Part shown: piece by piece, positions 1 to 64,000 of the stretch
How the letters are laid out: the number at the start of each line of letters is the position of its first letter
Numbering within the stretch: position 1 is the stretch's first letter
Assembly (NCBI GenBank): GCA_007376135.1
Contig: VMFR01000001.1
Span: 77,290 to 141,289 of the forward strand
DNA from: Parcubacteria group bacterium Gr01-1014_31
Lineage (GTDB): Bacteria > Patescibacteriota > Patescibacteriia > Buchananbacterales > GWA2-38-13
Length of the DNA stretch: 64,000 bases
Direction of reading: 5' to 3'
Notes under the pieces: generated by a model
Told to the model about the DNA's origin: nothing
Databases searched by the model: none
The model's input: only the letters and a program-made list of their open reading frames with translations
Program-made: the position numbers and the translations under genes

Positions 1-836
1 AACGCCAGGATGTTCTCCTGAAAATCAACGGTGTACTGCAGGGCGATCTCCGTCTGTACATCGTTGAGCGATTTGTCGACGTAGAAAATGGTTTCCTGCT
101 TGGCTTCCAGTTTGCGGTTGAGATGCTGGACGTACGATTTGATGCCGCCTTCGAACGTGAACGTGTAGTCGGCGGGGTTTTTTGTGTCGCGGCGGTCGTA
201 CAGGTGGATGGTCACCCCCTTGGTCAGGTAGGCTTGCTGGCGCAAGTGCGTCTTGACCGTTTCCCAGTTGAGTTCCAGGACGGTGAAAATGGTCGCGTCC
301 GGCTTGAAGATGATGGTCGTGCCGGTGCCGGAGGCCTTCCCGACGGATTTAACCTTGGCTTTCGGCTTGCCGCGCTGGTATTCCTGTATCCAGAGCTTGC
401 CTTCGCGTTTGACTTCGGCGCGCATGTATTCCGAGAGCGCGTTCACGACCGATACGCCCACGCCGTGCAGGCCGCCGGAAACCTTGTAGCCGCCTTCGCC
501 GAACTTGGCGCCGGCGTGCAGTTTGGTCAACACCACCTCCAGGGCAGATTTGCCGGTCTGCTTATGGATGTCCACCGGAATACCCGCGCCGTTGTCTTCC
601 ACGGCGACCTCGCCGTTCTCCCGGAGCGTGACGGTGATCTCATCGCAGCGGCCGGCCATCGCCTCGTCGATGGAGTTGTCTACAACCTCCCAGATCAAAT
701 GGTGCAGGCCCTCCCCGGCGGTGTTGCCGATGTACATGCCGGGACGCTTGCGCACCGGGTCCAGTCCCTCCAGGACCGTGATGTGTTTGGCGGAATATTC
801 CTGCGTTGAAGCCTCCCTTTTTTTGCTTGATGTCAT
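1..836 (-). CDS. gyrB: DNA gyrase subunit B, N-terminal ATPase part (gene continues past window start)
   Basis: Minus-strand translation from ATG 836 gives 'MTSSKKREASTQEYSAKHITVLEGLDPVRKRPGMYIGNTAGEGLHHLIWEVVDNSIDEAMAG...KVSGGLHGVGVSVVNALS', a GHKL ATPase typical of GyrB. Absent from the ORF track because it runs off the window. Confidence 0.9.
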   Translation of the reverse strand, partial: MTSSKKREASTQEYSAKHITVLEGLDPVRKRPGMYIGNTAGEGLHHLIWEVVDNSIDEAMAGRCDEITVTLRENGEVAVEDNGAGIPVDIHKQTGKSALEVVLTKLHAGAKFGEGGYKVSGGLHGVGVSVVNALSEYMRAEVKREGKLWIQEYQRGKPKAKVKSVGKASGTGTTIIFKPDATIFTVLELNWETVKTHLRQQAYLTKGVTIHLYDRRDTKNPADYTFTFEGGIKSYVQHLNRKLEAKQETIFYVDKSLNDVQTEIALQYTVDFQENILA

Positions 837-955
837 ACCTTGATTCCCGCTAGTAAAAACGGAAAAATCACCACCGTAATGATGACTCACGTAGACGGAG
901 AAAACGTGCCTAGATTAGCCAAATTTGAGTACCTCCGCCTGTTGAGAATTGTAGC

Positions 956-1921
956 ATGCTGAGGCTTTGCGCGCAAGGGTGTTTTTCGGCATTTTTTTGG
1001 CGGCGTTGTGCATGGTATACTGGTTTTGTGGCAATACCAAAAACAATACCGACGCGGCCGGTCAGCGGCCTGATCTTGCGGGTGAATTACTGGCTGGTCA
1101 CGCACCGTCTGCTGCTCAAGCGCCTGCTGGCGATCGGGCTGGGGGCGTTCTGCATCGGTATCTACGGCTATGCGTTCGGCATTGTGTTCGGGTTGGCGCG
1201 GGGGCAGGAAGCCTACCGCGCGATGATGGCATCATTCACGCAGGATCTCATCGACTACCGGTCGTTGCGGCCCTTGATCTCTCCACAGCCGCTCCAGTCC
1301 GGCGTGCCGTCGGTGTTGCCGGCGCCGGAAGGCTTGGCTGACCTTATCGTGACCGTCGTCAATCCGAACCAGAAATTTGCCGTACCGGTGTTATGGTACC
1401 GCTTCAGCGATGACCAGGGGGAGCTGGCATCCGGCGAGACGTTCATCATGCCCGGCGAGACCAAGTACGTCGTCAGCTTCGGGAGCCGTACCCCCGTCGG
1501 GCAGACCACCTTCACGCTGGCGGAAGTGAACTGGCAGCGGTTGAATCCCGAAGAATTCGCCAAGCTGCGCGAAGAGAAGCTTCGCGTGGTCATCAGCGGC
1601 CTGGAGCATCGAACTGCGGCCGACCTGGGGCCGCTCGCCAGCCGTCTGGGAGGGCAGACGGTGTTCGCGGTAAAGAATGACTCGATCTTCGGCTACTGGG
1701 ACGTCGCACTCTACGTGCTGCTGAAGAACGGCGGCAAGGTCGAAGCGGCGCAGTTCGCGCGCATCCGCAAGCTCGATCCGGGGCAGGAAGAGTTCATCAC
1801 GGTGAACTGGGCGCAGTCGCTGCCGCCCACCACCGAGGTCAGCGTGGTGCCAGAGCTCAATCTGTTCGACGCAGATTCCTTTTACGACTATCAATACACC
1901 GGGCCCGGTTTCCGGCGGTAG
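956..1921 (+). CDS. hypothetical membrane-anchored protein (start uncertain, possibly GTG near 1081)
   Basis: 321-aa ORF with one N-terminal TM helix 'LLKRLLAIGLGAFCIGIYGYAFGIVFGLA'. No recognisable domain. Confidence 0.45.
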   Translation: MLRLCAQGCFSAFFWRRCAWYTGFVAIPKTIPTRPVSGLILRVNYWLVTHRLLLKRLLAIGLGAFCIGIYGYAFGIVFGLARGQEAYRAMMASFTQDLIDYRSLRPLISPQPLQSGVPSVLPAPEGLADLIVTVVNPNQKFAVPVLWYRFSDDQGELASGETFIMPGETKYVVSFGSRTPVGQTTFTLAEVNWQRLNPEEFAKLREEKLRVVISGLEHRTAADLGPLASRLGGQTVFAVKNDSIFGYWDVALYVLLKNGGKVEAAQFARIRKLDPGQEEFITVNWAQSLPPTTEVSVVPELNLFDADSFYDYQYTGPGFRR

Positions 1922-1968
1922 CCGGGTTTTTCGCGGGCGGGGAGGGTCTTTTTTTATTCGCTGAGGGC

Positions 1969-1997
1969 TTGACAAGCTGCGGTTGCCCTCGTACGAT
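1969..1997 (+). promoter_or_regulatory. sigma70-like promoter of hrcA operon
   Basis: TTGACA (1969-1974), 17-nt spacer, TACGAT (1992-1997), immediately upstream of CIRCE. Confidence 0.55.
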
Positions 1998-2001
1998 GGC
2001 A

Positions 2002-2028
2002 TTAGCACTCTGAAGTTTTGAGTGCTAA
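2002..2028 (+). promoter_or_regulatory. CIRCE operator (HrcA binding site)
   Basis: Perfect consensus TTAGCACTC-N9-GAGTGCTAA ('ttagcactc tgaagtttt gagtgctaa'), 10 nt upstream of the hrcA start. Confidence 0.9.
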
Positions 2029-2037
2029 TATCGGGAT

Positions 2038-2751
2038 ATGCCTATCTCTGACCAACACACCTTGAGCCCGCGCCAGCGGCAGCTTTTGGCTGCGGTCGTT
2101 GAAACCTACGTGCAGACCTGCGCGCCAGTCGGTTCCAAGATGCTCGCGGGCAATTCCTTGGATGTCAGCCCGGCCACTATCCGCAACGATATGGCGGAGC
2201 TTGAAGCCGCCGGGCTTTTGACCCAGCCCCACACGTCGGCCGGCCGCCTGCCGACCGCCGCAGGGTACCGCTACTACATTGAACGCGCGCTGGGCAGCTA
2301 CCGGATGACGGCAACGGAACGCCGGGCGCTGCAGGCAGTACCCGCGTCCGATCCCCGCCAGACGGTCAAAACGATGGCCAAGGCCTTGGCGGAACTGTCC
2401 GAATCCTGCGTGGTGGTCGGTTTCTCCCCCCACGACGTGTACTACACCGGCATTGCCAACCTTTTTGCGCAGCCGGAATTCCGCGACTACCAGTTCGGTT
2501 TTTCCATGACCGAGGTCATCGATCATCTGGATGAGGTCATGGAACGGCTGTTTATGCTGACCACGGGAAATGATGACGTGCAGATCCTCATCGGCGAGCG
2601 CAACCCGTTCGGGGAGAACTGCAGCGCGCTGTTGACGCGATTTCTCGGTGCAGGCGAACCCGGATTGATGGGGGTGTTGGGTCCGCTGCGCATGCGCTAC
2701 GCGCGGAATCGCGAGCTGCTTTTCCATACCTGCCGGGCGGTGAGCGCGTAA
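2038..2751 (+). CDS. hrcA: heat-inducible transcription repressor HrcA (short, 237 aa)
   Basis: N-terminus 'LSPRQRQLLAAVVETYVQTCAPVGSKMLA' is the HrcA winged-helix. Preceded by CIRCE and followed by grpE. Confidence 0.8.
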   Translation: MPISDQHTLSPRQRQLLAAVVETYVQTCAPVGSKMLAGNSLDVSPATIRNDMAELEAAGLLTQPHTSAGRLPTAAGYRYYIERALGSYRMTATERRALQAVPASDPRQTVKTMAKALAELSESCVVVGFSPHDVYYTGIANLFAQPEFRDYQFGFSMTEVIDHLDEVMERLFMLTTGNDDVQILIGERNPFGENCSALLTRFLGAGEPGLMGVLGPLRMRYARNRELLFHTCRAVSA

Positions 2752-2760
2752 TGGTTACCT

Positions 2761-3270
2761 ATGGCTGAAGTTCAACAACCCGAGACGTCTGTCCCGCCGA
2801 AGGCCGCGCCGGACGCGCTGGCCGCAGCGCAGCAACAGGCCGCCGATTACCTGGCGGGCTGGCAGCGCGCCAAGGCCGATTACGTGAATCTGAAACGCGA
2901 GAGCGACGAGCGTTCGTGGCAGCAGGCCAAGTCGGCGGTAAAAAGCGTGGTGATAAATCTGTGGGCGGATTTTTTCAGCAATTTGGAGCTTGCGCTACGG
3001 CACATTCCGCCGGAACAGTCTTCGTTGCCGTGGGTAGTAGGCGTCCAGAACGGCATGAAGCAATTCAACGTCATTTTGAAAAAATTGGGTTTTGAAGACT
3101 ACACCCCAACCGTGGGCCAGCCTTTTAGTCCGTTCGAGCACGAAGCCGTTGAAGCCGTTGAAAATTCAGGGAAACCCGTGCAGACCATTGTCGAGGTCGT
3201 GCGCCCTGGCCTGCGGTTTGTCGATGATAATGACGTGGTCGTGCATGCGCGAGTGAAGGTAGCGAAGTGA
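2761..3270 (+). CDS. grpE: nucleotide exchange factor GrpE
   Basis: 169-aa GrpE-like sequence; sits in conserved hrcA-grpE-dnaK order. Confidence 0.8.
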   Translation: MAEVQQPETSVPPKAAPDALAAAQQQAADYLAGWQRAKADYVNLKRESDERSWQQAKSAVKSVVINLWADFFSNLELALRHIPPEQSSLPWVVGVQNGMKQFNVILKKLGFEDYTPTVGQPFSPFEHEAVEAVENSGKPVQTIVEVVRPGLRFVDDNDVVVHARVKVAK

Positions 3271-3271
3271 A

Positions 3272-3424
3272 AATTTTCAATTACTAATTTTCAATTTTCA
3301 ATCAATGTTACAATTTCCATTGGGTAAACGGGTTTTTTGAAAATTAATTCATTGAAAATTCATTGGAAATTATAAATTGAAAATTTTAGCATTGCTGTTT
3401 GTTCTTATTAGGCTATTGAAAATT
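3272..3424. repeat. AT-rich array of 9-nt motif AATTTTCAA (x3) / TTGAAAATT (x4) in inverted orientation
   Basis: AATTTTCAA at 3272, 3286, 3293; TTGAAAATT at 3347, 3362, 3377, 3416. About 25% GC within a 62% GC genome, between grpE and hsp20. Confidence 0.7.
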
Positions 3425-3478
3425 CATAATCGCGCGGTGGTGAGTGTTTACCCTGCCGTCGCAAGGAGAAACGTCTTT

Positions 3479-3901
3479 ATGCCGATCATCAAATGGGAGC
3501 CGATGTTTTCCGACCCGTTCCAGGAGATGGAGCAATTTTTGGAGCGCTCGGCGGGAATGTCGCGGCAGGGGTTCGTGCCCGCCGTGGACGTTTACCAGAC
3601 CAAGGACGCGGTGGTGGTGGAGACCCCGCTGGCCGGGGTTGACCCCAAGGACGTGGATATCACCATCGAGAATGACGTGCTGCATATCCGCGGGGAGATG
3701 AAGCGCGAGTCGGAAGTGGACGAGAAGAACTACTACCGCAAGGAAGTCCGCGCGGGCAGTTTTTACCGTTCCGTGGCGTTGCCGACCAAAGTGGACAGCG
3801 ACCAGGCGTCCGCCGAATCCCACGAAGGAATGTTGAAGATCATCATTCCTAAAGCGCCGGAAGTGAAGCCCCGCACCGTGAAGGTTGTTGCCAAGAAGTA
3901 G
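3479..3901 (+). CDS. small heat shock protein, Hsp20/alpha-crystallin family
   Basis: 'MPIIKWEPMFSDPFQEMEQ...' with alpha-crystallin domain. SD AAGGAG sits 8 nt upstream of ATG 3479; the track ORF starts earlier at 3377. Confidence 0.8.
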   Translation: MPIIKWEPMFSDPFQEMEQFLERSAGMSRQGFVPAVDVYQTKDAVVVETPLAGVDPKDVDITIENDVLHIRGEMKRESEVDEKNYYRKEVRAGSFYRSVALPTKVDSDQASAESHEGMLKIIIPKAPEVKPRTVKVVAKK

Positions 3902-3988
3902 GCCGCATGCCTGATGCGGCCATTCCGCATCGGGCGCTGCCGGGGCTCATTAGCTTGTCTGATGGGCCCCGCAAGCGAACGTTCCTTT

Positions 3989-4024
3989 ATAAAAAAAGAA
4001 GCTCCCATCCGGGGGGATGGGAGC
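3989..4024 (-). terminator. intrinsic terminator for minus-strand galT-like gene
   Basis: 10-bp stem gctcccatcc/ggatgggagc (4001-4024) with A-run 3990-3998 on + strand, which reads as a U-tract on the minus strand. Confidence 0.6.
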
Positions 4025-4046
4025 GCGCAGGAGGCGCAGGTGCCGT

Positions 4047-5066
4047 TCAGACGGCAGCCGGCACCGGAGTGCCGGAAGGTTCCGTAGCGACTTCGCGCAG
4101 GCGCTTGGCCGCCTGTTCCGGCGGCACGGTGTTGATGAAACAGCCGGTCGCCAGCTCGAAGCCCGCGATGCGGGAGAGCCGTGGCATGATGCGGTAGCGG
4201 AAACGGTAGAAGCCGTTGCAGTTGCGCTTCACGCGCGGCGGGCCCTCGTCGAGGTAGGCGTTGAACGGCGGCAGGAAGCCGACAGCCCGTTCCAGCAGGC
4301 GGAACGTGTCCGAGATGATCTGTGCCAGCTGGTCGAAGCGCGACTGGAGATCGTCGAAGTGGGCCACATCCTCCTTGGGCATGATCCACATCTCGAAGGG
4401 AAATCTGGACTCGTAGGGGCAGTAGCAGACGAACGTGTCGTTCTCCAACACGATGAGGTCGTGGATCCGCGCCTTTTCCAGCGCCCGCGTGAAGATGGAC
4501 ACGCCATTGTGGTAGTAGTACTGCTCCAGGCGGTTCCATCGCTCCAGCGGTTCGGCGGGAATGAAGGGCAGCCCGATGATCTGGGTGTGGGGGTGTTCCA
4601 GCGACGCGCCGGCATCAGGCCCGTAGTTCTTGAAGACCCGCAGGTCGTGCAGCCGCGTGTCGCCGCGCAAGTCCTTGCAGCGGGCGTTCATGGCCCAGAG
4701 GATGTCGCGGTGCTGGGCGACCGACAGCGTCGCATGCGTGGCCGCGTGGTCCGGGGTTTCCACCAGCACGTCGTGGACGCCATGCGCGTCGGCGATGCCG
4801 ACCGACTCGAACCCGTCGACGAGGAACTTGGAGGTGCCCTCCACCCGGACGGCCGGGAACTTGTTGGAAACGACCCGTACCTTCCAGCGGCGGCGGTCGT
4901 CAAGCCATTCCAGTTGCTTGGGCGGCGCCAGGTGCTCGTTGCCGGGGCAGAACGGACAGGGCGGCGGCGGGCCGTCGCGCGGGGCGAACTGGTCGGGACG
5001 GAGCTTGCGCTCAGTGGCCAGGATGACTTCCCGGCGCGAGAGCGTGGTATGGCGGATATCTGCCAT
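4047..5066 (-). CDS. galactose-1-phosphate uridylyltransferase-like (GalT/HIT superfamily) nucleotidyltransferase
   Basis: Zn-binding 'CPFCPGNE' and active-site 'HPHTQ' (HxHxQ) motifs. Likely start M at 5066 ('MADIRHTTL'); the track ORF extends to 5156. Confidence 0.65.
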   Translation of the reverse strand: MADIRHTTLSRREVILATERKLRPDQFAPRDGPPPPCPFCPGNEHLAPPKQLEWLDDRRRWKVRVVSNKFPAVRVEGTSKFLVDGFESVGIADAHGVHDVLVETPDHAATHATLSVAQHRDILWAMNARCKDLRGDTRLHDLRVFKNYGPDAGASLEHPHTQIIGLPFIPAEPLERWNRLEQYYYHNGVSIFTRALEKARIHDLIVLENDTFVCYCPYESRFPFEMWIMPKEDVAHFDDLQSRFDQLAQIISDTFRLLERAVGFLPPFNAYLDEGPPRVKRNCNGFYRFRYRIMPRLSRIAGFELATGCFINTVPPEQAAKRLREVATEPSGTPVPAAV

Positions 5067-5213
5067 GAGTGGCCTTTCTTCCTTTGAAGGAGCTTGGGTT
5101 GTCAGGGAACATTCGGGCCGACCCTCCATGGTACGCGTACATTCCACCGTCGTCAATGTGTGGTTGAGGCCTGGTAAAAGCGGTCGGCGAGCCGCTGCTA
5201 CAAGTCTTTAATC

Positions 5214-5230
5214 AATTGATGAATTCATAA
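5214..5230 (+). promoter_or_regulatory. AT-rich motif ATTGATGAATTCATAAT upstream of dnaK, shared with the hsp20 upstream region (3415-3430)
   Basis: 15 of 16 positions match 'ATTGAAAATTCATAAT' at 3415-3430. Lies 13 nt before the dnaK ATG. Confidence 0.4.
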
Positions 5231-5242
5231 TTTTTCGTAGAT

Positions 5243-7132
<1,890 letters not shown>

Positions 7133-7247
7133 GATTGTAGTTGGGTAGGAATGTAGTAAGGGCGGGGTGCCTCAATCGAGAAGCAAGTATCTAGTATGGG
7201 CGGGGCGAGGCACCCCGCTCACTGTAATAAACTAGAATAGGGTAAAT

Positions 7248-7817
7248 ATGTGGAAAGCAATAATTTCGATATTACTTCTACCTCTGCCGACCTATGCACA
7301 ATTGTTCAACGACCCGGGTCCAGAATATGTAAATGAATTGGACGCATGGATGGACGCGAGTCATCGTCTCGACACATGGTTATCACGAATTGACATGGTC
7401 GCGCTAGTTTTACTGTGTTCCGTTTTAGGAATTTATTTAGCTTCGTTATTCGCCTGGCTACGTCAGCGTCGTCAATCACAGAGGATGATCGGAGTCGCCC
7501 CGCTCATAATGGGTCTGCCAGTTCTACCACTTATCGCACTGATCATCTGGCTCAATTTTGTCCACGATAGGATTTATTCCATAGCTTGGTCGCGATTCTG
7601 GTTTGCCCAGATAGTCGTTGGGTTTCCCCTCATGCTGATTACTATCAGCGTCATTCTGCGTCGACTTATACTTAGGGGCAAGAGCACGCGCGCGAGTGGC
7701 GTGTCTTATATCGCACTGATTGGACAGATCATTTTAGTAGTTTCTTTCTCCATTGTAATTGTCTTTGTAGAGAAGACCCTCGACCCAGGGCCATATCCTT
7801 ACTGGCCAAATCGCTAG
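7248..7817 (+). CDS. hypothetical integral membrane protein (low-GC)
   Basis: Signal-peptide-like N-terminus plus about 4 TM helices. GC clearly lower (~45%) than surrounding genes. Confidence 0.45.
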   Translation: MWKAIISILLLPLPTYAQLFNDPGPEYVNELDAWMDASHRLDTWLSRIDMVALVLLCSVLGIYLASLFAWLRQRRQSQRMIGVAPLIMGLPVLPLIALIIWLNFVHDRIYSIAWSRFWFAQIVVGFPLMLITISVILRRLILRGKSTRASGVSYIALIGQIILVVSFSIVIVFVEKTLDPGPYPYWPNR

Positions 7818-7840
7818 ACTCGTTTTTTATTGCGCTTCAC

Positions 7841-8164
7841 ATGCCTAGCTACAACAAACTCATCCGCGATAGGATTCCGGAAATTATTGCGGAGAAGGGG
7901 GAGAAGGCGAAAATCCGCACGTTGACGGATGAGGAATTCGCCGTTGCATTGGCGGCAAAGTTGGTGGAGGAGGCGAATGAAGTTGTGAAGGCAGGCGGTG
8001 ATTCCGCGGAGCTGGTGAAGGAAATCGGCGACGTGCTGGAAGTGATTGACGCCATAGTTACGCATTTCGGTCTGGACCGGGCGGAAATTGAGCGGGTAAA
8101 GACGAATCGATTGGCCGAGCGTGGCGGATTTTCCAAGAAAATCCTGTTGGAAAGCGTGGAATAG
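7841..8164 (+). CDS. MazG-like nucleotide pyrophosphohydrolase domain protein
   Basis: 'YNKLIRDRIPEIIAEKGE...EEANEV...EIGDVLEVIDAI' resembles the small all-alpha MazG/NTP-PPase fold. Confidence 0.55.
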   Translation: MPSYNKLIRDRIPEIIAEKGEKAKIRTLTDEEFAVALAAKLVEEANEVVKAGGDSAELVKEIGDVLEVIDAIVTHFGLDRAEIERVKTNRLAERGGFSKKILLESVE

Positions 8165-8244
8165 CGGTTACCTTGCAATTCCATGGCAATCGGCGTACCC
8201 TGACCGTTACGTAAGCCAAAATTACTATTATTTACGAAGCGAAT

Positions 8245-8994
8245 ATGGAACAGGGAGCACCCAGCAGTCCGTCGGGAATAGTCAGCGGAGGGAATACATC
8301 CGGCCCGAAGAAGTCATTCGTCAAACCGTTGATCGCGGTCGTCGCGGTGGTCGCCGTGGCGGGCCTCGCGTACTACTACCGCGTGATGCTCGCGCCGAAA
8401 GCCTCGGACGCGGGGACTAACACCGAGGACGGGCAGGTCGCCGGCGCGACGGCATCGCCGACGCCGGAAATTACTCCCGTCACCACTGAGGAGCGGCAGA
8501 CCATTGGTTCGCTGTCGTTGCTGGTGAAGCCCGGCATGCTGGTGCGCGAGAACGAAGCGCTGCGCACGCTGTTTGGGGCCAACGGCGTGGAGCTGGTCGC
8601 GGTCCGCAGCATTGGCAACAAGAACTTCGACGAGATCTCCGCGAAAGTGCAGTCCGGCGAGATCGAGATGGCCGAAGCGTTGAAGGAATACTGGCGCCTG
8701 GACGTGCTGGAGATTGGCAACCCCGACCAGGAGGATGTCGCCACTTGGATCACCTCGCACTGGCCGCCCTATGATGCCCCCAACATCGAGGTCAAAAAGA
8801 CGACGGCCACCGTGGACGGCGTGGCAACGACCGTGCACGCCGTCACCCACTCGGACTTGAGCATGCTGCAGACCATTTACTTCCTGCAGCCCAAGGACAA
8901 GGGCAATATGCTCATCATTAGCTCGTTCCAGGGCACTTCCAAGCCGTTCGGCAAGGAGATCGACGGTTTGGTGCAGTCGGTCACATTCAACTAA
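8245..8994 (+). CDS. hypothetical membrane-anchored extracytoplasmic protein
   Basis: N-terminal TM 'LIAVVAVVAVAGLAYYY'. No recognisable domain. Confidence 0.45.
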   Translation: MEQGAPSSPSGIVSGGNTSGPKKSFVKPLIAVVAVVAVAGLAYYYRVMLAPKASDAGTNTEDGQVAGATASPTPEITPVTTEERQTIGSLSLLVKPGMLVRENEALRTLFGANGVELVAVRSIGNKNFDEISAKVQSGEIEMAEALKEYWRLDVLEIGNPDQEDVATWITSHWPPYDAPNIEVKKTTATVDGVATTVHAVTHSDLSMLQTIYFLQPKDKGNMLIISSFQGTSKPFGKEIDGLVQSVTFN

Positions 8995-9005
8995 CCATTA
9001 CGTTT

Positions 9006-9338
9006 ATGGCGGGAGAGCAGAACGTTCAGGGGCAAGCCCCGCCGATGGCGGGGCAAGGCGGCATGCAGGTCAAGGCGAGCGAAGACCAGCTCAAGGGCCG
9101 TTACTCTTCGCATATGCAGGTGCTGCACACCCGCGAGGAGTTCGTGTTGGATTTCATGGCGCTCTACCCGCCGCAGGGGCAGCTGGTATCGCGGGTGCTG
9201 GTCTCGCCGGCGCACTTCAAGCGGATGGTCGCCGCGCTGACGGACAATCTCGCCAAGTACGAAAAGCAGTTCGGCAAGGTCCAGGCGGGGACTGCCGAGA
9301 CCAGCAAGGAAAAAGAGATCGGGTTCCGCCTCGAGTAG
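9006..9338 (+). CDS. DUF3467-like small protein
   Basis: 'HTREEFVLDFMALYPPQGQLVSRVLVSPAHFKRMVAALTDNLAKYEKQFG' resembles the DUF3467 core. Confidence 0.5.
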   Translation: MAGEQNVQGQAPPMAGQGGMQVKASEDQLKGRYSSHMQVLHTREEFVLDFMALYPPQGQLVSRVLVSPAHFKRMVAALTDNLAKYEKQFGKVQAGTAETSKEKEIGFRLE

Positions 9339-9343
9339 CAGCA

Positions 9344-10450
9344 ATGGCCAAGGATTACTACGAACTTTTGGGCGTCGGGAAGAACGCCACCACGGACGAG
9401 ATCAAGACCGCGTTCCGGAAGCTCGCTCACCAATACCATCCCGACAAAGCCGGCGGCAACGCCGAGAAGTTCAAGGAGGTCAGCGAGGCCTACCAGGTGC
9501 TGTCGAATTCCGAGAAGCGCGCCCAGTACGACCGGTACGGCTCCACGTTCGAACAGGCGCAGGCCAAGGGGGGATTCACGGGATTTGAAGGATTCCGCGA
9601 TTTTTCGGATTTTACCGAAGCGTTCCGCGGTAACGGCGGCGCCAGCGCACAGTTCGATTTCGGCGACCTGTCCGACGTCCTCGGCGGGATATTCGGCGGC
9701 CGCGGCGGGACTTCCTCTCGACGCGCCCGGCGCGGCACCGATGCGCAGGTGCAAGTGACCATACCTTTCCGCGAGGCGGTGTTCGGGACGACCCGCGACC
9801 TGCAGCTGGGGCGCGAGCGGCCGTGCAAAACGTGTAGCGGTTCTGGGGCACAGCCGGGCAGCGAAACTTCGCGCTGCAAGGCCTGCGGCGGCCGCGGCCA
9901 GGTGGTCCGCGAGATCGGCCTGGGGTTCGGGATGTCCGCAGTGTGCCCGGAATGCGCGGGCAAAGGGAGCAAGCCCGACAAGCCGTGCCGCGACTGCCAT
10001 GGCGCGGGTATCCTGTTCACGCGCGAGACGTTGAGTGTGAAAATTCCTGCCGGCATTGGCGACGGCCAGGCCATCCGCATTTCCGGCGCGGGACAAGCCG
10101 CACCGGGCGGGAGTGCGGGCGATCTGTACGTGCGCGTGCAGGTGGCCCCTGATGAACGGTTCCAGCGCACCGGCGACGACTTGAAAACCACGGCCGAAAT
10201 AACATTTCCGACCGCGGCGCTAGGCGGGACTCTAAACCTGGAAACCCTGGAGGGAACGGTCACCATCAAGATCACGGAAGGGACGCAGTCCGGCCGGGTC
10301 ATTCGCGTACGCGGCAAGGGGGTGCCTAATGTGGAAGGCCGTGGGCGCGGCGACCTGCTGGTCACCGTGCAGGTAAAAACACCCGGGAAACTGACGCGTC
10401 GCCAGCGGCAGCTGCTGGAGGAATTACGCGGCGAACTCGGGAATGCTTGA
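9344..10450 (+). CDS. dnaJ: molecular chaperone DnaJ
   Basis: J-domain 'DYYELLGVGKNATTDEIKTAFRKLAHQYHPDK', G/F region, four CxxCxGxG zinc-finger repeats, C-terminal domain. Confidence 0.95.
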   Translation: MAKDYYELLGVGKNATTDEIKTAFRKLAHQYHPDKAGGNAEKFKEVSEAYQVLSNSEKRAQYDRYGSTFEQAQAKGGFTGFEGFRDFSDFTEAFRGNGGASAQFDFGDLSDVLGGIFGGRGGTSSRRARRGTDAQVQVTIPFREAVFGTTRDLQLGRERPCKTCSGSGAQPGSETSRCKACGGRGQVVREIGLGFGMSAVCPECAGKGSKPDKPCRDCHGAGILFTRETLSVKIPAGIGDGQAIRISGAGQAAPGGSAGDLYVRVQVAPDERFQRTGDDLKTTAEITFPTAALGGTLNLETLEGTVTIKITEGTQSGRVIRVRGKGVPNVEGRGRGDLLVTVQVKTPGKLTRRQRQLLEELRGELGNA

Positions 10451-10570
10451 CGCGGGCCGAGGTTTGGCCTAGGATGGCGATGCTATGAGATTTTCCGCGA
10501 CGTACAGGGCGATCTTCTCCTTTACCCGCTGATGGCGGGTCAGTCCGCGTACGTCCAAAGCCTTGACTGA

Positions 10571-10597
10571 CCTGCCTGCATGGGCAGGATTTTTTTG
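10571..10597 (+). terminator. intrinsic terminator after dnaJ
   Basis: cctgcc-tgcatg-ggcagg hairpin followed by atttttttg. Confidence 0.6.
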
Positions 10598-10708
10598 CCC
10601 GCCGACCAGTCGCTCCGACCAAGCTCCGGGGTCAGTGGCCGGCAGACAAAGAGAACGACGTTGTTCTCCGCTCTTTCCATGAAAACCCAAACCCAAGGAG
10701 GTGGCCGC

Positions 10709-11479
10709 ATGGCTGCACTACCGCAATTCCTCTCGCGCGAAGGGATTCCCGTTACCGACGAGGAGATCGCGCGCGCGTTGGCGTCCGACGACATCCGGGA
10801 GATCCGGAATTTCGTGCTCGGTCCGGGGGAGACGAGCAACATTCCGCAGGCGTGCCGCCGCTGGCTGCGCCGTCTGGGCCTTGAGGGCAAGGCGACGCTG
10901 ACACCCGGCCGCAACCCGGATGAGTACCTGGCCGCCGCCCAGGCGGTCAGTGAAGTTGGGGTCGTGCCTCTGTACTGGACCTGCGCGGTCTTTGGCCGCG
11001 AAAAGGACCTGTTCTTCGGGCAGGGCACGTCCACGCTGATGTTCTTCGCCCTTGAGCGCATGCCGTTGGACGCGATGCAGCTGGCAACGCGGCCAAACGC
11101 TCTGACCTATCCGGTCAGAACCATCGCGTGCATCAGCCAGCACCTCCATCTCCCCGAAGGCTGGACCCATATCGCCAGCCACCCGTCGCCCAAGCCCCTG
11201 TTGGACGCGCTCCTGGCGTCCAACCCCCAGTGCTCGTGGATGGAATCCACGAGCAACGGCGCGGCGGCGGAACTGTGCGCTCGCGGCGAAGCGGACGCGT
11301 GCATCTGTACGGAGACTGCCCGCGCGGCCACGGGGCTCACCACCATCCACGAGTTCGGGAGACCGGACATGATCTTTTTCGGCGGGTTGACCGCTCACGG
11401 CGCCGTGCAGGTGCGGGCCGTGCATGCCGCGCAGCAAGTCGAGCGCGCGCAACACCTGCGTTTCTGTCACGAATCATGA
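10709..11479 (+). CDS. prephenate dehydratase (PDT)-domain protein, divergent paralog
   Basis: Strong SD AAGGAGGTG 7 nt upstream of ATG 10709. PDT-like 'LGPGETSNIPQA' (GPxGTfSxxA), 'SHPSP' and 'ESTSNGAAAEL...ATGLTTIHEF'. No ACT domain. Confidence 0.5.
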   Translation: MAALPQFLSREGIPVTDEEIARALASDDIREIRNFVLGPGETSNIPQACRRWLRRLGLEGKATLTPGRNPDEYLAAAQAVSEVGVVPLYWTCAVFGREKDLFFGQGTSTLMFFALERMPLDAMQLATRPNALTYPVRTIACISQHLHLPEGWTHIASHPSPKPLLDALLASNPQCSWMESTSNGAAAELCARGEADACICTETARAATGLTTIHEFGRPDMIFFGGLTAHGAVQVRAVHAAQQVERAQHLRFCHES

Positions 11480-13008
11480 CTACCGCCGTCATCGGCGCCT
11501 CCGGCGCCATGGGACACCACCTTTTGGTCCCGCTGCTTGTGCAGCTGGGGCCGGTTGTGGCCGTCTCGCGGCATTCGCCGCCGGAGGTCTGGGCGCGGGC
11601 CTGGAGAGCTGACGCCATCTGGCTGTCCATCCCGCGCGACGCGGTACCGACGCTTTTGGCTGGCCGCCAACTGAAGCCCTCCCAGGTCGTGGTCGACATC
11701 TGCTCCATCAAGCGGCGCCTTTCGGCTGTGGTCCAACCGACGGGCGCCGCGTTTCTTTCTTTCCATCCGCTCAACGGCCCGCAAGTCCCGTTGTCGGGGC
11801 AGAAATGGGTGCACGTGGACGCCGACCCGAAGGTAGCGACGCACGCGGCCGCCCAGCGCATCGTCAAATTTCTCCACGACTGTGATATTAATTTTTTGCA
11901 TGCCGCCTCCGAGGACGAGCACGATTTCATGATGGGGGTGGTGTTGAGCCTGCCCGAACTTTTCACGCTCGTCATCGACGATTTGCTTTCCGACTACGCG
12001 CGCGCCAATGGCCGCGCCATCCCGCAGAAAACGACGCTCCTGGAGTGGGCCGTCCCGGCGTCCAACGCGATGTACTCCAGCGCCATCCATGCCGTGTCCA
12101 GTTCGCCAGAGTGGCTGCGGGAGGACCTCATTACCGGCGCGCACGGGGCGCTGGTGACCGCGGCGACGCGGGCCTTTGCGCGGCTCTCGCACTTGAGCAT
12201 GCCCGAGATAGCCGAACGCGTGCGGCGGCAGCGCACCGCCATCGAACAGCTGCCGCTGGTGGAACGCACCCGCATCCGGCAGTGGGTGGAGCGGTGGTTC
12301 GTGGATTCCAACCTCCATGTCTTCGGGTTTCACCGTCGGCGGCAGCACCGCCCCAACCTCGTTATCCAGGAAGCCGCCGAGGTAAATCAGATCTTTCCGT
12401 TGCAGCAGGGACGCGTGCGGGTCGGCATCCACGGCGTTGCCGGTTGCTTCACCCATGAATCGTTGTTGCGCCTGTGCGAGGAGCTCCGCGTCGATCCCGC
12501 GCGGCTCGACCTGCACTACCTGGTGGAAGCGCGCCGGGTCATTGCGGCGACCATCGCTGGCGAAGTGGACCGCGGGGTGTTTGCCATGGCCAACTCCGGT
12601 TCGGGCGCGTACGTGTCCAGCATGCACGCGATGGGGGAGCACCGTTTTGACGTGCTGGCCATTTACGGCATGGAAATTTTGCAATGCCTGGTCGCGCATC
12701 CGTCCATTAAACGCATGGATCAGGTGGCGGAGGTCTTTGGGCACCCGCAGGCGGTCTCCCAGTGCAAACGGACCTTTGCCGAGCGCTACCCCGGTCTCAA
12801 GGTCGTTTCCGGCCAGGACAGCGACGACACCGCACGGTGCGCCAAGCGGATCGCCGACGGCAGTCTGCCGGTAACGACGGCGACCTTGGCATCGCAGGTC
12901 GCCGCCAAGATCTACGGACTCAACGTGCTCGAGTATGGCATGCACCACGACCCGTTCAACACCACGACGTTCCTGGTCATCCGCAAGCCTGCCCCCAGGG
13001 TAAATTGA
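11476..13008 (+). CDS. prephenate/arogenate dehydrogenase (TyrA) fused to a C-terminal prephenate dehydratase domain
   Basis: ATGA overlap with upstream stop. N-terminal Rossmann 'VIGASGAMG' and 'FHPLNGP' (HPMAG-like). C-terminal 'ANSGSGAY', 'HPQAVSQC', 'LASQVAAKIYGLNVL...NTTTFLVI' match PDT signatures. No ACT domain. Confidence 0.7.
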   Translation: MTTAVIGASGAMGHHLLVPLLVQLGPVVAVSRHSPPEVWARAWRADAIWLSIPRDAVPTLLAGRQLKPSQVVVDICSIKRRLSAVVQPTGAAFLSFHPLNGPQVPLSGQKWVHVDADPKVATHAAAQRIVKFLHDCDINFLHAASEDEHDFMMGVVLSLPELFTLVIDDLLSDYARANGRAIPQKTTLLEWAVPASNAMYSSAIHAVSSSPEWLREDLITGAHGALVTAATRAFARLSHLSMPEIAERVRRQRTAIEQLPLVERTRIRQWVERWFVDSNLHVFGFHRRRQHRPNLVIQEAAEVNQIFPLQQGRVRVGIHGVAGCFTHESLLRLCEELRVDPARLDLHYLVEARRVIAATIAGEVDRGVFAMANSGSGAYVSSMHAMGEHRFDVLAIYGMEILQCLVAHPSIKRMDQVAEVFGHPQAVSQCKRTFAERYPGLKVVSGQDSDDTARCAKRIADGSLPVTTATLASQVAAKIYGLNVLEYGMHHDPFNTTTFLVIRKPAPRVN

Positions 13009-13157
13009 GAGGCAGAAAAACCGATCTTATACTTCGAGCGAGTCCCGCCAATAGCGGGATGAGTCGAGAAGAAAGCGAACAGGCAGCTTCTCGACTGGGC
13101 TCAAAGACTGCCTGTTCCCACTTCTCAGTTGTTTTTCTACCGTCTCAAATTAAAAAA

Positions 13158-13192
13158 ATCCCCCCACATTCGTCAGGGGGGATTTTTTTAGT
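13158..13192. terminator. bidirectional intrinsic terminator between convergent genes
   Basis: aaaaaaa-atcccccc-acattcgtca-ggggggat-ttttttt. Confidence 0.75.
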
Positions 13193-13674
13193 TACGCGCG
13201 TTCCAGTCCCCAGGTGCGGTCGGAAAATTCGGGAAGCTCCAGTAGGCGGAGGATCTCTTTTCGCAGGGCGGCAATGTCGCCCGCATTGAGCGGGACGTTG
13301 TCCTGGTAGAACCCGGATTCCGGGCGCGGGAAGTACAGGGCTTCGCCGAAGCGCTGGATGACCGCGTTGGTGGCGCGGCCATAACAGTGCACGTGCAGGT
13401 ACGGCGTTTCTCCGCGGGCCTGGGCCCAGTTGCCGTTGTCCTGGTAGTTGATGCGCTTGATTGGAATGCCGCGGGCGGGCAGCGCTGAACTCATGGCGCG
13501 ACCGACGACCACGGTCAGACGCATCAGGCGGATGCTCAACCGCGGGGTGAGGCGCGTGCGATCCGGGACCGGCGTGACCGGATTGATGACGATATGGCCG
13601 CCGTCGGTGCGCGTCACGTGCGGTTTTTCCACGGCATCCACCGTGAAGTCGGCGTCGGACCAGATGCGGGCCAT
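13192..13674 (-). CDS. hypothetical protein, possibly HIT-like
   Basis: 160 aa with 'DGGHIVINPVT' and 'PYLHVHCYGRA'. Resembles the HIT fold but lacks a canonical HxHxHxx motif. Confidence 0.35.
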   Translation of the reverse strand: MARIWSDADFTVDAVEKPHVTRTDGGHIVINPVTPVPDRTRLTPRLSIRLMRLTVVVGRAMSSALPARGIPIKRINYQDNGNWAQARGETPYLHVHCYGRATNAVIQRFGEALYFPRPESGFYQDNVPLNAGDIAALRKEILRLLELPEFSDRTWGLERA

Positions 13675-13687
13675 AAGGGAGAGGGCG

Positions 13688-14794
13688 TTACTTTTTCCAG
13701 GGCAAAAACCGCCGCACCGTTCTCAACTGGGATTGGGCAACGCCCGTGACGCGGTGTTTCAATTGCGCTGCCCGCTGAGCGACCTCCTCTTGCAGCGCTT
13801 GCTCGAAGAGCTGGCGCCGGCCAACGGCGACCGGAATGCCGGCCAGTTCCAGGAATCCCACGCCGCTCACGCTTTCGCCGCGCACCGTGCCGATGACGTT
13901 CAGTCCGCCCTCCCAGTAGTTGAGCGGCCCGAAGACCATTTCCTGCTCTTGCGCCAGCGGGGTGACGGTCAGCGTGGTTTCAAACTCGGGGAAGTTCAAG
14001 CGCCACTCCAGGGGGTACGCGGCGCCGGTCTGCGCGCTGCGCCAGGGCGTGCCCGTCGCCTCCATCTGCACTTGGCGGGTGGTTTTGAGCATGCCGTTGC
14101 GGAGGCTGGCCGTCGCGAGCGTGGTTTGCACCTTGCCGCCGTAACGGAACGCAACGATGTCCAGATGGTTGTCCAGCTGCAGCGAGAACCAGGTCCAAAT
14201 GTCGTCGTTGGGTTGCCAGCCGCAGTCGGCCCACTGGTGGTCCATCCAGCCCAGCCCGGTGACCGGAACGCGGCGGCCGTCCAGCAGCAGGATGCCCTCC
14301 GCCTCCAGGCGGCACAGCGAATAGTAGTACGTCGTTTTGACGCCCAGGTCGAGATAGCCGGTCTGATTTTCCAGCAGCGGCGGTTTGCCGCTGTGCAGTC
14401 GAAGCCGTAATTGCGCGGTTTTCAGTTCGTACGTTGCGGCCGGAAACGCCGTCAGGGTCCAGTCGGCGACCTGCACATGGAGCAACGGTTTCCGGAAGCT
14501 GTCGGCGCTGGCCAGCGCCAGGGGGACGACGGCGCGGTACTGGCGTCCCGAGGTCAGGTCGGTGACGATCTCGTGGATGAAGTAGGCCTCGCGGAGTGGG
14601 AGGAACTTGAAGAACGGGAGCTTGATGCGCCGCGGGTCGGCTTTGAACAGGCAGGACATGAACGTATACGCGCGCCCGGCCTCGTCCTGCAGGTGGCCGT
14701 TGAAATACCACCATTCGACAATGGTCGCGTGCGCCCGTTCGTCGTCCGGAAAGCGGATGGGTTTTATCATGTGCGTGGGGATGGGGGCCTGCAA
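13688..14794 (-). CDS. AttH/CrtC-like lipocalin-fold protein (COG5621 predicted secreted hydrolase family)
   Basis: 'FPDDERAHATIVEWWYFNGHL' is the hallmark N-terminal motif of the AttH/hydroxyneurosporene synthase family. Confidence 0.55.
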   Translation of the reverse strand: MQAPIPTHMIKPIRFPDDERAHATIVEWWYFNGHLQDEAGRAYTFMSCLFKADPRRIKLPFFKFLPLREAYFIHEIVTDLTSGRQYRAVVPLALASADSFRKPLLHVQVADWTLTAFPAATYELKTAQLRLRLHSGKPPLLENQTGYLDLGVKTTYYYSLCRLEAEGILLLDGRRVPVTGLGWMDHQWADCGWQPNDDIWTWFSLQLDNHLDIVAFRYGGKVQTTLATASLRNGMLKTTRQVQMEATGTPWRSAQTGAAYPLEWRLNFPEFETTLTVTPLAQEQEMVFGPLNYWEGGLNVIGTVRGESVSGVGFLELAGIPVAVGRRQLFEQALQEEVAQRAAQLKHRVTGVAQSQLRTVRRFLPWKK

Positions 14795-14944
14795 TTGTTC
14801 AGTATAGCGCAGTGCGCGGCGGCGGCAAGGTGCTGACGGTTGCCCGGACGGGGGATATCTGGTACGCTTGACGATTGGCGGCGGGGCAGCATTGGGCTGC
14901 TCCGGCCAAGGTTCCTTGACAGCTCCAGAACGGAGGTCAGATCC

Positions 14945-16705
14945 ATGCTCACGCGAGCGTTGGTTCTAGCGGGCATTGTGGCGGTCGGCGGTACGGTGGC
15001 GGCACAGGATGGCATCATTTCCACGGTGGCCGGCACCCGAACGCCAGGCCATGCCGGCGACGGCGGCCAGGCGGTGAACGCCCAGTTCGAGCTGCCCGTC
15101 GGGGTGGCGGTCGCTGCGGACGGTACGCGGTATGTCGCCGACGCTCAAGCGTCGGTCATCCGCAAGATCGACCCCAGCGGGGTCATCACCACCATCGCGG
15201 GCACGCCCGGCGAGTTCGGCTTCTCCGGCGACGACGGTCCGGCGATTGGTGCGTTCATTTCAGCGCCGTTGGGCATCGCGGTCGACGCCAGCGGCAACGT
15301 GTACTTCTCCGACGCCGGGAACCGGCGGGTGCGGAGGATCGCCGCCGCAGACGGCAGCATTACGACCGTTGCGGGCAACGGGGACAGCGGGTACTCGAAC
15401 GTTTCGGGTGTTGCGTTGGAGCTTTCCATCGATTACCCCGCGGGCCTGGCAGTCGGTCCGCAAGGGTACGTGTACATCGCCGCTCCGAACAATGGGATGG
15501 TGTACTACCTCATCCCGGAGCTGGGAGCTCTGGATACGGTCGCTGGCGATTTCGAGCAGCACGGCGCATCCAGCGGCGACGGCGGCCAGGCCAGGTCGGC
15601 CGGGCTGCATTTGCCCTGCGGGGTCGCGGTGGCGTCCGACGCCACGGTGTACATCGCCGAACAAGGCGCGCACCGCATCCGCAAGGTTGCCCTCGATGGG
15701 ACCATCACCACGCTGGCGGGCACCGGTACGGCCGGATACAGCGGCGACGGCGGCCTGGCGACGACCGCGCAGCTCTCGTTCGACGTCGAATACCCCTCCC
15801 AGCTCGCCATTGATGATACGGGCGCGCTGCTCATCGCCGACAGCGGCAACTCCGCCGTTCGGCGTATCGACGCCAGTGCTTGCATCGAAACCTATGCCGG
15901 CACCGGGGTCGGCGGCTTTTCCGGCGACGGCCAATGGGCCTTCGAGGGGCAGTTGATGCTGCCGTATGCCGTTGCCAGCGGAACCAACGGCGACCTGGTG
16001 GTTGCCGACAGTTTCAACTACGCGCTGCGCAAGGTCAGCCGTAACTTCAGCACCCAGACCGGGAGCAACGTGACCGTCGACCTCGGTAGCGAGGCCTCGC
16101 TGACCTTCGAACAGGTCACCAGCAGCGGCGACGTTTCCATCGATGTCGTGGACACGGTACCCACACCCGCGCCCGGCTACGTTGAGGTCAACGGCAAATA
16201 CTACGACATCAACGTTACCGGCGGTTTCACCGGCGCGGTTACGCTCGCCATCGGCTACGACGACGCCGGGCTGTCGGTCGGCCAAGAGCGCCAGCTCAAG
16301 TTGCTGCACTTCGTCAGCGACCAGTGGGTGGACGTTACCACCGACGTGCGCGTTGACGTGAACTTCATTGACGGCCAGGTGACCAGCTTTTCGCCGGTCG
16401 TGCTGGTGCTGCCCAGCGAAGGCAAGCCGCTGGTCAATTTCCGGCGGGGCGATGCCAACGACGACGGCGCATACGATGTTTCCGACGCCGTTTCGGCGCT
16501 GCTCTACCTGTTTGCCGGCCGCACGTCATCGTGTCTGGACGCGCTCGATGCCAACGACGACGGGAGCGTCGACATCAGCGATCCGGTGGCGGTCCTCGAC
16601 TGGCTGTTCCTCGGCGGCAAGAACCTGCCCCCTCCCGGCCCGGATGATACCGGGCTCGACCAGACCGACGACGGTACCAACTGCGACGCGTATCAGTCGC
16701 GCTGA
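14945..16705 (+). CDS. secreted NHL-repeat beta-propeller protein with C-terminal dockerin-like Ca-binding pair
   Basis: SD GGAGGT sits 8 nt upstream of ATG 14945. Signal peptide 'MLTRALVLAGIVAVGGTVAAQ'. Repeated 'GDGGxA..A.L..P.GVAV...G..Y.AD..N..IRKI' NHL units. C-terminus 'GDANDDGAYDVSDAVSALLYLF...DANDDGSVDISDPVAVLDWLF' is dockerin-like. Confidence 0.7.
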   Translation: MLTRALVLAGIVAVGGTVAAQDGIISTVAGTRTPGHAGDGGQAVNAQFELPVGVAVAADGTRYVADAQASVIRKIDPSGVITTIAGTPGEFGFSGDDGPAIGAFISAPLGIAVDASGNVYFSDAGNRRVRRIAAADGSITTVAGNGDSGYSNVSGVALELSIDYPAGLAVGPQGYVYIAAPNNGMVYYLIPELGALDTVAGDFEQHGASSGDGGQARSAGLHLPCGVAVASDATVYIAEQGAHRIRKVALDGTITTLAGTGTAGYSGDGGLATTAQLSFDVEYPSQLAIDDTGALLIADSGNSAVRRIDASACIETYAGTGVGGFSGDGQWAFEGQLMLPYAVASGTNGDLVVADSFNYALRKVSRNFSTQTGSNVTVDLGSEASLTFEQVTSSGDVSIDVVDTVPTPAPGYVEVNGKYYDINVTGGFTGAVTLAIGYDDAGLSVGQERQLKLLHFVSDQWVDVTTDVRVDVNFIDGQVTSFSPVVLVLPSEGKPLVNFRRGDANDDGAYDVSDAVSALLYLFAGRTSSCLDALDANDDGSVDISDPVAVLDWLFLGGKNLPPPGPDDTGLDQTDDGTNCDAYQSR

Positions 16706-16740
16706 CCATGCACCTTGGGTTCCGGCGCGTTCGCGCCAAC

Positions 16741-16768
16741 GGGGGAGATCGATCACCCCCGTTTTTTT
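16741..16768 (+). terminator. intrinsic terminator after NHL gene
   Basis: ggggg-agatcgatca-ccccc followed by gttttttt. Confidence 0.7.
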
Positions 16769-16779
16769 ATACCCCACCA

Positions 16780-16808
16780 TTGCCAGACCGCGATTTTCCT
16801 GCTATCTT
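16780..16808 (+). promoter_or_regulatory. sigma70-like promoter for the tRNA locus
   Basis: TTGCCA (16780-16785), 17-nt spacer, TATCTT (16803-16808). Predicted TSS falls a few nt before the tRNA-like 5' fragment at 16818. Confidence 0.5.
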
Positions 16809-16817
16809 CAATGCCAT

Positions 16818-16876
16818 GCCGCCTTCGTCGAGAGGCCTAGTCTCGTTACGGGAGATCTCCCGTAGGGAGAGACGCC
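16818..16876 (+). other. tRNA-Glu-like 5' fragment (acceptor 5' strand plus D-arm) carrying a 30-nt palindromic insertion
   Basis: 'GCCGCCTTCGTCGAGAGGCCTAG' matches 20/23 positions of the adjacent tRNA-Glu (positions 1-23). Homology resumes at 'GACGCC' (16871) after a 30-nt insert (16841-16870) containing TCTCCCgtaGGGAGA. No anticodon arm or 3' half follows. Confidence 0.6.
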
Positions 16877-16899
16877 ACTAGTTTCCCACCCAAATTTTT

Positions 16900-16972
16900 G
16901 CCGGGTTCGTCTAGAGGCCTAGGACGCTGCCCTCTCACGGCGGAAACACGGGTTCGAATCCCGTACCCGGTA
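16900..16972 (+). tRNA. tRNA-Glu (anticodon CTC)
   Basis: Manual cloverleaf: acceptor GCCGGGT/ACCCGGT with G1-U72; D-stem GTCT/GGAC; anticodon stem CTGCC/GGCGG, loop CTCTCAC; T-arm ACGGG-TTCGAAT-CCCGT; discriminator A. CCA not encoded. Confidence 0.9.
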
Positions 16973-17012
16973 GAAATTTGAGCGGGAGGCAGTAAACCAA
17001 CGCTATACCGTT

Positions 17013-17081
17013 ACGGCGGAAACACGGGTTCTCACCCTTCGAGTGATCTCCCGTAGGGAGAGAATCCCCTAGGCGGTACCA
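17013..17081 (+). other. tRNA-Glu-like 3' fragment (anticodon 3' stem to CCA) carrying a 30-nt palindromic insertion in the T-loop
   Basis: 'ACGGCGGAAACACGGGTTC' is identical 19/19 to tRNA-Glu positions 37-55. A 30-nt insert (17032-17061) is followed by 'GAATCCCCTAGGCGGTACCA'. The 3' acceptor AGGCGGT is exactly complementary to the 5' fragment acceptor GCCGCCT, with compensatory changes at 5/68 and 6/67. No 5' half precedes it. Confidence 0.6.
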
Positions 17082-17101
17082 CCCGATCTACTCCTAAGGA
17101 A

Positions 17102-17131
17102 AACGTCGGTTGACGGACGTTTTCTTTTTTT
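17102..17131 (+). terminator. intrinsic terminator closing the tRNA transcription unit
   Basis: aacgtc-ggttgacg-gacgtt followed by ttctttttttat. Confidence 0.7.
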
Positions 17132-17156
17132 ATCCGGAACTGCATAATGTACGGGT

Positions 17157-17717
17157 ATGTCGCCATTCACGATCGTGCTTCTCACGTTGGTGCTGGTAGT
17201 GATGCTGTTTATCCTGGTGTTTGCCGCCGTTCTCCTGACGCCGTTCGCCCTGCCGCTGCTGGCGTTCGGCGCGCCGTTCATTCCCAGCGCAGGGAAGACG
17301 GTGGAACGGATGTTGGACGCCGCCGGTGTCGGTCCAACGACGCGGTTGCTCGACCTCGGGTCAGGCGACGGGCGCATTCCGGTGGCGGCGGCAAAACGCG
17401 GCGCGCGGGCCGACGGCGTCGAGGTCAATCCGTGGCTGGTGTGGGTTTCCCGCCGGCGGGCGCAGTGGTTTGGCGTGCGCGAGCACACCATGTTCAAGTG
17501 CGGCAACCTGTGGACGTACGACGTTGCGGCCTACGACGTGGTGACCGTGTATGGCCTGGGCCCGATCATGGGGAAGCTGGAACAGAAACTGTTGCGCGAA
17601 CTGAAGCCCGGGACCCGCGTGGTGTCGCACGCCTTCCATTTCCCGAACTGGCGGCCCGAGCGCGAGGACCGTGGCGTGGTGCTCTACGTGGTGCCTGAGC
17701 GTTCCGCGGCTGCGTGA
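17157..17717 (+). CDS. membrane-anchored class I SAM-dependent methyltransferase
   Basis: N-terminal TM helices, then MTase motif I 'LLDLGSGDGRIPVAAAKRGA' and 'GVEVNP'. Confidence 0.65.
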   Translation: MSPFTIVLLTLVLVVMLFILVFAAVLLTPFALPLLAFGAPFIPSAGKTVERMLDAAGVGPTTRLLDLGSGDGRIPVAAAKRGARADGVEVNPWLVWVSRRRAQWFGVREHTMFKCGNLWTYDVAAYDVVTVYGLGPIMGKLEQKLLRELKPGTRVVSHAFHFPNWRPEREDRGVVLYVVPERSAAA

Positions 17718-17718
17718 T

Positions 17719-18834
17719 ATGGCCTGGCGATTGCCTTTGCGCCGGTTGCGCTACTATGATCTGCTGCTCCTGAGTGCGGTGGTGGTGCTGTGCGCGTTCA
17801 GCCTGGCGGCGTTGTACGGGATCGCAACCGGTTTTGAGACCCCGGATTTCGGCAACCTTCGCAAGCAGGTGCTCTTCATCGCCTTGGGCATGCTCGCGCT
17901 GGTCGCGGTGTCCACGGTCAACACCCAGTGGCTCAAACAGTACGCGGTTGCGGGCTACGCCTTGAGCGCATTGCTCCTGGTTGCTGTGCTGGTGTTCGGT
18001 CAGACGCGGAGCGGTACGACCGGCTGGTTCACGCTCGGTCCGATCGGGTTCCAACCGGTCGAGGTGGCGAAGTTCGCGTTGATCATCCTTCAGGCGCGCC
18101 TCTTGTCCGCGCGGCCCAGCGGGGGCGGGTTGCCGTGGCGGCTGCTGGCCGAGAGCGGTGGGATCACGGCGCTGTACTGCGGCTTGACCCTGCTGCAGCC
18201 GGACTTCGGTTCCGCGATGCTGCTGCTGGTGATATGGCTGGGTATGGTGTTCTTTGCCGGCGTCACCGCGCGGCAGGTGCTGGCGATGGCGGCGGTGGTC
18301 GGGGTCTTGGGGGCGGGCTGGTGGACCTTGTTTTCGCAGGAATATCAGCATGCCCGCATTATCACCTTCTTGAACCCGGCGGCCGACCCCTACGGGCGCG
18401 GCTACCAGGTGCGGCAATCCATCATTGCCGTCGGTGCCGGCCAGCTGCTCGGCCGCGGTCTGGGATCGGGCTCGCAAAGCCAGCTGAAGTTCATCCCCGC
18501 ATCGCAGACGGACTTCATTTTCGCGGTCATTGCCGAGGAGTTGGGGTTGCTGGGCGCCGGGGTAGTCCTGGCGGCGTACCTGGTACTGCTGCTGCGTTTA
18601 GCGGCGCTGGCGCGCCGGGCGGCCGATGATTTTGCCGCTGCGCTGGTGCACGGCATCGCGGTGCTGCTGTTCGTCCATATCGTCATCAACGTCGGGATGA
18701 ACCTGGGGCTCCTGCCCGTGACCGGCATCCCGTTGCCGTTGCTGAGCTACGGCGGCAGCTACCTGGTCATCACCTTGACGCTCCTGGGGGTCGCGCAGAG
18801 CGTCGCGATTTCCAGCGTCAAATATCGTGCCTGA
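17719..18834 (+). CDS. SEDS-family peptidoglycan glycosyltransferase (RodA/FtsW)
   Basis: Ten-TM SEDS protein with 'GYQVRQSIIAVGAGQLLGRGLGSGSQSQLKFIPASQTDFIFAVIAEELG'. ATG at 17719 lies just after the upstream stop. Confidence 0.85.
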   Translation: MAWRLPLRRLRYYDLLLLSAVVVLCAFSLAALYGIATGFETPDFGNLRKQVLFIALGMLALVAVSTVNTQWLKQYAVAGYALSALLLVAVLVFGQTRSGTTGWFTLGPIGFQPVEVAKFALIILQARLLSARPSGGGLPWRLLAESGGITALYCGLTLLQPDFGSAMLLLVIWLGMVFFAGVTARQVLAMAAVVGVLGAGWWTLFSQEYQHARIITFLNPAADPYGRGYQVRQSIIAVGAGQLLGRGLGSGSQSQLKFIPASQTDFIFAVIAEELGLLGAGVVLAAYLVLLLRLAALARRAADDFAAALVHGIAVLLFVHIVINVGMNLGLLPVTGIPLPLLSYGGSYLVITLTLLGVAQSVAISSVKYRA

Positions 18835-18902
18835 CGCCGTTGAGCGCGGGGAGTTGACGCCAGCGGTTTTTTTTGTTACGGTAGGGAGGTTAAGGGGATG
18901 GT

Positions 18903-19247
18903 ATGGCGAATCGTTTCTCGGAACTCTTCGAGCAAGGGTTTGAGCATCTGCGGGTCATCTCGACGTGCCCGATTTGCAATGCCCGTTATCATTCAGCCGA
19001 ATTGAAGATCCTTGAAGAACGTCAGGAGGCGCAGCTGGTTTTCATCCAGTGCCGCAAGTGTCGCTCCTCGGTACTGGCGGTGGTCCTGGCGAGCCAATTG
19101 GGGGTCAGTTCGGTCGGGCTGGTCACGGACTTGAGCGGGGATGACGTGCTGAAGTTTCGCCGGCAGCCGGTGGTTTCCGGCGACGACGTGCTGGACCTCC
19201 ACGAAGCGATACGCCAACCGGATTTCCTGCGACGGTTCGAGCCGTAA
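18903..19247 (+). CDS. hypothetical zinc-ribbon protein
   Basis: 'CPICNARYHS...CRKCRSS' is a four-Cys ribbon. No other recognisable domain. Confidence 0.4.
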   Translation: MANRFSELFEQGFEHLRVISTCPICNARYHSAELKILEERQEAQLVFIQCRKCRSSVLAVVLASQLGVSSVGLVTDLSGDDVLKFRRQPVVSGDDVLDLHEAIRQPDFLRRFEP

Positions 19248-19265
19248 TTTTCTGAATACCTTACT

Positions 19266-19964
19266 ATGGACAGCATTCAACTGCGCGTGGAGACCCGCGA
19301 GGCGGTGGGGAGTAAAAAGAGCAACGTGCTACGCCAGTCGGGGAAGATCCCGGCGGTTTTGTACGGACATAAAGTGAAGAACCACAGTTTGCTGGCGGGC
19401 CGTTCCGATTTTTTGAAACTCTACCATCGGGCCGGGGAAAGCACCCTCATCGATCTGGTCGTGGACAGCGGCGCACCGGTCAAGGTGCTCATCCAGGACG
19501 TGCAGGTCGACCCGTTGACCCAGCAGCCTATCCACGTCGATTTCCGCCAAGTGAACCTCAAGGAAAAGATCACTGCTCGGATCAAGTTGCGCTTTATTGG
19601 CGTCTCGCAGGCCGTCAAGGAGCATGGCGGCGTGCTGATGACCAACCTTTCCGATATCGAGGTCTCTTGTTTGCCGCAGGACCTGGTCGGTGAGATCGTC
19701 GTTGATATTTCCGCGCTCAAAACCTTCAATGATTACCTGCACGTAAAGGACCTGGCGTTACCGACCAGCGTCACCCCGACCGCCAAAGCCGAGGAAGTCG
19801 TCGCCCACGTCATCCCGCCGCGCAGCGAGGAAGAGCTGAAAGCGCTCGACGCTCAGCCGGCGGCTGCCGCGCCTGCGGAAGTGCCGGTGGCCGGCAAGGA
19901 ACAAAAGGAGGAGAATGCCGCTGAAGGAGCCGCGGCCGGTGCGACCCCTGCCGCCAAAACCTAG
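19266..19964 (+). CDS. rplY: 50S ribosomal protein L25 / general stress protein Ctc
   Basis: 'LRVETREAVGSKKSNVLRQSGKIPAVLYGHKVKNHSLLAGRSDFLKLYHRAGESTLIDLVVD' is the L25/Ctc N-domain, with a C-terminal extension. Confidence 0.85.
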   Translation: MDSIQLRVETREAVGSKKSNVLRQSGKIPAVLYGHKVKNHSLLAGRSDFLKLYHRAGESTLIDLVVDSGAPVKVLIQDVQVDPLTQQPIHVDFRQVNLKEKITARIKLRFIGVSQAVKEHGGVLMTNLSDIEVSCLPQDLVGEIVVDISALKTFNDYLHVKDLALPTSVTPTAKAEEVVAHVIPPRSEEELKALDAQPAAAAPAEVPVAGKEQKEENAAEGAAAGATPAAKT

Positions 19965-21045
19965 CCAGCCGCGACGCGGCCAAACCAAAGGCGGTGCTTT
20001 CCTCATCACCGTCGGTGTTGCAGCAGCCCTGATCGGGGGGCTGCTGCTGGTTTTTTTAGGCACCAGCTTCGCCGTGTTGTCCGACCGCCCCAAGCCGATC
20101 GTGCTGCTCACCATCGGTACCGCGGCGGCGCCGGAACCTCCCCTGGAATTACCCGCCGCACTGCGCCCGGGGGACGTGCCGGTTGCCGTCATGGTTGAAA
20201 ATCACATCGATTCGCGGCCGGCAGCGGGCCTGCAGCGCGCGCGGGTGGTCTACGAAGCGCCGGCGGAGGGCGGTATCACCCGCTACCTGGCGATTTTTTC
20301 ACTTCAGGACCTGCCCGCGCGCATCGGCCCGGTCCGGTCCGTGCGGCCATACTTTGCCGCTTGGGCGATGCAATGGGGGGCTGCCTTATTTCATAGCGGC
20401 GGGAGCCCCGCGGCGTTAGCCCAGCTGCGCGCCTCGCCGCTTCCCAACATCGACGAGATCTCCTCCTACGGCCGGTACTTTTGGCGCGATAACGACCGCG
20501 CACGGCCGCATAATCTCTACACGTCCGACCGCCTCATCCGTCAGGCGTTCGATAATCTCGGGTTGCCCCAGCAAGTCTCCTTTACCCCGCTCCCGCTGGA
20601 AACCAATGCGGCGTCCCGCGGGGAGGCCGCCGATGCCGGCGCGCTGGTGGTCGCGGATGATGTCGATTACTGCGCGGGATACCGCTGGAATACGGCGTTG
20701 CGCGCCTATGAGCGTTTTTTGGGCGGCGTTGTGCAGCAAACCCAGGATGGCGCCCAGCTGTATACCAGGAACGTCCTGCTCATGGTCGTGAAGGCCAACG
20801 TGCTTGACCGTGAGGGCCGTCTGAAGCTGGAGTTGGATGGGGAAGGGCCGTTAACTGCCCTAGTGGATGGACGCACGGTCGAGGGCACATGGCGGCGGAG
20901 GGGTGGCACGACCAGTTATCTCGCCGCGGACGGCAGTTCCCTGCAATTCGTCGACGGACCGCTCTGGGTGACGGTGGTGACCGATGCCGACGCCGTGTGG
21001 CTACTTTCCGAGGGTACCGATGACACGATGCTGCGTTGTCGGTAG
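19915..21045 (+). CDS. DUF3048 domain lipoprotein-like protein (start uncertain)
   Basis: TM/signal segment then 'VAVMVENHIDSRPAAGLQRARVVYEAPAEGGITRYLAIF', the DUF3048 core. Overlaps the rplY 3' end. Confidence 0.6.
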   Translation: MPLKEPRPVRPLPPKPSQPRRGQTKGGAFLITVGVAAALIGGLLLVFLGTSFAVLSDRPKPIVLLTIGTAAAPEPPLELPAALRPGDVPVAVMVENHIDSRPAAGLQRARVVYEAPAEGGITRYLAIFSLQDLPARIGPVRSVRPYFAAWAMQWGAALFHSGGSPAALAQLRASPLPNIDEISSYGRYFWRDNDRARPHNLYTSDRLIRQAFDNLGLPQQVSFTPLPLETNAASRGEAADAGALVVADDVDYCAGYRWNTALRAYERFLGGVVQQTQDGAQLYTRNVLLMVVKANVLDREGRLKLELDGEGPLTALVDGRTVEGTWRRRGGTTSYLAADGSSLQFVDGPLWVTVVTDADAVWLLSEGTDDTMLRCR

Positions 21046-21123
21046 AAAATTTTTATATCCACGGTTTGACGCGTAATTGTTCCTCCGCAGTGGTTTTGCA
21101 GCGCCAACCATAACTTTTTTTGT

Positions 21124-21163
21124 TTTGCGGGGGCTCCGATCGCACCCCACCGCATAAACCCCG
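21124..21163 (-). terminator. intrinsic terminator for the minus-strand prfA-prmC unit
   Basis: GC-rich hairpin gcgggggctccgatcgcaccccaccgc preceded on + by a T-run, which is a U-tract on the minus strand. Confidence 0.5.
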
Positions 21164-21234
21164 GTTACTCCGTCAGCCAACGGCCGGTGGTCACCGTCAA
21201 TCTTTATTCCCACCGGGCATCGCCCCGCGGGAAT

Positions 21235-22089
21235 TTATCCCTTGGGAACGGGTCTGGCGAGGTCCAGAGTGAGAACGACGATACCGCCGCCGGCCGCTGT
21301 CGGTATCGCCCGGCAGCGGCCGAGCCGACGGTACGCGACTGCAAGAAATTTCTGCTGCTGGTCTGCCCGCAGTTCGCAGACCACATAGCGCGGCCGTTGT
21401 CGGCGTTCAGCCAGCTGGGAAAGCAGCCGGCGATAGCAGTTCAGGCCGTCGCCTCCGGACCATAATGCCCGTTGCGGTTCATGGCGCAGGGTTTTTGCTG
21501 CGTTATTGCGCTCACCACTCGGCAGATAGGGCAGGTTGGCGACCAGGACATCCATCGCAGAACGGCGCAGCGGTTCGAGCAGGTTGCCTTTGCTGAACGC
21601 GATCTTCGCGCCCATTTTTTTGGCGTTGCGCCGCGCGATCTTCAGCGCCCCGGCGGAGCGGTCAACGGCGGAAACCACGGCGCCGGTACGATGGCGGGCG
21701 AGTGCAATGGCAATGCCTCCGGCGCCAGTGCCGATATCCGCATAGCGCACCCGCTGCTTGCCCGGCAGCAGGGCCAGTGCCGTTTCCACCACCGACTCCG
21801 TTTCGGGACGCGGTACCAGTACGTGGCGGTCAACCGCCAACGGCAGACCGAAAAATTCCTTTTCCCCCGTCAGGTAAGCGACGGGACGGCCGCGCAATCG
21901 GAACGCGATGAGTCGGGCGTAGCGGCGCGTGATGGGGCCAGGTACGTCCATTTCTGGATGGGAAAGCAGGTGGACCCGCGGATGGCCAAGGACATGGGCA
22001 AGTAGTGTTTCCGCATCCAAAAAAGGCGTCGCGAAATGTTGCGCCGCCAATCGACCAGCCGCTTTTTTCGTGAGTACGTCAACGCGCAT
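21235..22089 (-). CDS. prmC: release factor glutamine N5-methyltransferase PrmC (HemK)
   Basis: 'LVPRPETE', '[14 protein letters not shown]' and '[10 protein letters not shown]' (NPPY-type) motifs. Immediately downstream of prfA. Confidence 0.85.
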
Positions 22090-23137
22090 CAGGAGGCGCG
22101 GCGGCTGCCCGCTGCAATGCGTTAATCATTTCACCCAGGTCGCCATCCATGATTCCCTTGAGGTTGTGCCGGCTGAATCCGATGCGGTGGTCGGTCAGGC
22201 GGTCCTGGGGAAAGTTGTAGGTACGGATCTTTTCCGAGCGGTCACCGCTGCCGATCTGGGAGCGGCGGGCATCGCCGCGCTCGCGTTCCTGGCGTTCACG
22301 TTCGGCGGCAAACAGCCGCGACCGCAGCACCGCCATGGCTTTGATCTTGTTCTGCCGTTGGGAGCGCTCATCCTGGCAGGTGACGACCACCCCGGTCGGC
22401 AGGTGGGTGATACGGACTGCCGAGTCCGTGGTGTTGACGGACTGGCCGCCATGACCGCCGGCGCGAAAAACGTCGATGCGCAGGTCTTCCGTTTTGACCG
22501 CGATGTCCACTTCTTCAGCCTCCGGCAGCACGGCGACGGTAACGGTGCTGGTGTGCACGCGGCCGGCCTTTTCGGTCTCGGGGGTGCGTTGCACCCGGTG
22601 CGTACCGCTCTCATATTGCAGCTGCCCGTAGGCGCCGCGGCCCACGATCCGGAAGACCACTTCCTTAAAACCGCCGAGTTCCGTGCGCGCCACATCCATC
22701 AAGGAGACCTTCCAGCCCTGGCGCTCGGCGAAGCGGCTGTACAGGCGGAACAGCTCGGCGGCAAACAGCGCCGCCTCCTCGCCGCCGGCGCCCGCCCTGA
22801 TCTCCATAATAAGGTTGCGCCCTGCCATTGGGTCATCGGCCAGGCGCAGGACCTCCAGCCGCCGTTCCAGCACTTCACGCCGCCGCAGCAGTTCATCCAA
22901 TTCGGTGCGGGCAAGGCCGGCCAGCTCCTGGTCGTCGGAGGCGATCGCGCGCGTGGTATCGTCGATGGCGTGTTCCAGGCGCTCCAGTTCAGAGATGCCT
23001 TGTGCGCGTTCTTCCAGCAGCCGGTACTCTTGGCTTAACGCCTTCAGCCGCTCGGGTTGAGCGGTTTGTGCCGGGTCCTGCAGCATCTGCTCCAATTCGC
23101 GGAATCGCAGGAGAATCTTGTGGTCGCGCGGGTCCAT
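22079..23137 (-). CDS. prfA: peptide chain release factor 1
   Basis: '[28 protein letters not shown]' (GGQ motif). Start chosen at '[10 protein letters not shown]'; the track extends to 23164. Confidence 0.9.
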
Positions 23138-23204
23138 GGGAAAAATGCAAAAGGAAAAATTCAAAATGCAAAAGTTAGGAAGGCGGAAATTATCATCATT
23201 ATAG

Positions 23205-23242
23205 TAGCAAAAACCTCTGACCCGAACGAGCCAGAGGTTTTG
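23205..23242. terminator. bidirectional terminator after rpmE
   Basis: aaaaa-cctctg-acccgaacgagc-cagagg-tttt. Confidence 0.6.
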
Positions 23243-23254
23243 AATTGCAGGCGG

Positions 23255-23584
23255 TTAGGAACTCGCGGCCGGCGGTTTGCTCAACCCTGGTTCGCGCTCC
23301 AGTTTCGGTTTCTTGGTCGCCTTGCGGGCTGCCGCGCGTTCCTTTTTGACCTTGCGGCCTTTGCGGCCAGCAGCGGCGACGGTCTGTTTGCCGGCGCGCG
23401 CCTCAAAGCGTTCCACTCGACGAGCCGTGTCCAGGAGCTTCTGCTTGCCGGTGTAGAACGGGTGGCAATTGGAGCAGATTTCCACGTGCAGTTCGGGCAT
23501 GGTAGAGCCGACCGTGAACGTACGGCCGCAGGCGCAGATGACCTTGGCGTCGGGGTAGTATTTCGGGTGAATTTCAGGCTTCAT
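23255..23584 (-). CDS. rpmE: 50S ribosomal protein L31 with extended Lys/Ala-rich C-terminus
   Basis: '[46 protein letters not shown]' is canonical L31. 109 aa versus a typical ~70. Confidence 0.85.
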
Positions 23585-23665
23585 AGGGTGTGATTTCAGG
23601 TTGTACGGTGAAGCCTACCATACTTTTCGCTGCAGTTCAAGCCCCTGGAGCCAACGCCCGCGGGG

Positions 23666-23694
23666 TTGACAGATGAGGCGGTTTTCGGTAGTAT
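23666..23694 (+). promoter_or_regulatory. sigma70-like promoter for rpsB-tsf
   Basis: TTGACA (23666-23671), 17-nt spacer, TAGTAT (23689-23694). Confidence 0.55.
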
Positions 23695-23707
23695 AGTTCG
23701 CGGGACT

Positions 23708-23725
23708 AAGGCACGTGCCTTTTTT
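23708..23725 (+). promoter_or_regulatory. rpsB leader hairpin with U-tract (attenuator-like)
   Basis: Palindrome AAGGCACGTGCCTT followed by ttttcattttc inside a ~150-nt 5' UTR. A second 9-bp hairpin ggcccgatg/catcgggcc lies just before the RBS. Confidence 0.4.
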
Positions 23726-23851
23726 CATTTTCATTCATAACATCACATCCTGCTGACCGGCCGCCGGATCCTGGTCCGATGTCTATCGGACTCCCAGCGG
23801 TACGCAGGAGAGGGGCCCGATGCTTCATCGGGCCAGAAAGGAAATACACCT

Positions 23852-24586
23852 ATGCCGGAGTTACCGTCGTTGTTGGAGCTGTTCCGGGCCGGAGTGCAGT
23901 TTGGCCACCAGGTGTCCAAGCGCTACCCGAAGATGCAGCAGTACATTTTTACGGTCAAGAACGGAGTTCATATCATCAACCTCGAGCAGACGCGCCAAAA
24001 GCTGGCGGAAGCGCTCGAGTATCTCACGACCGTTACCGCCCAGGGGGGCACCGTTCTATTCCTGGGCACCAAAGAACAGGCTGCGCCGATCATCGCGAAG
24101 TACGCGCAGTCGGTTGGCATGCCGTACGTCAAAAATCGCTGGCTGGGCGGCACGTTCACGAATTTCCTCGAGATTTCCCGCGTCATCCAGCGTTTCCAGG
24201 ACCTGAAGCGCAAGCGCGATACTGGCGAGCTGGAAAAGTATACCAAGAAAGAGCGCCTGGAGTTCGACCGCGAGATCGAACGTTTGGATTTGCTGGTGGG
24301 CGGCATCGAGCATCTGCGCAAGATTCCAGAGGCGATGTTCGTCATTGACGTGAAGCGCGAGCATATCGCGATCGCCGAGGCGAAGCGTAAGCGCGTGCCG
24401 ATCGTCGCGCTGTGCGACACCAACGTCAATCCGGCGCCGGTGGCGTACGCCATTCCTGGCAACGACGACGCCATCAAGTCCATCGAATTGGTGACCAAAC
24501 TTGCGGCCGATGCGGTCGCGGAAGGTCTGCGGCGGCGTCAGGGCGCGGCAGATGCGTCGAAAGCCGCGGCGACCACGGAAAAATAA
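23852..24586 (+). CDS. rpsB: 30S ribosomal protein S2
   Basis: 'LLELFRAGVQFGHQVSKRYPKMQQYIFTVKNGVHIINLEQT' is canonical S2. Confidence 0.95.
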   Translation: MPELPSLLELFRAGVQFGHQVSKRYPKMQQYIFTVKNGVHIINLEQTRQKLAEALEYLTTVTAQGGTVLFLGTKEQAAPIIAKYAQSVGMPYVKNRWLGGTFTNFLEISRVIQRFQDLKRKRDTGELEKYTKKERLEFDREIERLDLLVGGIEHLRKIPEAMFVIDVKREHIAIAEAKRKRVPIVALCDTNVNPAPVAYAIPGNDDAIKSIELVTKLAADAVAEGLRRRQGAADASKAAATTEK

Positions 24587-24616
24587 TTGCCCGCGCGTTG
24601 GCGCGGTTGAAGGAGT

Positions 24617-25216
24617 TTGCCTATGGGCGTCGATACTGCGTTGATCGTGGAACTGCGGAGGCGGACCGGCGTGGGTTTCGCCGATTGCCAGCGGGCCCTG
24701 GAGAAGAGCCAGGGAGATATGGACAAGGCGGTCGTCGTCCTGCGGGAAATGGGGGCGTTGAAGGCGGCCAAGAAGCTGGCTGAGCGCACGGCCAACCAGG
24801 GCGTCGTCGCGGCGTACATCCACGCCGGTGGGCGGGTGGGCGCCATGGTGGAGGTCAACTGTGAGACTGATTTCGTGGCCCGTAATGACGAGTTCAAGCA
24901 GTTCGCGTACGACCTGGCTATGCACGTGGCCGCTGCCGCGCCGGCCTACCTGAGCCCGGAAACCGTTCCGGCCGAGGCGGTCGCCCGCGAGCGTGAGATC
25001 TATCTGACCCAGGTCCAGCAGGCGGGCAAGCCAGCGGAGCTGGCGGAAAAGATCGTCAGCGGTAAATTGCAGCAGTTCTACCGCGAGAATTGCTTGCTGC
25101 AGCAGCCCTATATCAAGGATGACAGCCGCACGATTCAGCAGCTGCTGGAAGCGATGGTGGCCAAGCTCGGGGAGAAAGTGGTCATCGGTCGCTTTACCCG
25201 TTATCAGATCGGCTAG
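24617..25216 (+). CDS. tsf: elongation factor Ts (short form, 199 aa)
   Basis: 'ALIVELRRRTGVGFADCQRALEKSQGDMDKAVVVLREMG' is the UBA-like N-domain, followed by a single core domain. Confidence 0.9.
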   Translation: MPMGVDTALIVELRRRTGVGFADCQRALEKSQGDMDKAVVVLREMGALKAAKKLAERTANQGVVAAYIHAGGRVGAMVEVNCETDFVARNDEFKQFAYDLAMHVAAAAPAYLSPETVPAEAVAREREIYLTQVQQAGKPAELAEKIVSGKLQQFYRENCLLQQPYIKDDSRTIQQLLEAMVAKLGEKVVIGRFTRYQIG

Positions 25217-25220
25217 GCCT

Positions 25221-26369
25221 ATGCGACGCAATTCCCGCATTCCCTGGGTGGTAGCAGCGCTGGCCGTGGGGATCTCCCTGGCGGCTTGCAGTCGCCGTCC
25301 TGCGCCTGTTCCGGTCGCGCCGGTTTCCCCTTCAGTGCCGGAGACTGGCACGGTGTTGGATATTTCCGGCCGCGATCAGCAGGTCGTGCTGACGGCGCCC
25401 GGCGACGTGCTGACCGTGCCCCTGATCGGCGCCGCGGACGGTCGGATGCAATGGTCGTTCCGTGCCCCGATCAGGGGCGGTTTCCTGACGATGAAGGCGC
25501 ATACCGTGACCACGGATGATGCGCGCCTGAAGCCCGGCGAACAGGTGTCGGAGTGGACATTCAAGATCGAACAGGCAGCGACGTTCCCGCTACGGTTCGA
25601 ATACCACAATCCGACGTCCAAACTTGCGCCGGTGAAAGTTTTTTCCGTGCTGGTAGTGGCGGATCGCGCCGAGGCACAATTGGCGGATGTTCTAGCGGAT
25701 GTTGAGAAATTATCGGCGACCGGCGGGACTGCGGTCATCAGCGGTTTTGCGCGCGCCGCAGTCGAGCAGGTGCGATACGTTTTACAGGACGATGCCGGGA
25801 CGACGGTCGCCAGCGGTGTCATTTCGATCCCGGAGGCCGATGCCGGTTTCCGACGTTTTGAGAAAACCGTGTGGTTTGCTCTGCCGCGCACACCGAACGG
25901 CACTCTGCTGTTGACCCCGAGCGCTGAAGATCTAGCCGCCGAGCCACAGCCGCTCACGGTTCCGGCGGTATTCCGTACCGATCTGATGACCGTGCAGGTG
26001 TACTTCGGCAGCGAAAAATTCGATCCCGAGGCGACGTGCACGAGGGTGTTTCCGGTCGCCCGTTACCTGCCAAAGTCCGCCGGTGCCGGAAAGGCGGCGC
26101 TTGGGGCACTGCTCGCCGGTCCAACCGCAGCAGAGCGGAATCAGCGCTACTTCACCAGCCTGCCGGCGAATGTTAAACTGAAAACTTTGGAGATCAGTAA
26201 TGGGATAGCCCGGGCGGACTTTACTCCCAGTCTGGAACTTGGGGTGGGGGGCAGTTGCCGTGTGACCGCGATCCGCGCGCAGTTGACGGAAACCTTGAAG
26301 CAGTTCCCGACCGTCAGCGAGGTCATCATATCCATTGACGGGAGAACCGAGGACATTCTTCAGCCCTAG
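25221..26369 (+). CDS. lipoprotein with C-terminal GerMN domain
   Basis: Signal peptide plus lipobox 'LAAC' at ATG 25221. C-terminus 'AALGALLAGPTAAERNQRYFTSLPANVKLKTLEISNGIARADF' is GerMN-like. Confidence 0.55.
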   Translation: MRRNSRIPWVVAALAVGISLAACSRRPAPVPVAPVSPSVPETGTVLDISGRDQQVVLTAPGDVLTVPLIGAADGRMQWSFRAPIRGGFLTMKAHTVTTDDARLKPGEQVSEWTFKIEQAATFPLRFEYHNPTSKLAPVKVFSVLVVADRAEAQLADVLADVEKLSATGGTAVISGFARAAVEQVRYVLQDDAGTTVASGVISIPEADAGFRRFEKTVWFALPRTPNGTLLLTPSAEDLAAEPQPLTVPAVFRTDLMTVQVYFGSEKFDPEATCTRVFPVARYLPKSAGAGKAALGALLAGPTAAERNQRYFTSLPANVKLKTLEISNGIARADFTPSLELGVGGSCRVTAIRAQLTETLKQFPTVSEVIISIDGRTEDILQP

Positions 26370-26392
26370 CTCAAGGCTTCTTCGCAACACCA

Positions 26393-26421
26393 CAGGCCGG
26401 TGCCATGCCGGCCTGTTTTTT
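26393..26421 (+). terminator. intrinsic terminator after lipoprotein gene
   Basis: aggccgg-tgccatg-ccggcct followed by gtttttt. Confidence 0.7.
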
Positions 26422-26444
26422 GTTCCCGCCGCATTTTTTTGACG

Positions 26445-26474
26445 TTGAGCCGCCGACGGCAGCTATGGTATACT
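26445..26474 (+). promoter_or_regulatory. gap promoter with extended -10
   Basis: TTGAGC (26445-26450), 18-nt spacer, TGgTATACT (26466-26474). Confidence 0.5.
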
Positions 26475-26500
26475 GCGTTCATTCATCATTTCACCATTGT

Positions 26501-27514
26501 ATGAGCATTCGTGTCGCCATTAACGGTTTTGGGAGGGTTGGGCGCGCCGCGTTCCGGGTCGCGCTGGAGAAAAAAAACGTGCAGGTGGTCGGTATCAACG
26601 ATATTACCGAGCCCAAGGTGCTGGCGCACCTTTTGAAGTACGACACCGTCTACCGGACGTTCCCGGGCAAGGTGGAATTTTCGGCGGACGCGCTGGTCGT
26701 GGACGGCAAGCGCTATCCGGTCAGCGCTATCAAGGAGCCCGACCAGTTGCCGTGGAAAAAACTCCGGGTCGACGTCGTATTGGAATGCACGGGGCGTTTC
26801 ACCAGCGCAGCGGAGGCGGGACGTCACTTGCGCGCCGGTGCCAAACGCGTGGTCATATCGGCGCCGGCAAAGGACGATGCGACGCAAACCCTGGTTCTGG
26901 GGACCGTTGAAACTCGGAAGCGTATTCATGATAAGAAAGCGGCGGAGGTCGTATCGAACGCGTCGTGCACCACCAACTGCATCTCTCCGGTCATTCAAGT
27001 GTTGGAAAACGCTTTCGGCGTCCAGAAAGCGATGATGACTACCATCCATTCGTATACCGCCGATCAGAATCTGGTGGACGGACCCCACCGCGATCTGCGA
27101 CGGGCGCGCGCCGCGTCGCAAAGCATGATCCCGACGTCAACGGGCGCCGCGATCGCGACGACCAAGGTGATCTCCTCTTTGCGTTCGCGGTTCGACGGTA
27201 TTGCCATCCGGGTGCCGACCGTTTGCGTTTCGATCTCGGACGTCACCGCCCTGCTGAAAAAGAACACGACGGTGGATGAGGTGAACGCCGCGTTTACGGC
27301 TGCCGAAAAAGACCCGCTGTACGCCGGCGTTTTAGGGGTGAGCATCGCGCCGTTGGTCTCCAGTGATTATATCGGCGACCCGCGTTCCGCGATCGTTGAT
27401 CCGGAGTTCACGTGCGTCGTGGGTGGCAACCTGGTGAAGGTGCTCGCATGGTATGACAACGAGTGGGGCTATGCGCATCGTCTGGTGGAATTGGCAATGG
27501 CAGTGAGCAATTGA
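26501..27514 (+). CDS. gap: glyceraldehyde-3-phosphate dehydrogenase, type I
   Basis: 'IRVAINGFGRVGR' and 'SNASCTTNCISP' (catalytic Cys). ATG at 26501. Confidence 0.95.
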   Translation: MSIRVAINGFGRVGRAAFRVALEKKNVQVVGINDITEPKVLAHLLKYDTVYRTFPGKVEFSADALVVDGKRYPVSAIKEPDQLPWKKLRVDVVLECTGRFTSAAEAGRHLRAGAKRVVISAPAKDDATQTLVLGTVETRKRIHDKKAAEVVSNASCTTNCISPVIQVLENAFGVQKAMMTTIHSYTADQNLVDGPHRDLRRARAASQSMIPTSTGAAIATTKVISSLRSRFDGIAIRVPTVCVSISDVTALLKKNTTVDEVNAAFTAAEKDPLYAGVLGVSIAPLVSSDYIGDPRSAIVDPEFTCVVGGNLVKVLAWYDNEWGYAHRLVELAMAVSN

Positions 27515-27550
27515 TCACCCAGAGGAAATCATTTATTCAGTAACGAACTT

Positions 27551-27697
27551 ATGCCAAAGCAACCAACTCCGACGGAGAATTCCAAGAAACCCTCCACCGG
27601 TCATTGCGGTGACGGCGCTTGCAGCCACCAGGATGCGAACGGTGCGAAGGCGGGCGAGTGCTGCGGGGGCGGCGGTTCCTGTGATTGCTGCGATTAA
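27551..27697 (+). CDS. small Cys-rich peptide (48 aa), possible metallothionein-like protein
   Basis: ATG 27551 to TAA 27697 encodes 'MPKQPTPTENSKKPSTGHCGDGACSHQDANGAKAGECCGGGGSCDCCD' (9 Cys, 2 His). Not in the ORF track (<60 aa). Sits between gap and pgk. Confidence 0.4.
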   Translation: MPKQPTPTENSKKPSTGHCGDGACSHQDANGAKAGECCGGGGSCDCCD

Positions 27698-27721
27698 CGA
27701 TCGCGGCCGCGCAACGTTCCA

Positions 27722-28915
27722 ATGCGGCTGAAATCGGTACGGACAATCCGGGCGCTGAAGAATCGGCGGGTGCTGCTCCGCACGGATTTTAATGTTCCCT
27801 TGGAGAATGGGACCGTCGCTGCGGAAGGCGATGAACGCATCCTGCGTACCCTGCCCACGATCCGTTACCTTCTGCGCCGTGGCGCGTTAGTGATTATAGC
27901 AACGCACCTGGGCCGTCCGGACGGTCGGGTCGTCCCTCGTTACCGGCTCAAGCCGTTGGCGGCGTACCTTGGACGGAAGTTGAAGACCCCGGTCCGCGCG
28001 CTGCCGAAGGCGGTTGGTCCTCAGGTTGCCGCCGCAGTGGGGCGGGCTTCCGCCGGTACCGTCTTGATGCTTGAAAACCTCCGATTTGATCCGGGCGAGG
28101 AGGAAAATAGCGTTCCATTTGCCCGTGCCCTGGCCGAGTTGTGCGACTTGTACGTCAACGACGCGTTCGGCAACGCCCACCGTGAGCACGCCTCCATGGT
28201 TGGAGTGCCGCGCTACCGGAAAAGTTATGCCGGGTTGCTGTTGGCGGAAGAAGTACGGGTACTGTCCGGGCTGCTCGCGCGACCGCGCCGCCCGATGGCC
28301 GCGATCATCGGCGGGGTCAAACTTTCCACTAAACTTGCGGTCATCCAAACGTTCCTGAAACTCGCCGATGACCTGTTGCTGGGCGGCAATTTGGCCAACA
28401 CCGTGCTGAAAGCCCGCGGCGTGGCGGTCGGACGTTCGCCGGTCGAAGAAAAGCTGCTGCCCTCGCTGCAACGGCTGAAGTTGACGACTGCCAGACTCCA
28501 TCTTCCCGTCGATGTCATTACCGCGAGCGGTACGGCCTCCGGCCTGTCGACGCGCACCTTGGCGGTAGCGAACGTCCGGTCCGATGAGTACATCCTTGAT
28601 GTTGGGCCGGATACGGTGCGGCTGTTTGATGCAGTGCTGCGGGACGCGAGAACCATCGTTTGGAACGGCCCGATGGGGAAGTTTGAGCTTTCCGCCTTTG
28701 CGGCCGGTACCATCGGGTTGGTACACGCGATTGCCCATACGCGCGCGCGGGTGGTGATCGGCGGGGGAGAGACGGTTGCCGCAGTGCGGCGTTACCTGCC
28801 AAAGCCGGCCGCCGCATATCCCAACATCTACCTTTCCACCGGCGGCGGCGCGATGCTCGAATTTTTAGAGCGTGGCACTCTTCCGGCGTTGCGGCCGCTG
28901 ATCCTCGGTACATAA
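27722..28915 (+). CDS. pgk: phosphoglycerate kinase
   Basis: 'RVLLRTDFNVPL' and 'IIATHLGRPDG' are classic PGK N-domain motifs across 397 aa. Confidence 0.95.
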   Translation: MRLKSVRTIRALKNRRVLLRTDFNVPLENGTVAAEGDERILRTLPTIRYLLRRGALVIIATHLGRPDGRVVPRYRLKPLAAYLGRKLKTPVRALPKAVGPQVAAAVGRASAGTVLMLENLRFDPGEEENSVPFARALAELCDLYVNDAFGNAHREHASMVGVPRYRKSYAGLLLAEEVRVLSGLLARPRRPMAAIIGGVKLSTKLAVIQTFLKLADDLLLGGNLANTVLKARGVAVGRSPVEEKLLPSLQRLKLTTARLHLPVDVITASGTASGLSTRTLAVANVRSDEYILDVGPDTVRLFDAVLRDARTIVWNGPMGKFELSAFAAGTIGLVHAIAHTRARVVIGGGETVAAVRRYLPKPAAAYPNIYLSTGGGAMLEFLERGTLPALRPLILGT

Positions 28916-28943
28916 TAATTACCTTCATCGATCCATTAACCTT

Positions 28944-29726
28944 ATGCTTATGCCAAGCGAGCCATCTTCAAGCCCACGCGGGGCCTCATGGTCTGCGGCC
29001 GTCTGGCTCGTGGCCATCATCCTGGTCGTCTATCTGGGCGCGTTGACCCGCAATGCCTGGCGGCAGAACGCGTTCATCGGCCGGGCGAGCGTTGCGCCGT
29101 ACACCATCATGATTTCGGGGGAAGGCAAGGTTACCGCTTTGCCGGACGTGGCTGTCCTGACGCTGGGGACACAGACCGAGCGTCGAACGGTCGCCGATGC
29201 GCAGCGTGAGAATACCACGGCGATGAATCAGCTGCGCGAGCGTCTGAAAACCCTGCAAATTCCGGCGGCGGATATCACTACCAGCCAGTACAGCGTCTAC
29301 CCCCAGTACGACTGGAACGAGGGGCGCCAATCACTGCGCGGGTACCAGGTGACCCAGCAACTGACGGTCAAGATCCGCGATTTCGAAAAGATCTCGCCGG
29401 TCCTCGCGACGGTGGGCGAGCTGAGCCTCAACCAGGTCGGCGGTTTGAGCTTTGCCATCGATGACCCGGAGCAGTATCGCCAGGAGGCGCGGCTGAAAGC
29501 GCTGGAACAGGCCAAACAGAAAGCGGTGGCGCTGGCTGCAGCCGCCAAGGTTCGTTTAGGCAGGATCGTGTCATTCTCAGAAGGAGTGAGCGGCGGGTAT
29601 CCTCCTATCTACGCCAAGGAAGCCGCCTATGGAATGGGTGGCGGGGGCAGCGCACCGGCACCGATGGTGGAGCCTGGTAGTCAGGATATCGTGGTTTCCG
29701 TGACCGTCGGCTACGAACTTGAGTAA
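28944..29726 (+). CDS. SIMPL (DUF541) domain protein
   Basis: N-terminal TM, then 'ISGEGKVTALPDVAVLTLGTQTERRTVADAQRENTTAMNQL...YQVTQQLTVKIRDFEKIS', typical of the 26-kDa periplasmic antigen/SIMPL family. Confidence 0.65.
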   Translation: MLMPSEPSSSPRGASWSAAVWLVAIILVVYLGALTRNAWRQNAFIGRASVAPYTIMISGEGKVTALPDVAVLTLGTQTERRTVADAQRENTTAMNQLRERLKTLQIPAADITTSQYSVYPQYDWNEGRQSLRGYQVTQQLTVKIRDFEKISPVLATVGELSLNQVGGLSFAIDDPEQYRQEARLKALEQAKQKAVALAAAAKVRLGRIVSFSEGVSGGYPPIYAKEAAYGMGGGGSAPAPMVEPGSQDIVVSVTVGYELE

Positions 29727-29732
29727 TTCGCC

Positions 29733-30986
29733 ATGGCTGGACGCATTGCCGCGATCGCGGCTCGTGAAATTTTAGACTCCCGGGGCAACCCGACGGTCGC
29801 CGTGACCGTCGCGCTGGACACTGGCGCGAGTGGCTGTTCGGCGGTTCCTGCGGGCGCTTCCCGCGGCCAGCATGAAGCGCGCGAACGTCGCGACGGGGGA
29901 AAACGTTTCGGCGGCCTGGGGGTTCGCCGGGCGGTCGCGAACGTGACCGATGTGATTGCCCCCGCCTTGCGCGGGCTGCCGGCCGCCGATCAGGCGATGC
30001 TTGATTCGCGCATGCTTACTCTCGATACCAGTCCCGGCAAAGCGAAGCTTGGCGCCAATGCGATGCTCGGCGTCTCGTTGGCGGCGGCGCGTGCCGCCGC
30101 CAACGAGACCAAGCTCCCGCTGTACCGCTATCTGCGCCAGTCGTTATTTACGGACGTCACGGGCTGGTCGCTTCCGACGCCGATGGCAAACATCTTGAAT
30201 GGCGGCGCTCATGCCGGATGGTCGATCGATTTCCAGGAATTCATGGTATTGCCGCAGCAACGGTCAGCGGCGGAGCAAGTTCGTTGCGGCGCCGAGATCT
30301 TCCATGTGTTAGGGCGGTTGTTGGCGCGGCGCGAGCAGCCGGTAACGGTTGGGGATGAGGGCGGGTACGCACCGCGGCTTTCTGGCAATGAGGCGCCCTT
30401 GAAGCTTCTGGCGCTGGCCGTCCGCGCTTCCGGCTACCGGCTCGGGCGGGACGTGCGGTTCGGTTTGGACCCCGCGGCATCGGAATTCTACCGCGGGGGG
30501 GTATACCGATTGCGCAGCGAGCGGCGCAGTCTGCACACCGATGCGATGATCCTGCGGTATCGCGCGTGGGTCAAGAAATACCCCATTGCGACCATCGAGG
30601 ATGGGTTGAGCGAGGATGATTGGTCCGGCTGGCAGCGCCTGACTGCCGTGCTCGGCAAAACGGTAACGCTGGTCGGCGACGACTTGTTCGTGACGAATAC
30701 CACGCGGTTACAGCGCGGCATCGACCAGGGAGTCGCCAACGCCATCCTGGTCAAACCCAACCAGGTTGGCACGCTGACGGAAACCGTTGCCGCCATGCGG
30801 TTGGCTCGCTCCCATGGGTATCAGATCGCGGTTTCGCATCGTTCCGGTGAAACTACCGATACTTTTATCGTCGATCTGGCGGTGGCCGGGCAAGCCGAAT
30901 ATTTGAAGGCCGGTTCATTTTCTCGCGGCGAACGCGTCGCAAAATGGAATCGCCTGATGGCAATCGCTGAGCAGGTGGCAGATTGA
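29733..30986 (+). CDS. eno: enolase
   Basis: 'IAAREILDSRGNPTVAV' and 'VKPNQVGTLTET' are canonical enolase motifs across 417 aa. Confidence 0.95.
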   Translation: MAGRIAAIAAREILDSRGNPTVAVTVALDTGASGCSAVPAGASRGQHEARERRDGGKRFGGLGVRRAVANVTDVIAPALRGLPAADQAMLDSRMLTLDTSPGKAKLGANAMLGVSLAAARAAANETKLPLYRYLRQSLFTDVTGWSLPTPMANILNGGAHAGWSIDFQEFMVLPQQRSAAEQVRCGAEIFHVLGRLLARREQPVTVGDEGGYAPRLSGNEAPLKLLALAVRASGYRLGRDVRFGLDPAASEFYRGGVYRLRSERRSLHTDAMILRYRAWVKKYPIATIEDGLSEDDWSGWQRLTAVLGKTVTLVGDDLFVTNTTRLQRGIDQGVANAILVKPNQVGTLTETVAAMRLARSHGYQIAVSHRSGETTDTFIVDLAVAGQAEYLKAGSFSRGERVAKWNRLMAIAEQVAD

Positions 30987-30989
30987 GCT

Positions 30990-32585
30990 ATGTCTGACGA
31001 CCGTGTTGCTGGCGCGGAGAGAACCGGACCGGTCGTCCTGGCGGTTTTGGATGGCTGGGGTGTGAGCAATCAAACGCGCGGCAACGCCATCGCATTGGCG
31101 AAAACTCCGGTCATGGATGAGCTGTACCAGCATTTTCCTCATACCCAGCTGACCGCTTCCGGGCCGGCGGTCGGTCTTCCCGAAGGACAGCCGGGTAATT
31201 CCGAAGCGGGACATCTCAATATCGGTGCGGGCAGGATCGTCATCCAGGATGCGGTCAAGATCAGCCGCGAGATTAACACGGGCGCTTTTTTTAAAAATGC
31301 TGCGTTCACCAAAGCGATCGACCATGTGCGGCGACGCAGGTCCGCGCTGCACTTGATGGGCCTCTTGAGCAACGAGGCCAGCGCGCACGCGTGCCCGGAC
31401 CACCTCTTCGCGCTCCTGACGCTGGCTCGTCGCCACCACATCAAGCGGGTGTATTTACACCTGTTTACCGATGGCCGCGATTCGCCGCCCCACGCCGGGT
31501 TGAAATTGATGAACGCACTGATGCGGGCGTTGAAACACGAACTGATCGCCACGGTCATGGGGCGGTTCTACGCCATGGATCGCAAGAAAGATTGGACCCG
31601 GACGCTTTTGGCGTACGATGCGATGGTGACCGGGAGCGGTTTGAGCGCCACCAGTCCGCAGGCGGCCATCACCGAGTCGTACAATCGCAATGAATCGGAC
31701 GAGTTCATCCCGCCCTACGTCGTGCGCCGGCGCGGCAAGCCGGTGGCGACCATCAACGACGGGGACGGGGTCATTTTCTTTAATTTGCGGTCTGATCGAG
31801 CGCGGCAGATGTCCAAACCGTTCGTGCAGCACGAATTTGAAAAGATGAACCCCGGCGCCTTCCGCCGCCGCAAAGTGCTGCGCGACCTCAACTTTGTCGC
31901 CATGACCGACTTTGGACCGGATTTGGATCACGTTTCTACCGCCTATACCTCCGAAGACGTGTCCGACAGCCTGCCGCGGGTGTTGCGCGGGTGCAAGCAG
32001 CTCTACATCGCCGAAGCCGAGAAGTACGCGCATGTGACGTTCTTCATAAACGGTGGTTTTGCCGATCCGATCGGCGGAGAAGACCGGGTGCGCATTGACT
32101 CACTCGATGTGCCGTCGTATGCGACGGTGCCGGAGATGTCAGCGGGAGAAGTGACCGATCAGGTCGTCTGGGCGGTGCCTCGCTATGATTTTATTTGTGT
32201 GAATTATGGCAATGCGGACATGGTGGGCCATACGGGGAACCTGCCGGCGGCGCAGAAAGCGGTGGAATATATCGACCGTTGCCTGGGCCGGGTCTGGCGC
32301 GCCGTCAGCAAACGTAATGGTTGGCTGATCATCACGGCGGATCACGGCAACGCGGAAATGATGCAGAATCCAGCCACTGGCGAAGTGGATACTGAACACA
32401 ATCTCAGTCCGGTGCCGTTCATTCTCGCCGGGCCGCACCATTATCGGTTGCGGACGGGACGTCCGCCTTTAGCGTCGGTCGCCCCGACCATTTGCCAGCT
32501 TCTTGCGGTTGCGTCCCCGGCGGCAATGACGGGCCGCAGTTTGATCGTCGGCCGTGCATCATCGATGGATGCGCATCGGTCCTAA
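30990..32585 (+). CDS. gpmI: 2,3-bisphosphoglycerate-independent phosphoglycerate mutase, copy 1
   Basis: 'VLAVLDGWG', 'GNSEAGHLNIGAGRIV', 'LFTDGRD' and 'ADHGNAE' are iPGM/alkaline-phosphatase-fold motifs across 531 aa. Confidence 0.9.
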   Translation: MSDDRVAGAERTGPVVLAVLDGWGVSNQTRGNAIALAKTPVMDELYQHFPHTQLTASGPAVGLPEGQPGNSEAGHLNIGAGRIVIQDAVKISREINTGAFFKNAAFTKAIDHVRRRRSALHLMGLLSNEASAHACPDHLFALLTLARRHHIKRVYLHLFTDGRDSPPHAGLKLMNALMRALKHELIATVMGRFYAMDRKKDWTRTLLAYDAMVTGSGLSATSPQAAITESYNRNESDEFIPPYVVRRRGKPVATINDGDGVIFFNLRSDRARQMSKPFVQHEFEKMNPGAFRRRKVLRDLNFVAMTDFGPDLDHVSTAYTSEDVSDSLPRVLRGCKQLYIAEAEKYAHVTFFINGGFADPIGGEDRVRIDSLDVPSYATVPEMSAGEVTDQVVWAVPRYDFICVNYGNADMVGHTGNLPAAQKAVEYIDRCLGRVWRAVSKRNGWLIITADHGNAEMMQNPATGEVDTEHNLSPVPFILAGPHHYRLRTGRPPLASVAPTICQLLAVASPAAMTGRSLIVGRASSMDAHRS

Positions 32586-32593
32586 TCCTGTTT

Positions 32594-34168
32594 ATGGCTC
32601 GACCTAAACCCGTCGTGTTGGTGGTCCTGGACGGTTGGGGCGTCGCGCCGCCGTCGCCGACCAACGCGATCAGTCGAGCGAAAACCCCCGTCTTCGACCG
32701 TCTGGTGGCGGAATACCCGGTGCTCACGTTGCAGGCGTCCGGTGAGGCAGTCGGGCTGCTGTGGGGGGAAATGGGCAATTCCGAAGTTGGTCACTTGAGC
32801 ATGGGTTCGGGCAGGATCGTGTACCAGACGTTGCCCAAGATCAATAAGGCGATCAGCGACGGTACGTTCAGTGCGACGGCGGCCATTCAGCGCGCGTTTG
32901 CGCATCTCCGGGAAACCCCCGGAGCGCAGCTGCACCTGGTGGGTTTGGTCTCCAATGGCGGCGTGCACAGCCATCAGGAGCATCTCTTCGCGCTGCTGGA
33001 TTGCTGCCAAGCCAATAATGTGAAGCCGTTGGTACACGTAATTCTCGACGGCCGCGATACCGCCCGCGATGCCGGCGCGGATGCCGTGGCGCAGCTGGGG
33101 CAGAAATTAGCCGCCGTCGGCGGCCAGGTCAGCACGGTGGCGGGGCGTTTCTGGTCGATGGACCGGGACAGCCATTGGGAGCGCATCGAGCGTTCCTATC
33201 AGGCAATGACGAAGGGCGACGGGCAGACCGCGACCGATGCGGTTGCCGCCATCCGCCAGTCGTACGCGCAGGGAGTGTTCGACGAGGAGTTTGCTCCTTG
33301 CACGCTGGTACAGGGGGGTTTCCCCGTGGGTTTAGTGCGCGACCGCGATGCCGTCATTTTTTTTAACTTCCGCGCGGACCGGGCCAGACAACTGACCGCG
33401 AGTTTTGTGCTGCCCGGTTTTGCGAAATTCGAACGTCCCTACCTGCGCGACCTGTATTTTGTGACCATGACCGAGTATGATAAGGATCTTCCGGTCGAGA
33501 TCGCGTTCCCTCCCGACTACGTGCGCGAGCCAGTCGCGAAGGTCATGGCGGAGGCCGGGTTGCGGCAGCTGCATATTGCGGAGACCGAGAAGTACGCGCA
33601 TGTCACCTTCTTTTTCAACGGCGGACGGGAGGAGCCTTTTCCCGGCGAGGATCGGGCGCTGATCCCGTCACCGCGGGTGTCCAGCTACGCCCTGCAGCCG
33701 CAGATGAGCGCGTATGAGCTGACCACGCGATTGCTCGATGACCTGCGGCGCGGCGTGTACGATTTCGTTGTGGCCAACTATGCCAACGTGGATATGGTCG
33801 GCCATACGGGCAATTTGCAGGCAACGGTGCGCGCCGTCGAGGTGATCGACGAATGCTTGGGCAAGGTGGTCGCTGCAGTGCTCGAGGCGGGCGGAGTGTT
33901 ACTGATAACCGCCGACCATGGTAACGCCGAGGAGCTGGTATCCTTGCAATCCGGCGAGATCAATAAAGAGCACAGCACGAGCCCGGTGCCGCTCCTGATC
34001 GTGGGCGCGTCCTACGCCGGTAGGGCGGCGCGGAGGGGTCCGGACATCGTCGGGAGCGATCTGTCCATCATTATGCCCTCGGGGGTGTTGGCCGACCTTG
34101 GTCCGACCGTGTTGCAGCTTTTGGAGCTATCCGTCCCGGCGGAAATGAGTGGCCATTCGTTGCTGTAG
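32594..34168 (+). CDS. gpmI: 2,3-bisphosphoglycerate-independent phosphoglycerate mutase, copy 2 (divergent paralog)
   Basis: 'VLVVLDGWG', 'GNSEVGHLSMGSGRIV', 'ILDGRD' and 'ADHGNAE'. About 40% identical to copy 1 by eye. Confidence 0.9.
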   Translation: MARPKPVVLVVLDGWGVAPPSPTNAISRAKTPVFDRLVAEYPVLTLQASGEAVGLLWGEMGNSEVGHLSMGSGRIVYQTLPKINKAISDGTFSATAAIQRAFAHLRETPGAQLHLVGLVSNGGVHSHQEHLFALLDCCQANNVKPLVHVILDGRDTARDAGADAVAQLGQKLAAVGGQVSTVAGRFWSMDRDSHWERIERSYQAMTKGDGQTATDAVAAIRQSYAQGVFDEEFAPCTLVQGGFPVGLVRDRDAVIFFNFRADRARQLTASFVLPGFAKFERPYLRDLYFVTMTEYDKDLPVEIAFPPDYVREPVAKVMAEAGLRQLHIAETEKYAHVTFFFNGGREEPFPGEDRALIPSPRVSSYALQPQMSAYELTTRLLDDLRRGVYDFVVANYANVDMVGHTGNLQATVRAVEVIDECLGKVVAAVLEAGGVLLITADHGNAEELVSLQSGEINKEHSTSPVPLLIVGASYAGRAARRGPDIVGSDLSIIMPSGVLADLGPTVLQLLELSVPAEMSGHSLL

Positions 34169-35689
34169 TTGCGGCAGCGGGTTTTTCCGTCTATGCTGCT
34201 CCCGATGACCTCCCAGCGCTGGCAGCGGCTCCTGGAGGTTCTTCCAGGAGTTTTCATCATGATGACGACGGCCGCGGCGTTCACGCTGGCGGTTATTTCG
34301 CCGCGGCTGGCGGTGACCGCGATCGTTTTGTTCGACCTGTACTGGTTGTTCCGGATGTATTACTTGCTGGTGCACGTGGTGTCGGCCTGGGGAGAGTACC
34401 GCCGCGCGTTGCGGGTGGATTGGCACGCCCGTCTGGCTGCCGCCGCCCCAGATCGGTGGCGGGGAATTTGGCATCTGGTCATCCTGCCGACGCACGGCGA
34501 ACCCTACGCGGTGGTTGCGAGAACTTTAGAAAGCCTGTGCCAGAGCCGCTATCCGAGCGACCGGATGCTGGTGGTACTGGCGGGTGAAGCGCGCGATGGT
34601 CAGGCTTTTCTCCAGGTCGCGCGCCAGGCAAGGGCAGAATTCGGCGCGTCCTTCGCGCGTTTTGAGGTTACTGTCCACCCGGATGGCCTACCCAGCGAGA
34701 TTGCGGGCAAAGGCAGCAACCTGCGTTTTGCGGGGCTCGCGGCGCGGCGGTTCATCAACGAGTTGCAGTTGCCCTACGACCGGGTGATCGTTTCTAGTTT
34801 TGACGTCGATACCTGCCCGCACCCCCAGTACTTCGCCCTCCTTACGCACACGTATCTGCGTGAGCCGCGACCCACACGCGCCAGCTATCAGCCGATCGCC
34901 GTCTATGCGAACAATGCATGGAACTCGCATCCACTGGTCCGAGTGGTCGCGGGCACGACGAGCTTCTGGCTGATGACCGATCTGGCTCGCGCGGAACGCC
35001 TTTTTACGTTCTCTTCTCATAGCATGAGCCTGGCCGCGCTGGTGGACGTCGATTTTTGGGACCCCAGCATCGTAACCGAAGACTCACGGATATTTTTGCA
35101 ATGCCTCGAGCATTACCATGGCGACTATCGGGTGGTCCCTATCTTTCTGCCGGTGTCCATGAATACGGTCGATGTCGGCAATTGGCGGCGCAGCCTGATG
35201 AACCAGTACCGCCAGATCAGGCGCTGGGCTTGGAGCGTCGAACATTTTCCTTGGATGGCGATGCGGTTTTTTGGCCGTTCCCGTCTGCGGTCATTCCCGC
35301 TGGCCGTCCGCCTGCGGTACTTTTGGAATTTGACGGAAGGGATGTATTCGTGGGTGACGGCGCCATTGTTGATCTTCCTGTTCAGCCGCGCGGCGATGGT
35401 GTTGGCGCGCGATGAGGGCGGCGCCTTTTTGGAACGCGCCGCTACCGTCCTCGGGCTCATGGCCAATCTTGGGCTGGCGGGTTTGGTGATCTTTGCGCTC
35501 CTCTATTGGACCATGCTGCCGCAGAAGGAAAAGGCGCGCTGGTGGGATTACCCGATCTTAGCGCTGCAGTGGCTGCTCACGCCGTTCACGCTGGTCGTGT
35601 GGGGTTCGCTGCCGGCGCTCGATGCGCAGGTGCGACTGATGTTGGGCGGGCGTTTTCGTCTCGGTTTTGATGTCACAGAAAAAGTGTAA
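34169..35689 (+). CDS. membrane-embedded processive family-2 glycosyltransferase (cellulose/chitin-synthase-like)
   Basis: Multiple TM helices flank the motifs D...DxD ('SSFDVDT'), TED ('IVTEDSRIF') and QxxRW ('QYRQIRRWAW'). TTG start at 34169, or ATG at 34193. Confidence 0.65.
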   Translation: MRQRVFPSMLLPMTSQRWQRLLEVLPGVFIMMTTAAAFTLAVISPRLAVTAIVLFDLYWLFRMYYLLVHVVSAWGEYRRALRVDWHARLAAAAPDRWRGIWHLVILPTHGEPYAVVARTLESLCQSRYPSDRMLVVLAGEARDGQAFLQVARQARAEFGASFARFEVTVHPDGLPSEIAGKGSNLRFAGLAARRFINELQLPYDRVIVSSFDVDTCPHPQYFALLTHTYLREPRPTRASYQPIAVYANNAWNSHPLVRVVAGTTSFWLMTDLARAERLFTFSSHSMSLAALVDVDFWDPSIVTEDSRIFLQCLEHYHGDYRVVPIFLPVSMNTVDVGNWRRSLMNQYRQIRRWAWSVEHFPWMAMRFFGRSRLRSFPLAVRLRYFWNLTEGMYSWVTAPLLIFLFSRAAMVLARDEGGAFLERAATVLGLMANLGLAGLVIFALLYWTMLPQKEKARWWDYPILALQWLLTPFTLVVWGSLPALDAQVRLMLGGRFRLGFDVTEKV

Positions 35690-35691
35690 CT

Positions 35692-36702
35692 ATGGCAAGA
35701 GTGACGATTATCGTGGTGACCTGGAATTCCGCCGCAGTGCTGCCGGAATGTTTGGCGGCCTTGCGGCAGCAGGAGTTCAAGGATTTCGTGGTCCAGGTGG
35801 TCGATAATGCCTCCACCGACGAGACCATCGCGATCGTGCGGGAATTCTATCCGGAAGCGCGCATACTCACGAATTTTCGCAACACCGGTTTTTCCCGGGC
35901 GAACAACCAGGGCATTGCCCTGGCGCAGGGCGATTATGTCCTGGTGCACAATCCGGATGTGGCGTTAGTGCCGTCGTGTCTGGCGCGGCTGGTCACGTTC
36001 GCCGATGCGCATCCCCAGGCCGGCAGTTTTTGTCCCAAACTTTTACGGCGTCCAGAGGGTGAAGAGCTGCAGGAGCCGGCATTAGGGGAAGGTGTACTGG
36101 ATGCCGTCGGATTACGGATGACCCGCAGTCGGGCGGCGCGTAATCGCGGGGAAGGGGAGCGTGATGCCGGCCAGTACGCATTTGAGGAAGAGGTTTTTGG
36201 CGCTTCCGGCGCGTGCGCGCTCTACCGCCGCACAGCGCTGGCCGTGGTCGCCAAGCATGGAGGTTTTTTTGACGAATCATTCTTTGCGTATAAGGAGGAC
36301 GTCGACCTGGCCTGGCGTTTTCAGCAGATGGGCATAAGCTGCTGGTACGTGCCGTCGGCCGTCGGCTACCATCGACGGACGTTCCGTCGCCGCGGCGGTT
36401 TTCGCCATTTTGCCCACCTTCCGGTCAATGTGCGGCTGATGTCGTGGCGAAATTACCTTTCGTTGCTCATCAAGAACGAACGTTGGCAGAATTTTTGGCG
36501 CGACGCGCATCGTATCGTTCCACGCGCGCTGGCCGCGCTGCTGCTGCTGGCGGTGATGGAGCCGTTCCGCTGGCGAACGTTGCGCGACTGGCGCGCCCAA
36601 TGGCCACAGTTGTTGCGGGCCCGGCGTTCGCTCGTTGCCGGCGCTGGCCGCTCACCGCAGGAGCTGCGGCGATGGTTCGGCCGGCCGCGGTTACGGCAGT
36701 AA
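35692..36702 (+). CDS. family-2 glycosyltransferase
   Basis: 'VTIIVVTWNSAAVLPECLAALRQQEF...VVDNASTDET' is a GT-A fold N-terminus. Confidence 0.8.
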   Translation: MARVTIIVVTWNSAAVLPECLAALRQQEFKDFVVQVVDNASTDETIAIVREFYPEARILTNFRNTGFSRANNQGIALAQGDYVLVHNPDVALVPSCLARLVTFADAHPQAGSFCPKLLRRPEGEELQEPALGEGVLDAVGLRMTRSRAARNRGEGERDAGQYAFEEEVFGASGACALYRRTALAVVAKHGGFFDESFFAYKEDVDLAWRFQQMGISCWYVPSAVGYHRRTFRRRGGFRHFAHLPVNVRLMSWRNYLSLLIKNERWQNFWRDAHRIVPRALAALLLLAVMEPFRWRTLRDWRAQWPQLLRARRSLVAGAGRSPQELRRWFGRPRLRQ

Positions 36703-36710
36703 TACCTACT

Positions 36711-37547
36711 ATGGATGTTTCGATTGTCGTTTTGAACTATCGGTCGCGCGCACTGGTGCGGCAGTGCCTGCGCGGGGTGTTAGTCGCGCAACCGCGCTGC
36801 CGTTATGAGGTCATCGTCGTTGATAACGACTCCGGCGACGGTTGTTTGGCCATGGTCGCTGAGCAATTTCCTTGGGTCGTGCGAGTGCAAAGCCCGACGA
36901 ATCGGGGTTTTGGCGCCGGCAACGACCTTGGTATTGCCCGGGCGCGCGGCCGATACGTGATGATCCTGAACCCGGACATCGCCCTCTTCCCCGGGCAGAT
37001 CGACGATCTGGTCTCTTTTATGGATGCCCATCCGCGCGCCGGCGTTGCGGGTCCGCGGCTGTTGTACCCGGATGGTACGGCCCAGGAGTCCTGCCGTCGG
37101 TTCCCGAGTTTCCTCATGCCGGTGTATCGCCGCACCGTGCTGGGCCACCTGCCGGGACCGAGGCGCCAGTTGGAGCGTTTCTTGATGAACGATTTCGACC
37201 ATGCGGAGCACCGGATGGTGGATTGGCTGATGGGGGCTTGCCTGATCGTCCGGCGCGATGTTCTCGAGCAGCTCGGCGGGTTTGATGAAAAATTCTTTCT
37301 CTATTTCGAGGACCTCGATCTCTGCCGTCGCTGTTGGGATGCCGGGTGGCAAGTATGGTATGTGGCGAGTGCTTCGCCGGTACACTATCATCAGCGCCTG
37401 TCGGCGGGTGATGGCGTTTCGGCGCTGTTCAAGCCGGCCGCCTGGCAGCACCTCCGTTCGGCGGTGCGGTACTATCGAAAATACGCGAGTATGCCGCTGC
37501 CGGCGGCCAGCCCGTCGGGTCTGGACAGCAGGCGGCCGTCGGCGTAA
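36711..37547 (+). CDS. family-2 glycosyltransferase
   Basis: 'VSIVVLNYRSRALVRQCLRGVL...VVDNDSGDG' from ATG 36711. The track ORF starts earlier in the same frame. Confidence 0.8.
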   Translation: MDVSIVVLNYRSRALVRQCLRGVLVAQPRCRYEVIVVDNDSGDGCLAMVAEQFPWVVRVQSPTNRGFGAGNDLGIARARGRYVMILNPDIALFPGQIDDLVSFMDAHPRAGVAGPRLLYPDGTAQESCRRFPSFLMPVYRRTVLGHLPGPRRQLERFLMNDFDHAEHRMVDWLMGACLIVRRDVLEQLGGFDEKFFLYFEDLDLCRRCWDAGWQVWYVASASPVHYHQRLSAGDGVSALFKPAAWQHLRSAVRYYRKYASMPLPAASPSGLDSRRPSA

Positions 37548-37577
37548 GGTGATGGGGCGTTGGAGGCAATTTCCGGT

Positions 37578-38585
37578 ATGTTGATCAAGAAAATCGGCAT
37601 CGATCTTGGAACCACGAACACGCTCGTCTACGTCCCGCGGCGGGGTATTGTTATCAATGAACCCTCAGTGGTCGCGCTTTCGATTGCCGATAAAAAGATC
37701 CTGACGGTAGGGCAGGAGGCGAAGGAAATGCTGGGTCGTACGCCCGACACCATCGTCGCGGTGCGTCCGCTCAAGGACGGCGTGATTGCGGACTATAAAA
37801 TGACCGCGGCCATGATCCGTTACTTCGTGAACAAGGCCCTCGGCGGCGTTCACCTCTTCCGACCCGAGGTCATGGTTGCCGTCCCCGCCGGTATCACCTC
37901 GACGGAACGGCGCGCCGTCATCGATGCGACGCTGGCCGCCGGCGCCAAGGCGGCCTACATCATTAAGGAACCGATCGTCGCGGCCATCGGCGCCGATGTT
38001 CCCATCGGCAGCGCGTCCGGGCACATGATCATCGATATCGGCGGCGGTACCGCCGAGATGGCGATCCTGTCATTAGGCGGTATGGTCGCGAGCGCTTCGG
38101 TACGGATCGGCGGTAACAAATTCGACGCGGCCATCGTGGAATACATTCGCCGCAAGTACGGGCTGGCCATCGGTGAACGGACGGCGGAGCGCATCAAGAT
38201 CGATATCGGGTCGGCGATGTACCTGGAGGAACGGTTGAGCAAGGAGATCCGCGGCCGGGACATCATCACCGGATTACCGCGTTCCATCACGGTCACTTCC
38301 GATGACGTGACCGATGCCATTCAGGAAGAGTTGGAGGGCATCATCGCGTCGGCCAAAGAGGTGCTGCATCGTACTCCCCCGGAGTTGGCGGCCGATATCA
38401 TTGATAAGGGGATGATTCTGTCGGGCGGGTCATCGCAGTTGAGGAATCTTGATCAGCTGTTGTCTCGGGCGACCGGGGTTTCTGCCTATGTGGCGGATGA
38501 GCCGATGCTCTGCGTCGCAAAAGGGACCGGCATCGCGCTGGAAAATCTTGAGAGCTACAAGCGCAGCATTCTGGCCATGCGCTAA
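37578..38585 (+). CDS. mreB: rod shape-determining protein MreB, paralog 1
   Basis: 'IGIDLGTTNTLVYVPRRGIVINEPSVVA' and 'DIGGGTAEMAILSLGG' are actin-fold MreB motifs. Confidence 0.9.
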   Translation: MLIKKIGIDLGTTNTLVYVPRRGIVINEPSVVALSIADKKILTVGQEAKEMLGRTPDTIVAVRPLKDGVIADYKMTAAMIRYFVNKALGGVHLFRPEVMVAVPAGITSTERRAVIDATLAAGAKAAYIIKEPIVAAIGADVPIGSASGHMIIDIGGGTAEMAILSLGGMVASASVRIGGNKFDAAIVEYIRRKYGLAIGERTAERIKIDIGSAMYLEERLSKEIRGRDIITGLPRSITVTSDDVTDAIQEELEGIIASAKEVLHRTPPELAADIIDKGMILSGGSSQLRNLDQLLSRATGVSAYVADEPMLCVAKGTGIALENLESYKRSILAMR

Positions 38586-38654
38586 GACGTGCGGACGTCC
38601 GGGGGTATCGTCGAGCGGTTGTCGCCCGGGTTTGGGGCAGGTACACTGACTAGT

Positions 38655-39674
38655 ATGGAAAAATACACTCCCACCTGGCCGGTGATCGGGCACGCGACCG
38701 TCGTCGCAGCGCTTCGGCGTCACGTTATGAAGGGGAGTATCGGGCACGCCTATCTTCTGCACGGCCCGCGCCAGATCGGGAAAACCACCGTTGCAGAGCA
38801 ATTCGCGGCGGCGCTTTTGTGTTCGGTGCAGGAGCGGGCGATCGCTTGCGACGAATGCCAATCCTGCCGGCAACGAGCCGCTGGCGTCCATCCGGATTTC
38901 CATATCCTCCTGCCGACCGTCAACAGTGAAACGACCTTCGGCCGTCCCATCATCACCCTCGAGCAGGTTCGGCAATTGCAAGCGGCGCTGTCACATCGCC
39001 CAGTGCTGGCCCGGCGCCAGGTGGCCATCATTGTCGGCGGTGATTCCCTTCAGGATAAGGCGGCCAACGCTCTATTGAAAACGCTGGAGGAACCGAGCGG
39101 GAATACAGTGTTGGTGCTGACCTGCGACGCACTGGAACAACTCCCGCTGACCGTGCGTTCGCGGTGCCGCCAACTGCGGCTTTCGACGGTGGCGACCGCC
39201 GCGATCTTCGATGCGCTCCGCGCGGGCGGCAGTTCGCCCTCCGTTGCCCGGCAGATCGCAGCACTGTCAGCCGGACGACCCGGCCGGGCGCTGCAGTTCC
39301 TGCATTCCAGCGATCAGCGAGAAGCTTATGTCGCCGGGCTAAAAGATTTTGGGCGCCTGGCGTCGGGAACGTTGAGCGAACGCCTGGCCGCCGCGAACGC
39401 GCTGCAGCAGCGGCTGTCGGCCGCGGATGACGCCAGTTTAGCGGAGGGTTTGCGACAGCAGCTGGAATTGTGGCAAACCGCCGCCCGCGACCGCCTGCTG
39501 AACGCCGCCGGCTGTCCTCATTTGTGCCAGTGGACAGTTGAGGATACTGCCGGTTCGTCCCCCGCACAGTGGCGGTTCTTCCTTGACACCTTACGCGATG
39601 TCCGCGCCGCCTTGGGGCTCAATGCCAGCCCGCGGCTCGCCCTCGAGGTGCTGTTGCTTTCCCTGCCGCGTTGA
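38655..39674 (+). CDS. holB: DNA polymerase III delta' subunit
   Basis: 'HAYLLHGPRQIGKTTVAEQFAAALLC...CDECQSCRQRAAGVHPDF' gives the clamp-loader AAA+ Walker A and zinc module. Confidence 0.8.
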   Translation: MEKYTPTWPVIGHATVVAALRRHVMKGSIGHAYLLHGPRQIGKTTVAEQFAAALLCSVQERAIACDECQSCRQRAAGVHPDFHILLPTVNSETTFGRPIITLEQVRQLQAALSHRPVLARRQVAIIVGGDSLQDKAANALLKTLEEPSGNTVLVLTCDALEQLPLTVRSRCRQLRLSTVATAAIFDALRAGGSSPSVARQIAALSAGRPGRALQFLHSSDQREAYVAGLKDFGRLASGTLSERLAAANALQQRLSAADDASLAEGLRQQLELWQTAARDRLLNAAGCPHLCQWTVEDTAGSSPAQWRFFLDTLRDVRAALGLNASPRLALEVLLLSLPR

Positions 39675-39705
39675 CGCGGTAGCCTTGCCATTGTACGTTT
39701 GCAGT

Positions 39706-40767
39706 ATGCTATATCGAAGCCCCCGGGTATTGATGGTCGGTTTTATTTCCTTGGTACTTTCAGGCTGCGTCGGGTTGGGTTCAAAACCGAAAGTACCTCC
39801 GGATGCCGGCGTGTGGCGCTCTCCATCCCAGGGCGAGCAGTGGGAATCGCGGCAGCGCTTGGTCACCAGGGGCGGGGTCCTTTCTCTTTCCAATGTCGGC
39901 GTGGAGGATCTTTTCTCCGATCCTCAGGATGCGCGCGCGATGTATTTGACCGTCGTCGGCGGCGGTTTGGTCTACACCTACGATGCGGGGGAGACCTGGC
40001 AGCAGGTGGCGGAGGTGGGCAATACGGCGGTCAGCGACGTCGCCATCGATCCCCGGCATACCTGTACCGCGTACCTCGGCGTGAGCAACCGTGCCCTGAA
40101 AACGGTTGACTGCAACCGGAATTATCGGGAGATCTATCTGGATCCGCGCCCGAATGCGGTCAGTGCGATTGCCGTGGACGGGGTGAATTCGGAGGTTATT
40201 TACCTCGGGACGTCCGGCGGCGATCTGCTGCGCAGCGTCAACGGCGGGGGGAGCTGGTCGCGAGTCTACCAATTCGCGAGTGGGGTGCAGTGGTTGCGTT
40301 TTGATCCCTACGTGCCGTCTCGAGCCTACGCTCTAACCTCCAGCAACGGGCTGTTCCGCAGCGTCGATGGCGCGTTGAGCTGGCAGAGCTTGGCGAACGG
40401 CCTGAAACCCTATTCCAAGGGCCAGGAGATCCGCAGCCTTCAATTCGTGAAGGATCAGGAAAATACTCTGTTCCTGTTGAACCGTTATGGCCTGTTGCGT
40501 AGTAACGACGGGGGCGATACCTGGCATCCGTTACCCCTGATCACACCACCGTTGAGCGCCAAGATCCTGGCGTTCGCGGTCAACCCCGTGAACAGCAAGG
40601 AAGTCTTCTACGCGACCGCCTCGACGTTCTATTTGTCCGCCGACGGCGGCGTCAACTGGGTGACCAAACGGCTACCCGGCCGCGCGGCCGTTCCGGCAGT
40701 CATGGCCATTCATCCGTTGCAACCCGGAACGCTTTATCTCGGGTTGTCTTTACCGCCGAAGAAATAG
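39706..40767 (+). CDS. BNR/Asp-box repeat beta-propeller lipoprotein (Ycf48-like)
   Basis: Lipobox 'LSGC'. Repeated SxDxGxTW motifs ('YDAGETW', 'SVNGGGSW', 'SVDGALSW', 'SNDGGDTW', 'SADGGVNW'). Confidence 0.65.
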   Translation: MLYRSPRVLMVGFISLVLSGCVGLGSKPKVPPDAGVWRSPSQGEQWESRQRLVTRGGVLSLSNVGVEDLFSDPQDARAMYLTVVGGGLVYTYDAGETWQQVAEVGNTAVSDVAIDPRHTCTAYLGVSNRALKTVDCNRNYREIYLDPRPNAVSAIAVDGVNSEVIYLGTSGGDLLRSVNGGGSWSRVYQFASGVQWLRFDPYVPSRAYALTSSNGLFRSVDGALSWQSLANGLKPYSKGQEIRSLQFVKDQENTLFLLNRYGLLRSNDGGDTWHPLPLITPPLSAKILAFAVNPVNSKEVFYATASTFYLSADGGVNWVTKRLPGRAAVPAVMAIHPLQPGTLYLGLSLPPKK

Positions 40768-40791
40768 GGTCGGCGCCAGTCCACCTTTTCT

Positions 40792-41349
40792 ATGCAGCAC
40801 CCTCTCGTAGAACAACACCGCCCGGAGTTTGATGCCGTTATTGAAGCCGCTAAGGCGGAGCTTGGCGCCATTCGTACGGGCCGGGCCAATCCGATGATGG
40901 TCGAGCATGTCCAGGTTGAAGCGTACGGCGCGCGTACGCCGCTCAAACAATTGGCCTCGGTGACCGTGCCGGAACCGTCGTGCGTACTGATCGAACCGTG
41001 GGATAAGGGTATTGTCAAGGACGTCGAGCGCGCGCTGGTGGAGGCGCGGCTCGGGCTGACACCCTCCAACGAAGGCAATGTCATTCGACTCCGCGTGCCG
41101 CCGCTGACCTCTGAAACCCGCGCCGAACTGGTTCGGGTCGTTTCCGGCAAGGCGGAGCAGCTGAAAACCCGCCTGCGCGGCATTCGCGATGCGGTGCGCG
41201 AAGCGGTCGGCAAGGCGGAGAAGGCCAAAGAGATCACCCAGGACGACCGTTACCAGATATTCGAGGCCGTCGATAAACTGACCAAGGAGTATACCGAGAA
41301 GCTGAAGGGCATGGGTGACCGTAAGACGGACGAGATCAATACGATCTAG
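40792..41349 (+). CDS. frr: ribosome recycling factor
   Basis: 'GAIRTGRANPMMVEHVQVEAYGARTPLKQLASVTVPE' and 'RVPPLTSETRAELVR' are canonical RRF. Confidence 0.9.
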   Translation: MQHPLVEQHRPEFDAVIEAAKAELGAIRTGRANPMMVEHVQVEAYGARTPLKQLASVTVPEPSCVLIEPWDKGIVKDVERALVEARLGLTPSNEGNVIRLRVPPLTSETRAELVRVVSGKAEQLKTRLRGIRDAVREAVGKAEKAKEITQDDRYQIFEAVDKLTKEYTEKLKGMGDRKTDEINTI

Positions 41350-41369
41350 GCGAACGCGGCCAAGTTGGG

Positions 41370-41395
41370 TATTTCACGGGTTAACCCGTGAAATA
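41370..41395. repeat. 26-nt perfect palindrome TATTTCACGGGTTAACCCGTGAAATA
   Basis: Perfect inverted repeat (13-bp arms) between the frr stop and the rseP promoter-like TGGACA-N17-TACAAC. Confidence 0.8.
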
Positions 41396-41463
41396 TTGTA
41401 TCTGGACAAGCCGCATAAAAAGTGGTACAACTTACACGTTATTTGCTTGTTCGCGAACACGCT

Positions 41464-42609
41464 ATGCTGCTGACAATTTTTTCCTTTTTGGCGGTTTTGG
41501 GAGTGTTGGTCCTGGTCCATGAGTTGGGCCATTTTTTCGCGGCGCGCCAGGCGGGTGTTAAGGTTGAAGAATTCGGGGTCGGATTCCCGCCGCGGGCGCT
41601 GGGCGTCTACCGTGACCCGCAGACCAAGCGGTGGGTGACCGTCGGGCCGAAGCGGCGCCAAGCGCCCGCCACCATCTATTCGTTCAACTGGTTCCCGCTC
41701 GGCGGGTTCGTGCGCATCAAGGGGGAGCAGGGCGAGGAGGCGTCGGACGCCGATAGTTTTGCTCACCAGGGTATCGGGCGCCGCGTGTGGATCATCTCGG
41801 CCGGCGTTACCATGAACGTCGTCGCGGCTTTCGTGCTGCTCAGTATCGGCTTTGCCATTGGGTTGCCACAGGTGCTTGGTGACCGCTTGCCGTACGGCGC
41901 CAAGGTTGTTAGCACGAGCGTGCAGATCGTTGAAGTCCGCGCCGGTTTGCCAGCCGCCGAACAGGGGCTGCAAATAGGGGACACGCTGGTATCATTGGAC
42001 GGCAACCCGGTGACGACCCTGGAAGGCGTGCAGGCGTACGTTGATGCCAAGGTGAATACCCCGGTGACCGTGCGGGTGCGCCGTGGGAACGAGGTGGTGA
42101 CAAAAATGATGACGCCGCAATTACTCGCCGAGACCGGACGCGGCGGTATCGGCGTACAACTGGTCTCCACCGGCATTGTTCGGTTTCCGCTCCCGGTGGC
42201 GGTCTGGCAGGGCGCGAAATCCACTGCTGGCTTGATCGTGGAGATTCTGCGGGCCTTCGGAGGTATCCTGACTCGTCTGGTGCAACGCCAGCCGGTCGAT
42301 GTGGAGTTGAGTGGTCCGGTCGGTATTGCGGTCTTATCGGGGCAGGTCGTGCGCATGGGGATCCGGTATCTGCTGCAGTTTACGGCCCTGCTGTCCCTCA
42401 ACTTGGCGATTATCAATTTCCTTCCTTTCCCCGCGCTTGATGGCGGGCGAGTATTGTTCCTCATGGTAGAGCGCTTCCGCGGGCGCGCCGTCTCCGCGAA
42501 ATTGGAGGCGATCGCCCACAACGTCGGATTCGCCTTGTTGATGCTGTTGGTGCTGTTCATCACGTACCGCGATATTTATAAGCTGGTCGCGGGCGCTGCC
42601 GCACCCTAA
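41464..42609 (+). CDS. rseP: RIP zinc metalloprotease RseP (site-2 protease)
   Basis: 'VLVHELGHFFAARQAGV' (HExxH) within the first TM, a PDZ domain, and 'LNLAIINFLPFPALDGG'. Confidence 0.85.
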   Translation: MLLTIFSFLAVLGVLVLVHELGHFFAARQAGVKVEEFGVGFPPRALGVYRDPQTKRWVTVGPKRRQAPATIYSFNWFPLGGFVRIKGEQGEEASDADSFAHQGIGRRVWIISAGVTMNVVAAFVLLSIGFAIGLPQVLGDRLPYGAKVVSTSVQIVEVRAGLPAAEQGLQIGDTLVSLDGNPVTTLEGVQAYVDAKVNTPVTVRVRRGNEVVTKMMTPQLLAETGRGGIGVQLVSTGIVRFPLPVAVWQGAKSTAGLIVEILRAFGGILTRLVQRQPVDVELSGPVGIAVLSGQVVRMGIRYLLQFTALLSLNLAIINFLPFPALDGGRVLFLMVERFRGRAVSAKLEAIAHNVGFALLMLLVLFITYRDIYKLVAGAAAP

Positions 42610-42622
42610 CTCTTCGCTGGCC

Positions 42623-42994
42623 ATGCGGATACCGTTGCCGACCGACCATCCGCTCAACCTGCGCGATTTTTTGATGCGGTGCGGCTATTCCAGCCACTTC
42701 AACCCGCTCAGCAACCGCTTGAGTTTCATGCGCCGGTTCAGCGGCGGCTTGTATCCGCGCTTTCATTTATATATTGAGAAAGATGTCGACGGGAAGACCT
42801 ATTTCAATCTGCACCTTGATCAAAAACAGCCCAGTTATCCAAACGCGCATGCCCACAACGCTGAATATGACGGGGCGTTAGTCGTCCGCGAAGGTGAGCG
42901 GCTCTATCAGCAGCTGCAGACCGCGTCGCTGCCGCAGCCGGCACCGGTCAGCCCGAAACGTTCGTGGTGGCCATGGGGGCGTTCCGCTGAATAA
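42623..42994 (+). CDS. hypothetical protein
   Basis: 123-aa ORF in a compact operon. No recognisable motif. Confidence 0.35.
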   Translation: MRIPLPTDHPLNLRDFLMRCGYSSHFNPLSNRLSFMRRFSGGLYPRFHLYIEKDVDGKTYFNLHLDQKQPSYPNAHAHNAEYDGALVVREGERLYQQLQTASLPQPAPVSPKRSWWPWGRSAE

Positions 42995-43008
42995 TTATTT
43001 CTCCGCGT

Positions 43009-44250
43009 ATGCGTCAAAGCCAGATGTTTACGAAAACCGACCGCGAACCTCCTGCCGATGAGCCCAGCATCAACGCCCGGCTCCTCCAGCAGGCGGGGTA
43101 CACGGATAAGCTTGCTGCCGGTATTTACACCTACTTGCCGCTGGGGCTGCGCGTGTTACAGCGTATTCAGCAGATTGTGCGCGAGGAGATGCTGTCCGTC
43201 GGCGCCCAGGAACTCCTGATGCCCGCACTCCATCCGCGCGAGCCGTGGGCGACTACCGGTCGTTGGCAGGACCCGGGGCCGGCCGTGATGTTCCAATTTG
43301 AAGCTCACGGCGGTCAGGCCTATGGGTTGGGTTGGACCCATGAGGAGATCATCACGCCGTTGGCGCGCCGATTTATCCATTCCTATCGCGATCTGCCGGT
43401 GGCGGTATTCCAGATTCAGGATAAATTCCGCAACGAGCCGCGGGCGAAATCGGGGTTGCTGCGCGGGCGTGAATTTTCCATGAAGGACATGTATAGCTTC
43501 CACCGGGATGCCGCTGATCTCGACGAATTCTACCAGCGGGCCATCAGCGCGTACCGGCGGGTCTTCGAACGCTGCGCCATCTCCGCCGTGTTGACGGAAG
43601 CATCGGGCGGCGCGTTTGCGAAGTATTCCCACGAATTCCAGGTCGTTACGCCGTACGGCGAGGATATCATTTTCCGCTGCTGCGGCTGCGGCTACGCCCA
43701 GAACCGTGAGGTCAGCCAGTACGCCGCCGGCGACCCCTGCCCGAAATGCGAAAAGACCTTCGTCGAGGAGAAGGCCATCGAGGTCGGGAATATCTTCCGG
43801 CTGGGGACGCGCTTTTCCGACGCCTTCCACTTGACCTATCTGGACGAGCGGGGCCAGACGGTCCCGGTCGTCATGGGTTGCTACGGGATTGGGCCCAGTC
43901 GCGTCATGGGCGCGATCGCCGAGATTCACCACGATGAGCATGGACTGCGCTGGCCCTCGAGCGTCGCGCCCTTTGATGTCCATCTTGTCGCGCTGGGCAA
44001 GGACCAGGCGGTCATGGACCGCGCCGAGGCCGTCTACCAAAAACTGACGGATAGTGGCGTTGCGGCGCTCTACGATGACCGGCAGGGGACGACGGCGGGC
44101 GAAAAATTCCATGATGCCGATCTGCTGGGCATCCCCTGGCGGGCGGTGGTGTCCGCAAAGAGCGGGATGGCGGTCGAGTTGAAGGCCCGCGGCTCGAAAA
44201 CCGCGGAGCTGCTGCCGCTGGATAAGCTGGTCGCAAAAATTCGCGCCTGA
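43009..44250 (+). CDS. proS: proline--tRNA ligase (short form without INS editing domain)
   Basis: Class II aaRS motifs 'FRNEPRAKSGLLRGREFSMKDMYSF' and 'GCYGIGPSRV'. 413 aa. Confidence 0.9.
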   Translation: MRQSQMFTKTDREPPADEPSINARLLQQAGYTDKLAAGIYTYLPLGLRVLQRIQQIVREEMLSVGAQELLMPALHPREPWATTGRWQDPGPAVMFQFEAHGGQAYGLGWTHEEIITPLARRFIHSYRDLPVAVFQIQDKFRNEPRAKSGLLRGREFSMKDMYSFHRDAADLDEFYQRAISAYRRVFERCAISAVLTEASGGAFAKYSHEFQVVTPYGEDIIFRCCGCGYAQNREVSQYAAGDPCPKCEKTFVEEKAIEVGNIFRLGTRFSDAFHLTYLDERGQTVPVVMGCYGIGPSRVMGAIAEIHHDEHGLRWPSSVAPFDVHLVALGKDQAVMDRAEAVYQKLTDSGVAALYDDRQGTTAGEKFHDADLLGIPWRAVVSAKSGMAVELKARGSKTAELLPLDKLVAKIRA

Positions 44251-44252
44251 CT

Positions 44253-45308
44253 ATGTTCGATCGCTGGTTTAAAAAGACTTCCCACGACATTGGGATTGAT
44301 CTGGGTACGAGCAACACCCTCGTGTTCATTCAGGATCGCGGCGTGGTCATCAACGAAGCGTCGGTCGTGGCCGTGAACACGCGTGCGGGGCAGATCCTGG
44401 CCGTGGGTCGCGAGGCGCTCAAGATGCAGGGGAAGACCCCCGCTCATTTACAGGTGATACAGCCGCTGGTGGACGGGGTCATCTCCGATTTCGAGGTGGC
44501 GGAAAAGATGTTGAAATATTTTTTTGACCGGGTCCACCGCGAACACCGGATGCTGACCCCGCGGCCGCGGGTGGTCATTGGGATCCCGCTGGATGTCACC
44601 GAGGTGGAGAAGAAGGCGGTTGAGGACGCCGTGATGTCGGCTGGCGCCCGCGAGGTGCATTTGGTGCAAACGATCGTCGCGGCTGCGGTCGGCGCGCGCC
44701 TTCCTATCCAGGATGCCTCGGGCAATATGCTGGTCGATTGCGGCGGCGGGGTCACCCAGGTGGCGGTGATCTCGCTCTCGGGCGTGGTGGCGTCCAAATC
44801 ATTGCGGGTTGCCGGCAGCGAAGTGGACGTCGACATCATGAATTATGCCCGCCACGAATTCAACCTTTTGGTCGGGGAACGGGTCGCCGAAGAAGCGAAG
44901 TTGTATATCAGTCGGAGCAAGGAGGGCGCGCCGTTGCCGACGGTAAAGCTGCGCGGACGCGATTTGTTGACCGGGTTGCCGCGTGAGATCGGCCTGAGCG
45001 GCGAGCAGATGGTCAGCGCGTTGCGCCGGTCGCTCAAGAGCATCGTCGACGGCATCAAGTCGACGTTGGAGGTCACGCCGCCGGAACTCGTGGCTGATAT
45101 TTACCAACGCGGCATTACGTTAGTGGGCGGCGGCGCGAGCCTACTGGGATTGCGCGAGGCGATCGTCGAGGCGACCAAAATGAAGGTCATTGTGGTCGAT
45201 GATCCAATGACGTGCGCGGTACGGGGTATGGGATTATTACTCGAAGATGCCGCGCTCTTACGGGAGATCTCCATTCCATCGTCGCAGAACGACGACATCG
45301 TGCGCTAG
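44253..45308 (+). CDS. mreB: rod shape-determining protein MreB, paralog 2
   Basis: 'IGIDLGTSNTLVFIQDRGVVINEASVVAV' and 'DCGGGVTQVAVISLSG'. Followed by mreC and mreD. Confidence 0.9.
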   Translation: MFDRWFKKTSHDIGIDLGTSNTLVFIQDRGVVINEASVVAVNTRAGQILAVGREALKMQGKTPAHLQVIQPLVDGVISDFEVAEKMLKYFFDRVHREHRMLTPRPRVVIGIPLDVTEVEKKAVEDAVMSAGAREVHLVQTIVAAAVGARLPIQDASGNMLVDCGGGVTQVAVISLSGVVASKSLRVAGSEVDVDIMNYARHEFNLLVGERVAEEAKLYISRSKEGAPLPTVKLRGRDLLTGLPREIGLSGEQMVSALRRSLKSIVDGIKSTLEVTPPELVADIYQRGITLVGGGASLLGLREAIVEATKMKVIVVDDPMTCAVRGMGLLLEDAALLREISIPSSQNDDIVR

Positions 45309-45350
45309 GCCGCACGGTACCGTGCGGCCGGTGCTCGGAGGACACCATGT

Positions 45351-46163
45351 ATGCGACCATCACTGCGTACCCGCCTGTTGAACCCCTGGGTTGTGGCGAG
45401 TCTGGCGGTCGCGTTGGTCGTCGGTCTGCACCAGCTCGGCTGGCTTTCGCCCCTTGAGGGCGTTTCAGCGATTGCCGTCCGCCCGCTGCAAAGATTGTTT
45501 GTGGCTGTCGGTACGACGATCAATGACGGGCTGGGCCAGGGGCGCAACGTAAAGGCGTTGGCAGAAGAAAATGACCAGTTGCGCGCCCAGCTCCAACGGC
45601 TCGCGGTGGAGAATCAGCGTCTGCAGCAGCAGGTCAGCGAGTTAGTGCTGCTCCAGGAGCAGGCGGAGTTTTTACGTCAGCGCGAGTTGCCGGCGGTGAA
45701 CGCACGGGTCATCGGCCGCGATTTGTCGTCGGAGGCGCAGGTTTTGATTTTGGATCGCGGTCGTCACGCCGGCATCAAAGTCGGGTTGCCAGTCATCGCG
45801 AATGACGGCGTGCTCATCGGGCGCGTGGCGGAGGTGGGTGAGCAGTTGACGAAGGTGATGCTTTTGACCGACGGCCGCAGTGTTACTCCGGCGGCGATCG
45901 ACGGGGCGGAGAACGCCCAGGGGGTCGTGAGCGGCGAGTTCGGGGTTAGTCTGAAGCTCGATCTCGTGCCCAAGGACGTGGCCCTCCACCCGGGTGATAT
46001 CGTGGTAACCTCCGGTCTTGAACTCGAGATTCCGCGTGGGCTGGTCATCGGAACCGTCAGCCGAGTGGAGAGCGGCGGGTCGACATTTTTTCACGTTGCC
46101 TATTTGCAGCCGCTCGTTCCGTATCAATCCCTGCGCGTCGCGGCGATCCTCTTGCCGCGGTAA
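45351..46163 (+). CDS. mreC: rod shape-determining protein MreC
   Basis: N-terminal TM, coiled coil 'LRAQLQRLAVENQRLQQQVSEL', C-terminal beta domains. Position after mreB. Confidence 0.8.
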   Translation: MRPSLRTRLLNPWVVASLAVALVVGLHQLGWLSPLEGVSAIAVRPLQRLFVAVGTTINDGLGQGRNVKALAEENDQLRAQLQRLAVENQRLQQQVSELVLLQEQAEFLRQRELPAVNARVIGRDLSSEAQVLILDRGRHAGIKVGLPVIANDGVLIGRVAEVGEQLTKVMLLTDGRSVTPAAIDGAENAQGVVSGEFGVSLKLDLVPKDVALHPGDIVVTSGLELEIPRGLVIGTVSRVESGGSTFFHVAYLQPLVPYQSLRVAAILLPR

Positions 46164-46172
46164 TGGCAGTTT

Positions 46173-46730
46173 ATGAACGCTCTTTCGATCCCCGTCGGAC
46201 GGTGGTTACCGTGGGTGATTCGCGCCGTGCTGGCCGTTGCTTTGGTCGCGCTCCAGGTGAGCTTGCTGCCCTCGCTGCCTTTTGCTTGGATCGCGCGGAT
46301 GAACCTGCTGGTCGTCTTGACGGTGTATATTGCGGCGACCGCCGGAGCGCGACGCGCTTTGGCGATCGGCATTGCCAGCGGGTTTTTCTATGACCTCTAT
46401 CGTCCGAGCGCCTTTGGCGTCCATGCAATCAGCCTGATGGCGGCAGTCGCGGCCGTGGATATCGCGGCACGGCGGTTGGTCACCAACCGGACGCTGCCAG
46501 CCTTGCTGGCACTGGGGATGATCGCGAGCGTTGCCGCGTTGGCCGCCGTTTGGCTGGGTACCTGGGTATCGACTGCCGCCGGTTTGAGCGCCTGGCCCTG
46601 GTCGGTTGCCACCTGGCGATGGTGGATCGAGGGAATGTACGGTATCGCCGGACAGCTGATCGTACTGGCCGTGGTATTCGCCACCAAACGAGGCGGGGTT
46701 TGGGCCAGCGGGAGTTCGTACGACCTATGA
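46173..46730 (+). CDS. mreD: rod shape-determining protein MreD
   Basis: Small polytopic membrane protein following mreC. Confidence 0.65.
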   Translation: MNALSIPVGRWLPWVIRAVLAVALVALQVSLLPSLPFAWIARMNLLVVLTVYIAATAGARRALAIGIASGFFYDLYRPSAFGVHAISLMAAVAAVDIAARRLVTNRTLPALLALGMIASVAALAAVWLGTWVSTAAGLSAWPWSVATWRWWIEGMYGIAGQLIVLAVVFATKRGGVWASGSSYDL

Positions 46731-48655
46731 GATTCCGTGCAGGCCATGATCCGTTCCGGGTGTCCGGCAGCGACCACCCCCAGCGCATCCGCCGCTCAAC
46801 GCTTCCCGACGATTTTTCAGAGGCCGGGCCAGCGGGAGCCGGGTACCTGGGCGCATCGCTGCCGTTGGGGCGCATCCATGCCTGGATCGTTATTTTTACA
46901 ACAGTGATCGCGGTGTTCGCCGTCCGTGCCGCGTATCTTCAGGTCATTGAGGGACAACGCTACCGCCAACTGGCGGACGGCAATCGCATCCGGATCCTGA
47001 CCATCCCAGCTCAGCGAGGCATGCTTGCCGACCGATTCGGGCAGCCGCTCGTTTCCCATACGCCCAACCTTCGGGTTCAGGTGGTCCCGGTTGACCTGCC
47101 GAAAGCCGGCGCGGGCCGAGAGCTCCTGGTCGTTGAGCTTGCCCAATTGACGGGTGCAATGCCGGAGGACATGCGGCAGACCTTGGCAGGGTTGGACGAA
47201 CTTTCGTATGAGCCGGTGGTTATCCGTGAGAACTTGTCGCATGATCAGGCCATTGCGCTGGCGTTGCTTTCCAGTCGCACGCCGGCCGTGAAGTTGGATG
47301 TGGCATCGCGCCGGCAGTATTTGAACGAAAAGATCCAGAGCCTCTCGCACGTGCTGGGTTATCTGGGAAAGATCGGTCCGGGAGAAACGACCGAAGCGCG
47401 CGCCCGCGGCTATGAGCTGTCGGATAGTTTGGGAAAGGCGGGGTTAGAGCAGGCGCTGGAAGACGCGCTGCGCGGCCGTAAGGGACGCGAGCAGATTGAG
47501 GTCGATGCCCGGGGCCAACGCAAGGAGGTCATCAACTACGAGCCTCCAACTGCGGGAACCGACATCGTACTCACCATTGACGCGGGGGCGCAGCAGGTGC
47601 TGGAAGACGCGCTGCGGCGTGCGTTGGCGGTCCATCCGCCTGGCCAAGGAGTAGGTATTGCGTTGGATCCGCGTAACGGCGAAATATTGGCGCTCGTAAG
47701 CCTGCCGACGTTCGATAATAATTGGTTTGCCCGCGGTATCCTGCCGTCGGAATTTTCCAGTCTGGCCGACGATCCGCAACGTCCGTTGTTCAATCGCGCG
47801 ATCCAGGGGGCGTATCCGCCGGGCTCTACGATCAAACCGGTGATCGCCGCCGCGGCACTGCAGGAGAACGTCGTGACGGAACGCACCACCGTTTACAGCA
47901 GCGGTGGCATACGCGTCAATCAATGGTTCTTTCCGGACTGGAAGGCCGGCGGTCACGGCGCGACCAACATGACCTCGGCGTTGGCGGAATCGGTGAACAC
48001 CTATTTCTACTATGTCGGCGGCGGTTACGATTCGTTCAATGGGCTGGGGGTTACCCGGCTGCATCAGTATCTCACCGGCGCGGGATTTGGAAAACCATTG
48101 AACGTTGAGCTGTGGGGGGAGGCATCGGGCCTCGTGCCGACGCCCGCCTGGAAGGAACAGGTTATCGGCCAGCCGTGGTACATCGGTGATACCTACCATC
48201 TATCCATCGGCCAGGGCGACCTGTTGGCAACGCCGATCCAGGTGGCCGCCGCAACGGCAATGATCGCCAACGGCGGCACGCTGTATCGGCCCCACCTCGT
48301 TCGTGAACGCAAACCGGCGGGTGCTCCGCTGGGGTCCCGTCAGCAACCCGTCGCACTGGCGAGTAACATTTTTTTACCCGAGCATCTTGCCGTCGTTCGG
48401 CGCGGTCTGCGGCAGGCGGTGAAGACCGGCAGCGCGCGCGCGCTCAATATGGCCTCCCTGCCGGTAGCCGGGAAAACGGGGACCGCGCAATGGTCCAGTA
48501 CCCGTCCTAACCACGCCTGGTTCACCGGGTATGCGCCGGCCGACGACCCGCAGATTGTGGTCACCATCCTGGTGGAGGAAGGGGGAGAGGGGAGTGCGAC
48601 TGCTGTGCCGGTTGCCAATGAGTTTCTGTCGTGGTGGTCAGTTGAGCGGCAGTAG
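46726..48655 (+). CDS. mrdA: penicillin-binding protein 2 (class B transpeptidase)
   Basis: ATGA overlap with mreD. 'YLQVIEGQRYRQLADGNRIRILTIPAQRGMLADRFGQPL' (PBP dimerisation domain), 'GSTIKP' (SxxK) and 'KTGTAQ' (KTG) motifs. Confidence 0.85.
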
Positions 48656-48674
48656 CGTTTTGTGGATAACCCCC

Positions 48675-48703
48675 TTGACAGACATCGGAAGAATCAGTAT
48701 CTT
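48675..48703 (+). promoter_or_regulatory. sigma70-like promoter for greA
   Basis: TTGACA (48675-48680), 17-nt spacer, TATCTT (48698-48703). Followed by leader hairpin atactccat/atggagtat (48722-48747). Confidence 0.5.
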
Positions 48704-48776
48704 ATCTCTCGTGCTCTAGGAATACTCCATCGCGTATGATGGAGTATGACGATAATGACTTCACTTTGGAATTTAC

Positions 48777-49247
48777 ATGAATCCCTATTTGACCCGTGAA
48801 GGGCTGGAAAAGCTGAAGAAGGAGTTGGACGAGCTCAAGTCGGTGAAACGCCAGGAGGTGATTAACCGTATCAAGGTGGCCCGCGAGCAAGGCGATCTGT
48901 CGGAAAATGCTGAGTACGCCGATGCCAAGGATGAGCAAAGCTTCATCGAGGGGCGTATCTTAGAGTTGGAAAATCTCACTAACAAGGCAGTCATCATCGA
49001 TGCGGATGTGACGCACCATGACGTGGTTTCCCTGGGGATGACCGTCACCGTAGACTGCGGCGGGCGGACTCTGCGATATACCATTGTCGGTTCCAATGAG
49101 GCCGACCCGTCGCAGGGGATGATCTCCAACGAATCACCATTGGGGCGGGCGTTTTTAGGTAAACGGGTAGGAGAAAAGGTGCAAGTTATGGTGCCAAAAG
49201 GCGAGATGGAGTGCATGATCGTGGATCTGCGCCAAGTCGCCGCGTAA
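48777..49247 (+). CDS. greA: transcription elongation factor GreA
   Basis: 'LTREGLEKLKKELDELKSVKRQEVINRIKVAREQGDLSENAEYADAKDEQ' is the canonical GreA N-terminal coiled coil. Confidence 0.9.
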   Translation: MNPYLTREGLEKLKKELDELKSVKRQEVINRIKVAREQGDLSENAEYADAKDEQSFIEGRILELENLTNKAVIIDADVTHHDVVSLGMTVTVDCGGRTLRYTIVGSNEADPSQGMISNESPLGRAFLGKRVGEKVQVMVPKGEMECMIVDLRQVAA

Positions 49248-49275
49248 CGCAGGGGTTCGGCAACTTCGTAAGATC

Positions 49276-49306
49276 CGCCGCCAGGGCTTGCCTTGGCGGT
49301 TTTTTG
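49276..49306 (+). terminator. intrinsic terminator after greA
   Basis: ccgccaggg-cttg-ccttggcgg followed by tttttt. Confidence 0.6.
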
Positions 49307-49415
49307 GGCGTTTTACCGCTTTGACGGGACCAGATTTTTTGGGTAAACTACGTGCAGCAGAAGCGGGCGTACGAGCGAGTGCGCGTACGATAGATTTGGG
49401 TATACTTTACTTCTC

Positions 49416-50891
49416 ATGGATAAAAAAAAATCCGCCCTACCCGACGAGGGAACCGTTCGGCGGAAGAAGGCAACGATGGCGATGGCGGCGGGCAGAATGC
49501 CTTACCCGCAAGTTTTTGAACGTCCGCTCAGGGTCGTCGAAGCCCGAAAAAAACCACCGGGAACAACCGGGGTGACGGTCGGGGGCAGACTGATGCGGAT
49601 TCGGACCATCGGGCAGCTAACATTCGCGGATGTCCATGATGGCAGCGGCCGTATCCAACTGCAGGCACAACGTTCGATGGCGGCAGAGGGGTACCAGGCG
49701 TTTTTGGACTTGCTGGATCCGGGAGATTTCATTTCCGTGTTCGGGGACCTGATGACCACAAAAACCGGGGAGCTGACGGTCGCGGTCCAGCGGTGGCAGC
49801 TGCTGGCCAAGGCGTTGCGCCCATTACCGGATAAATTCCACGGCCTGAAAGATCATGAACTCCGTTATCGGAAACGCTATCTTGATCTGCTGGTCAATCC
49901 GGAGGTGCGTACGCTGTTTCAGCAACGCTCAAGATTCATCACGGCGTTCCGGCGCTTCCTTGATAGTCGCGGCTTTCTCGAGGTGGAAACGCCAGTGCTG
50001 GAGCTGATTCCGGGCGGGGCGGAAGCCGAACCGTTCGTGACACACCACCGGACGCTGGATATCGATCTCTACCTTCGCATTTCGCTGGAACTGCACCTCA
50101 AACGCCTGTTGGTCGGCGGCCTGGACCGCATTTATGAGATCGGAAAAGTTTTTCGGAACGAAGGGATGTCGAACGAGCATTTGCAGGAGTTCACCATGCT
50201 TGAGTTCTACCAGGCCTACGCGGACTACGAGGATCTGCAGCAGTTTGTTCAGGAGTGCTATCGCGAGGTGTTGCAGGAAACGTTCGGGATGCAACAGTTT
50301 GAGTTCCAGGGCAAGCTATTGGATTTCCGCAAGCCATGGGCAGCGGTGGACTATACCGATGGGGTGCGGGCGGCATGCAAAGTGGATGTGGTCAAAGCAA
50401 CGGACGATGAGTTGCGCCGTGCGCTCGCACGGCGCAAGATTGCGCATGAGCCCAGCGCGGGGCGGGGCCGCTTGATTGATCTCCTGTATAAAAAGACGCT
50501 GCGGCCGTCGTTGTTGCAGCCGACGCTGGTCATCAACCATCCGGTGGCCGTCTCGCCGTTGGCCAAGCGCCATCGCGACAACCCGGAGCTGACCGAGCGC
50601 ATTACGGTGGTCGTTGCCGGCAGCGAGGTGGGGAATGGTTTTTCGGAGCTGAACGATCCTCTTGACCAGCGACAGCGTTTCGAACAGCAGGTGAAGCTGC
50701 GGGCGGCAGGCGACGCCGAGGCGCAGATGATGGACGAGGATTTCGTCGAGGCGCTGGAGCACGGTATGCCGCCGGCAGCAGGGTTTGGCGTCGGTATCGA
50801 CCGGCTGTTCATGCTGGTGACGGGCCAGCCGTCGGTGCGCGATGTCGTGCTGTTCCCGACCATGCGCCCGGACGCGCCGAAAAAGATATGA
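49416..50891 (+). CDS. lysS: lysine--tRNA ligase (class II)
   Basis: 'PYPQVFERP' N-terminal hallmark, OB-fold, class II motifs 'FRNEGMSNEHLQEFTMLEFYQAY' and 'GFGVGIDRL'. Confidence 0.9.
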   Translation: MDKKKSALPDEGTVRRKKATMAMAAGRMPYPQVFERPLRVVEARKKPPGTTGVTVGGRLMRIRTIGQLTFADVHDGSGRIQLQAQRSMAAEGYQAFLDLLDPGDFISVFGDLMTTKTGELTVAVQRWQLLAKALRPLPDKFHGLKDHELRYRKRYLDLLVNPEVRTLFQQRSRFITAFRRFLDSRGFLEVETPVLELIPGGAEAEPFVTHHRTLDIDLYLRISLELHLKRLLVGGLDRIYEIGKVFRNEGMSNEHLQEFTMLEFYQAYADYEDLQQFVQECYREVLQETFGMQQFEFQGKLLDFRKPWAAVDYTDGVRAACKVDVVKATDDELRRALARRKIAHEPSAGRGRLIDLLYKKTLRPSLLQPTLVINHPVAVSPLAKRHRDNPELTERITVVVAGSEVGNGFSELNDPLDQRQRFEQQVKLRAAGDAEAQMMDEDFVEALEHGMPPAAGFGVGIDRLFMLVTGQPSVRDVVLFPTMRPDAPKKI

Positions 50892-51316
50892 CGCGCGTGA
50901 TGGCGTTCGGCACCTTTGACCAGTTCCATCCGGGGCATTTGTATTTCCTTCAGCAAGCGCGGCGGCTCGGCGACGAATTGGTCGTGGTCGTGGCTCGCGA
51001 CCAGACGGTCGCGACGGTGAAGGGACATGCGCCGTTGCAGAGCGAAGAGCAGCGCTTGACCCAGCTTCAGCTGGTGGATGGCGTGGATCGGGCGGTCTTG
51101 GGTAATCTGGGAGATAAATACCAGGTTATCCGCGATTTTTCGCCCGACGTGATATGCCTGGGGTACGACCAGCGCGCGTTCATCGGGGATCTGCCACATT
51201 ATTTTCCTCATATCAAAATCGTTCGCGTGCCGTCGTTCCATCCGGAGCGCTATCACTCCAGCACGATGCACCAGGCGTCCTCACCGGGAGCAGGGACGCT
51301 TGAGGCCCAACGATAA
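50888..51316 (+). CDS. cytidylyltransferase-like nucleotidyltransferase (HxGH family; RibL/FAD-synthetase-like)
   Basis: 'AFGTFDQFHPGHLYFLQQAR' is an HIGH-type nucleotidyltransferase motif. 142 aa. Confidence 0.55.
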   Translation: MTRVMAFGTFDQFHPGHLYFLQQARRLGDELVVVVARDQTVATVKGHAPLQSEEQRLTQLQLVDGVDRAVLGNLGDKYQVIRDFSPDVICLGYDQRAFIGDLPHYFPHIKIVRVPSFHPERYHSSTMHQASSPGAGTLEAQR

Positions 51317-51327
51317 CCCTTTTTTGT

Positions 51328-52584
51328 ATGCTTGATCCAGCATTTATCCGAATTCACGCCAAAGAGGTGGAGGAAAACGCCGCGCGGAAAGGCGTCACCG
51401 TTGATGTCGGAAAAATTGTGCGTCTTGACGCCCAGCATCGCGACGTTCTGCGCCAGTCCGAGACCGTGCGGGCGCAGCAGAAGGCGGCTTCCACACACAA
51501 GCCGGATGCCGCAACACAGAAGAAGCTCCGTACCTTGAGCGCGGAAGCGCAGGAGTTTCGAGCGCAGGAGCGTGCCCTGGGGGAGCAATTGGATTCACTT
51601 TTGCGTCAGCTTCCGGCAATGGTCCGTCCGGACGTACCGGTCGGCAAGGATGAACGCGACAACGCAGTCGTGCGCCTCGTCGGCAAGCCGCCGTCGTTTG
51701 CATTTCCCGCCAAGGATTATCTGGCGCTGGGCGAAGCGCTTGATTTTATTGATGTAACGCGAGCCGGGAAGGTATCCGGCAGCCGATTCGGCTACCTAAA
51801 GAACGGCGCGGCCTTGCTGGAGTTCGCGCTGGTGCAGTATGCCCTTGACCTCTTGGTCCGTCAGTCCGGTTTCACGTTCATGGTGCCGCCGGTGATGATC
51901 GGTGAGGATGCCATGCGCGCGATGGGCTATCTGGAGCACGGGGGCGAGGCGGAAACCTACCATTTTCTTCAAGACCGGCTTTTCCTGGTTGGTACGTCGG
52001 AACAATCGCTCGGTCCTTACCATAAGGATGAGGTGCTCGATGCGGGGCATCTGCCGCTGCGCTACTGCGCCTTCTCGACTTGTTTCCGCCGCGAAGCCGG
52101 CGCTGCCGGCAAGGATACCCGCGGCATCCTCCGCGTTCATCAGTTCGACAAGCTGGAAATGTTCGTTTTCTGCAAGCCGGAGGATTCTGACCGCGAGCAT
52201 AATGGCCTTTTGGCACTGGAAGAGAAGCTGATGCAAGGTCTTGGGCTGGCCTATCGGGTTGTCAATTGCTGCACTGGCGAATTGGGTTTGCCGGCAGCAA
52301 AGAAGTATGACATTGAAACTTGGCTGCCGTCCCAACAGCGTTACCGCGAGACACACTCTAGTTCAAACTGCGTGGATTTCCAGGCGCGACGGCTGAATAT
52401 CCGATACAAGAATACTGCCGGCGGAAAAAACGAGTTTGTCCATACTTTGAATGGCACCGCATTCGCTATCCCGCGCATGATCGCCGTTTTGTTGGAACAC
52501 GGGCAGCAGGCGGACGGCACGATCCGCGTGCCAACACCGTTACGCCCCTATCTTCCCGGCAGTCCGGAGGTGCTAGGGAAGTAG
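51328..52584 (+). CDS. serS: serine--tRNA ligase
   Basis: N-terminal coiled-coil arm, then class II core 'FRREAGAAGKDTRGILRVHQFDKLE' and 'TLNGTAFAIPR'. Confidence 0.9.
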   Translation: MLDPAFIRIHAKEVEENAARKGVTVDVGKIVRLDAQHRDVLRQSETVRAQQKAASTHKPDAATQKKLRTLSAEAQEFRAQERALGEQLDSLLRQLPAMVRPDVPVGKDERDNAVVRLVGKPPSFAFPAKDYLALGEALDFIDVTRAGKVSGSRFGYLKNGAALLEFALVQYALDLLVRQSGFTFMVPPVMIGEDAMRAMGYLEHGGEAETYHFLQDRLFLVGTSEQSLGPYHKDEVLDAGHLPLRYCAFSTCFRREAGAAGKDTRGILRVHQFDKLEMFVFCKPEDSDREHNGLLALEEKLMQGLGLAYRVVNCCTGELGLPAAKKYDIETWLPSQQRYRETHSSSNCVDFQARRLNIRYKNTAGGKNEFVHTLNGTAFAIPRMIAVLLEHGQQADGTIRVPTPLRPYLPGSPEVLGK

Positions 52585-52586
52585 CC

Positions 52587-53516
52587 ATGGCGCCCGTGCT
52601 GCCGACGCTGCTGTTCCCGCTCCGCACCATCGCGGAGCGGTGGAAGTTGCTGCCGTACGCCACGCCGCAGACGTATCAGTTCAGTTACCGGGTGCAGGTT
52701 CGTAACCCCGCGACGTCCCGCCGGGCGGCGCTGATCGCCTGCCCCTTGCCGCCAACGTTGCCCTACCAGCAGGTTCGCGACGTGCGGTATCGGACCAAAC
52801 CAGACGGTTCCGAGGTTGAACCCCGCTACCATAACCGTTTCGATTGGTGGAACGTACAGCTGCCCGCCGGCGGGAGCCTGATGATCGGCTACGATGCGAT
52901 CGTAAGCGTGAGTCCGCGCAGTACGGAACTTGGCGCGGATCTGCCGTTGAGGCCAGGGCCGCTGGTCGGCGACCGCTACTTTGAGGTGACCAAACAAGTG
53001 AAAGAGCTGGCGGCGGTCTGCGCTCGCGGAGTGCTCGACCAGCGCGCGTACGTAGCGCGCTGTTACACCTACGTCATCGGCCATCTCCGCTATGGACGAC
53101 CGATCAGCGGATTGTACCGCGCCTCCGAAGTGCTGACCTTGCCTGAGGTGGATTGCGGCGGTTATGCCACCCTGCTGGGGGCTTTGCTGTTGGCGCGGGG
53201 CATTCCCGTCCGCCTGGTGGTCGGATTTTGGGCCGGGTACCCAGAGGCCGGCATGCATGCCTGGCTTGAATGCGACAATGGGAACGGCGCCTGGGCTGCC
53301 CTGGACCCGTCCGTTGAGCAGTTGTATCGGAACGGCCGCACGCAGAAATCTGGCCGGAGATTTTTTGTTGGCAGTGACCGGGTTGTGGTCTCTCTGGGCT
53401 CGGATCTTGAACTTCTTTTCGCCGGACGGAAGGTGTCCACACCGCTGCTGCAGCATCCTGCCGTAGCGGGGGAACTGGATGCCGCCTATGCCAACGTTAC
53501 CGCCGTATCCGCATGA
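52587..53516 (+). CDS. transglutaminase-like cysteine protease domain protein
   Basis: 'EVDCGGYATLLGALLLARGIPVRLVVGFWAG...HAWLE' is a Cys-His-Asp transglutaminase-like core. Confidence 0.55.
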   Translation: MAPVLPTLLFPLRTIAERWKLLPYATPQTYQFSYRVQVRNPATSRRAALIACPLPPTLPYQQVRDVRYRTKPDGSEVEPRYHNRFDWWNVQLPAGGSLMIGYDAIVSVSPRSTELGADLPLRPGPLVGDRYFEVTKQVKELAAVCARGVLDQRAYVARCYTYVIGHLRYGRPISGLYRASEVLTLPEVDCGGYATLLGALLLARGIPVRLVVGFWAGYPEAGMHAWLECDNGNGAWAALDPSVEQLYRNGRTQKSGRRFFVGSDRVVVSLGSDLELLFAGRKVSTPLLQHPAVAGELDAAYANVTAVSA

Positions 53517-54760
53517 GTAACATGATCGCCATTGCGCTCGGCCCGAACTACCAGTCTGACGACGTGGCGCTTAGCCTCCGTCTCCTTTTTCAGCCGTGGA
53601 AATGGGTGCGAGGGAATTCGGTCGTTGAACTGGAACAGGCCTTCGCGCGTGAAATGTCGCTGCAAAACGCAGTCGCGTTCGGGACCGGTCGGGCGGCGTT
53701 AGCGGCTTGTCTTTCGGTGCGCGGCATTTCCACCGGCGACGAGGTACTGCTCCAGGCCTTTACTTGTGTCGCGGTTCCTAACGCCGTACGCAGCGTCGGG
53801 GCGGTGCCGGTTTTTGTTGACATCGATGTGAGCACCTACACGATGGACCCGCAGGCGTTAGCCGCACGATGCACATCCAAAACACGCGCCATCGTGGTAC
53901 AGCATACGTTCGGGTATCCGGCAGACATGGACGCGATCATGGAGTTTGCGCGCGCCCGCGGGCTGTTCGTTATCGAAGATTGCGCCCATGCCATGGGGAG
54001 TGCGTACCGTGGTCGGCCGGTGGGGGCACTGGGGGACGTTGCGGTGTTCAGTTTTGGCCGCGATAAGCCCCTTTCGCCAGTGTTCGGGGGAATGGCGGTC
54101 GCGCAGGATTCAGCGTTCGTCGAAAAATTGCGCCACTATCGCGATGAGCGACTTTCTCCCGCGCCGGCCGTCTGGGTGGCGCAGCAGCTCCTTCATGCGC
54201 CGTTGACCGCGGCCGCGGGAGTCGCACACCGGTGGCGGACATTCGGGAAGGTATTTTTATTCCTGGTCAAGCGGTTGCGGTTGGTGGCGTTGGCGGTCGC
54301 TCCCGAAGAACGGCGGGGGAGGGTCGCTCGGTTTGGCCATTACCGCATGGCGAATGCCTTGGCCGTGTTGGCGTTGTGGCAGCTACAGAAGATCAAGAGT
54401 TTTTCTGACCATCGTCGCGCGATCGCCGGATACTACCGACAAATGCTCGCAGGGACCGGCGCAGAACTGCCGCCGCCGGATGGGGAAGAGCGGAGCGTGG
54501 CCTGGCTGCGCTTTCCGTTGCGGGTACGAGACCCCAAGCGGGTTATGACCATTGCCCGCGCCGCCAACATCTATCTCGGCGATTGGTATCGGCCCGTTGT
54601 TGCTCCTTCGGGGGTTGTTCTTTCCGCGGTCGGGTACCGGGAAGGGAGCTGCCCGCGGGCTGAACACGCGTCAGAGATGGCCATCAACTTGCCGACGCAT
54701 CAACGCGTTTCGGCGCGAGACGCCGCACGTATCATCTCGGTAATTACGCCGGCGTTATGA
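53513..54760 (+). CDS. DegT/DnrJ/EryC1/StrS-family PLP-dependent sugar aminotransferase
   Basis: 'VVELEQAFAREMSLQNAVAFGTGRAALAACL' and 'SFGRDKPLS' (Lys in SxxK context) are typical of DegT aminotransferases. Confidence 0.7.
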   Translation: MSNMIAIALGPNYQSDDVALSLRLLFQPWKWVRGNSVVELEQAFAREMSLQNAVAFGTGRAALAACLSVRGISTGDEVLLQAFTCVAVPNAVRSVGAVPVFVDIDVSTYTMDPQALAARCTSKTRAIVVQHTFGYPADMDAIMEFARARGLFVIEDCAHAMGSAYRGRPVGALGDVAVFSFGRDKPLSPVFGGMAVAQDSAFVEKLRHYRDERLSPAPAVWVAQQLLHAPLTAAAGVAHRWRTFGKVFLFLVKRLRLVALAVAPEERRGRVARFGHYRMANALAVLALWQLQKIKSFSDHRRAIAGYYRQMLAGTGAELPPPDGEERSVAWLRFPLRVRDPKRVMTIARAANIYLGDWYRPVVAPSGVVLSAVGYREGSCPRAEHASEMAINLPTHQRVSARDAARIISVITPAL

Positions 54761-55791
54761 CCCTTCCCGCGTTCACATTCCACGAGGTCAAAGAGCGTTC
54801 GGTATGGGACGAGTTCGTGCGCAAGGTTGATCCGCATACCTTCCTCCAGTCGTGGCCCTGGGGCGAGTTCAATCGGCGGCAGGGTAACGACGTGTCGAGG
54901 TGGCAGGTTCATGCGGGTGGTACCGGCGGAACTCCGGTTGCGGCGATCCAGGTGGTACATATTCGGGCGCGTCGCGGCCGATTCCTCTTTTGCCCCCACG
55001 GTCCGATCCTGGCCGACCAAGGCGACGCAGTCGCGCTGAAGGCCGCGCTGGGTTTCCTGGTGGAGCAGGGGAGAGGGTGCGATTCCGATTTTGTCCGGGT
55101 CAGCAGTCTGCAACCGGACACCGATGTCCAGCGCCGGCTATTCCGCCAATCCGGGTTTCGTCCGGCGCCAATCCACATGCACCCGGAGCTTGCCTGGCTC
55201 CTGGACGTTCGTCCCGATGCGGCGGCGCTCCTGGCGGGTATGAGGAAGACCATGCGCCAACTTATCCGCAAGTCCCAGCAGCTCGGGATCACCGTCCGGG
55301 CAACGACCGCGGCGGCGGACGCCGAAATATTTTTGGATCTTTACCGTGGTACGGCCCAGCGCCAGCATTTTGTCGCTTTTACCGACCGTTACGTGGCCGA
55401 TGAGTTGGCCGCCTTCGGCGACGACGTGCGCGTCCTATTGGCGGAATACCACGGTACCGTGCTGGCCGGGGCCGTAGTCGTTTTTTTCGGTCAGTCGGCG
55501 TTCTATCACCATGGCGCGTCGCTGCCGCAAAGCAGCAATCTTCCGGCGGCGTATCTCCTACAATGGGAAGCGATCCGGCTTGCGAAGCTTCGGGGCTGTC
55601 GGTGGTATAATTTCTGGGGGATAGCTCCGCCGAATCGCCCCAGCCATCCCTGGACCGGTTTAACGGCCTTCAAACAGGGTTTTGGCGGTTTTAGCGAGCC
55701 GTATCTTCATGCCCAGGATCACGTGCTGCGGCCGCGGTATTGGTTGAACTACGCCGTAGAATGCGCGCGTCGCGCGCGGCGCGGCCTGTAG
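54757..55791 (+). CDS. FemAB/FemX-family (GNAT-fold) peptidyl transferase-like protein
   Basis: 'FLQSWPWGEF' is the N-terminal Fem signature. 344 aa with tandem GNAT-like halves. Confidence 0.6.
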   Translation: MTLPAFTFHEVKERSVWDEFVRKVDPHTFLQSWPWGEFNRRQGNDVSRWQVHAGGTGGTPVAAIQVVHIRARRGRFLFCPHGPILADQGDAVALKAALGFLVEQGRGCDSDFVRVSSLQPDTDVQRRLFRQSGFRPAPIHMHPELAWLLDVRPDAAALLAGMRKTMRQLIRKSQQLGITVRATTAAADAEIFLDLYRGTAQRQHFVAFTDRYVADELAAFGDDVRVLLAEYHGTVLAGAVVVFFGQSAFYHHGASLPQSSNLPAAYLLQWEAIRLAKLRGCRWYNFWGIAPPNRPSHPWTGLTAFKQGFGGFSEPYLHAQDHVLRPRYWLNYAVECARRARRGL

Positions 55792-55809
55792 CGCGCAGAG
55801 GAAGCCCAT

Positions 55810-56673
55810 ATGCGACGTCATTACGATTTTGCGCGTAAAACCTACCTTCGACCCCAGCGGCGGCGTTCACAGCAGGCAAGCCGCATGGTGCGCCGGCGAT
55901 GGTTGCAGGCCCTTGGGTTGGCGTCAGTTTTCGTGCTGCTCCTGAACATCGGCGGACGGGCGGCGCACTGGTCGATTTCGGCGGTGCATGTCAAGGGAGC
56001 GAAATTCATCGAAGCCAGCCAGGTGGCGGCAATGGTTCGCGAGCAGATACAGCAACGGCGTTGGTTGGTCTTGCCGCAACGCGTCAAGTCGTTTTTTGAT
56101 ACGATGGCGCTTCGGCGTACTTTGGAGCAGCAGTTCCCATTCGCTCGTTGGAGCGTGGATAAGGACGGCTCCGGGGCAGTGCTCGTCACCATCCAGGAGC
56201 GGCAGGCGCAGCTGGTTTGGGTGGCCGACGGAAAAACGTACTACGTGGATGCTCAGGGGCTGTTGTTCTCCGATGTGCGCGCCGCAGAGAGCAGCGCGGA
56301 TACTGCCGGTGTGATCCGCCACGACGCTTTGCTCGAGAATTTACCCGTTGTTCTGGACGAATCAAAAACTGCCGCCAGCCTGGGAACGGCTGCAGTTACG
56401 CCGGCGACCGTCGCGTTCATCCGTTCCTTGGCGGTGGCACTGTCGGACGGGACGATCGCGCTGCCCGCCGCCGTCGTGAGCTACCGTTACGACCCGGCGA
56501 CGTATCGCCTGGCGCTGGAGACGGTACTCGGGTATGACATTTACTTCGCAGTGAATCAGCCCCTGAGCGATCAGATGGAAAAACTGAAAGTCGCGCTCCA
56601 GCAAGGTATCGCCCGACGCACGAATCTGCACTATATTGACGTCCGGTTCGGGCAGAAGATCTTTTACCAGTAA
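55810..56673 (+). CDS. ftsQ: cell division protein FtsQ/DivIB-like (POTRA)
   Basis: Basic N-terminus, a single TM, then a POTRA-like region 'ISAVHVKGAKFIEASQVAAMV'. Confidence 0.55.
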   Translation: MRRHYDFARKTYLRPQRRRSQQASRMVRRRWLQALGLASVFVLLLNIGGRAAHWSISAVHVKGAKFIEASQVAAMVREQIQQRRWLVLPQRVKSFFDTMALRRTLEQQFPFARWSVDKDGSGAVLVTIQERQAQLVWVADGKTYYVDAQGLLFSDVRAAESSADTAGVIRHDALLENLPVVLDESKTAASLGTAAVTPATVAFIRSLAVALSDGTIALPAAVVSYRYDPATYRLALETVLGYDIYFAVNQPLSDQMEKLKVALQQGIARRTNLHYIDVRFGQKIFYQ

Positions 56674-56683
56674 GGCGCGGCTG

Positions 56684-57685
56684 TTACTTTTTGAGCGGGT
56701 GGAAGCGGCGGTGCGTGGTTTCCGCGTAGCGGTCCGAGGCGTGTACGTAGCGGGTAGTCGTATCCAGCGATTCGTGGCCCAAAAGTATCTGGATCGCCGC
56801 TGGATTGGCGCCGCTCTCGGCCAGATACGTCGCAAAGGCATGGCGGATGGAGTGGGCCGAGAGCGGGACGTTGATGCCGAGCAGTTCGCGGTAGTGTTTT
56901 ACTTTTGCCTGAACGTAATTGGGGGAAATTTTTTTATCCTTTTTCCCGGCATTGCGACCGCGGTACGGCACGAACAAAAAGGGTGACGGGCTGGTTCCGC
57001 GCTGTCGCTGATAGTTCTCCAGGTGCCGCTTCGCACGGTCGGTGAGGTACACGAACCGTTCTTTTTTCCCCTTGCCGCGGATGAAGATCCTGCCCTGGCG
57101 GTCGATCTGCTCCAGCCGCAGGCCGATGAGTTCCGAGATACGCATGCCAGTGGAAAAGAGAACTTCTAACATCGCCCGATTGCGCGCTGCGGCACTTTTG
57201 TTCTTTTCGAATTTTGATGGCGCTTCGATCAGGCGCACAATATCCTCGAATTCACCCACGCGCGGGTGCTTGCGCTCGGTCTTGACCAGCGTCACCGCAT
57301 CCGGGGGCACGGGCGAGGGGTGGTCGTTGTCGATCAGGAATTTAAGGTAGCTGCGGAGGGCCGAGAGCATCCGGTTGATTGAAAAGCTGACTAACCGCGA
57401 TTGTCCATCCTGTGATCCCGGCGTCTTTCGGTCTTGGGAGGTAAGATACGCCTTGTAATAAAGAATAATTTTTTTGTCGACGCGATCAAATGGTATGTTG
57501 CTTCCTCCTAAGAACGCCTGGAACACTTCCAGATCCCGTTCGTAGTTATATACAGTTTCTTGCGAGTAGTTGTCCGTCTGGAGGTGCAACAGGTAGTCAT
57601 CCAAATGGGGGAGGGCAGTCACGGCGTTTTTGGCGCTCATAGAGGCATTCGCGTGTGAATAATTAAAACATCGTTCCGTCATCAA
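56684..57685 (-). CDS. tyrosine site-specific recombinase (XerC/XerD-like integrase)
   Basis: C-terminus 'HSIRHAFATYLAESGANPAAIQILLGHESLDTTTRYVH' has the catalytic R..HxxR..Y. N-terminal SAM-like domain 'ETVYNYERDLEVFQAFL'. Confidence 0.8.
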   Translation of the reverse strand: MMTERCFNYSHANASMSAKNAVTALPHLDDYLLHLQTDNYSQETVYNYERDLEVFQAFLGGSNIPFDRVDKKIILYYKAYLTSQDRKTPGSQDGQSRLVSFSINRMLSALRSYLKFLIDNDHPSPVPPDAVTLVKTERKHPRVGEFEDIVRLIEAPSKFEKNKSAAARNRAMLEVLFSTGMRISELIGLRLEQIDRQGRIFIRGKGKKERFVYLTDRAKRHLENYQRQRGTSPSPFLFVPYRGRNAGKKDKKISPNYVQAKVKHYRELLGINVPLSAHSIRHAFATYLAESGANPAAIQILLGHESLDTTTRYVHASDRYAETTHRRFHPLKK

Positions 57686-57773
57686 AAAAAGATTCGATCA
57701 ATGTCCGCGCAGTACGTCAACAAGTTTCAGAATGATAGGACGTCAGGAGGTGCAGGTAGAAAGTCCCTTAGTA

Positions 57774-57786
57774 GGGGGGGGGGGGG
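57774..57786. repeat. homopolymeric G13 (C13 on minus) tract
   Basis: 'tagtaggggggggggggtgagg'. Lies about 90 nt upstream of the recombinase start on the minus strand, within a ~30% GC region. Confidence 0.85.
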
Positions 57787-57874
57787 TGAGGCGAAGGAAG
57801 AGGTGAATTATTGTCTCTCCGTATTTTAAGTGAGTGTAAGAGATATTATACTCATTAACTTATTTCATTTTATA

Positions 57875-57908
57875 TTGACGGCTAAGGTGCCGTCAATGAT
57901 GTTTTTTT
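57875..57908 (+). terminator. intrinsic terminator-like hairpin in AT-rich islet
   Basis: ttgacggc-taaggt-gccgtcaa followed by tgatgttttttt. Confidence 0.5.
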
Positions 57909-58102
57909 GGCTTATTTTAGCCAACTGTGGATAACTTTAGTCCCCCGATTTCTATCCACTATTTTTATTATTATTGTGTTTATACAATGTTGGACGCCCA
58001 AATGATTATTTGAAATAAGAATTTTAAAAAAACATTTCAGATCAAGATCTTCCACTTTCTATTTTCTATGCCCGCTTCCGTTCTTATTTTTTCTTATACT
58101 AC

Positions 58103-58516
58103 TTACCTATAGACCTTACCAAAGTAAAACGTTCTCAAATACGAGAGCGCCAGAAACGCCAGTGCCGCCTGGATGATATCGATGAGGCTAATGCCGTCTT
58201 TTGAGGCGAGCGTCGGCACCACGACTATGGCCATGGCCGTTAAAAACGATATGGCATCGTGCAGCATGGCATCCCGGTAGCTGATGACGATAGTCTCGGT
58301 CTCTTCTCCCTGGACCCTGTGCCGCCGGATGATCGATCGGTCGCGGCTGAATGCCAAGATCATTCCCGCTAAAAATATCAGTGGCGGCGTGATATTACGA
58401 ATGATTTCTAAGGCGCCCTCAAGCTGATGGTAATAGGTTATGTAGAGGATAAAACCCGCGATCAGGTTGATCCACAGTAAGCCGCGGATGATATCGGCGG
58501 GCTTTTGGTCCGGCAT
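58103..58516 (-). CDS. hypothetical membrane protein (lower GC)
   Basis: 137 aa with about 4 TM helices. GC near 48%. Confidence 0.4.
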   Translation of the reverse strand: MPDQKPADIIRGLLWINLIAGFILYITYYHQLEGALEIIRNITPPLIFLAGMILAFSRDRSIIRRHRVQGEETETIVISYRDAMLHDAISFLTAMAIVVVPTLASKDGISLIDIIQAALAFLALSYLRTFYFGKVYR

Positions 58517-58535
58517 AGATTAAGCGTCGCAAAAT

Positions 58536-59783
58536 AATTTATGGCAGGTATTCCAATGGGTTGGCCGGAATGCTATTGACGCGGACTTCGAAATGCAAAT
58601 GGGCACCGGTGGTGAGCGGGCCAGCTCCGCGAGTTCCCGGAGCGCCGCCGGAACGCGCGATCACCTGTCCCTTAGTCACGAATTGTTTTTCCTGGACATC
58701 GATACGCTAAACGTGGCCGTAGACGGTCGCGATGCCGTCGTTGTGGATGAGCATCACATAGCTGTAGCCACGCGCTCCCCCATCCTTCACCTTCGCTACA
58801 TATCCCGCCTCGGCGGCGTACACTTTTGATCCTTGTGGCGTACGGATGTCGATCGCTGGATGTTCAAAGATGTGACGGTACGGGTATTCGGGGTCGCGAA
58901 AATATGCGGTGATGTAGCGGCCGTCGGTCGGCCAGCGCAGGCGGGGCTTTCCGAGCGCATTAAAACGTTCCGACTCCTGGCGTCGCTCAAGTTCGGCCCT
59001 GATCTTCTTTTCGATGCCAACGATGTCGCTGTTGAGCTGCTGCTGTTCGAGTTTCAACTCCTGAACGTAGGACGAGAATTTTTTCTCTGAACGCTCGGTT
59101 TCCTTCAGCAGGTTCGCCTGATGTGCCGAGTGCTCCGTCAGGTCCTGCCGCTGATCTTCAAGCGTTGTTTTATACTGCTCTTGTTCGGTGCGTTTCGCGA
59201 CGAGCGCTTGCTGCTGTAACTCTAGTTCAGCCTGGAGATTTTTGAGTTTTTGGAGCGCTTGCTGTAAATGTTCCTGAACGTCCTGAAGGCGCTGGTAGTA
59301 ATCGAAAAAATCGGAAAAGGTTTCGTTGGTCACCATGATCTCCAGGTAACTGACCTGGTCGTTCTGGTAGATCAGTTGGAGCAACTGGCGCAGGCGTACG
59401 CGCTGTTCATCGATCTTCTCCCCCTGCGTTTCGATGTCTCCGGCGGTGCGCTGGATCTCCAGATTGGTTTTCGCGATTTGTTTTTTGGTCAGTTCGATAT
59501 CGAGCTCCTTCTTGGCGATATCGTTTTCCAGGAGTCGGAGTTGACCGCGCAACGTCGCCGATTCCTTTTGGGATTCCTTGATGCGCTGCTGGTACAGCTC
59601 GATGCGTTTTTTGATCTTTTCGATCTCCGATTTTCTATCTTCGATCTCCTGGTTATACCCGCTGACCGGGTCATTGGCTGCGACCGCCGGCAAGGATAGT
59701 AATATCAGCACCGTCAGGCAGGTCAAAAAAGCGCTCCCCCACCCCCACCAGCGGCGTCGCTTTATGTCGAGTCTACCCCCCAT
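58536..59783 (-). pseudogene. M23 peptidase (EnvC-like, N-terminal coiled coil) interrupted by an in-frame TAG
   Basis: The minus-strand ORF ends '...IATVYGHV' at TAG (58707-58709). The same frame continues '[55 protein letters not shown]', which carries the M23 HxH active-site block. Confidence 0.6.
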
Positions 59784-59792
59784 AGGAGAACG

Positions 59793-61223
59793 TTAGCTGA
59801 GAGCATTCGCCGCGCGCTTGAGACGCGCGACCGAGGTAGTTTTGCCGAGCACCGGCAGGATCTCGAACGGTCCCGGGCTGGCACGGCGGCCGCTCAGTGC
59901 CACGCGCAGCGGCCAAAGCGTTTCGCCATTGCCCCATTTCCGCTCCTCCATCATGCTTTTCACCGCGGTTTGCAGTCCGTCGGCGGTAAGGCGGTCGTCC
60001 GGGAGCCCCTCCAGCAGTCCGGTGAGTGCCATGAGTACGGTTTTGCAGTCTGCCGCCGTTTGGCTGCGCCAGGGTAGCATCGCGGGGTCCAACACGGGGT
60101 CGTCGAAGAAATATTGAACCAGGGGCGGGAGTTCGTCCAGACGTTTCAGGCGGCTCTGTTCGAGCGCGATCACACGTTGCACGAAGTCGCGCGGCGTTGA
60201 CGGTTTGAGTAGTCCAGCGGTTTGTAATACCGGGTAAGCCAATGCGACCAGTTGGTCGGTCGGTAGGTGGCGCAGATACATGCCGTTGATCCAATCCAGT
60301 TTTTCACGGTTAAATACCGCACCGCTTTTATTGACTCGTCCAAATGAGAATTTTTCGATCAATTCTTGAAGGCTGAACACCTCCTGCTCAGTGCCGGGGT
60401 TCCATCCCAGGAGCGCCACGAAATTCAGCAGGGCGTCGGGCAGATAGCCGGCTTCGCGGTACTCGTCCACGGCGACGTCGCCGGTACGCTTGGAAAGTTT
60501 GGAACGGTCCGGATTCAAAAGTAACGGCAGGTGAGCGAACGCCGGCGGCGTCCAGTCAAGGGCCTGGTAGAGTAAGATATGTTTTGGCATCGAGGGCAGC
60601 CACTCTTCACCCCGGACGACGTGCGTGATCTTCATTTCGTGATCATCAACGACCGACGCCAAATGGTACGTCGGGAAACCGTCCGTCTTCATCAGGATCT
60701 GGTCATCCAGAGTTGCCGCGTTGAAAAGAATGCGTCCGCGGATCAGGTCATCGCAGGCGATCGTCCCTACCTGTGGCATCGAGAAGCGGATTACCGACGG
60801 TTCCCCGGACGCCGGCGCGGTGTCGGTGCGCCCGCGACAGCGGCCGTCGTAGCGCATGGGAAGCTTTTTGGCCTCCTGGTCCCGTCGAAGCGATTCAAGC
60901 CGTTCCGCGGTGCAGGTGCAGCGATAGGCGTGTCCGGAGGCCAGCAGTTGTTCGGCGTAGCGCCGGTACAACGGCAGCCGCTCGGATTGGGTGACGGGTT
61001 CGTGGTCGAACGCAAGTCCGGCCCAACGCAAATTTTGGATGATATTCTCGACCGCGCCGGGCACTAGCCGTGCTTGGTCGGTGTCTTCAATGCGCAGCAA
61101 AAATTCGCCCTGCTGCTGGCGAGCATACAAAAAATTGTAGAGCGCGGTTCGCAGGCCGCCGATGTGCAGCTTGCCGGTCGGACTGGGCGAAAATCTAGTG
61201 CGTACGTTGGCCATGGGCGTCAA
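59793..61223 (-). CDS. gltX: glutamate--tRNA ligase
   Basis: 'RFSPSPTGKLHIGGLRTALYNFLYA' (HIGH) and 'KLSKR' (KMSKS-type) motifs. 476 aa. Confidence 0.9.
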   Translation of the reverse strand: MTPMANVRTRFSPSPTGKLHIGGLRTALYNFLYARQQQGEFLLRIEDTDQARLVPGAVENIIQNLRWAGLAFDHEPVTQSERLPLYRRYAEQLLASGHAYRCTCTAERLESLRRDQEAKKLPMRYDGRCRGRTDTAPASGEPSVIRFSMPQVGTIACDDLIRGRILFNAATLDDQILMKTDGFPTYHLASVVDDHEMKITHVVRGEEWLPSMPKHILLYQALDWTPPAFAHLPLLLNPDRSKLSKRTGDVAVDEYREAGYLPDALLNFVALLGWNPGTEQEVFSLQELIEKFSFGRVNKSGAVFNREKLDWINGMYLRHLPTDQLVALAYPVLQTAGLLKPSTPRDFVQRVIALEQSRLKRLDELPPLVQYFFDDPVLDPAMLPWRSQTAADCKTVLMALTGLLEGLPDDRLTADGLQTAVKSMMEERKWGNGETLWPLRVALSGRRASPGPFEILPVLGKTTSVARLKRAANALS

Positions 61224-62010
61224 TCAAAGCGTAAAAAGGGAAGAGGCAAACAGCAGCGATGATGCGCGGGAAACGGGACGGTTGGCGTCCGAGGCGGTAA
61301 AGCCATTCGAAGCCGTAGTTGCTGAGCCAGCGCGGCGCGCGCGGTATTCTTCCGGACCAATAATCGAACGCTCCACCCACGCCGATGGCCACCCGAATCC
61401 CGGGCAGATGCATCCGTTGGGCGTAGAGCAGGCGTTCCTGTCTCCCGTGCCCGAGCGCTACCAGCAGTACGTCAGGATGCGCCGACCGGATGCGGTCCAG
61501 GATCTCGCGTTTCGGATGTTCCGGGTCGTCAATGGTACCCCCGTCGTCCACGCCCACGATCCTCAACCCCGGGATCTGGGTGCGTAGGTTTTGCGCGGCG
61601 GCCGCGGCAACGCCCTCGCCCGCTCCCAGGAGGTACACCGCGCTGCCAAGAGACGCCGCTTCTCCGAGCAGGACATATGCCGCGTCAACGCCTGCGATGC
61701 GGATGCGGATGTGCTGGCGGAGCAGCCGGCCAATGGCGACAAGACCGTATCCGTCGGGAAGTGCCAGATCAGCCGCCTGTAATGCGGTGCGTAATCGTAG
61801 GTCGTTGCGGCTGGCCAGGAGCATCTCCGGGTTGGGGGTGGCTACCAGGCGGAAACGGTCACCGTTGAGGCAGCTGCGAAAATATCCGCGCAGTTCAGCC
61901 ATGTCCAGCTGGTGGAGTGGTATGCCGCAAAGGACTCCGGCAGGCTGCAGAGCGCTTACCTTAGCGGCTGCCGAGGGGGAATTCTGCGAGTTTGGCATAC
62001 TCTGGACCAT
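61195..62010 (-). CDS. WecB/TagA/CpsF-family (GT26) glycosyltransferase (start uncertain)
   Basis: 'LVATPNPEML', 'DGYGLV', 'YLLGAGEGVAAAAAQNL' and 'VGVDDG' are typical of WecG/TagA. Overlaps the gltX start. Confidence 0.7.
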   Translation of the reverse strand: MVQSMPNSQNSPSAAAKVSALQPAGVLCGIPLHQLDMAELRGYFRSCLNGDRFRLVATPNPEMLLASRNDLRLRTALQAADLALPDGYGLVAIGRLLRQHIRIRIAGVDAAYVLLGEAASLGSAVYLLGAGEGVAAAAAQNLRTQIPGLRIVGVDDGGTIDDPEHPKREILDRIRSAHPDVLLVALGHGRQERLLYAQRMHLPGIRVAIGVGGAFDYWSGRIPRAPRWLSNYGFEWLYRLGRQPSRFPRIIAAVCLFPFYALIDAHGQRTH

Positions 62011-62521
62011 CAGCGGTCAAAATGCTCTGATACAACGTCAGCATGGTAATGAGCTGTGGATTTGTATCGGTAGCAGAAAGCTCCGGAAGTTTGCCGACAG
62101 TACTTTTGACCCGTCCGAGCGTCACGTGCGGCAGCCATTGGTGCACGTCGCGCGGCAGTCCGAGGCTGGCAATGGTCGGCAGGAACGCACGACGGAGCCG
62201 AATGAGGTTTCCCGCAGGGTCGCCGCAGGGCAGAATGATGACCCTCGCCGGACCGGCAGGCGGCAACGTCGCCAACTTTTCCAGCGTTACCGCGAACGGC
62301 GAAGTACACCCGGCAATTTCTCGTCCTTGCGCGGCCATCGCGTTCGCCGCTTCACTGCCCACGTCGTTTCCCAAGAAGCGGAGGGTCAGATGCAGCTGGG
62401 CGGGATCAACCCAGCGGACCTTCCCTCGTGGAATTTGACCGGAAAGACGCTTGATCAAGTCAGCGGCAGATTGTACGCCTTTCAGCGGTAGCTCTGCGGC
62501 CAGGAAGCAACGCCAACCCAT
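61961..62521 (-). CDS. thpR: RNA 2',3'-cyclic phosphodiesterase (2H family, ThpR/LigT)
   Basis: Two HxT/S motifs: 'LHLTLRFLG' and 'PHVTLGRV'. Confidence 0.7.
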   Translation of the reverse strand: MGWRCFLAAELPLKGVQSAADLIKRLSGQIPRGKVRWVDPAQLHLTLRFLGNDVGSEAANAMAAQGREIAGCTSPFAVTLEKLATLPPAGPARVIILPCGDPAGNLIRLRRAFLPTIASLGLPRDVHQWLPHVTLGRVKSTVGKLPELSATDTNPQLITMLTLYQSILTADGPEYAKLAEFPLGSR

Positions 62522-62614
62522 AACTTAAAATAAAAATGTGCTAACAAGTGTAAAAATTATACCATGATTATTGGTTTTTCGCAATCCCGATACCGGAGGA
62601 GTTGCGGCAAGCTG

Positions 62615-62623
62615 CATGCTATA
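62615..62623 (+). promoter_or_regulatory. extended -10 element TGcTATACT upstream of LigB-like gene
   Basis: Same TGnTATACT form as the gap promoter. Sits in an AT-rich divergent intergenic region. Confidence 0.35.
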
Positions 62624-62652
62624 CTAAGAAGGCCGTTCACGGTCCCAGGACT

Positions 62653-63453
62653 ATGCCAATAGTGTTTTCCGCCATTGCCTCTCACTCCCCCCTTCTTTTG
62701 GAGCGCGTGGGAAAATCGAATCGACGGCGTCTGAAAACGACCCTCGAATCGTATGCTGAGCTCGAGCGGTTGTTGTATGCCGCCAAACCCGAAACGTTGG
62801 CCGTGATCTCGCCGCACGGTGACGTGTTGCCGGATGTGTTTAGCATCGGCCTGGCGCACCGTTTCACTGCCGATTTTTCGGCGTTCGGAGATTTTAGTGC
62901 ACAGCCGGAGTGGCGTGCAGATCCGGTCACGGCGCAGTCTTTACGGACGGCTGACGAGTCCTCGCGCCAGGTGCAGCCGCATATCTTAGGTACCCAGCGA
63001 ACGCTTGACCACGGCATCACGGTGCCGGCGGTACTGCTGACTCCGCACCTACCGAGTATTGCGCTTTTGCCGTTCCGTACCGCCGGGCTGGCGGCCACCG
63101 CCCATTGGCGGTTCGGCCAGCATATTGGTAGCGGCCTGCGCACCTCGCCGCGAAGGGTGGCGGTGATCGCTTCAGCCGATCTTTCGCACCGGTTGTCAAA
63201 AACATCACCCGCAGGTTTTTCACCGCAGGCAGCCGCTTTCGACCGTCAGCTTTTGGAATACGTTCGACGGGGTGATGCCGCCTCGGTCATCGGCCTGGAT
63301 CCGGCGTTGGCGGCGGCAGTCGCCTGCTGCGGCCATTTGCCGATCGCGTTCTTATTGGGGATCTTGGACGGCATGAATGTCACCCCATCCATCCTTAGCT
63401 ACGAGGGGCCGTTCGGCGTCGGGCATCTCATGGCCGCCTACCGTTTCGGCTAA
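62653..63453 (+). CDS. class III extradiol dioxygenase subunit B-like / MEMO1-family (AmmeMemoRadiSam system protein B-like)
   Basis: 'PIVFSAIASHSPLL...AVISPHGDVL' and 'DHGITVP' are typical of LigB/DODA/Memo-fold proteins. Confidence 0.55.
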   Translation: MPIVFSAIASHSPLLLERVGKSNRRRLKTTLESYAELERLLYAAKPETLAVISPHGDVLPDVFSIGLAHRFTADFSAFGDFSAQPEWRADPVTAQSLRTADESSRQVQPHILGTQRTLDHGITVPAVLLTPHLPSIALLPFRTAGLAATAHWRFGQHIGSGLRTSPRRVAVIASADLSHRLSKTSPAGFSPQAAAFDRQLLEYVRRGDAASVIGLDPALAAAVACCGHLPIAFLLGILDGMNVTPSILSYEGPFGVGHLMAAYRFG

Positions 63454-63459
63454 GTCGCT

Positions 63460-64000
63460 ATGGACCAAGCAATAGATGAGGGACGCACCATCGCCGAGCT
63501 GGTGCCGCTGCTGCGGTTGCCGCGCGGGCTCGGTCTTTTTGATTATCGCGTCCCGCCCGGCCTCAACGCCATCGTTCCCGGGCAATTGGTTGATGCCACG
63601 TTCCGCGGACGGCTTTGCCCGGCCGTCGTTTGGCGCCTGAAGCCGGAACCGCAGCCGTCGGCCTATCGCTATCAGCAGGTGCATGCGTTGCTTGTGCCTG
63701 AACCTTGGTTGACGGATGGGCAGCGGGTACTTGCCGAGTGGATGGCCGGCTACTATGCGCAATCGCTCGCCCTGGTGGTGAAGGCAATGACCCCAACTCC
63801 GACGTTACGTCCCCAAGATCTTCCTCCCCTTCCTCCGTTAGCCAACAATCACGCCGGTACCGGTTTTGTCGTCCCGACAGGATTTGCGGCGCTGCTGCAA
63901 CAGGATGAACTTTCGCTGCCCGCTCTGGCGGCGACGGTTGCAGCGGCATTTCGGGCCGACCGGCAGGCACTCCTGATCGTGCCCGAGGAAAACGACATCG
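63460..64000 (+). CDS. priA: primosomal protein N' (PriA), N-terminal part (continues past window end)
   Basis: 'IAELVPLLRLPRGLGLFDYRVPPGLNAIVPGQLVDATFRGRLCPAVVWRL' is the PriA N-terminal 3' DNA-binding domain. Confidence 0.7.
   Translation, partial: MDQAIDEGRTIAELVPLLRLPRGLGLFDYRVPPGLNAIVPGQLVDATFRGRLCPAVVWRLKPEPQPSAYRYQQVHALLVPEPWLTDGQRVLAEWMAGYYAQSLALVVKAMTPTPTLRPQDLPPLPPLANNHAGTGFVVPTGFAALLQQDELSLPALAATVAAAFRADRQALLIVPEENDI

What the first reader, a model, noticed from the sequence alone, without database searches (positions are those of the whole stretch)
56684..58516. Xer-like tyrosine recombinase abutting a ~400-bp AT-rich islet with a G13 homopolymer and a low-GC membrane-protein gene
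The 57690-58100 interval is about 30% GC in a 62% GC genome. It carries a 13-nt G run at 57774-57786, roughly 90 nt upstream of the recombinase start codon on the minus strand, and a terminator-like hairpin at 57875-57908. A lower-GC membrane ORF follows at 58103-58516, then the amber-interrupted M23 gene. This composition and gene content look like a small acquired islet or a recombinase target region. The poly-G/poly-C tract in the recombinase 5' region is the kind of sequence that mediates slipped-strand phase variation. If the recombinase is the chromosomal XerC/D, a dif site could lie in this AT-rich DNA, but I could not identify one with confidence.
Basis: partly seen in the sequence, partly recalled or inferred. 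Interest (0 to 1): 0.55.

Follow-up and report, generated by a model that had tools for sequence, protein, structure and literature searches.

The report
Xer recombinase with adjacent dif site
The AT-rich stretch is not foreign DNA: it is the control region of a chromosome-unlinking enzyme (Xer) in a Parcubacteria (CPR) genome and holds that enzyme's probable 28-bp target site, which is conserved across the whole phylum, while the G13 run is a recent, strain-specific homopolymer that breaks short-read assemblies.

Summary
G13 sits at 57774-57786, a hairpin with a T-run at 57874-57908, and an AT-rich 462-bp intergenic region lies between a Xer-like tyrosine recombinase and a small membrane-protein gene.

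The "acquired islet" reading fails. The gene order M23 peptidase, membrane protein, intergenic region, xer is kept in two related lineages, and no flanking direct repeats exist.

Window 57829-57856 (- strand AATGAGTATAA-TATCTC-TTACACTCACT) is a near-palindromic 11-6-11 site. It occurs in 30 of about 32 protein-retrieved relatives that have upstream DNA. At least 120 metagenome stretches carry it, one copy each. In 105 of those 120, xer lies next to it.

Gene orientation converges there. GC skew was higher on the side away from xer in all 53 related loci tested, as expected at a replication terminus.

This is a single-recombinase xer-dif module, like XerS/difSL in layout and XerA/dif in site shape. 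I found no description of it for CPR.

The G tract is absent from every relative; the sister lineage has CACCTCCTCCC there. It lies in the presumed xer leader, not in a promoter spacer or an ORF. Three assemblies give 13, at least 18 and at least 22 G. Its length is therefore unresolved or heterogeneous, and phase variation remains unproven.

The parts
56684..57640 (-). xer gene: a Xer-like tyrosine recombinase of 318 aa.
   Evidence: Pfam Phage_integrase 3e-37 plus SAM_1. The catalytic R-K-H-x-x-R-H-Y residues align with E. coli XerD 1a0p. Below the NCBIfam cut-offs for XerC (200/335), XerD (196/330) and XerA (178/220). The 318-aa product is the gene call in ENA and Logan. No paralog in the window.
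57829..57856 (-). 28-bp dif-like site, in the xer-sense direction AATGAGTATAA-TATCTC-TTACACTCACT. Arms are 57846-57856 and 57829-57839; the central 6 bp are 57840-57845.
   Evidence: Unique in the 64-kb window at up to 4 mismatches, and present upstream of xer in 30 of about 32 relatives with upstream DNA. The information content is sharply bounded to 28 bp. Arms match 9 of 11 here and 10 of 11 in the consensus; 15-17 of 28 positions match E. coli, B. subtilis or P. abyssi dif. At least 120 metagenome stretches carry one copy each. xer is adjacent in 105 of 120. GC skew and gene orientation switch there.
57774..57786 (+). G13 homopolymer (C13 in the xer-sense direction), lying between the dif-like site and the xer start codon.
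   Evidence: ENA contig k139_137563 ends G13+TGAGG and contig k139_328889 starts G18+TGAGGCG. A Logan contig of SRR8863434 ends in a 22-nt run. The sister lineage has CACCTCCTCCC at this position and L003 has CGGCACCTCCC. No G/C run of 7 or more lies in the 600 nt upstream of xer in any of 36 relatives.
57867..57896 (-). Promoter-like element TTGACG-18 nt-TAAAAT reading towards the dif-like site and xer. This would place dif and the C tract in the xer 5' leader (inferred).
   Evidence: Consensus scan, 10 of 12 positions. Both hexamers are invariant in the window, the sister lineage and L003, while the spacer varies.
57874..57908 (+). Hairpin or palindrome ATTGACGGC-TAAGGT-GCCGTCAAT followed by T7. 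Terminator-like on the + strand; its arm on the xer-sense strand is the -35 hexamer.
   Evidence: The 8-bp stem is invariant and the 8-nt centre is free to vary in three lineages. There are no compensatory changes, so an RNA structure and a protein-binding site cannot be told apart.
57926..57934 (-). Single perfect DnaA-box 9-mer, TTATCCACA.
   Evidence: Boxes are not enriched in the window (10 found against 6 +/- 2.8 expected). This one is conserved in the window, the sister lineage and L003, but not in more distant relatives.
58103..58516 (-). 137-aa membrane protein of unknown function; a neighbour, not shown to be part of the module.
   Evidence: No Pfam or NCBIfam hit. Only 13 homologs among 5.8 billion proteins, at 52-100% identity; the identical one is named from Parcubacteria group bacterium Gr01-1014_31. 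Syntenic in L003 and L162-L165.
58539..59783 (-). M23 peptidase gene (414 codons) with an in-frame TAG at 58707-58709; a neighbour.
   Evidence: Window base 58708 is T where the ENA contig has G, giving TAG instead of TCG (Ser). The ENA gene call is intact at 414 aa, and L003 also has TCG.
55810..56673 (+). Last gene of the long + strand block (FtsQ-like position, no Pfam hit). It converges on the xer 3' end with a 10-nt gap.
   Evidence: Nearly all long ORFs from 1 to 56673 are on the + strand, and those from 56684 to 62521 are on the - strand.

Best explanation
The region is the xer-dif module of a Parcubacteria (Patescibacteria/CPR) chromosome.

- **Module.** One Xer-type tyrosine recombinase gene (56684-57640, - strand) is preceded by its own recombination site. 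The site is a 28-bp near-palindrome (57829-57856) with two 11-bp arms and a 6-bp central region.
- **Mechanism (inferred by analogy).** As with XerA/dif, XerH/difH and XerS/difSL, two Xer protomers would bind each site. Two sister sites would synapse at the end of replication, and strand exchange across the central 6 bp would resolve chromosome dimers.
- **Location.** The site lies where the two replication arms meet. Gene orientation converges there and GC skew drops.
- **Transcription.** A conserved promoter-like element just upstream reads through the site into xer. Xer bound at dif could therefore also dampen its own transcription. This is inferred, not shown.
- **AT-richness.** The DNA is AT-rich because it is a long non-coding control region, not because it was acquired.
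- **G13 tract.** It is a recent homopolymer that arose in this strain from an interrupted C-rich stretch in the non-conserved spacer between dif and the start codon. It is hard to sequence or is length-variable. It has no conserved role.
For: **Shown**
- Xer-type protein with a full catalytic set.
- The 28-bp site is unique in the window and lies upstream of xer in 30 of about 32 protein-retrieved relatives with upstream DNA (Xer 48-87% identical). It has a sharply bounded information profile.
- Retrieval by the site alone gave at least 120 metagenome stretches with one copy each, including contigs of 882, 847, 584 and 428 kb. In 105 of 120 a xer homolog lies next to the site and reads away from it, with a median gap of 44 nt.
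- GC skew is higher on the side away from xer in 24 of 24 and 29 of 29 loci. In the second set the sign flips (29 of 29 positive, 24 of 29 negative; Wilcoxon p = 4e-9).
- Coding strands converge: 119.5 kb against 14.4 kb on one side, and 111 kb against 54 kb (including xer) on the other. A side effect on skew remains independent of coding strand (-0.032, CI -0.048 to -0.015).
- In the window, skew drops from +0.063 to +0.015 at the site, below every same-size stretch of the left arm.
- 15-17 of 28 positions are shared with known dif sites. Cortez et al. (PMC2958812) report 14 of 28 shared between the Pyrococcus sites and the bacterial dif consensus.
- Synteny and a 124-nt non-coding block are conserved in L003 and the sister lineage. 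The tract position is not conserved.

**Inferred**
- Recombination activity, use of a single recombinase, and autoregulation.
Against: - No experiment exists.
- In this genome the skew falls but does not turn negative over the 15.6 kb available on the far side.
- Genome-wide uniqueness of the site and the absence of a second Xer could not be checked for this MAG; only 64 kb was in hand.
- FtsK was not examined.
- Two relatives (L022, L031) show no site within 6 kb.
- A subset of relatives has a second, degenerate recombinase-like gene between the site and xer. 'Single recombinase' may therefore not hold for the whole phylum.
- The promoter is only a consensus match.
Confidence: 0.78

Rival explanations
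1. The G/C homopolymer is a contingency locus. Slipped-strand changes in its length switch or tune xer expression.
For: The run is far longer than any other in the window or in 1.09 Mb of related DNA. Three assemblies that carry this exact Xer give 13, at least 18 and at least 22. It lies upstream of the xer start codon.
Against: It is absent from every relative, including the sister lineage, which has CACCTCCTCCC. It lies downstream of the only conserved promoter-like element, not between -35 and -10. No xer-sense ORF contains it (read from the sequence). The leader is not unusually structured, z = -0.6. Length differences of this kind can also come from Illumina or PCR trouble with long poly-G.
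Confidence: 0.15
2. The 28-bp palindrome is only an operator or promoter element of xer, and the true dif lies elsewhere in the genome.
For: It contains TATAAT and sits 40-110 nt from the start codon in most relatives.
Against: It has the exact 11-6-11 Xer geometry with ATAA-N6-TTA inner arms. It is far more conserved than a promoter needs to be: the same 28-mer recurs across relatives whose Xer is only 55-72% identical. It marks the skew and orientation switch in 53 of 53 loci. It stays linked even when a 1.4-kb gene separates it from xer, and it occurs in either orientation relative to xer.
Confidence: 0.08
3. A small acquired islet or integrated element: an integrase with its attachment site plus cargo (the membrane protein).
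For: Lower GC over 57000-60000 (49-55%), with an integrase-family gene at the edge.
Against: The same genes sit in the same order in L003 and in four contigs of a sister lineage. No flanking direct repeats and no adjacent tRNA. The neighbours are core genes (gltX, the M23 peptidase and the cell-wall and tRNA-synthetase gene block to the left). No match to the site in viral contigs. The membrane-protein family is confined to close relatives.
Confidence: 0.03
4. The AT-rich DNA with a DnaA box is the replication origin.
For: A perfect TTATCCACA at 57926-57934, conserved in three lineages, within AT-rich DNA.
Against: Only one perfect box in this intergenic region, and boxes are not enriched in the window. 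No dnaA or dnaN among the gene calls nearby. The skew polarity is that of a terminus (positive then negative), and genes converge rather than diverge.
Confidence: 0.02
5. The G run is an assembly or sequencing artefact and the two flanks are not truly joined.
For: Two short-read assemblies break exactly there, and the run lengths disagree.
Against: The left ENA contig reads through G13 into TGAGG, which is the start of the right contig. Relatives have the two flanks contiguous with homologous sequence on both sides. A 3' poly-G read artefact would appear as poly-C on the right-hand contig, not poly-G (my reasoning).
Confidence: 0.05

Closest known systems
XerS/difSL of streptococci and lactococci (Le Bourgeois 2007, PMC1914069; review PMC5357621)
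   Same: One recombinase gene lies immediately next to its dif site, forming a single module at the terminus.
   Different: difSL is 31 bp with an 11-bp central region and unequal arms. Here the site is 28 bp, 11-6-11 and nearly symmetric. The protein scores only 96 bits against the XerS cut-off of 267.
Archaeal XerA/dif (Cortez 2010, PMC2958812)
   Same: A 28-bp site with 11-bp near-perfect inverted arms and a 6-bp spacer, with ATAA-N6-TTA inner arms. The window site shares 15 of 28 positions with P. abyssi dif. Some archaea also have xerA next to dif.
   Different: This is a bacterial (CPR) lineage. The NCBIfam XerA score is 178, below the cut-off of 220. The best solved relative by sequence is E. 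coli XerD. Whether FtsK is needed is unknown.
XerH/difH of Helicobacter and Campylobacter (PMC3325230, PMC5241119)
   Same: A single Xer acting on a near-palindromic site.
   Different: The similarity to XerH is distant (5jjv, 3e-12), and the arm sequences differ.
'Cand' subgroup of Xer-related tyrosine recombinases from candidate phyla (Smyshlyaev 2021, PMC8138268)
   Same: Probably the same protein group: Xer-like simple tyrosine recombinases of candidate phyla.
   Different: The passages I read from that paper describe the subgroup only as a protein group and name no DNA site. Membership of this protein in their subgroup was not tested here.
Homopolymer-driven phase variation (contingency loci of Neisseria, Haemophilus, Campylobacter; from general knowledge)
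   Same: A long G/C run close to the 5' end of a gene, with discordant lengths between assemblies.
   Different: It is not in a coding frame and not between -35 and -10. It is not conserved in relatives. No read-level evidence is available.

Membership tests
Xer/dif chromosome dimer resolution system | Tyrosine recombinase with a Xer-type two-domain build and the catalytic R-K-H-R-H-Y set | tested here: met
   Pfam Phage_integrase plus SAM_1. All six residues align with XerD 1a0p.
Xer/dif chromosome dimer resolution system | Protein reaches a curated equivalog cut-off (XerC, XerD, XerA or XerS) | tested here: not met
   XerC 200/335, XerD 196/330, XerA 178/220, XerS 96/267. It is Xer-like but belongs to none of the named equivalogs.
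Xer/dif chromosome dimer resolution system | Site of about 28 bp: two 11-bp partly symmetric arms around a 6-8 bp central region | tested here: met
   11-6-11 layout. Arms match 9 of 11 in the window and 10 of 11 in the consensus. Information content is bounded to 28 bp.
Xer/dif chromosome dimer resolution system | One site per chromosome | tested here: inconclusive
   Unique in the 64-kb window at up to 4 mismatches. Every metagenome stretch has one exact match, including contigs of 428-882 kb. The full genome of this MAG was not available.
Xer/dif chromosome dimer resolution system | Site at the replication terminus (skew switch, convergence of gene orientation) | tested here: met
   Relatives: 24 of 24 and 29 of 29 loci show the switch, and the side effect is independent of coding strand. 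In the window itself there is a drop but no sign change over 15.6 kb.
Xer/dif chromosome dimer resolution system | Recombination at the site, and coupling to FtsK and cell division | not testable with these tools
   Needs biochemistry or genetics.
Single-recombinase xer-dif module (XerS/difSL type) | Recombinase gene directly adjacent to the site | tested here: met
   188 nt apart in the window. Adjacent in 105 of 120 loci retrieved by the site alone, with a median gap of 44 nt.
Single-recombinase xer-dif module (XerS/difSL type) | Only one Xer in the genome | tested here: inconclusive
   No paralog in the 64-kb window, and the near-identical arms suggest one binding specificity. The whole genome was not seen. 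Some relatives carry a second, degenerate recombinase-like gene.
Phase-variable homopolymer (contingency locus) | Tract inside a coding frame or between the -35 and -10 hexamers | tested here: not met
   The tract lies about 80 nt downstream of the conserved TTGACG-18-TAAAAT element and 134 nt upstream of the ATG.
Phase-variable homopolymer (contingency locus) | Length heterogeneity within a population | tested here: inconclusive
   13, at least 18 and at least 22 in three assemblies.
Genomic island / integrative element | Flanking direct repeats, and presence/absence polymorphism among relatives | tested here: not met
   No meaningful repeats. The segment is present and syntenic in L003 and L162-L165.
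oriC | Cluster of DnaA boxes with origin-type skew polarity | tested here: not met
   One perfect box in this intergenic region and no enrichment in the window. The polarity is that of a terminus.

The most novel reading that the evidence does not exclude
Patescibacteria as a phylum resolve chromosome dimers with a single Xer whose 28-bp dif site (consensus ACTGAGTATAA-TATCYC-TTACACTCAGT) sits in the promoter or leader of its own gene. This would give a self-regulating module that marks the replication terminus in CPR genomes that carry it. One subclade has added a second, catalytically degenerate recombinase fused to a nuclease-like domain between dif and xer. I found no description of this site in the paper library.
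Probability: 0.6. Interest if true: 0.6.

Novelty: new member of a known kind. Interest (0 to 1): 0.5.

Why it matters
**Practical use.** A 28-bp marker for the replication terminus would help several tasks in CPR genomics. These organisms are known almost only from metagenome bins. The marker could help close and orient MAGs, check growth-rate estimates that rely on origin and terminus positions, and look for elements that integrate at dif.

**Biology.** The result extends single-recombinase Xer systems to a very large bacterial radiation. It also gives a ready substrate for biochemical tests.

**The G tract.** Its main importance is practical. The deposited length of 13 should be treated as uncertain, and the locus breaks short-read assemblies.

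Tried and rejected
- **Non-coding RNA.** Rfam found nothing credible in 57550-58250. The best match was frnS at 20.9 bits against a gathering score of 60. No tRNA or tmRNA is nearby.
- **Leader structure.** The 220-nt presumed leader is not unusually structured, z = -0.6.
- **Hairpin as the recombinase core site.** I first considered the hairpin, with its 9-bp arms and 6-bp centre. I dropped this because it is conserved only in the three closest lineages and its centre varies in sequence, while the phylum-wide element is the neighbouring 28-mer.
- **oriC.** Rejected on DnaA-box counts and skew polarity.
- **Island test.** Direct-repeat and island checks were negative.
- **Viral contigs.** No match to the site, so there is no sign of phages carrying it.
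- **Contig ends.** I tested whether metagenome contigs end at the site more often than chance. They do not significantly (5 against 2.0 expected within 50 nt, P = 0.05; 7 against 4.0 within 100 nt, P = 0.11).
- **Failed look-ups.** Exact look-ups with the 333-aa Xer ORF and the 287-aa ORF at 55810-56673 found nothing, probably because the recorded gene calls start at later codons.
- **Literature.** Searches for dif or Xer in CPR, Patescibacteria, Saccharibacteria or Parcubacteria, and for the motif sequence itself, found nothing relevant.
Full report
**1. What is in the sequence**

The G run is exactly at 57774-57786. It is the only G/C run of 9 or more in the window. The next longest is 7, and the longest in 1.09 Mb of related loci is 10.

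The hairpin ATTGACGGC-TAAGGT-GCCGTCAAT (57874-57897) followed by T7 is real and stable.

The stretch between the recombinase start and the stop of the 137-aa ORF (57641-58102, 462 bp) is 37% GC, against 60.6% for the window. Only the 57800-58100 core reaches 30-34%.

The recombinase has Pfam Phage_integrase and SAM_1 domains. All six catalytic residues align with E. coli XerD. It stays below the curated cut-offs for XerC, XerD, XerA and XerS.

Its probable start is the ATG at 57640, giving 318 aa. This is the product recorded in two public gene sets, and it aligns with the annotated xer start in L003.

**2. Whose genome, and is the segment acquired?**

The 137-aa protein is identical to a protein of the MAG "Parcubacteria group bacterium Gr01-1014_31". 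Relatives of the recombinase come from Parcubacteria, Kaiserbacteria, Saccharibacteria and other Patescibacteria MAGs, most at 55-87% identity.

The closest relative is L003, with Xer 87% identical. It has the same order: M23 peptidase, 137-aa membrane protein, a 435-bp intergenic region, xer, and a convergent gene homologous to the window's 55810-56673 ORF. A sister lineage, with the membrane protein 96% identical, was assembled in four other samples and has the same order.

There are no flanking direct repeats and no adjacent tRNA. The membrane-protein family has 13 members, the named ones from Parcubacteria or unclassified-bacterium MAGs. The "acquired islet" reading is therefore not supported.

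**3. The dif-like site**

A palindrome scan of the DNA upstream of xer in the relatives turned up one recurring element. A pattern scan then found TGAGTATWA-N6-TTAYACTCA with at most 3 mismatches in 30 of about 32 relatives that have upstream DNA. Most copies lie 40-250 nt before the xer start. There is exactly one copy in the 64-kb window, at 57829-57856.

In the xer-sense direction the window site reads AATGAGTATAA-TATCTC-TTACACTCACT. The consensus is ACTGAGTATAA-TATCYC-TTACACTCAGT. The information content is high over 28 positions and falls off on both sides.

The arms are 11 bp each and match 9 of 11 (window) or 10 of 11 (consensus) as inverted repeats. The centre is 6 bp. The inner arms read ATAA-N6-TTA, as in known dif sites. 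Fifteen to seventeen of 28 positions match E. coli, B. subtilis or P. abyssi dif (P. abyssi sequence from PMC2958812). Cortez et al. report 14 of 28 shared between the Pyrococcus sites and the bacterial dif consensus.

**4. Linkage tested from the site side**

Scanning metagenome contigs with the site alone gave at least 120 stretches. Each has one match, and they include contigs of 882, 847, 584 and 428 kb.

In 105 of 120 a xer homolog lies next to the site and reads away from it. In 90 the site has one orientation and in 15 it is inverted. The median gap is 44 nt. Most of the remaining 15 stretches simply end too soon. Viral contigs have no match.

**5. Terminus evidence**

| Test | Result |
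|---|---|
| GC skew, side away from xer vs xer side, protein-retrieved loci | higher in 24 of 24 |
| GC skew, site-retrieved loci | higher in 29 of 29; far side positive 29 of 29, xer side negative 24 of 29; p = 4e-9 |
| Coding bases, far side (towards site vs away) | 119.5 kb vs 14.4 kb |
| Coding bases, xer side (opposite strand vs xer strand, xer included) | 111 kb vs 54 kb |
| Side effect on skew after allowing for coding strand | -0.032 (CI -0.048 to -0.015) |

This positive-to-negative pattern is the polarity of a terminus, not an origin.

In the window itself, nearly all long ORFs from 1 to 56673 are on the + strand, and those from 56684 to 62521 are on the - strand. Skew falls from +0.063 over 57.8 kb to +0.015 over the 15.6 kb I could obtain on the other side. 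That value is below every same-size stretch of the left arm, but it is not negative.

**6. Anatomy of the intergenic region**

Aligning the window with the sister lineage and L003 shows one conserved block of about 124 nt. It contains a single DnaA-box 9-mer (57926-57934), the hairpin, and the 28-bp site. Everything else is poorly conserved.

A promoter-like TTGACG-18-TAAAAT (57896-57867, - strand) has both hexamers invariant in all three lineages. Its -35 hexamer is one arm of the hairpin. The 8-bp stem is invariant and the 8-nt centre varies freely. I therefore cannot say whether the hairpin works as an RNA terminator on the + strand or as a protein-binding palindrome.

If this promoter is used, the site and the C tract lie in a leader of about 220 nt. 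That leader is not unusually structured, and Rfam finds nothing credible. Autoregulation by Xer bound at the site is my inference.

**7. The G tract**

- No relative has a G/C run of 7 or more in the 600 nt upstream of xer.
- At the homologous position the sister lineage has CACCTCCTCCC and L003 has CGGCACCTCCC. The run therefore arose recently from an interrupted C-rich stretch.
- In ENA assembly ERZ27284378 the locus is split. One contig ends ...TAGTA-G13-TGAGG and the other starts G18-TGAGGCG.
- A Logan contig of run SRR8863434 that carries the identical Xer ends in a 22-nt run.
- The flanks are truly adjacent. The left contig reads 5 nt into the right one, and relatives are collinear.

The run is therefore real, but its length is unresolved or heterogeneous. 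It is not in a coding frame and not between promoter hexamers, so the two classic phase-variation mechanisms do not apply. An effect through the leader cannot be excluded.

**8. Comparison with known systems**

In layout this is like XerS/difSL, with the recombinase gene beside its site. In site geometry it is like archaeal XerA/dif and canonical dif (PMC5357621).

A "Cand" subgroup of Xer-related recombinases from candidate phyla has been defined on protein sequence (PMC8138268).

Six searches of the paper library, including one for the motif sequence, found no description of a dif site in CPR (one search returned only the background Xer literature). The library is incomplete, so this is absence of evidence only.

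**9. Verdict**

This is a new member of a known kind: a single-recombinase-type xer-dif module.

- That 57829-57856 is the Xer target and marks the terminus: about 0.8.
- That the G tract has no conserved function: about 0.6.
- That the G tract acts as a switch: about 0.15.

Noticed in passing
window 58707-58709 (base 58708): The in-frame amber codon in the M23 peptidase gene is a single-base difference. The window has T (TAG on the - strand) where the ENA contig of the same population has G (TCG, Ser), and L003 also has TCG. It is the only mismatch in 6227 nt. This points to a rare variant or a consensus error, not stop-codon recoding.
   Followed up: yes
L005 4608-5978; L100 3669-5048; about 15 metagenome loci with a gap of about 1.36 kb between the site and xer (e.g. 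L066, L076, L084, L107, L122, L134): In a subclade of relatives, a 457-460-aa gene lies between the dif-like site and xer. It has SAM-like and Phage_integrase domains, with some catalytic positions apparently substituted (by eye, e.g. GLKVSE where XerD has GLRVSE), plus a C-terminal part with a weak PD-(D/E)XK hit. It may be a second, non-catalytic Xer partner.
   Followed up: partly
L019-L038 (Kaiserbacteria-type loci) and 15 of 105 metagenome loci (e.g. L045, L046, L093, L094): The slightly asymmetric site occurs in the opposite orientation relative to xer in a minority of lineages. Its orientation is therefore not fixed by the gene next to it.
   Followed up: partly
window 57926-57934 (- strand): A perfect DnaA box, TTATCCACA, lies 29 nt upstream of the xer -35 hexamer. 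It is conserved in the window, the sister lineage and L003, but not in more distant relatives. It might couple xer transcription to DnaA; this was not tested.
   Followed up: partly
L022 and L031: Two relatives with 6 kb of DNA upstream of xer show no match to the site within the locus. L022 is a 742-kb contig labelled Dehalococcoidia. In these, the site may lie elsewhere or may have diverged.
   Followed up: no
window 48138-48220 (- strand): ARAGORN calls an 83-nt tRNA-Arg(CCG) that did not reach the Rfam tRNA gathering score. It may be an unusual or intron-bearing tRNA, or a false call.
   Followed up: no
window 62400-62700, 3001-4000 and 7001-8000: Other local GC dips (45-51%) occur elsewhere in the window. 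The first lies between the divergent LigT-like and LigB-like genes. Low-GC intergenic DNA is therefore not unique to the xer region.
   Followed up: no
metagenome loci L061, L069, L081, L082, L090, L105, L111: Several contigs end within 100 nt of the site. The excess over chance is not significant (7 against 4.0 expected, P = 0.11).
   Followed up: yes

Follow-up and report, generated by a model that had tools for sequence, protein, structure and literature searches.

A private single-base change behind the in-frame amber codon of a Parcubacteria M23 peptidase gene: assembly error or very young mutation

Introduction

Why should a gene for a cell-wall hydrolase end at an amber codon when the same reading frame goes on, undisturbed, to encode the rest of the catalytic domain? 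The question is posed by a minus-strand gene in the window, by which we mean the whole 64-kb stretch (64,000 nucleotides) of Parcubacteria group bacterium Gr01-1014_31 DNA that was analysed. An initial annotation, made from the letters of the sequence, described an EnvC-like M23 peptidase gene broken by a single TAG, and offered as explanations a recent nonsense mutation, a sequencing or assembly error, or programmed readthrough. We find that the TAG is a private single-base substitution in one deposited assembly, TCG to TAG on the coding strand and G to T at window position 58708 on the plus strand. It goes back either to an assembly error or to a mutation of very recent date, and not to an unusual genetic code, because another assembly of the same strain lacks the changed base.

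The truncated product is already in GenBank, as the 358-aa product is identical to TSC76957.1, 'MAG: peptidase M23 [Parcubacteria group bacterium Gr01-1014_31]', encoded by a contig of 539,480 bp. The phenomenon is an ordinary one, and the gene is of a known kind. Where does the deposit come from? Run SRR8863434, contigs of which are compared with the window below, is part of BioProject PRJNA512237. PRJNA512237 corresponds to the study of groundwater in Ohio by Danczak et al. (2019), with wells in Athens, Greene and Licking Counties; its pipeline consisted of HiSeq 2500 sequencing, idba_ud assembly at default settings and DAS Tool binning, and polishing or curation is absent from the study's description (PMC6730927). 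From the name of the MAG, taken together with the identical contigs, we infer that Gr01-1014_31 belongs to PRJNA512237 and that 'Gr01-1014' denotes Greene, October 2014. The MAG is probably an uncurated, unpolished idba_ud bin.

Results and Discussion

An open frame interrupted at codon 359

The full-length gene, for a peptidoglycan hydrolase with a coiled coil and an M23 domain, occupies 58539..59783 on the minus strand, which also carries all of its features given below, and is broken at codon 359. From its ATG start the open reading frame (58707..59783) runs for 358 codons to a TAG at 58709-58707, in which the variant base is window position 58708 (T on the plus strand, A on the coding strand). 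Past the TAG there are 55 further in-frame sense codons and then a TAA at 58541-58539; the 56 codons of the initial annotation are reached only if the final stop is counted. Its central observation, of a single in-frame amber codon inside a coiled-coil and M23 gene, between the catalytic His357 and the HxH block, is confirmed from the sequence.

Read through, the gene specifies 414 aa (414 codons plus the TAA). Intact 414-aa orthologs match this product with 98% identity and 100% coverage, and therefore the continuation past the TAG is not there by chance. It equals an intact protein from another assembly (P0121) at every residue except 359, where the TAG substitutes for Ser359 of the motif 'YGHVS'.

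What does the stop remove? In the read-through product the Peptidase_M23 family (PF01551) matches residues 308-409 (58557..58862), at profile positions 3-96 of 96 and with 80.2 bits (cut-off 28.7), and a match above the cut-off was obtained with the TAG read through only. Because the match covers residues 308-409 while the TAG is codon 359, the M23 (LytM) domain straddles the stop. On the 5' side of the stop are the HxxxD motif (H308...D312; 58848..58862), whose His and Asp we take, by established knowledge of the M23/LytM enzymes, to be two zinc ligands, and the catalytic His, His357 of 'YGHVS' (58713..58715), two codons before the TAG. On the 3' side is HLH (H395 and H397; 58593..58601), the HxH motif with the third zinc ligand, which is absent from the deposited 358-aa product. 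All five residues are encoded in the window DNA and are unchanged across 79 orthologs, and the three motifs are likewise invariant in an alignment of 19. The remnant beyond the stop, made up of the 55 sense codons and the TAA (58539..58706), is undecayed and includes the HxH and the final four beta-strands predicted for the M23 domain.

An AlphaFold2 model made from 79 orthologs (mean pLDDT 84.9) predicts an N-terminal hydrophobic helix, very long helices at residues 39-142 and 156-275, and a beta-rich domain at 290-407. The hydrophobic segment, read from the sequence as residues 16-35 (...LTCLTVLILLSLPAVAAN; 59679..59738) and with a predicted helix at 16-29, is a putative signal peptide or membrane anchor. 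The two long helices make up a predicted coiled-coil hairpin (58959..59669) with pLDDT mostly 90-98. When the M23 domain was compared alone with Csd1 and ShyA by Foldseek, the rmsd was 2.4-3.7 A. The TAG falls within predicted strand 358-361, and the 358-aa product is without four of the ten predicted M23 strands. Because those four strands and the HxH zinc ligand are missing, the 358-aa product, if it is made at all, should be inactive. The intact protein, to judge from its sequence, looks like an active endopeptidase, because every metal ligand is kept, unlike in EnvC. No NCBIfam equivalog cut-off is reached by the window protein.

Serine at codon 359 in the relatives

Is the serine a general feature of this protein family? 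A homolog search was made in a collection of 5.8 billion proteins, of which 8,000 candidates were scored, and 1,731 of these are homologs at E <= 0.001; where a source name is given, the label is Patescibacteria or a related candidate group. The top match is an intact 414-aa protein with 98% identity and 100% coverage, and the orthologs span 42-98% identity to the window protein. The position taken by the TAG is Ser in 79 of 79 aligned orthologs, and an alignment of 19 orthologs likewise has Ser there. At the DNA level, three ENA contigs from separate samples, which share the gene order and have 96% nucleotide identity to the window, have TCA at codon 359, and an NCBI MAG contig with 82% identity has TCG. 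The ortholog comparison suggested in the initial annotation thus gave a sense serine codon (TCG or TCA) in all five related contigs, the fifth being the ENA contig of the following section.

Truncated orthologs with a diverged downstream frame were not seen among the close and distant orthologs, which are single polypeptides of ~400-430 aa. When the window is set against one of the 96% contigs and the 82% contig, the polarisable changes of the window lineage in the last 55 codons are all synonymous. A separate oddity is found in Parcubacteria GW2011_GWA2_38_13 (LBUD01000040.1), where the ortholog is split across two frames near residue 260-280 (positions 6001-7144 of our locus L027). That locus has 15 N's, which are probably a scaffold gap. 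If the run of N's sits at the frame change, this would be a second assembly artefact breaking the same gene family.

An otherwise identical assembly with an intact gene

The changed base is revealed by ENA assembly ERZ27284378, whose source may be the same library as the MAG or a sister sample. Contig k139_328889 (280 kb) of this assembly aligns with window 57774..64000 over 6,227 nt with a single mismatch. The mismatch is window base 58708: on the coding strand the window reads A and k139_328889 reads C, so that TAG stands against TCG (Ser). The M23 gene is called intact in k139_328889, with 414 aa (8734-9978 of our locus L005). The 55 codons 3' of the stop show no difference from this intact allele, and the contig also encodes the neighbouring 137-aa membrane protein with identical sequence.

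How much of the window can be compared in this way? Another contig of that ENA assembly, k139_137563, agrees with window 41328-57791 at 100.000% identity, and Logan contigs of SRR8863434 are 100% identical over 19733-40986, 41328-55748, 55797-57786 and 59752-62514. Other assemblies thus cover ~44 kb of the window, from 19733 on, and the nonsense base is the sole difference. In our judgement, one mismatch in ~44 kb is within the usual disagreement between assemblers.

Logan contig SRR8863434_645117 stops at window 59752, just within the 5' end of the gene, and SRR8863434_566257 stops at 57786. When the C-terminal 145 residues were used as a protein query, no Logan fragment of near-identical sequence came back. 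Neither the GTDB-representative contigs nor the JGI metagenome contigs contain an exact match to a 59-mer that surrounds the codon and has N for the variant base, and the strain is therefore absent from both. We note that a homopolymer of 13 G's lies at 57774-57786 (plus strand), in the spacer upstream of a recombinase gene, and that both ENA contigs and one Logan contig terminate at it, with run lengths of at least 18 in k139_328889 (L005) and at least 22 in locus L008. This run could be a weak point of Illumina sequencing or assembly, or it could be truly variable in length.

Assembly error or young mutation?

How did the T at 58708 come about? Of the explanations first put forward, two survive: a nonsense mutation of very recent date, and an error of sequencing or assembly. 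The two readings predict an intact downstream frame alike. On balance we lean towards an error of the consensus or base call, or a captured minority allele, as the origin of the T, in preference to a dominant nonsense allele, and consider this somewhat probable. The preference arises because the gene and the residue are invariant in the family and because an otherwise identical assembly has the sense codon. The source population carries the intact 414-aa gene; in the scenario we favor, the T would be unrepresentative of most of that population, an error or minority allele kept in a probably unpolished idba_ud bin. The true gene would then be intact, and its product would be secreted or anchored in the membrane and would combine a coiled-coil hairpin with an M23 domain competent for catalysis. 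This protein is a homolog of the septal hydrolases and activators that are coupled to FtsEX. One might object that Illumina consensus substitution errors are uncommon away from repeats, and the local context here, GTT TAG CGT, contains neither a repeat nor a homopolymer.

The same benign context lends weight to the main alternative, in which a genuine and very young loss-of-function allele (C to A on the coding strand) is dominant in the sampled strain, so that the gene is a newborn pseudogene. The consensus as deposited does have the TAG, and GenBank lists the resulting product. Among spontaneous (oxidative) mutations G-to-T is common, and an undecayed downstream sequence with no other difference in ~44 kb would fit an extremely recent event. 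On this account the intact allele would persist in the same aquifer population, and either other hydrolases or a host-associated lifestyle would cover cell separation, or the allele would be mildly deleterious and transient. Set against the proposal are the conservation of the gene, with its 1,731 homologs among the 8,000 candidates scored and its orthologs at 42-98% identity, the invariance of Ser359 and of the lost HxH motif, and the TCG of the otherwise identical genome. A profile search of the window for a compensating paralog found only the gene itself, so that the window is without a second copy. One would also give a low prior to the dominant knock-out of a conserved, division-related hydrolase in a reduced genome of ~0.5 Mb. 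We regard the young allele as a serious possibility, though not the one on which we would wager.

A narrower proposition is that the TAG allele truly exists and is abundant in a single groundwater sample from Greene County, as a natural knock-out segregating in a clonal Patescibacteria population; this we think rather unlikely. If the allele is real, then the M23 hydrolase may be dispensable or complemented, or weak near-cognate readthrough of UAG-C may give enough enzyme. If it is dominant as well, it would be a small natural experiment on the dispensability of an FtsEX-type M23 hydrolase in an ultra-small bacterium.

TAG is an ordinary stop in this organism

Might the codon be read through by design? 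Programmed recoding, by which a suppressor tRNA, pyrrolysine or near-cognate decoding of UAG at codon 359 would yield the 414-aa enzyme, has in its favor that the frame 3' of the stop is fully intact. In addition the stop is followed by C (TAG C), which is a relatively weak termination context in E. coli. The rest of the evidence contradicts it. The window encodes peptide chain release factor 1, the release factor that reads UAG, in prfA (22079..23137, minus strand), which adjoins prmC. The prfA product exceeds the equivalog cut-offs of NCBIfam NF001859 (465.5 bits, cut-off 400) and TIGR00019 (452.6 bits, cut-off 423.25), and carries the GGQ motif and the P-x-T tripeptide (as PET). Among 41 genes called on window-identical DNA, the stops are TAA in 22, TAG in 10 and TGA in 9, and the genes ended by TAG include those for EF-Ts, MreB, PBP2, SerRS and a FemAB-family protein. 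The initial annotation was right, then, that TAG is a normal stop elsewhere in the window, and also right in its example, dnaK (5243..7132), which terminates in TAG. Two genes that end with TAA in the window have orthologs in the 82% identical NCBI contig that end with TAG at the very same position.

Nor do the tRNAs or the relatives offer help to recoding. ARAGORN found only tRNA-Glu(CTC) and tRNA-Arg(CCG) genes in the window, and no suppressor or pyrrolysine tRNA with a CUA anticodon within these 64 kb. The relatives have TCG or TCA at the codon in all five contigs, one of which is identical at every other base, and a degenerate DNA pattern for orthologs with TAG at codon 359 had 0 matches in the JGI metagenome contigs. 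No other interrupted gene occurs in the ~44 kb compared. The organism uses the standard bacterial code, and TAG is therefore an ordinary stop. Given RF1, the TAG terminators, the TAA/TAG swaps, the window tRNAs and the Ser codons of the relatives, recoding is effectively excluded, the scan for a tRNA-CUA having covered the window part of a genome of ~0.54 Mb; we consider it very improbable. As for a natural truncation or split gene, in which the 358-aa form, possibly with a 46-aa C-terminal peptide from a GTG-initiated frame at 58679 (58539..58679, in the same frame), would be normal in the lineage, it is scarcely credible when close and distant orthologs are all single polypeptides, the break is inside a predicted beta-strand of the M23 core and an otherwise identical strain has a sense codon.

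The biological importance of the TAG is small. The practical lesson is that in-frame stops in unpolished metagenome bins should be compared with independent assemblies before recoding is invoked, and we flag TSC76957.1 (358 aa) as a cut-down version of a 414-aa enzyme.

The surroundings of the gene

The initial annotation also pointed to a recombinase gene and an AT-rich islet beside the stop. We considered these as a mobile element that disrupted the gene, and rejected the idea: the block wecG-gltX-M23-TM137-spacer-integrase is syntenic in relatives, with the recombinase and the AT-rich spacer in place at 96% and at 82% nucleotide identity. Because of this synteny the recombinase and spacer mark no mobile element, and they bear no relation to the stop. 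Rfam scans, of the window at gathering thresholds and of the AT-rich spacer in E-value mode, gave one tRNA and a sub-threshold frnS only.

Two neighbors of the M23 gene deserve mention for their own sake. The 137-aa predicted membrane protein (58103-58516, minus strand) has no family match and always follows the M23 gene in the five related contigs; it may be a functional partner of the M23 protein. Farther along, the intergenic patch 57820-57952 is 87.5% identical to that of the NCBI MAG contig, higher than the flanking coding DNA, and contains a terminator-like hairpin (57873-57898, plus strand) followed by seven T's. No Rfam family was matched by the patch, the best being frnS, sub-threshold at E = 0.34; the patch may encode a small transcript or have a regulatory role.

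Several features elsewhere in the window are also of interest. After the enolase gene there are tandem genes for 2,3-bisphosphoglycerate-independent phosphoglycerate mutase (iPGM_N plus Metalloenzyme; 30990-32585 and 32594-34168, plus strand), and a duplicated glycolytic iPGM gene is unexpected for a genome of ~0.5 Mb. An open reading frame of 476 to 506 aa (34169-35689, plus strand), without Pfam or NCBIfam match, is flanked by the second iPGM gene and by two glycosyltransferase genes. The window has two MreB paralogs (37560-38585 and 44253-45308, plus strand) and also encodes MreC, MreD, PBP2 and a RodA/FtsW-family protein (45351-46163, 46206-48655 and 17671-18834), which together make a complete elongasome, or rod-shape, set in a Patescibacteria genome. 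Finally, two long open reading frames (123-809 and 4017-5087, plus strand) have unusually high first-position GC (0.84-0.86), and the second of them has no Pfam match. These may encode Gly/Ala-rich proteins or may be wrong-frame calls.

Relation to known systems

How does the case compare with what is known? As a sequence anomaly it resembles the single-base consensus errors and young nonsense alleles of MAGs, with the same isolated base difference, the same premature stop in a conserved gene and the same undecayed downstream sequence; no feature distinguishes the window case from ordinary examples of these.

As to the protein, the description 'EnvC-like' holds for the architecture. EnvC is a murein hydrolase activator held by FtsEX; it docks on the periplasmic domain of FtsX, and the ATPase activity of FtsE regulates it. 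The E. coli and V. cholerae proteins (PDB 6TPI, E. coli EnvC bound to FtsX; 8TZK and 8TZL, the V. cholerae FtsE/FtsX/EnvC complex) have in common with the window protein an N-terminal anchor or signal, a long coiled-coil hairpin of two helices and, at the C-terminus, a LytM/M23 domain. Among full-length sequence matches in the PDB, the top one is to 8tzk_E (residues 20-413 against 23-380, E = 6.7e-15). By fold, Foldseek ranks 8tzl_E and 6tpi_A first, over 386-392 aligned columns and with TM-scores of 0.28-0.32, which are low because the coiled-coil geometry does not superpose. The description fails at the active site and at the level of the family model. The LytM domain of EnvC no longer has its metal ligands and serves to activate amidases, whereas the window gene encodes H308, D312, H357, H395 and H397; where the window protein has HLHFE, the aligned V. 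cholerae EnvC reads ALYFE. The NCBIfam EnvC model NF008644 gives 42.7 bits, far below its cut-off of 270. A further difference from EnvC is that ftsEX does not adjoin the window gene, and the annotated parts of the window showed no ftsEX.

A second comparison is with the FtsEX-linked coiled-coil M23 proteins of Bacillota and other phyla, with the gene order ftsE-ftsX-M23-ctp, which have the same coiled-coil and M23 layout and are full-length homologs at 24-29% identity over residues ~20-413. In 79 species-representative homolog loci, FtsE is encoded upstream in 36 and FtsX in 34 (same strand, within 4.5 kb), an S41 C-terminal processing protease follows in 30, and representative neighbors exceed the FtsE, FtsX and prc cut-offs; almost all the loci with ftsEX neighbors are outside Patescibacteria. 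Unlike the genes of ftsE-ftsX-M23-ctp loci, the window gene and that of 9-10 of the 13 Patescibacteria loci follow wecG-gltX and are away from ftsX, one locus (L020) having an FtsE-like gene nearby. Since the gene is not next to ftsX in the window or in most Patescibacteria loci, it is homology that suggests FtsEX coupling in this organism.

PcsB of Streptococcus pneumoniae, a coiled-coil and CHAP protein under FtsEX control, offers a third comparison. Many of the orthologs match CC_PcsB (PF24568) in their coiled-coil region, and the window protein scores 16.3 bits, below the cut-off of 27. PcsB and the window protein follow the same logic, that of a coiled-coil arm bearing a peptidoglycan hydrolase domain, and differ in the catalytic domain itself, which is CHAP in PcsB and M23 in the window protein.
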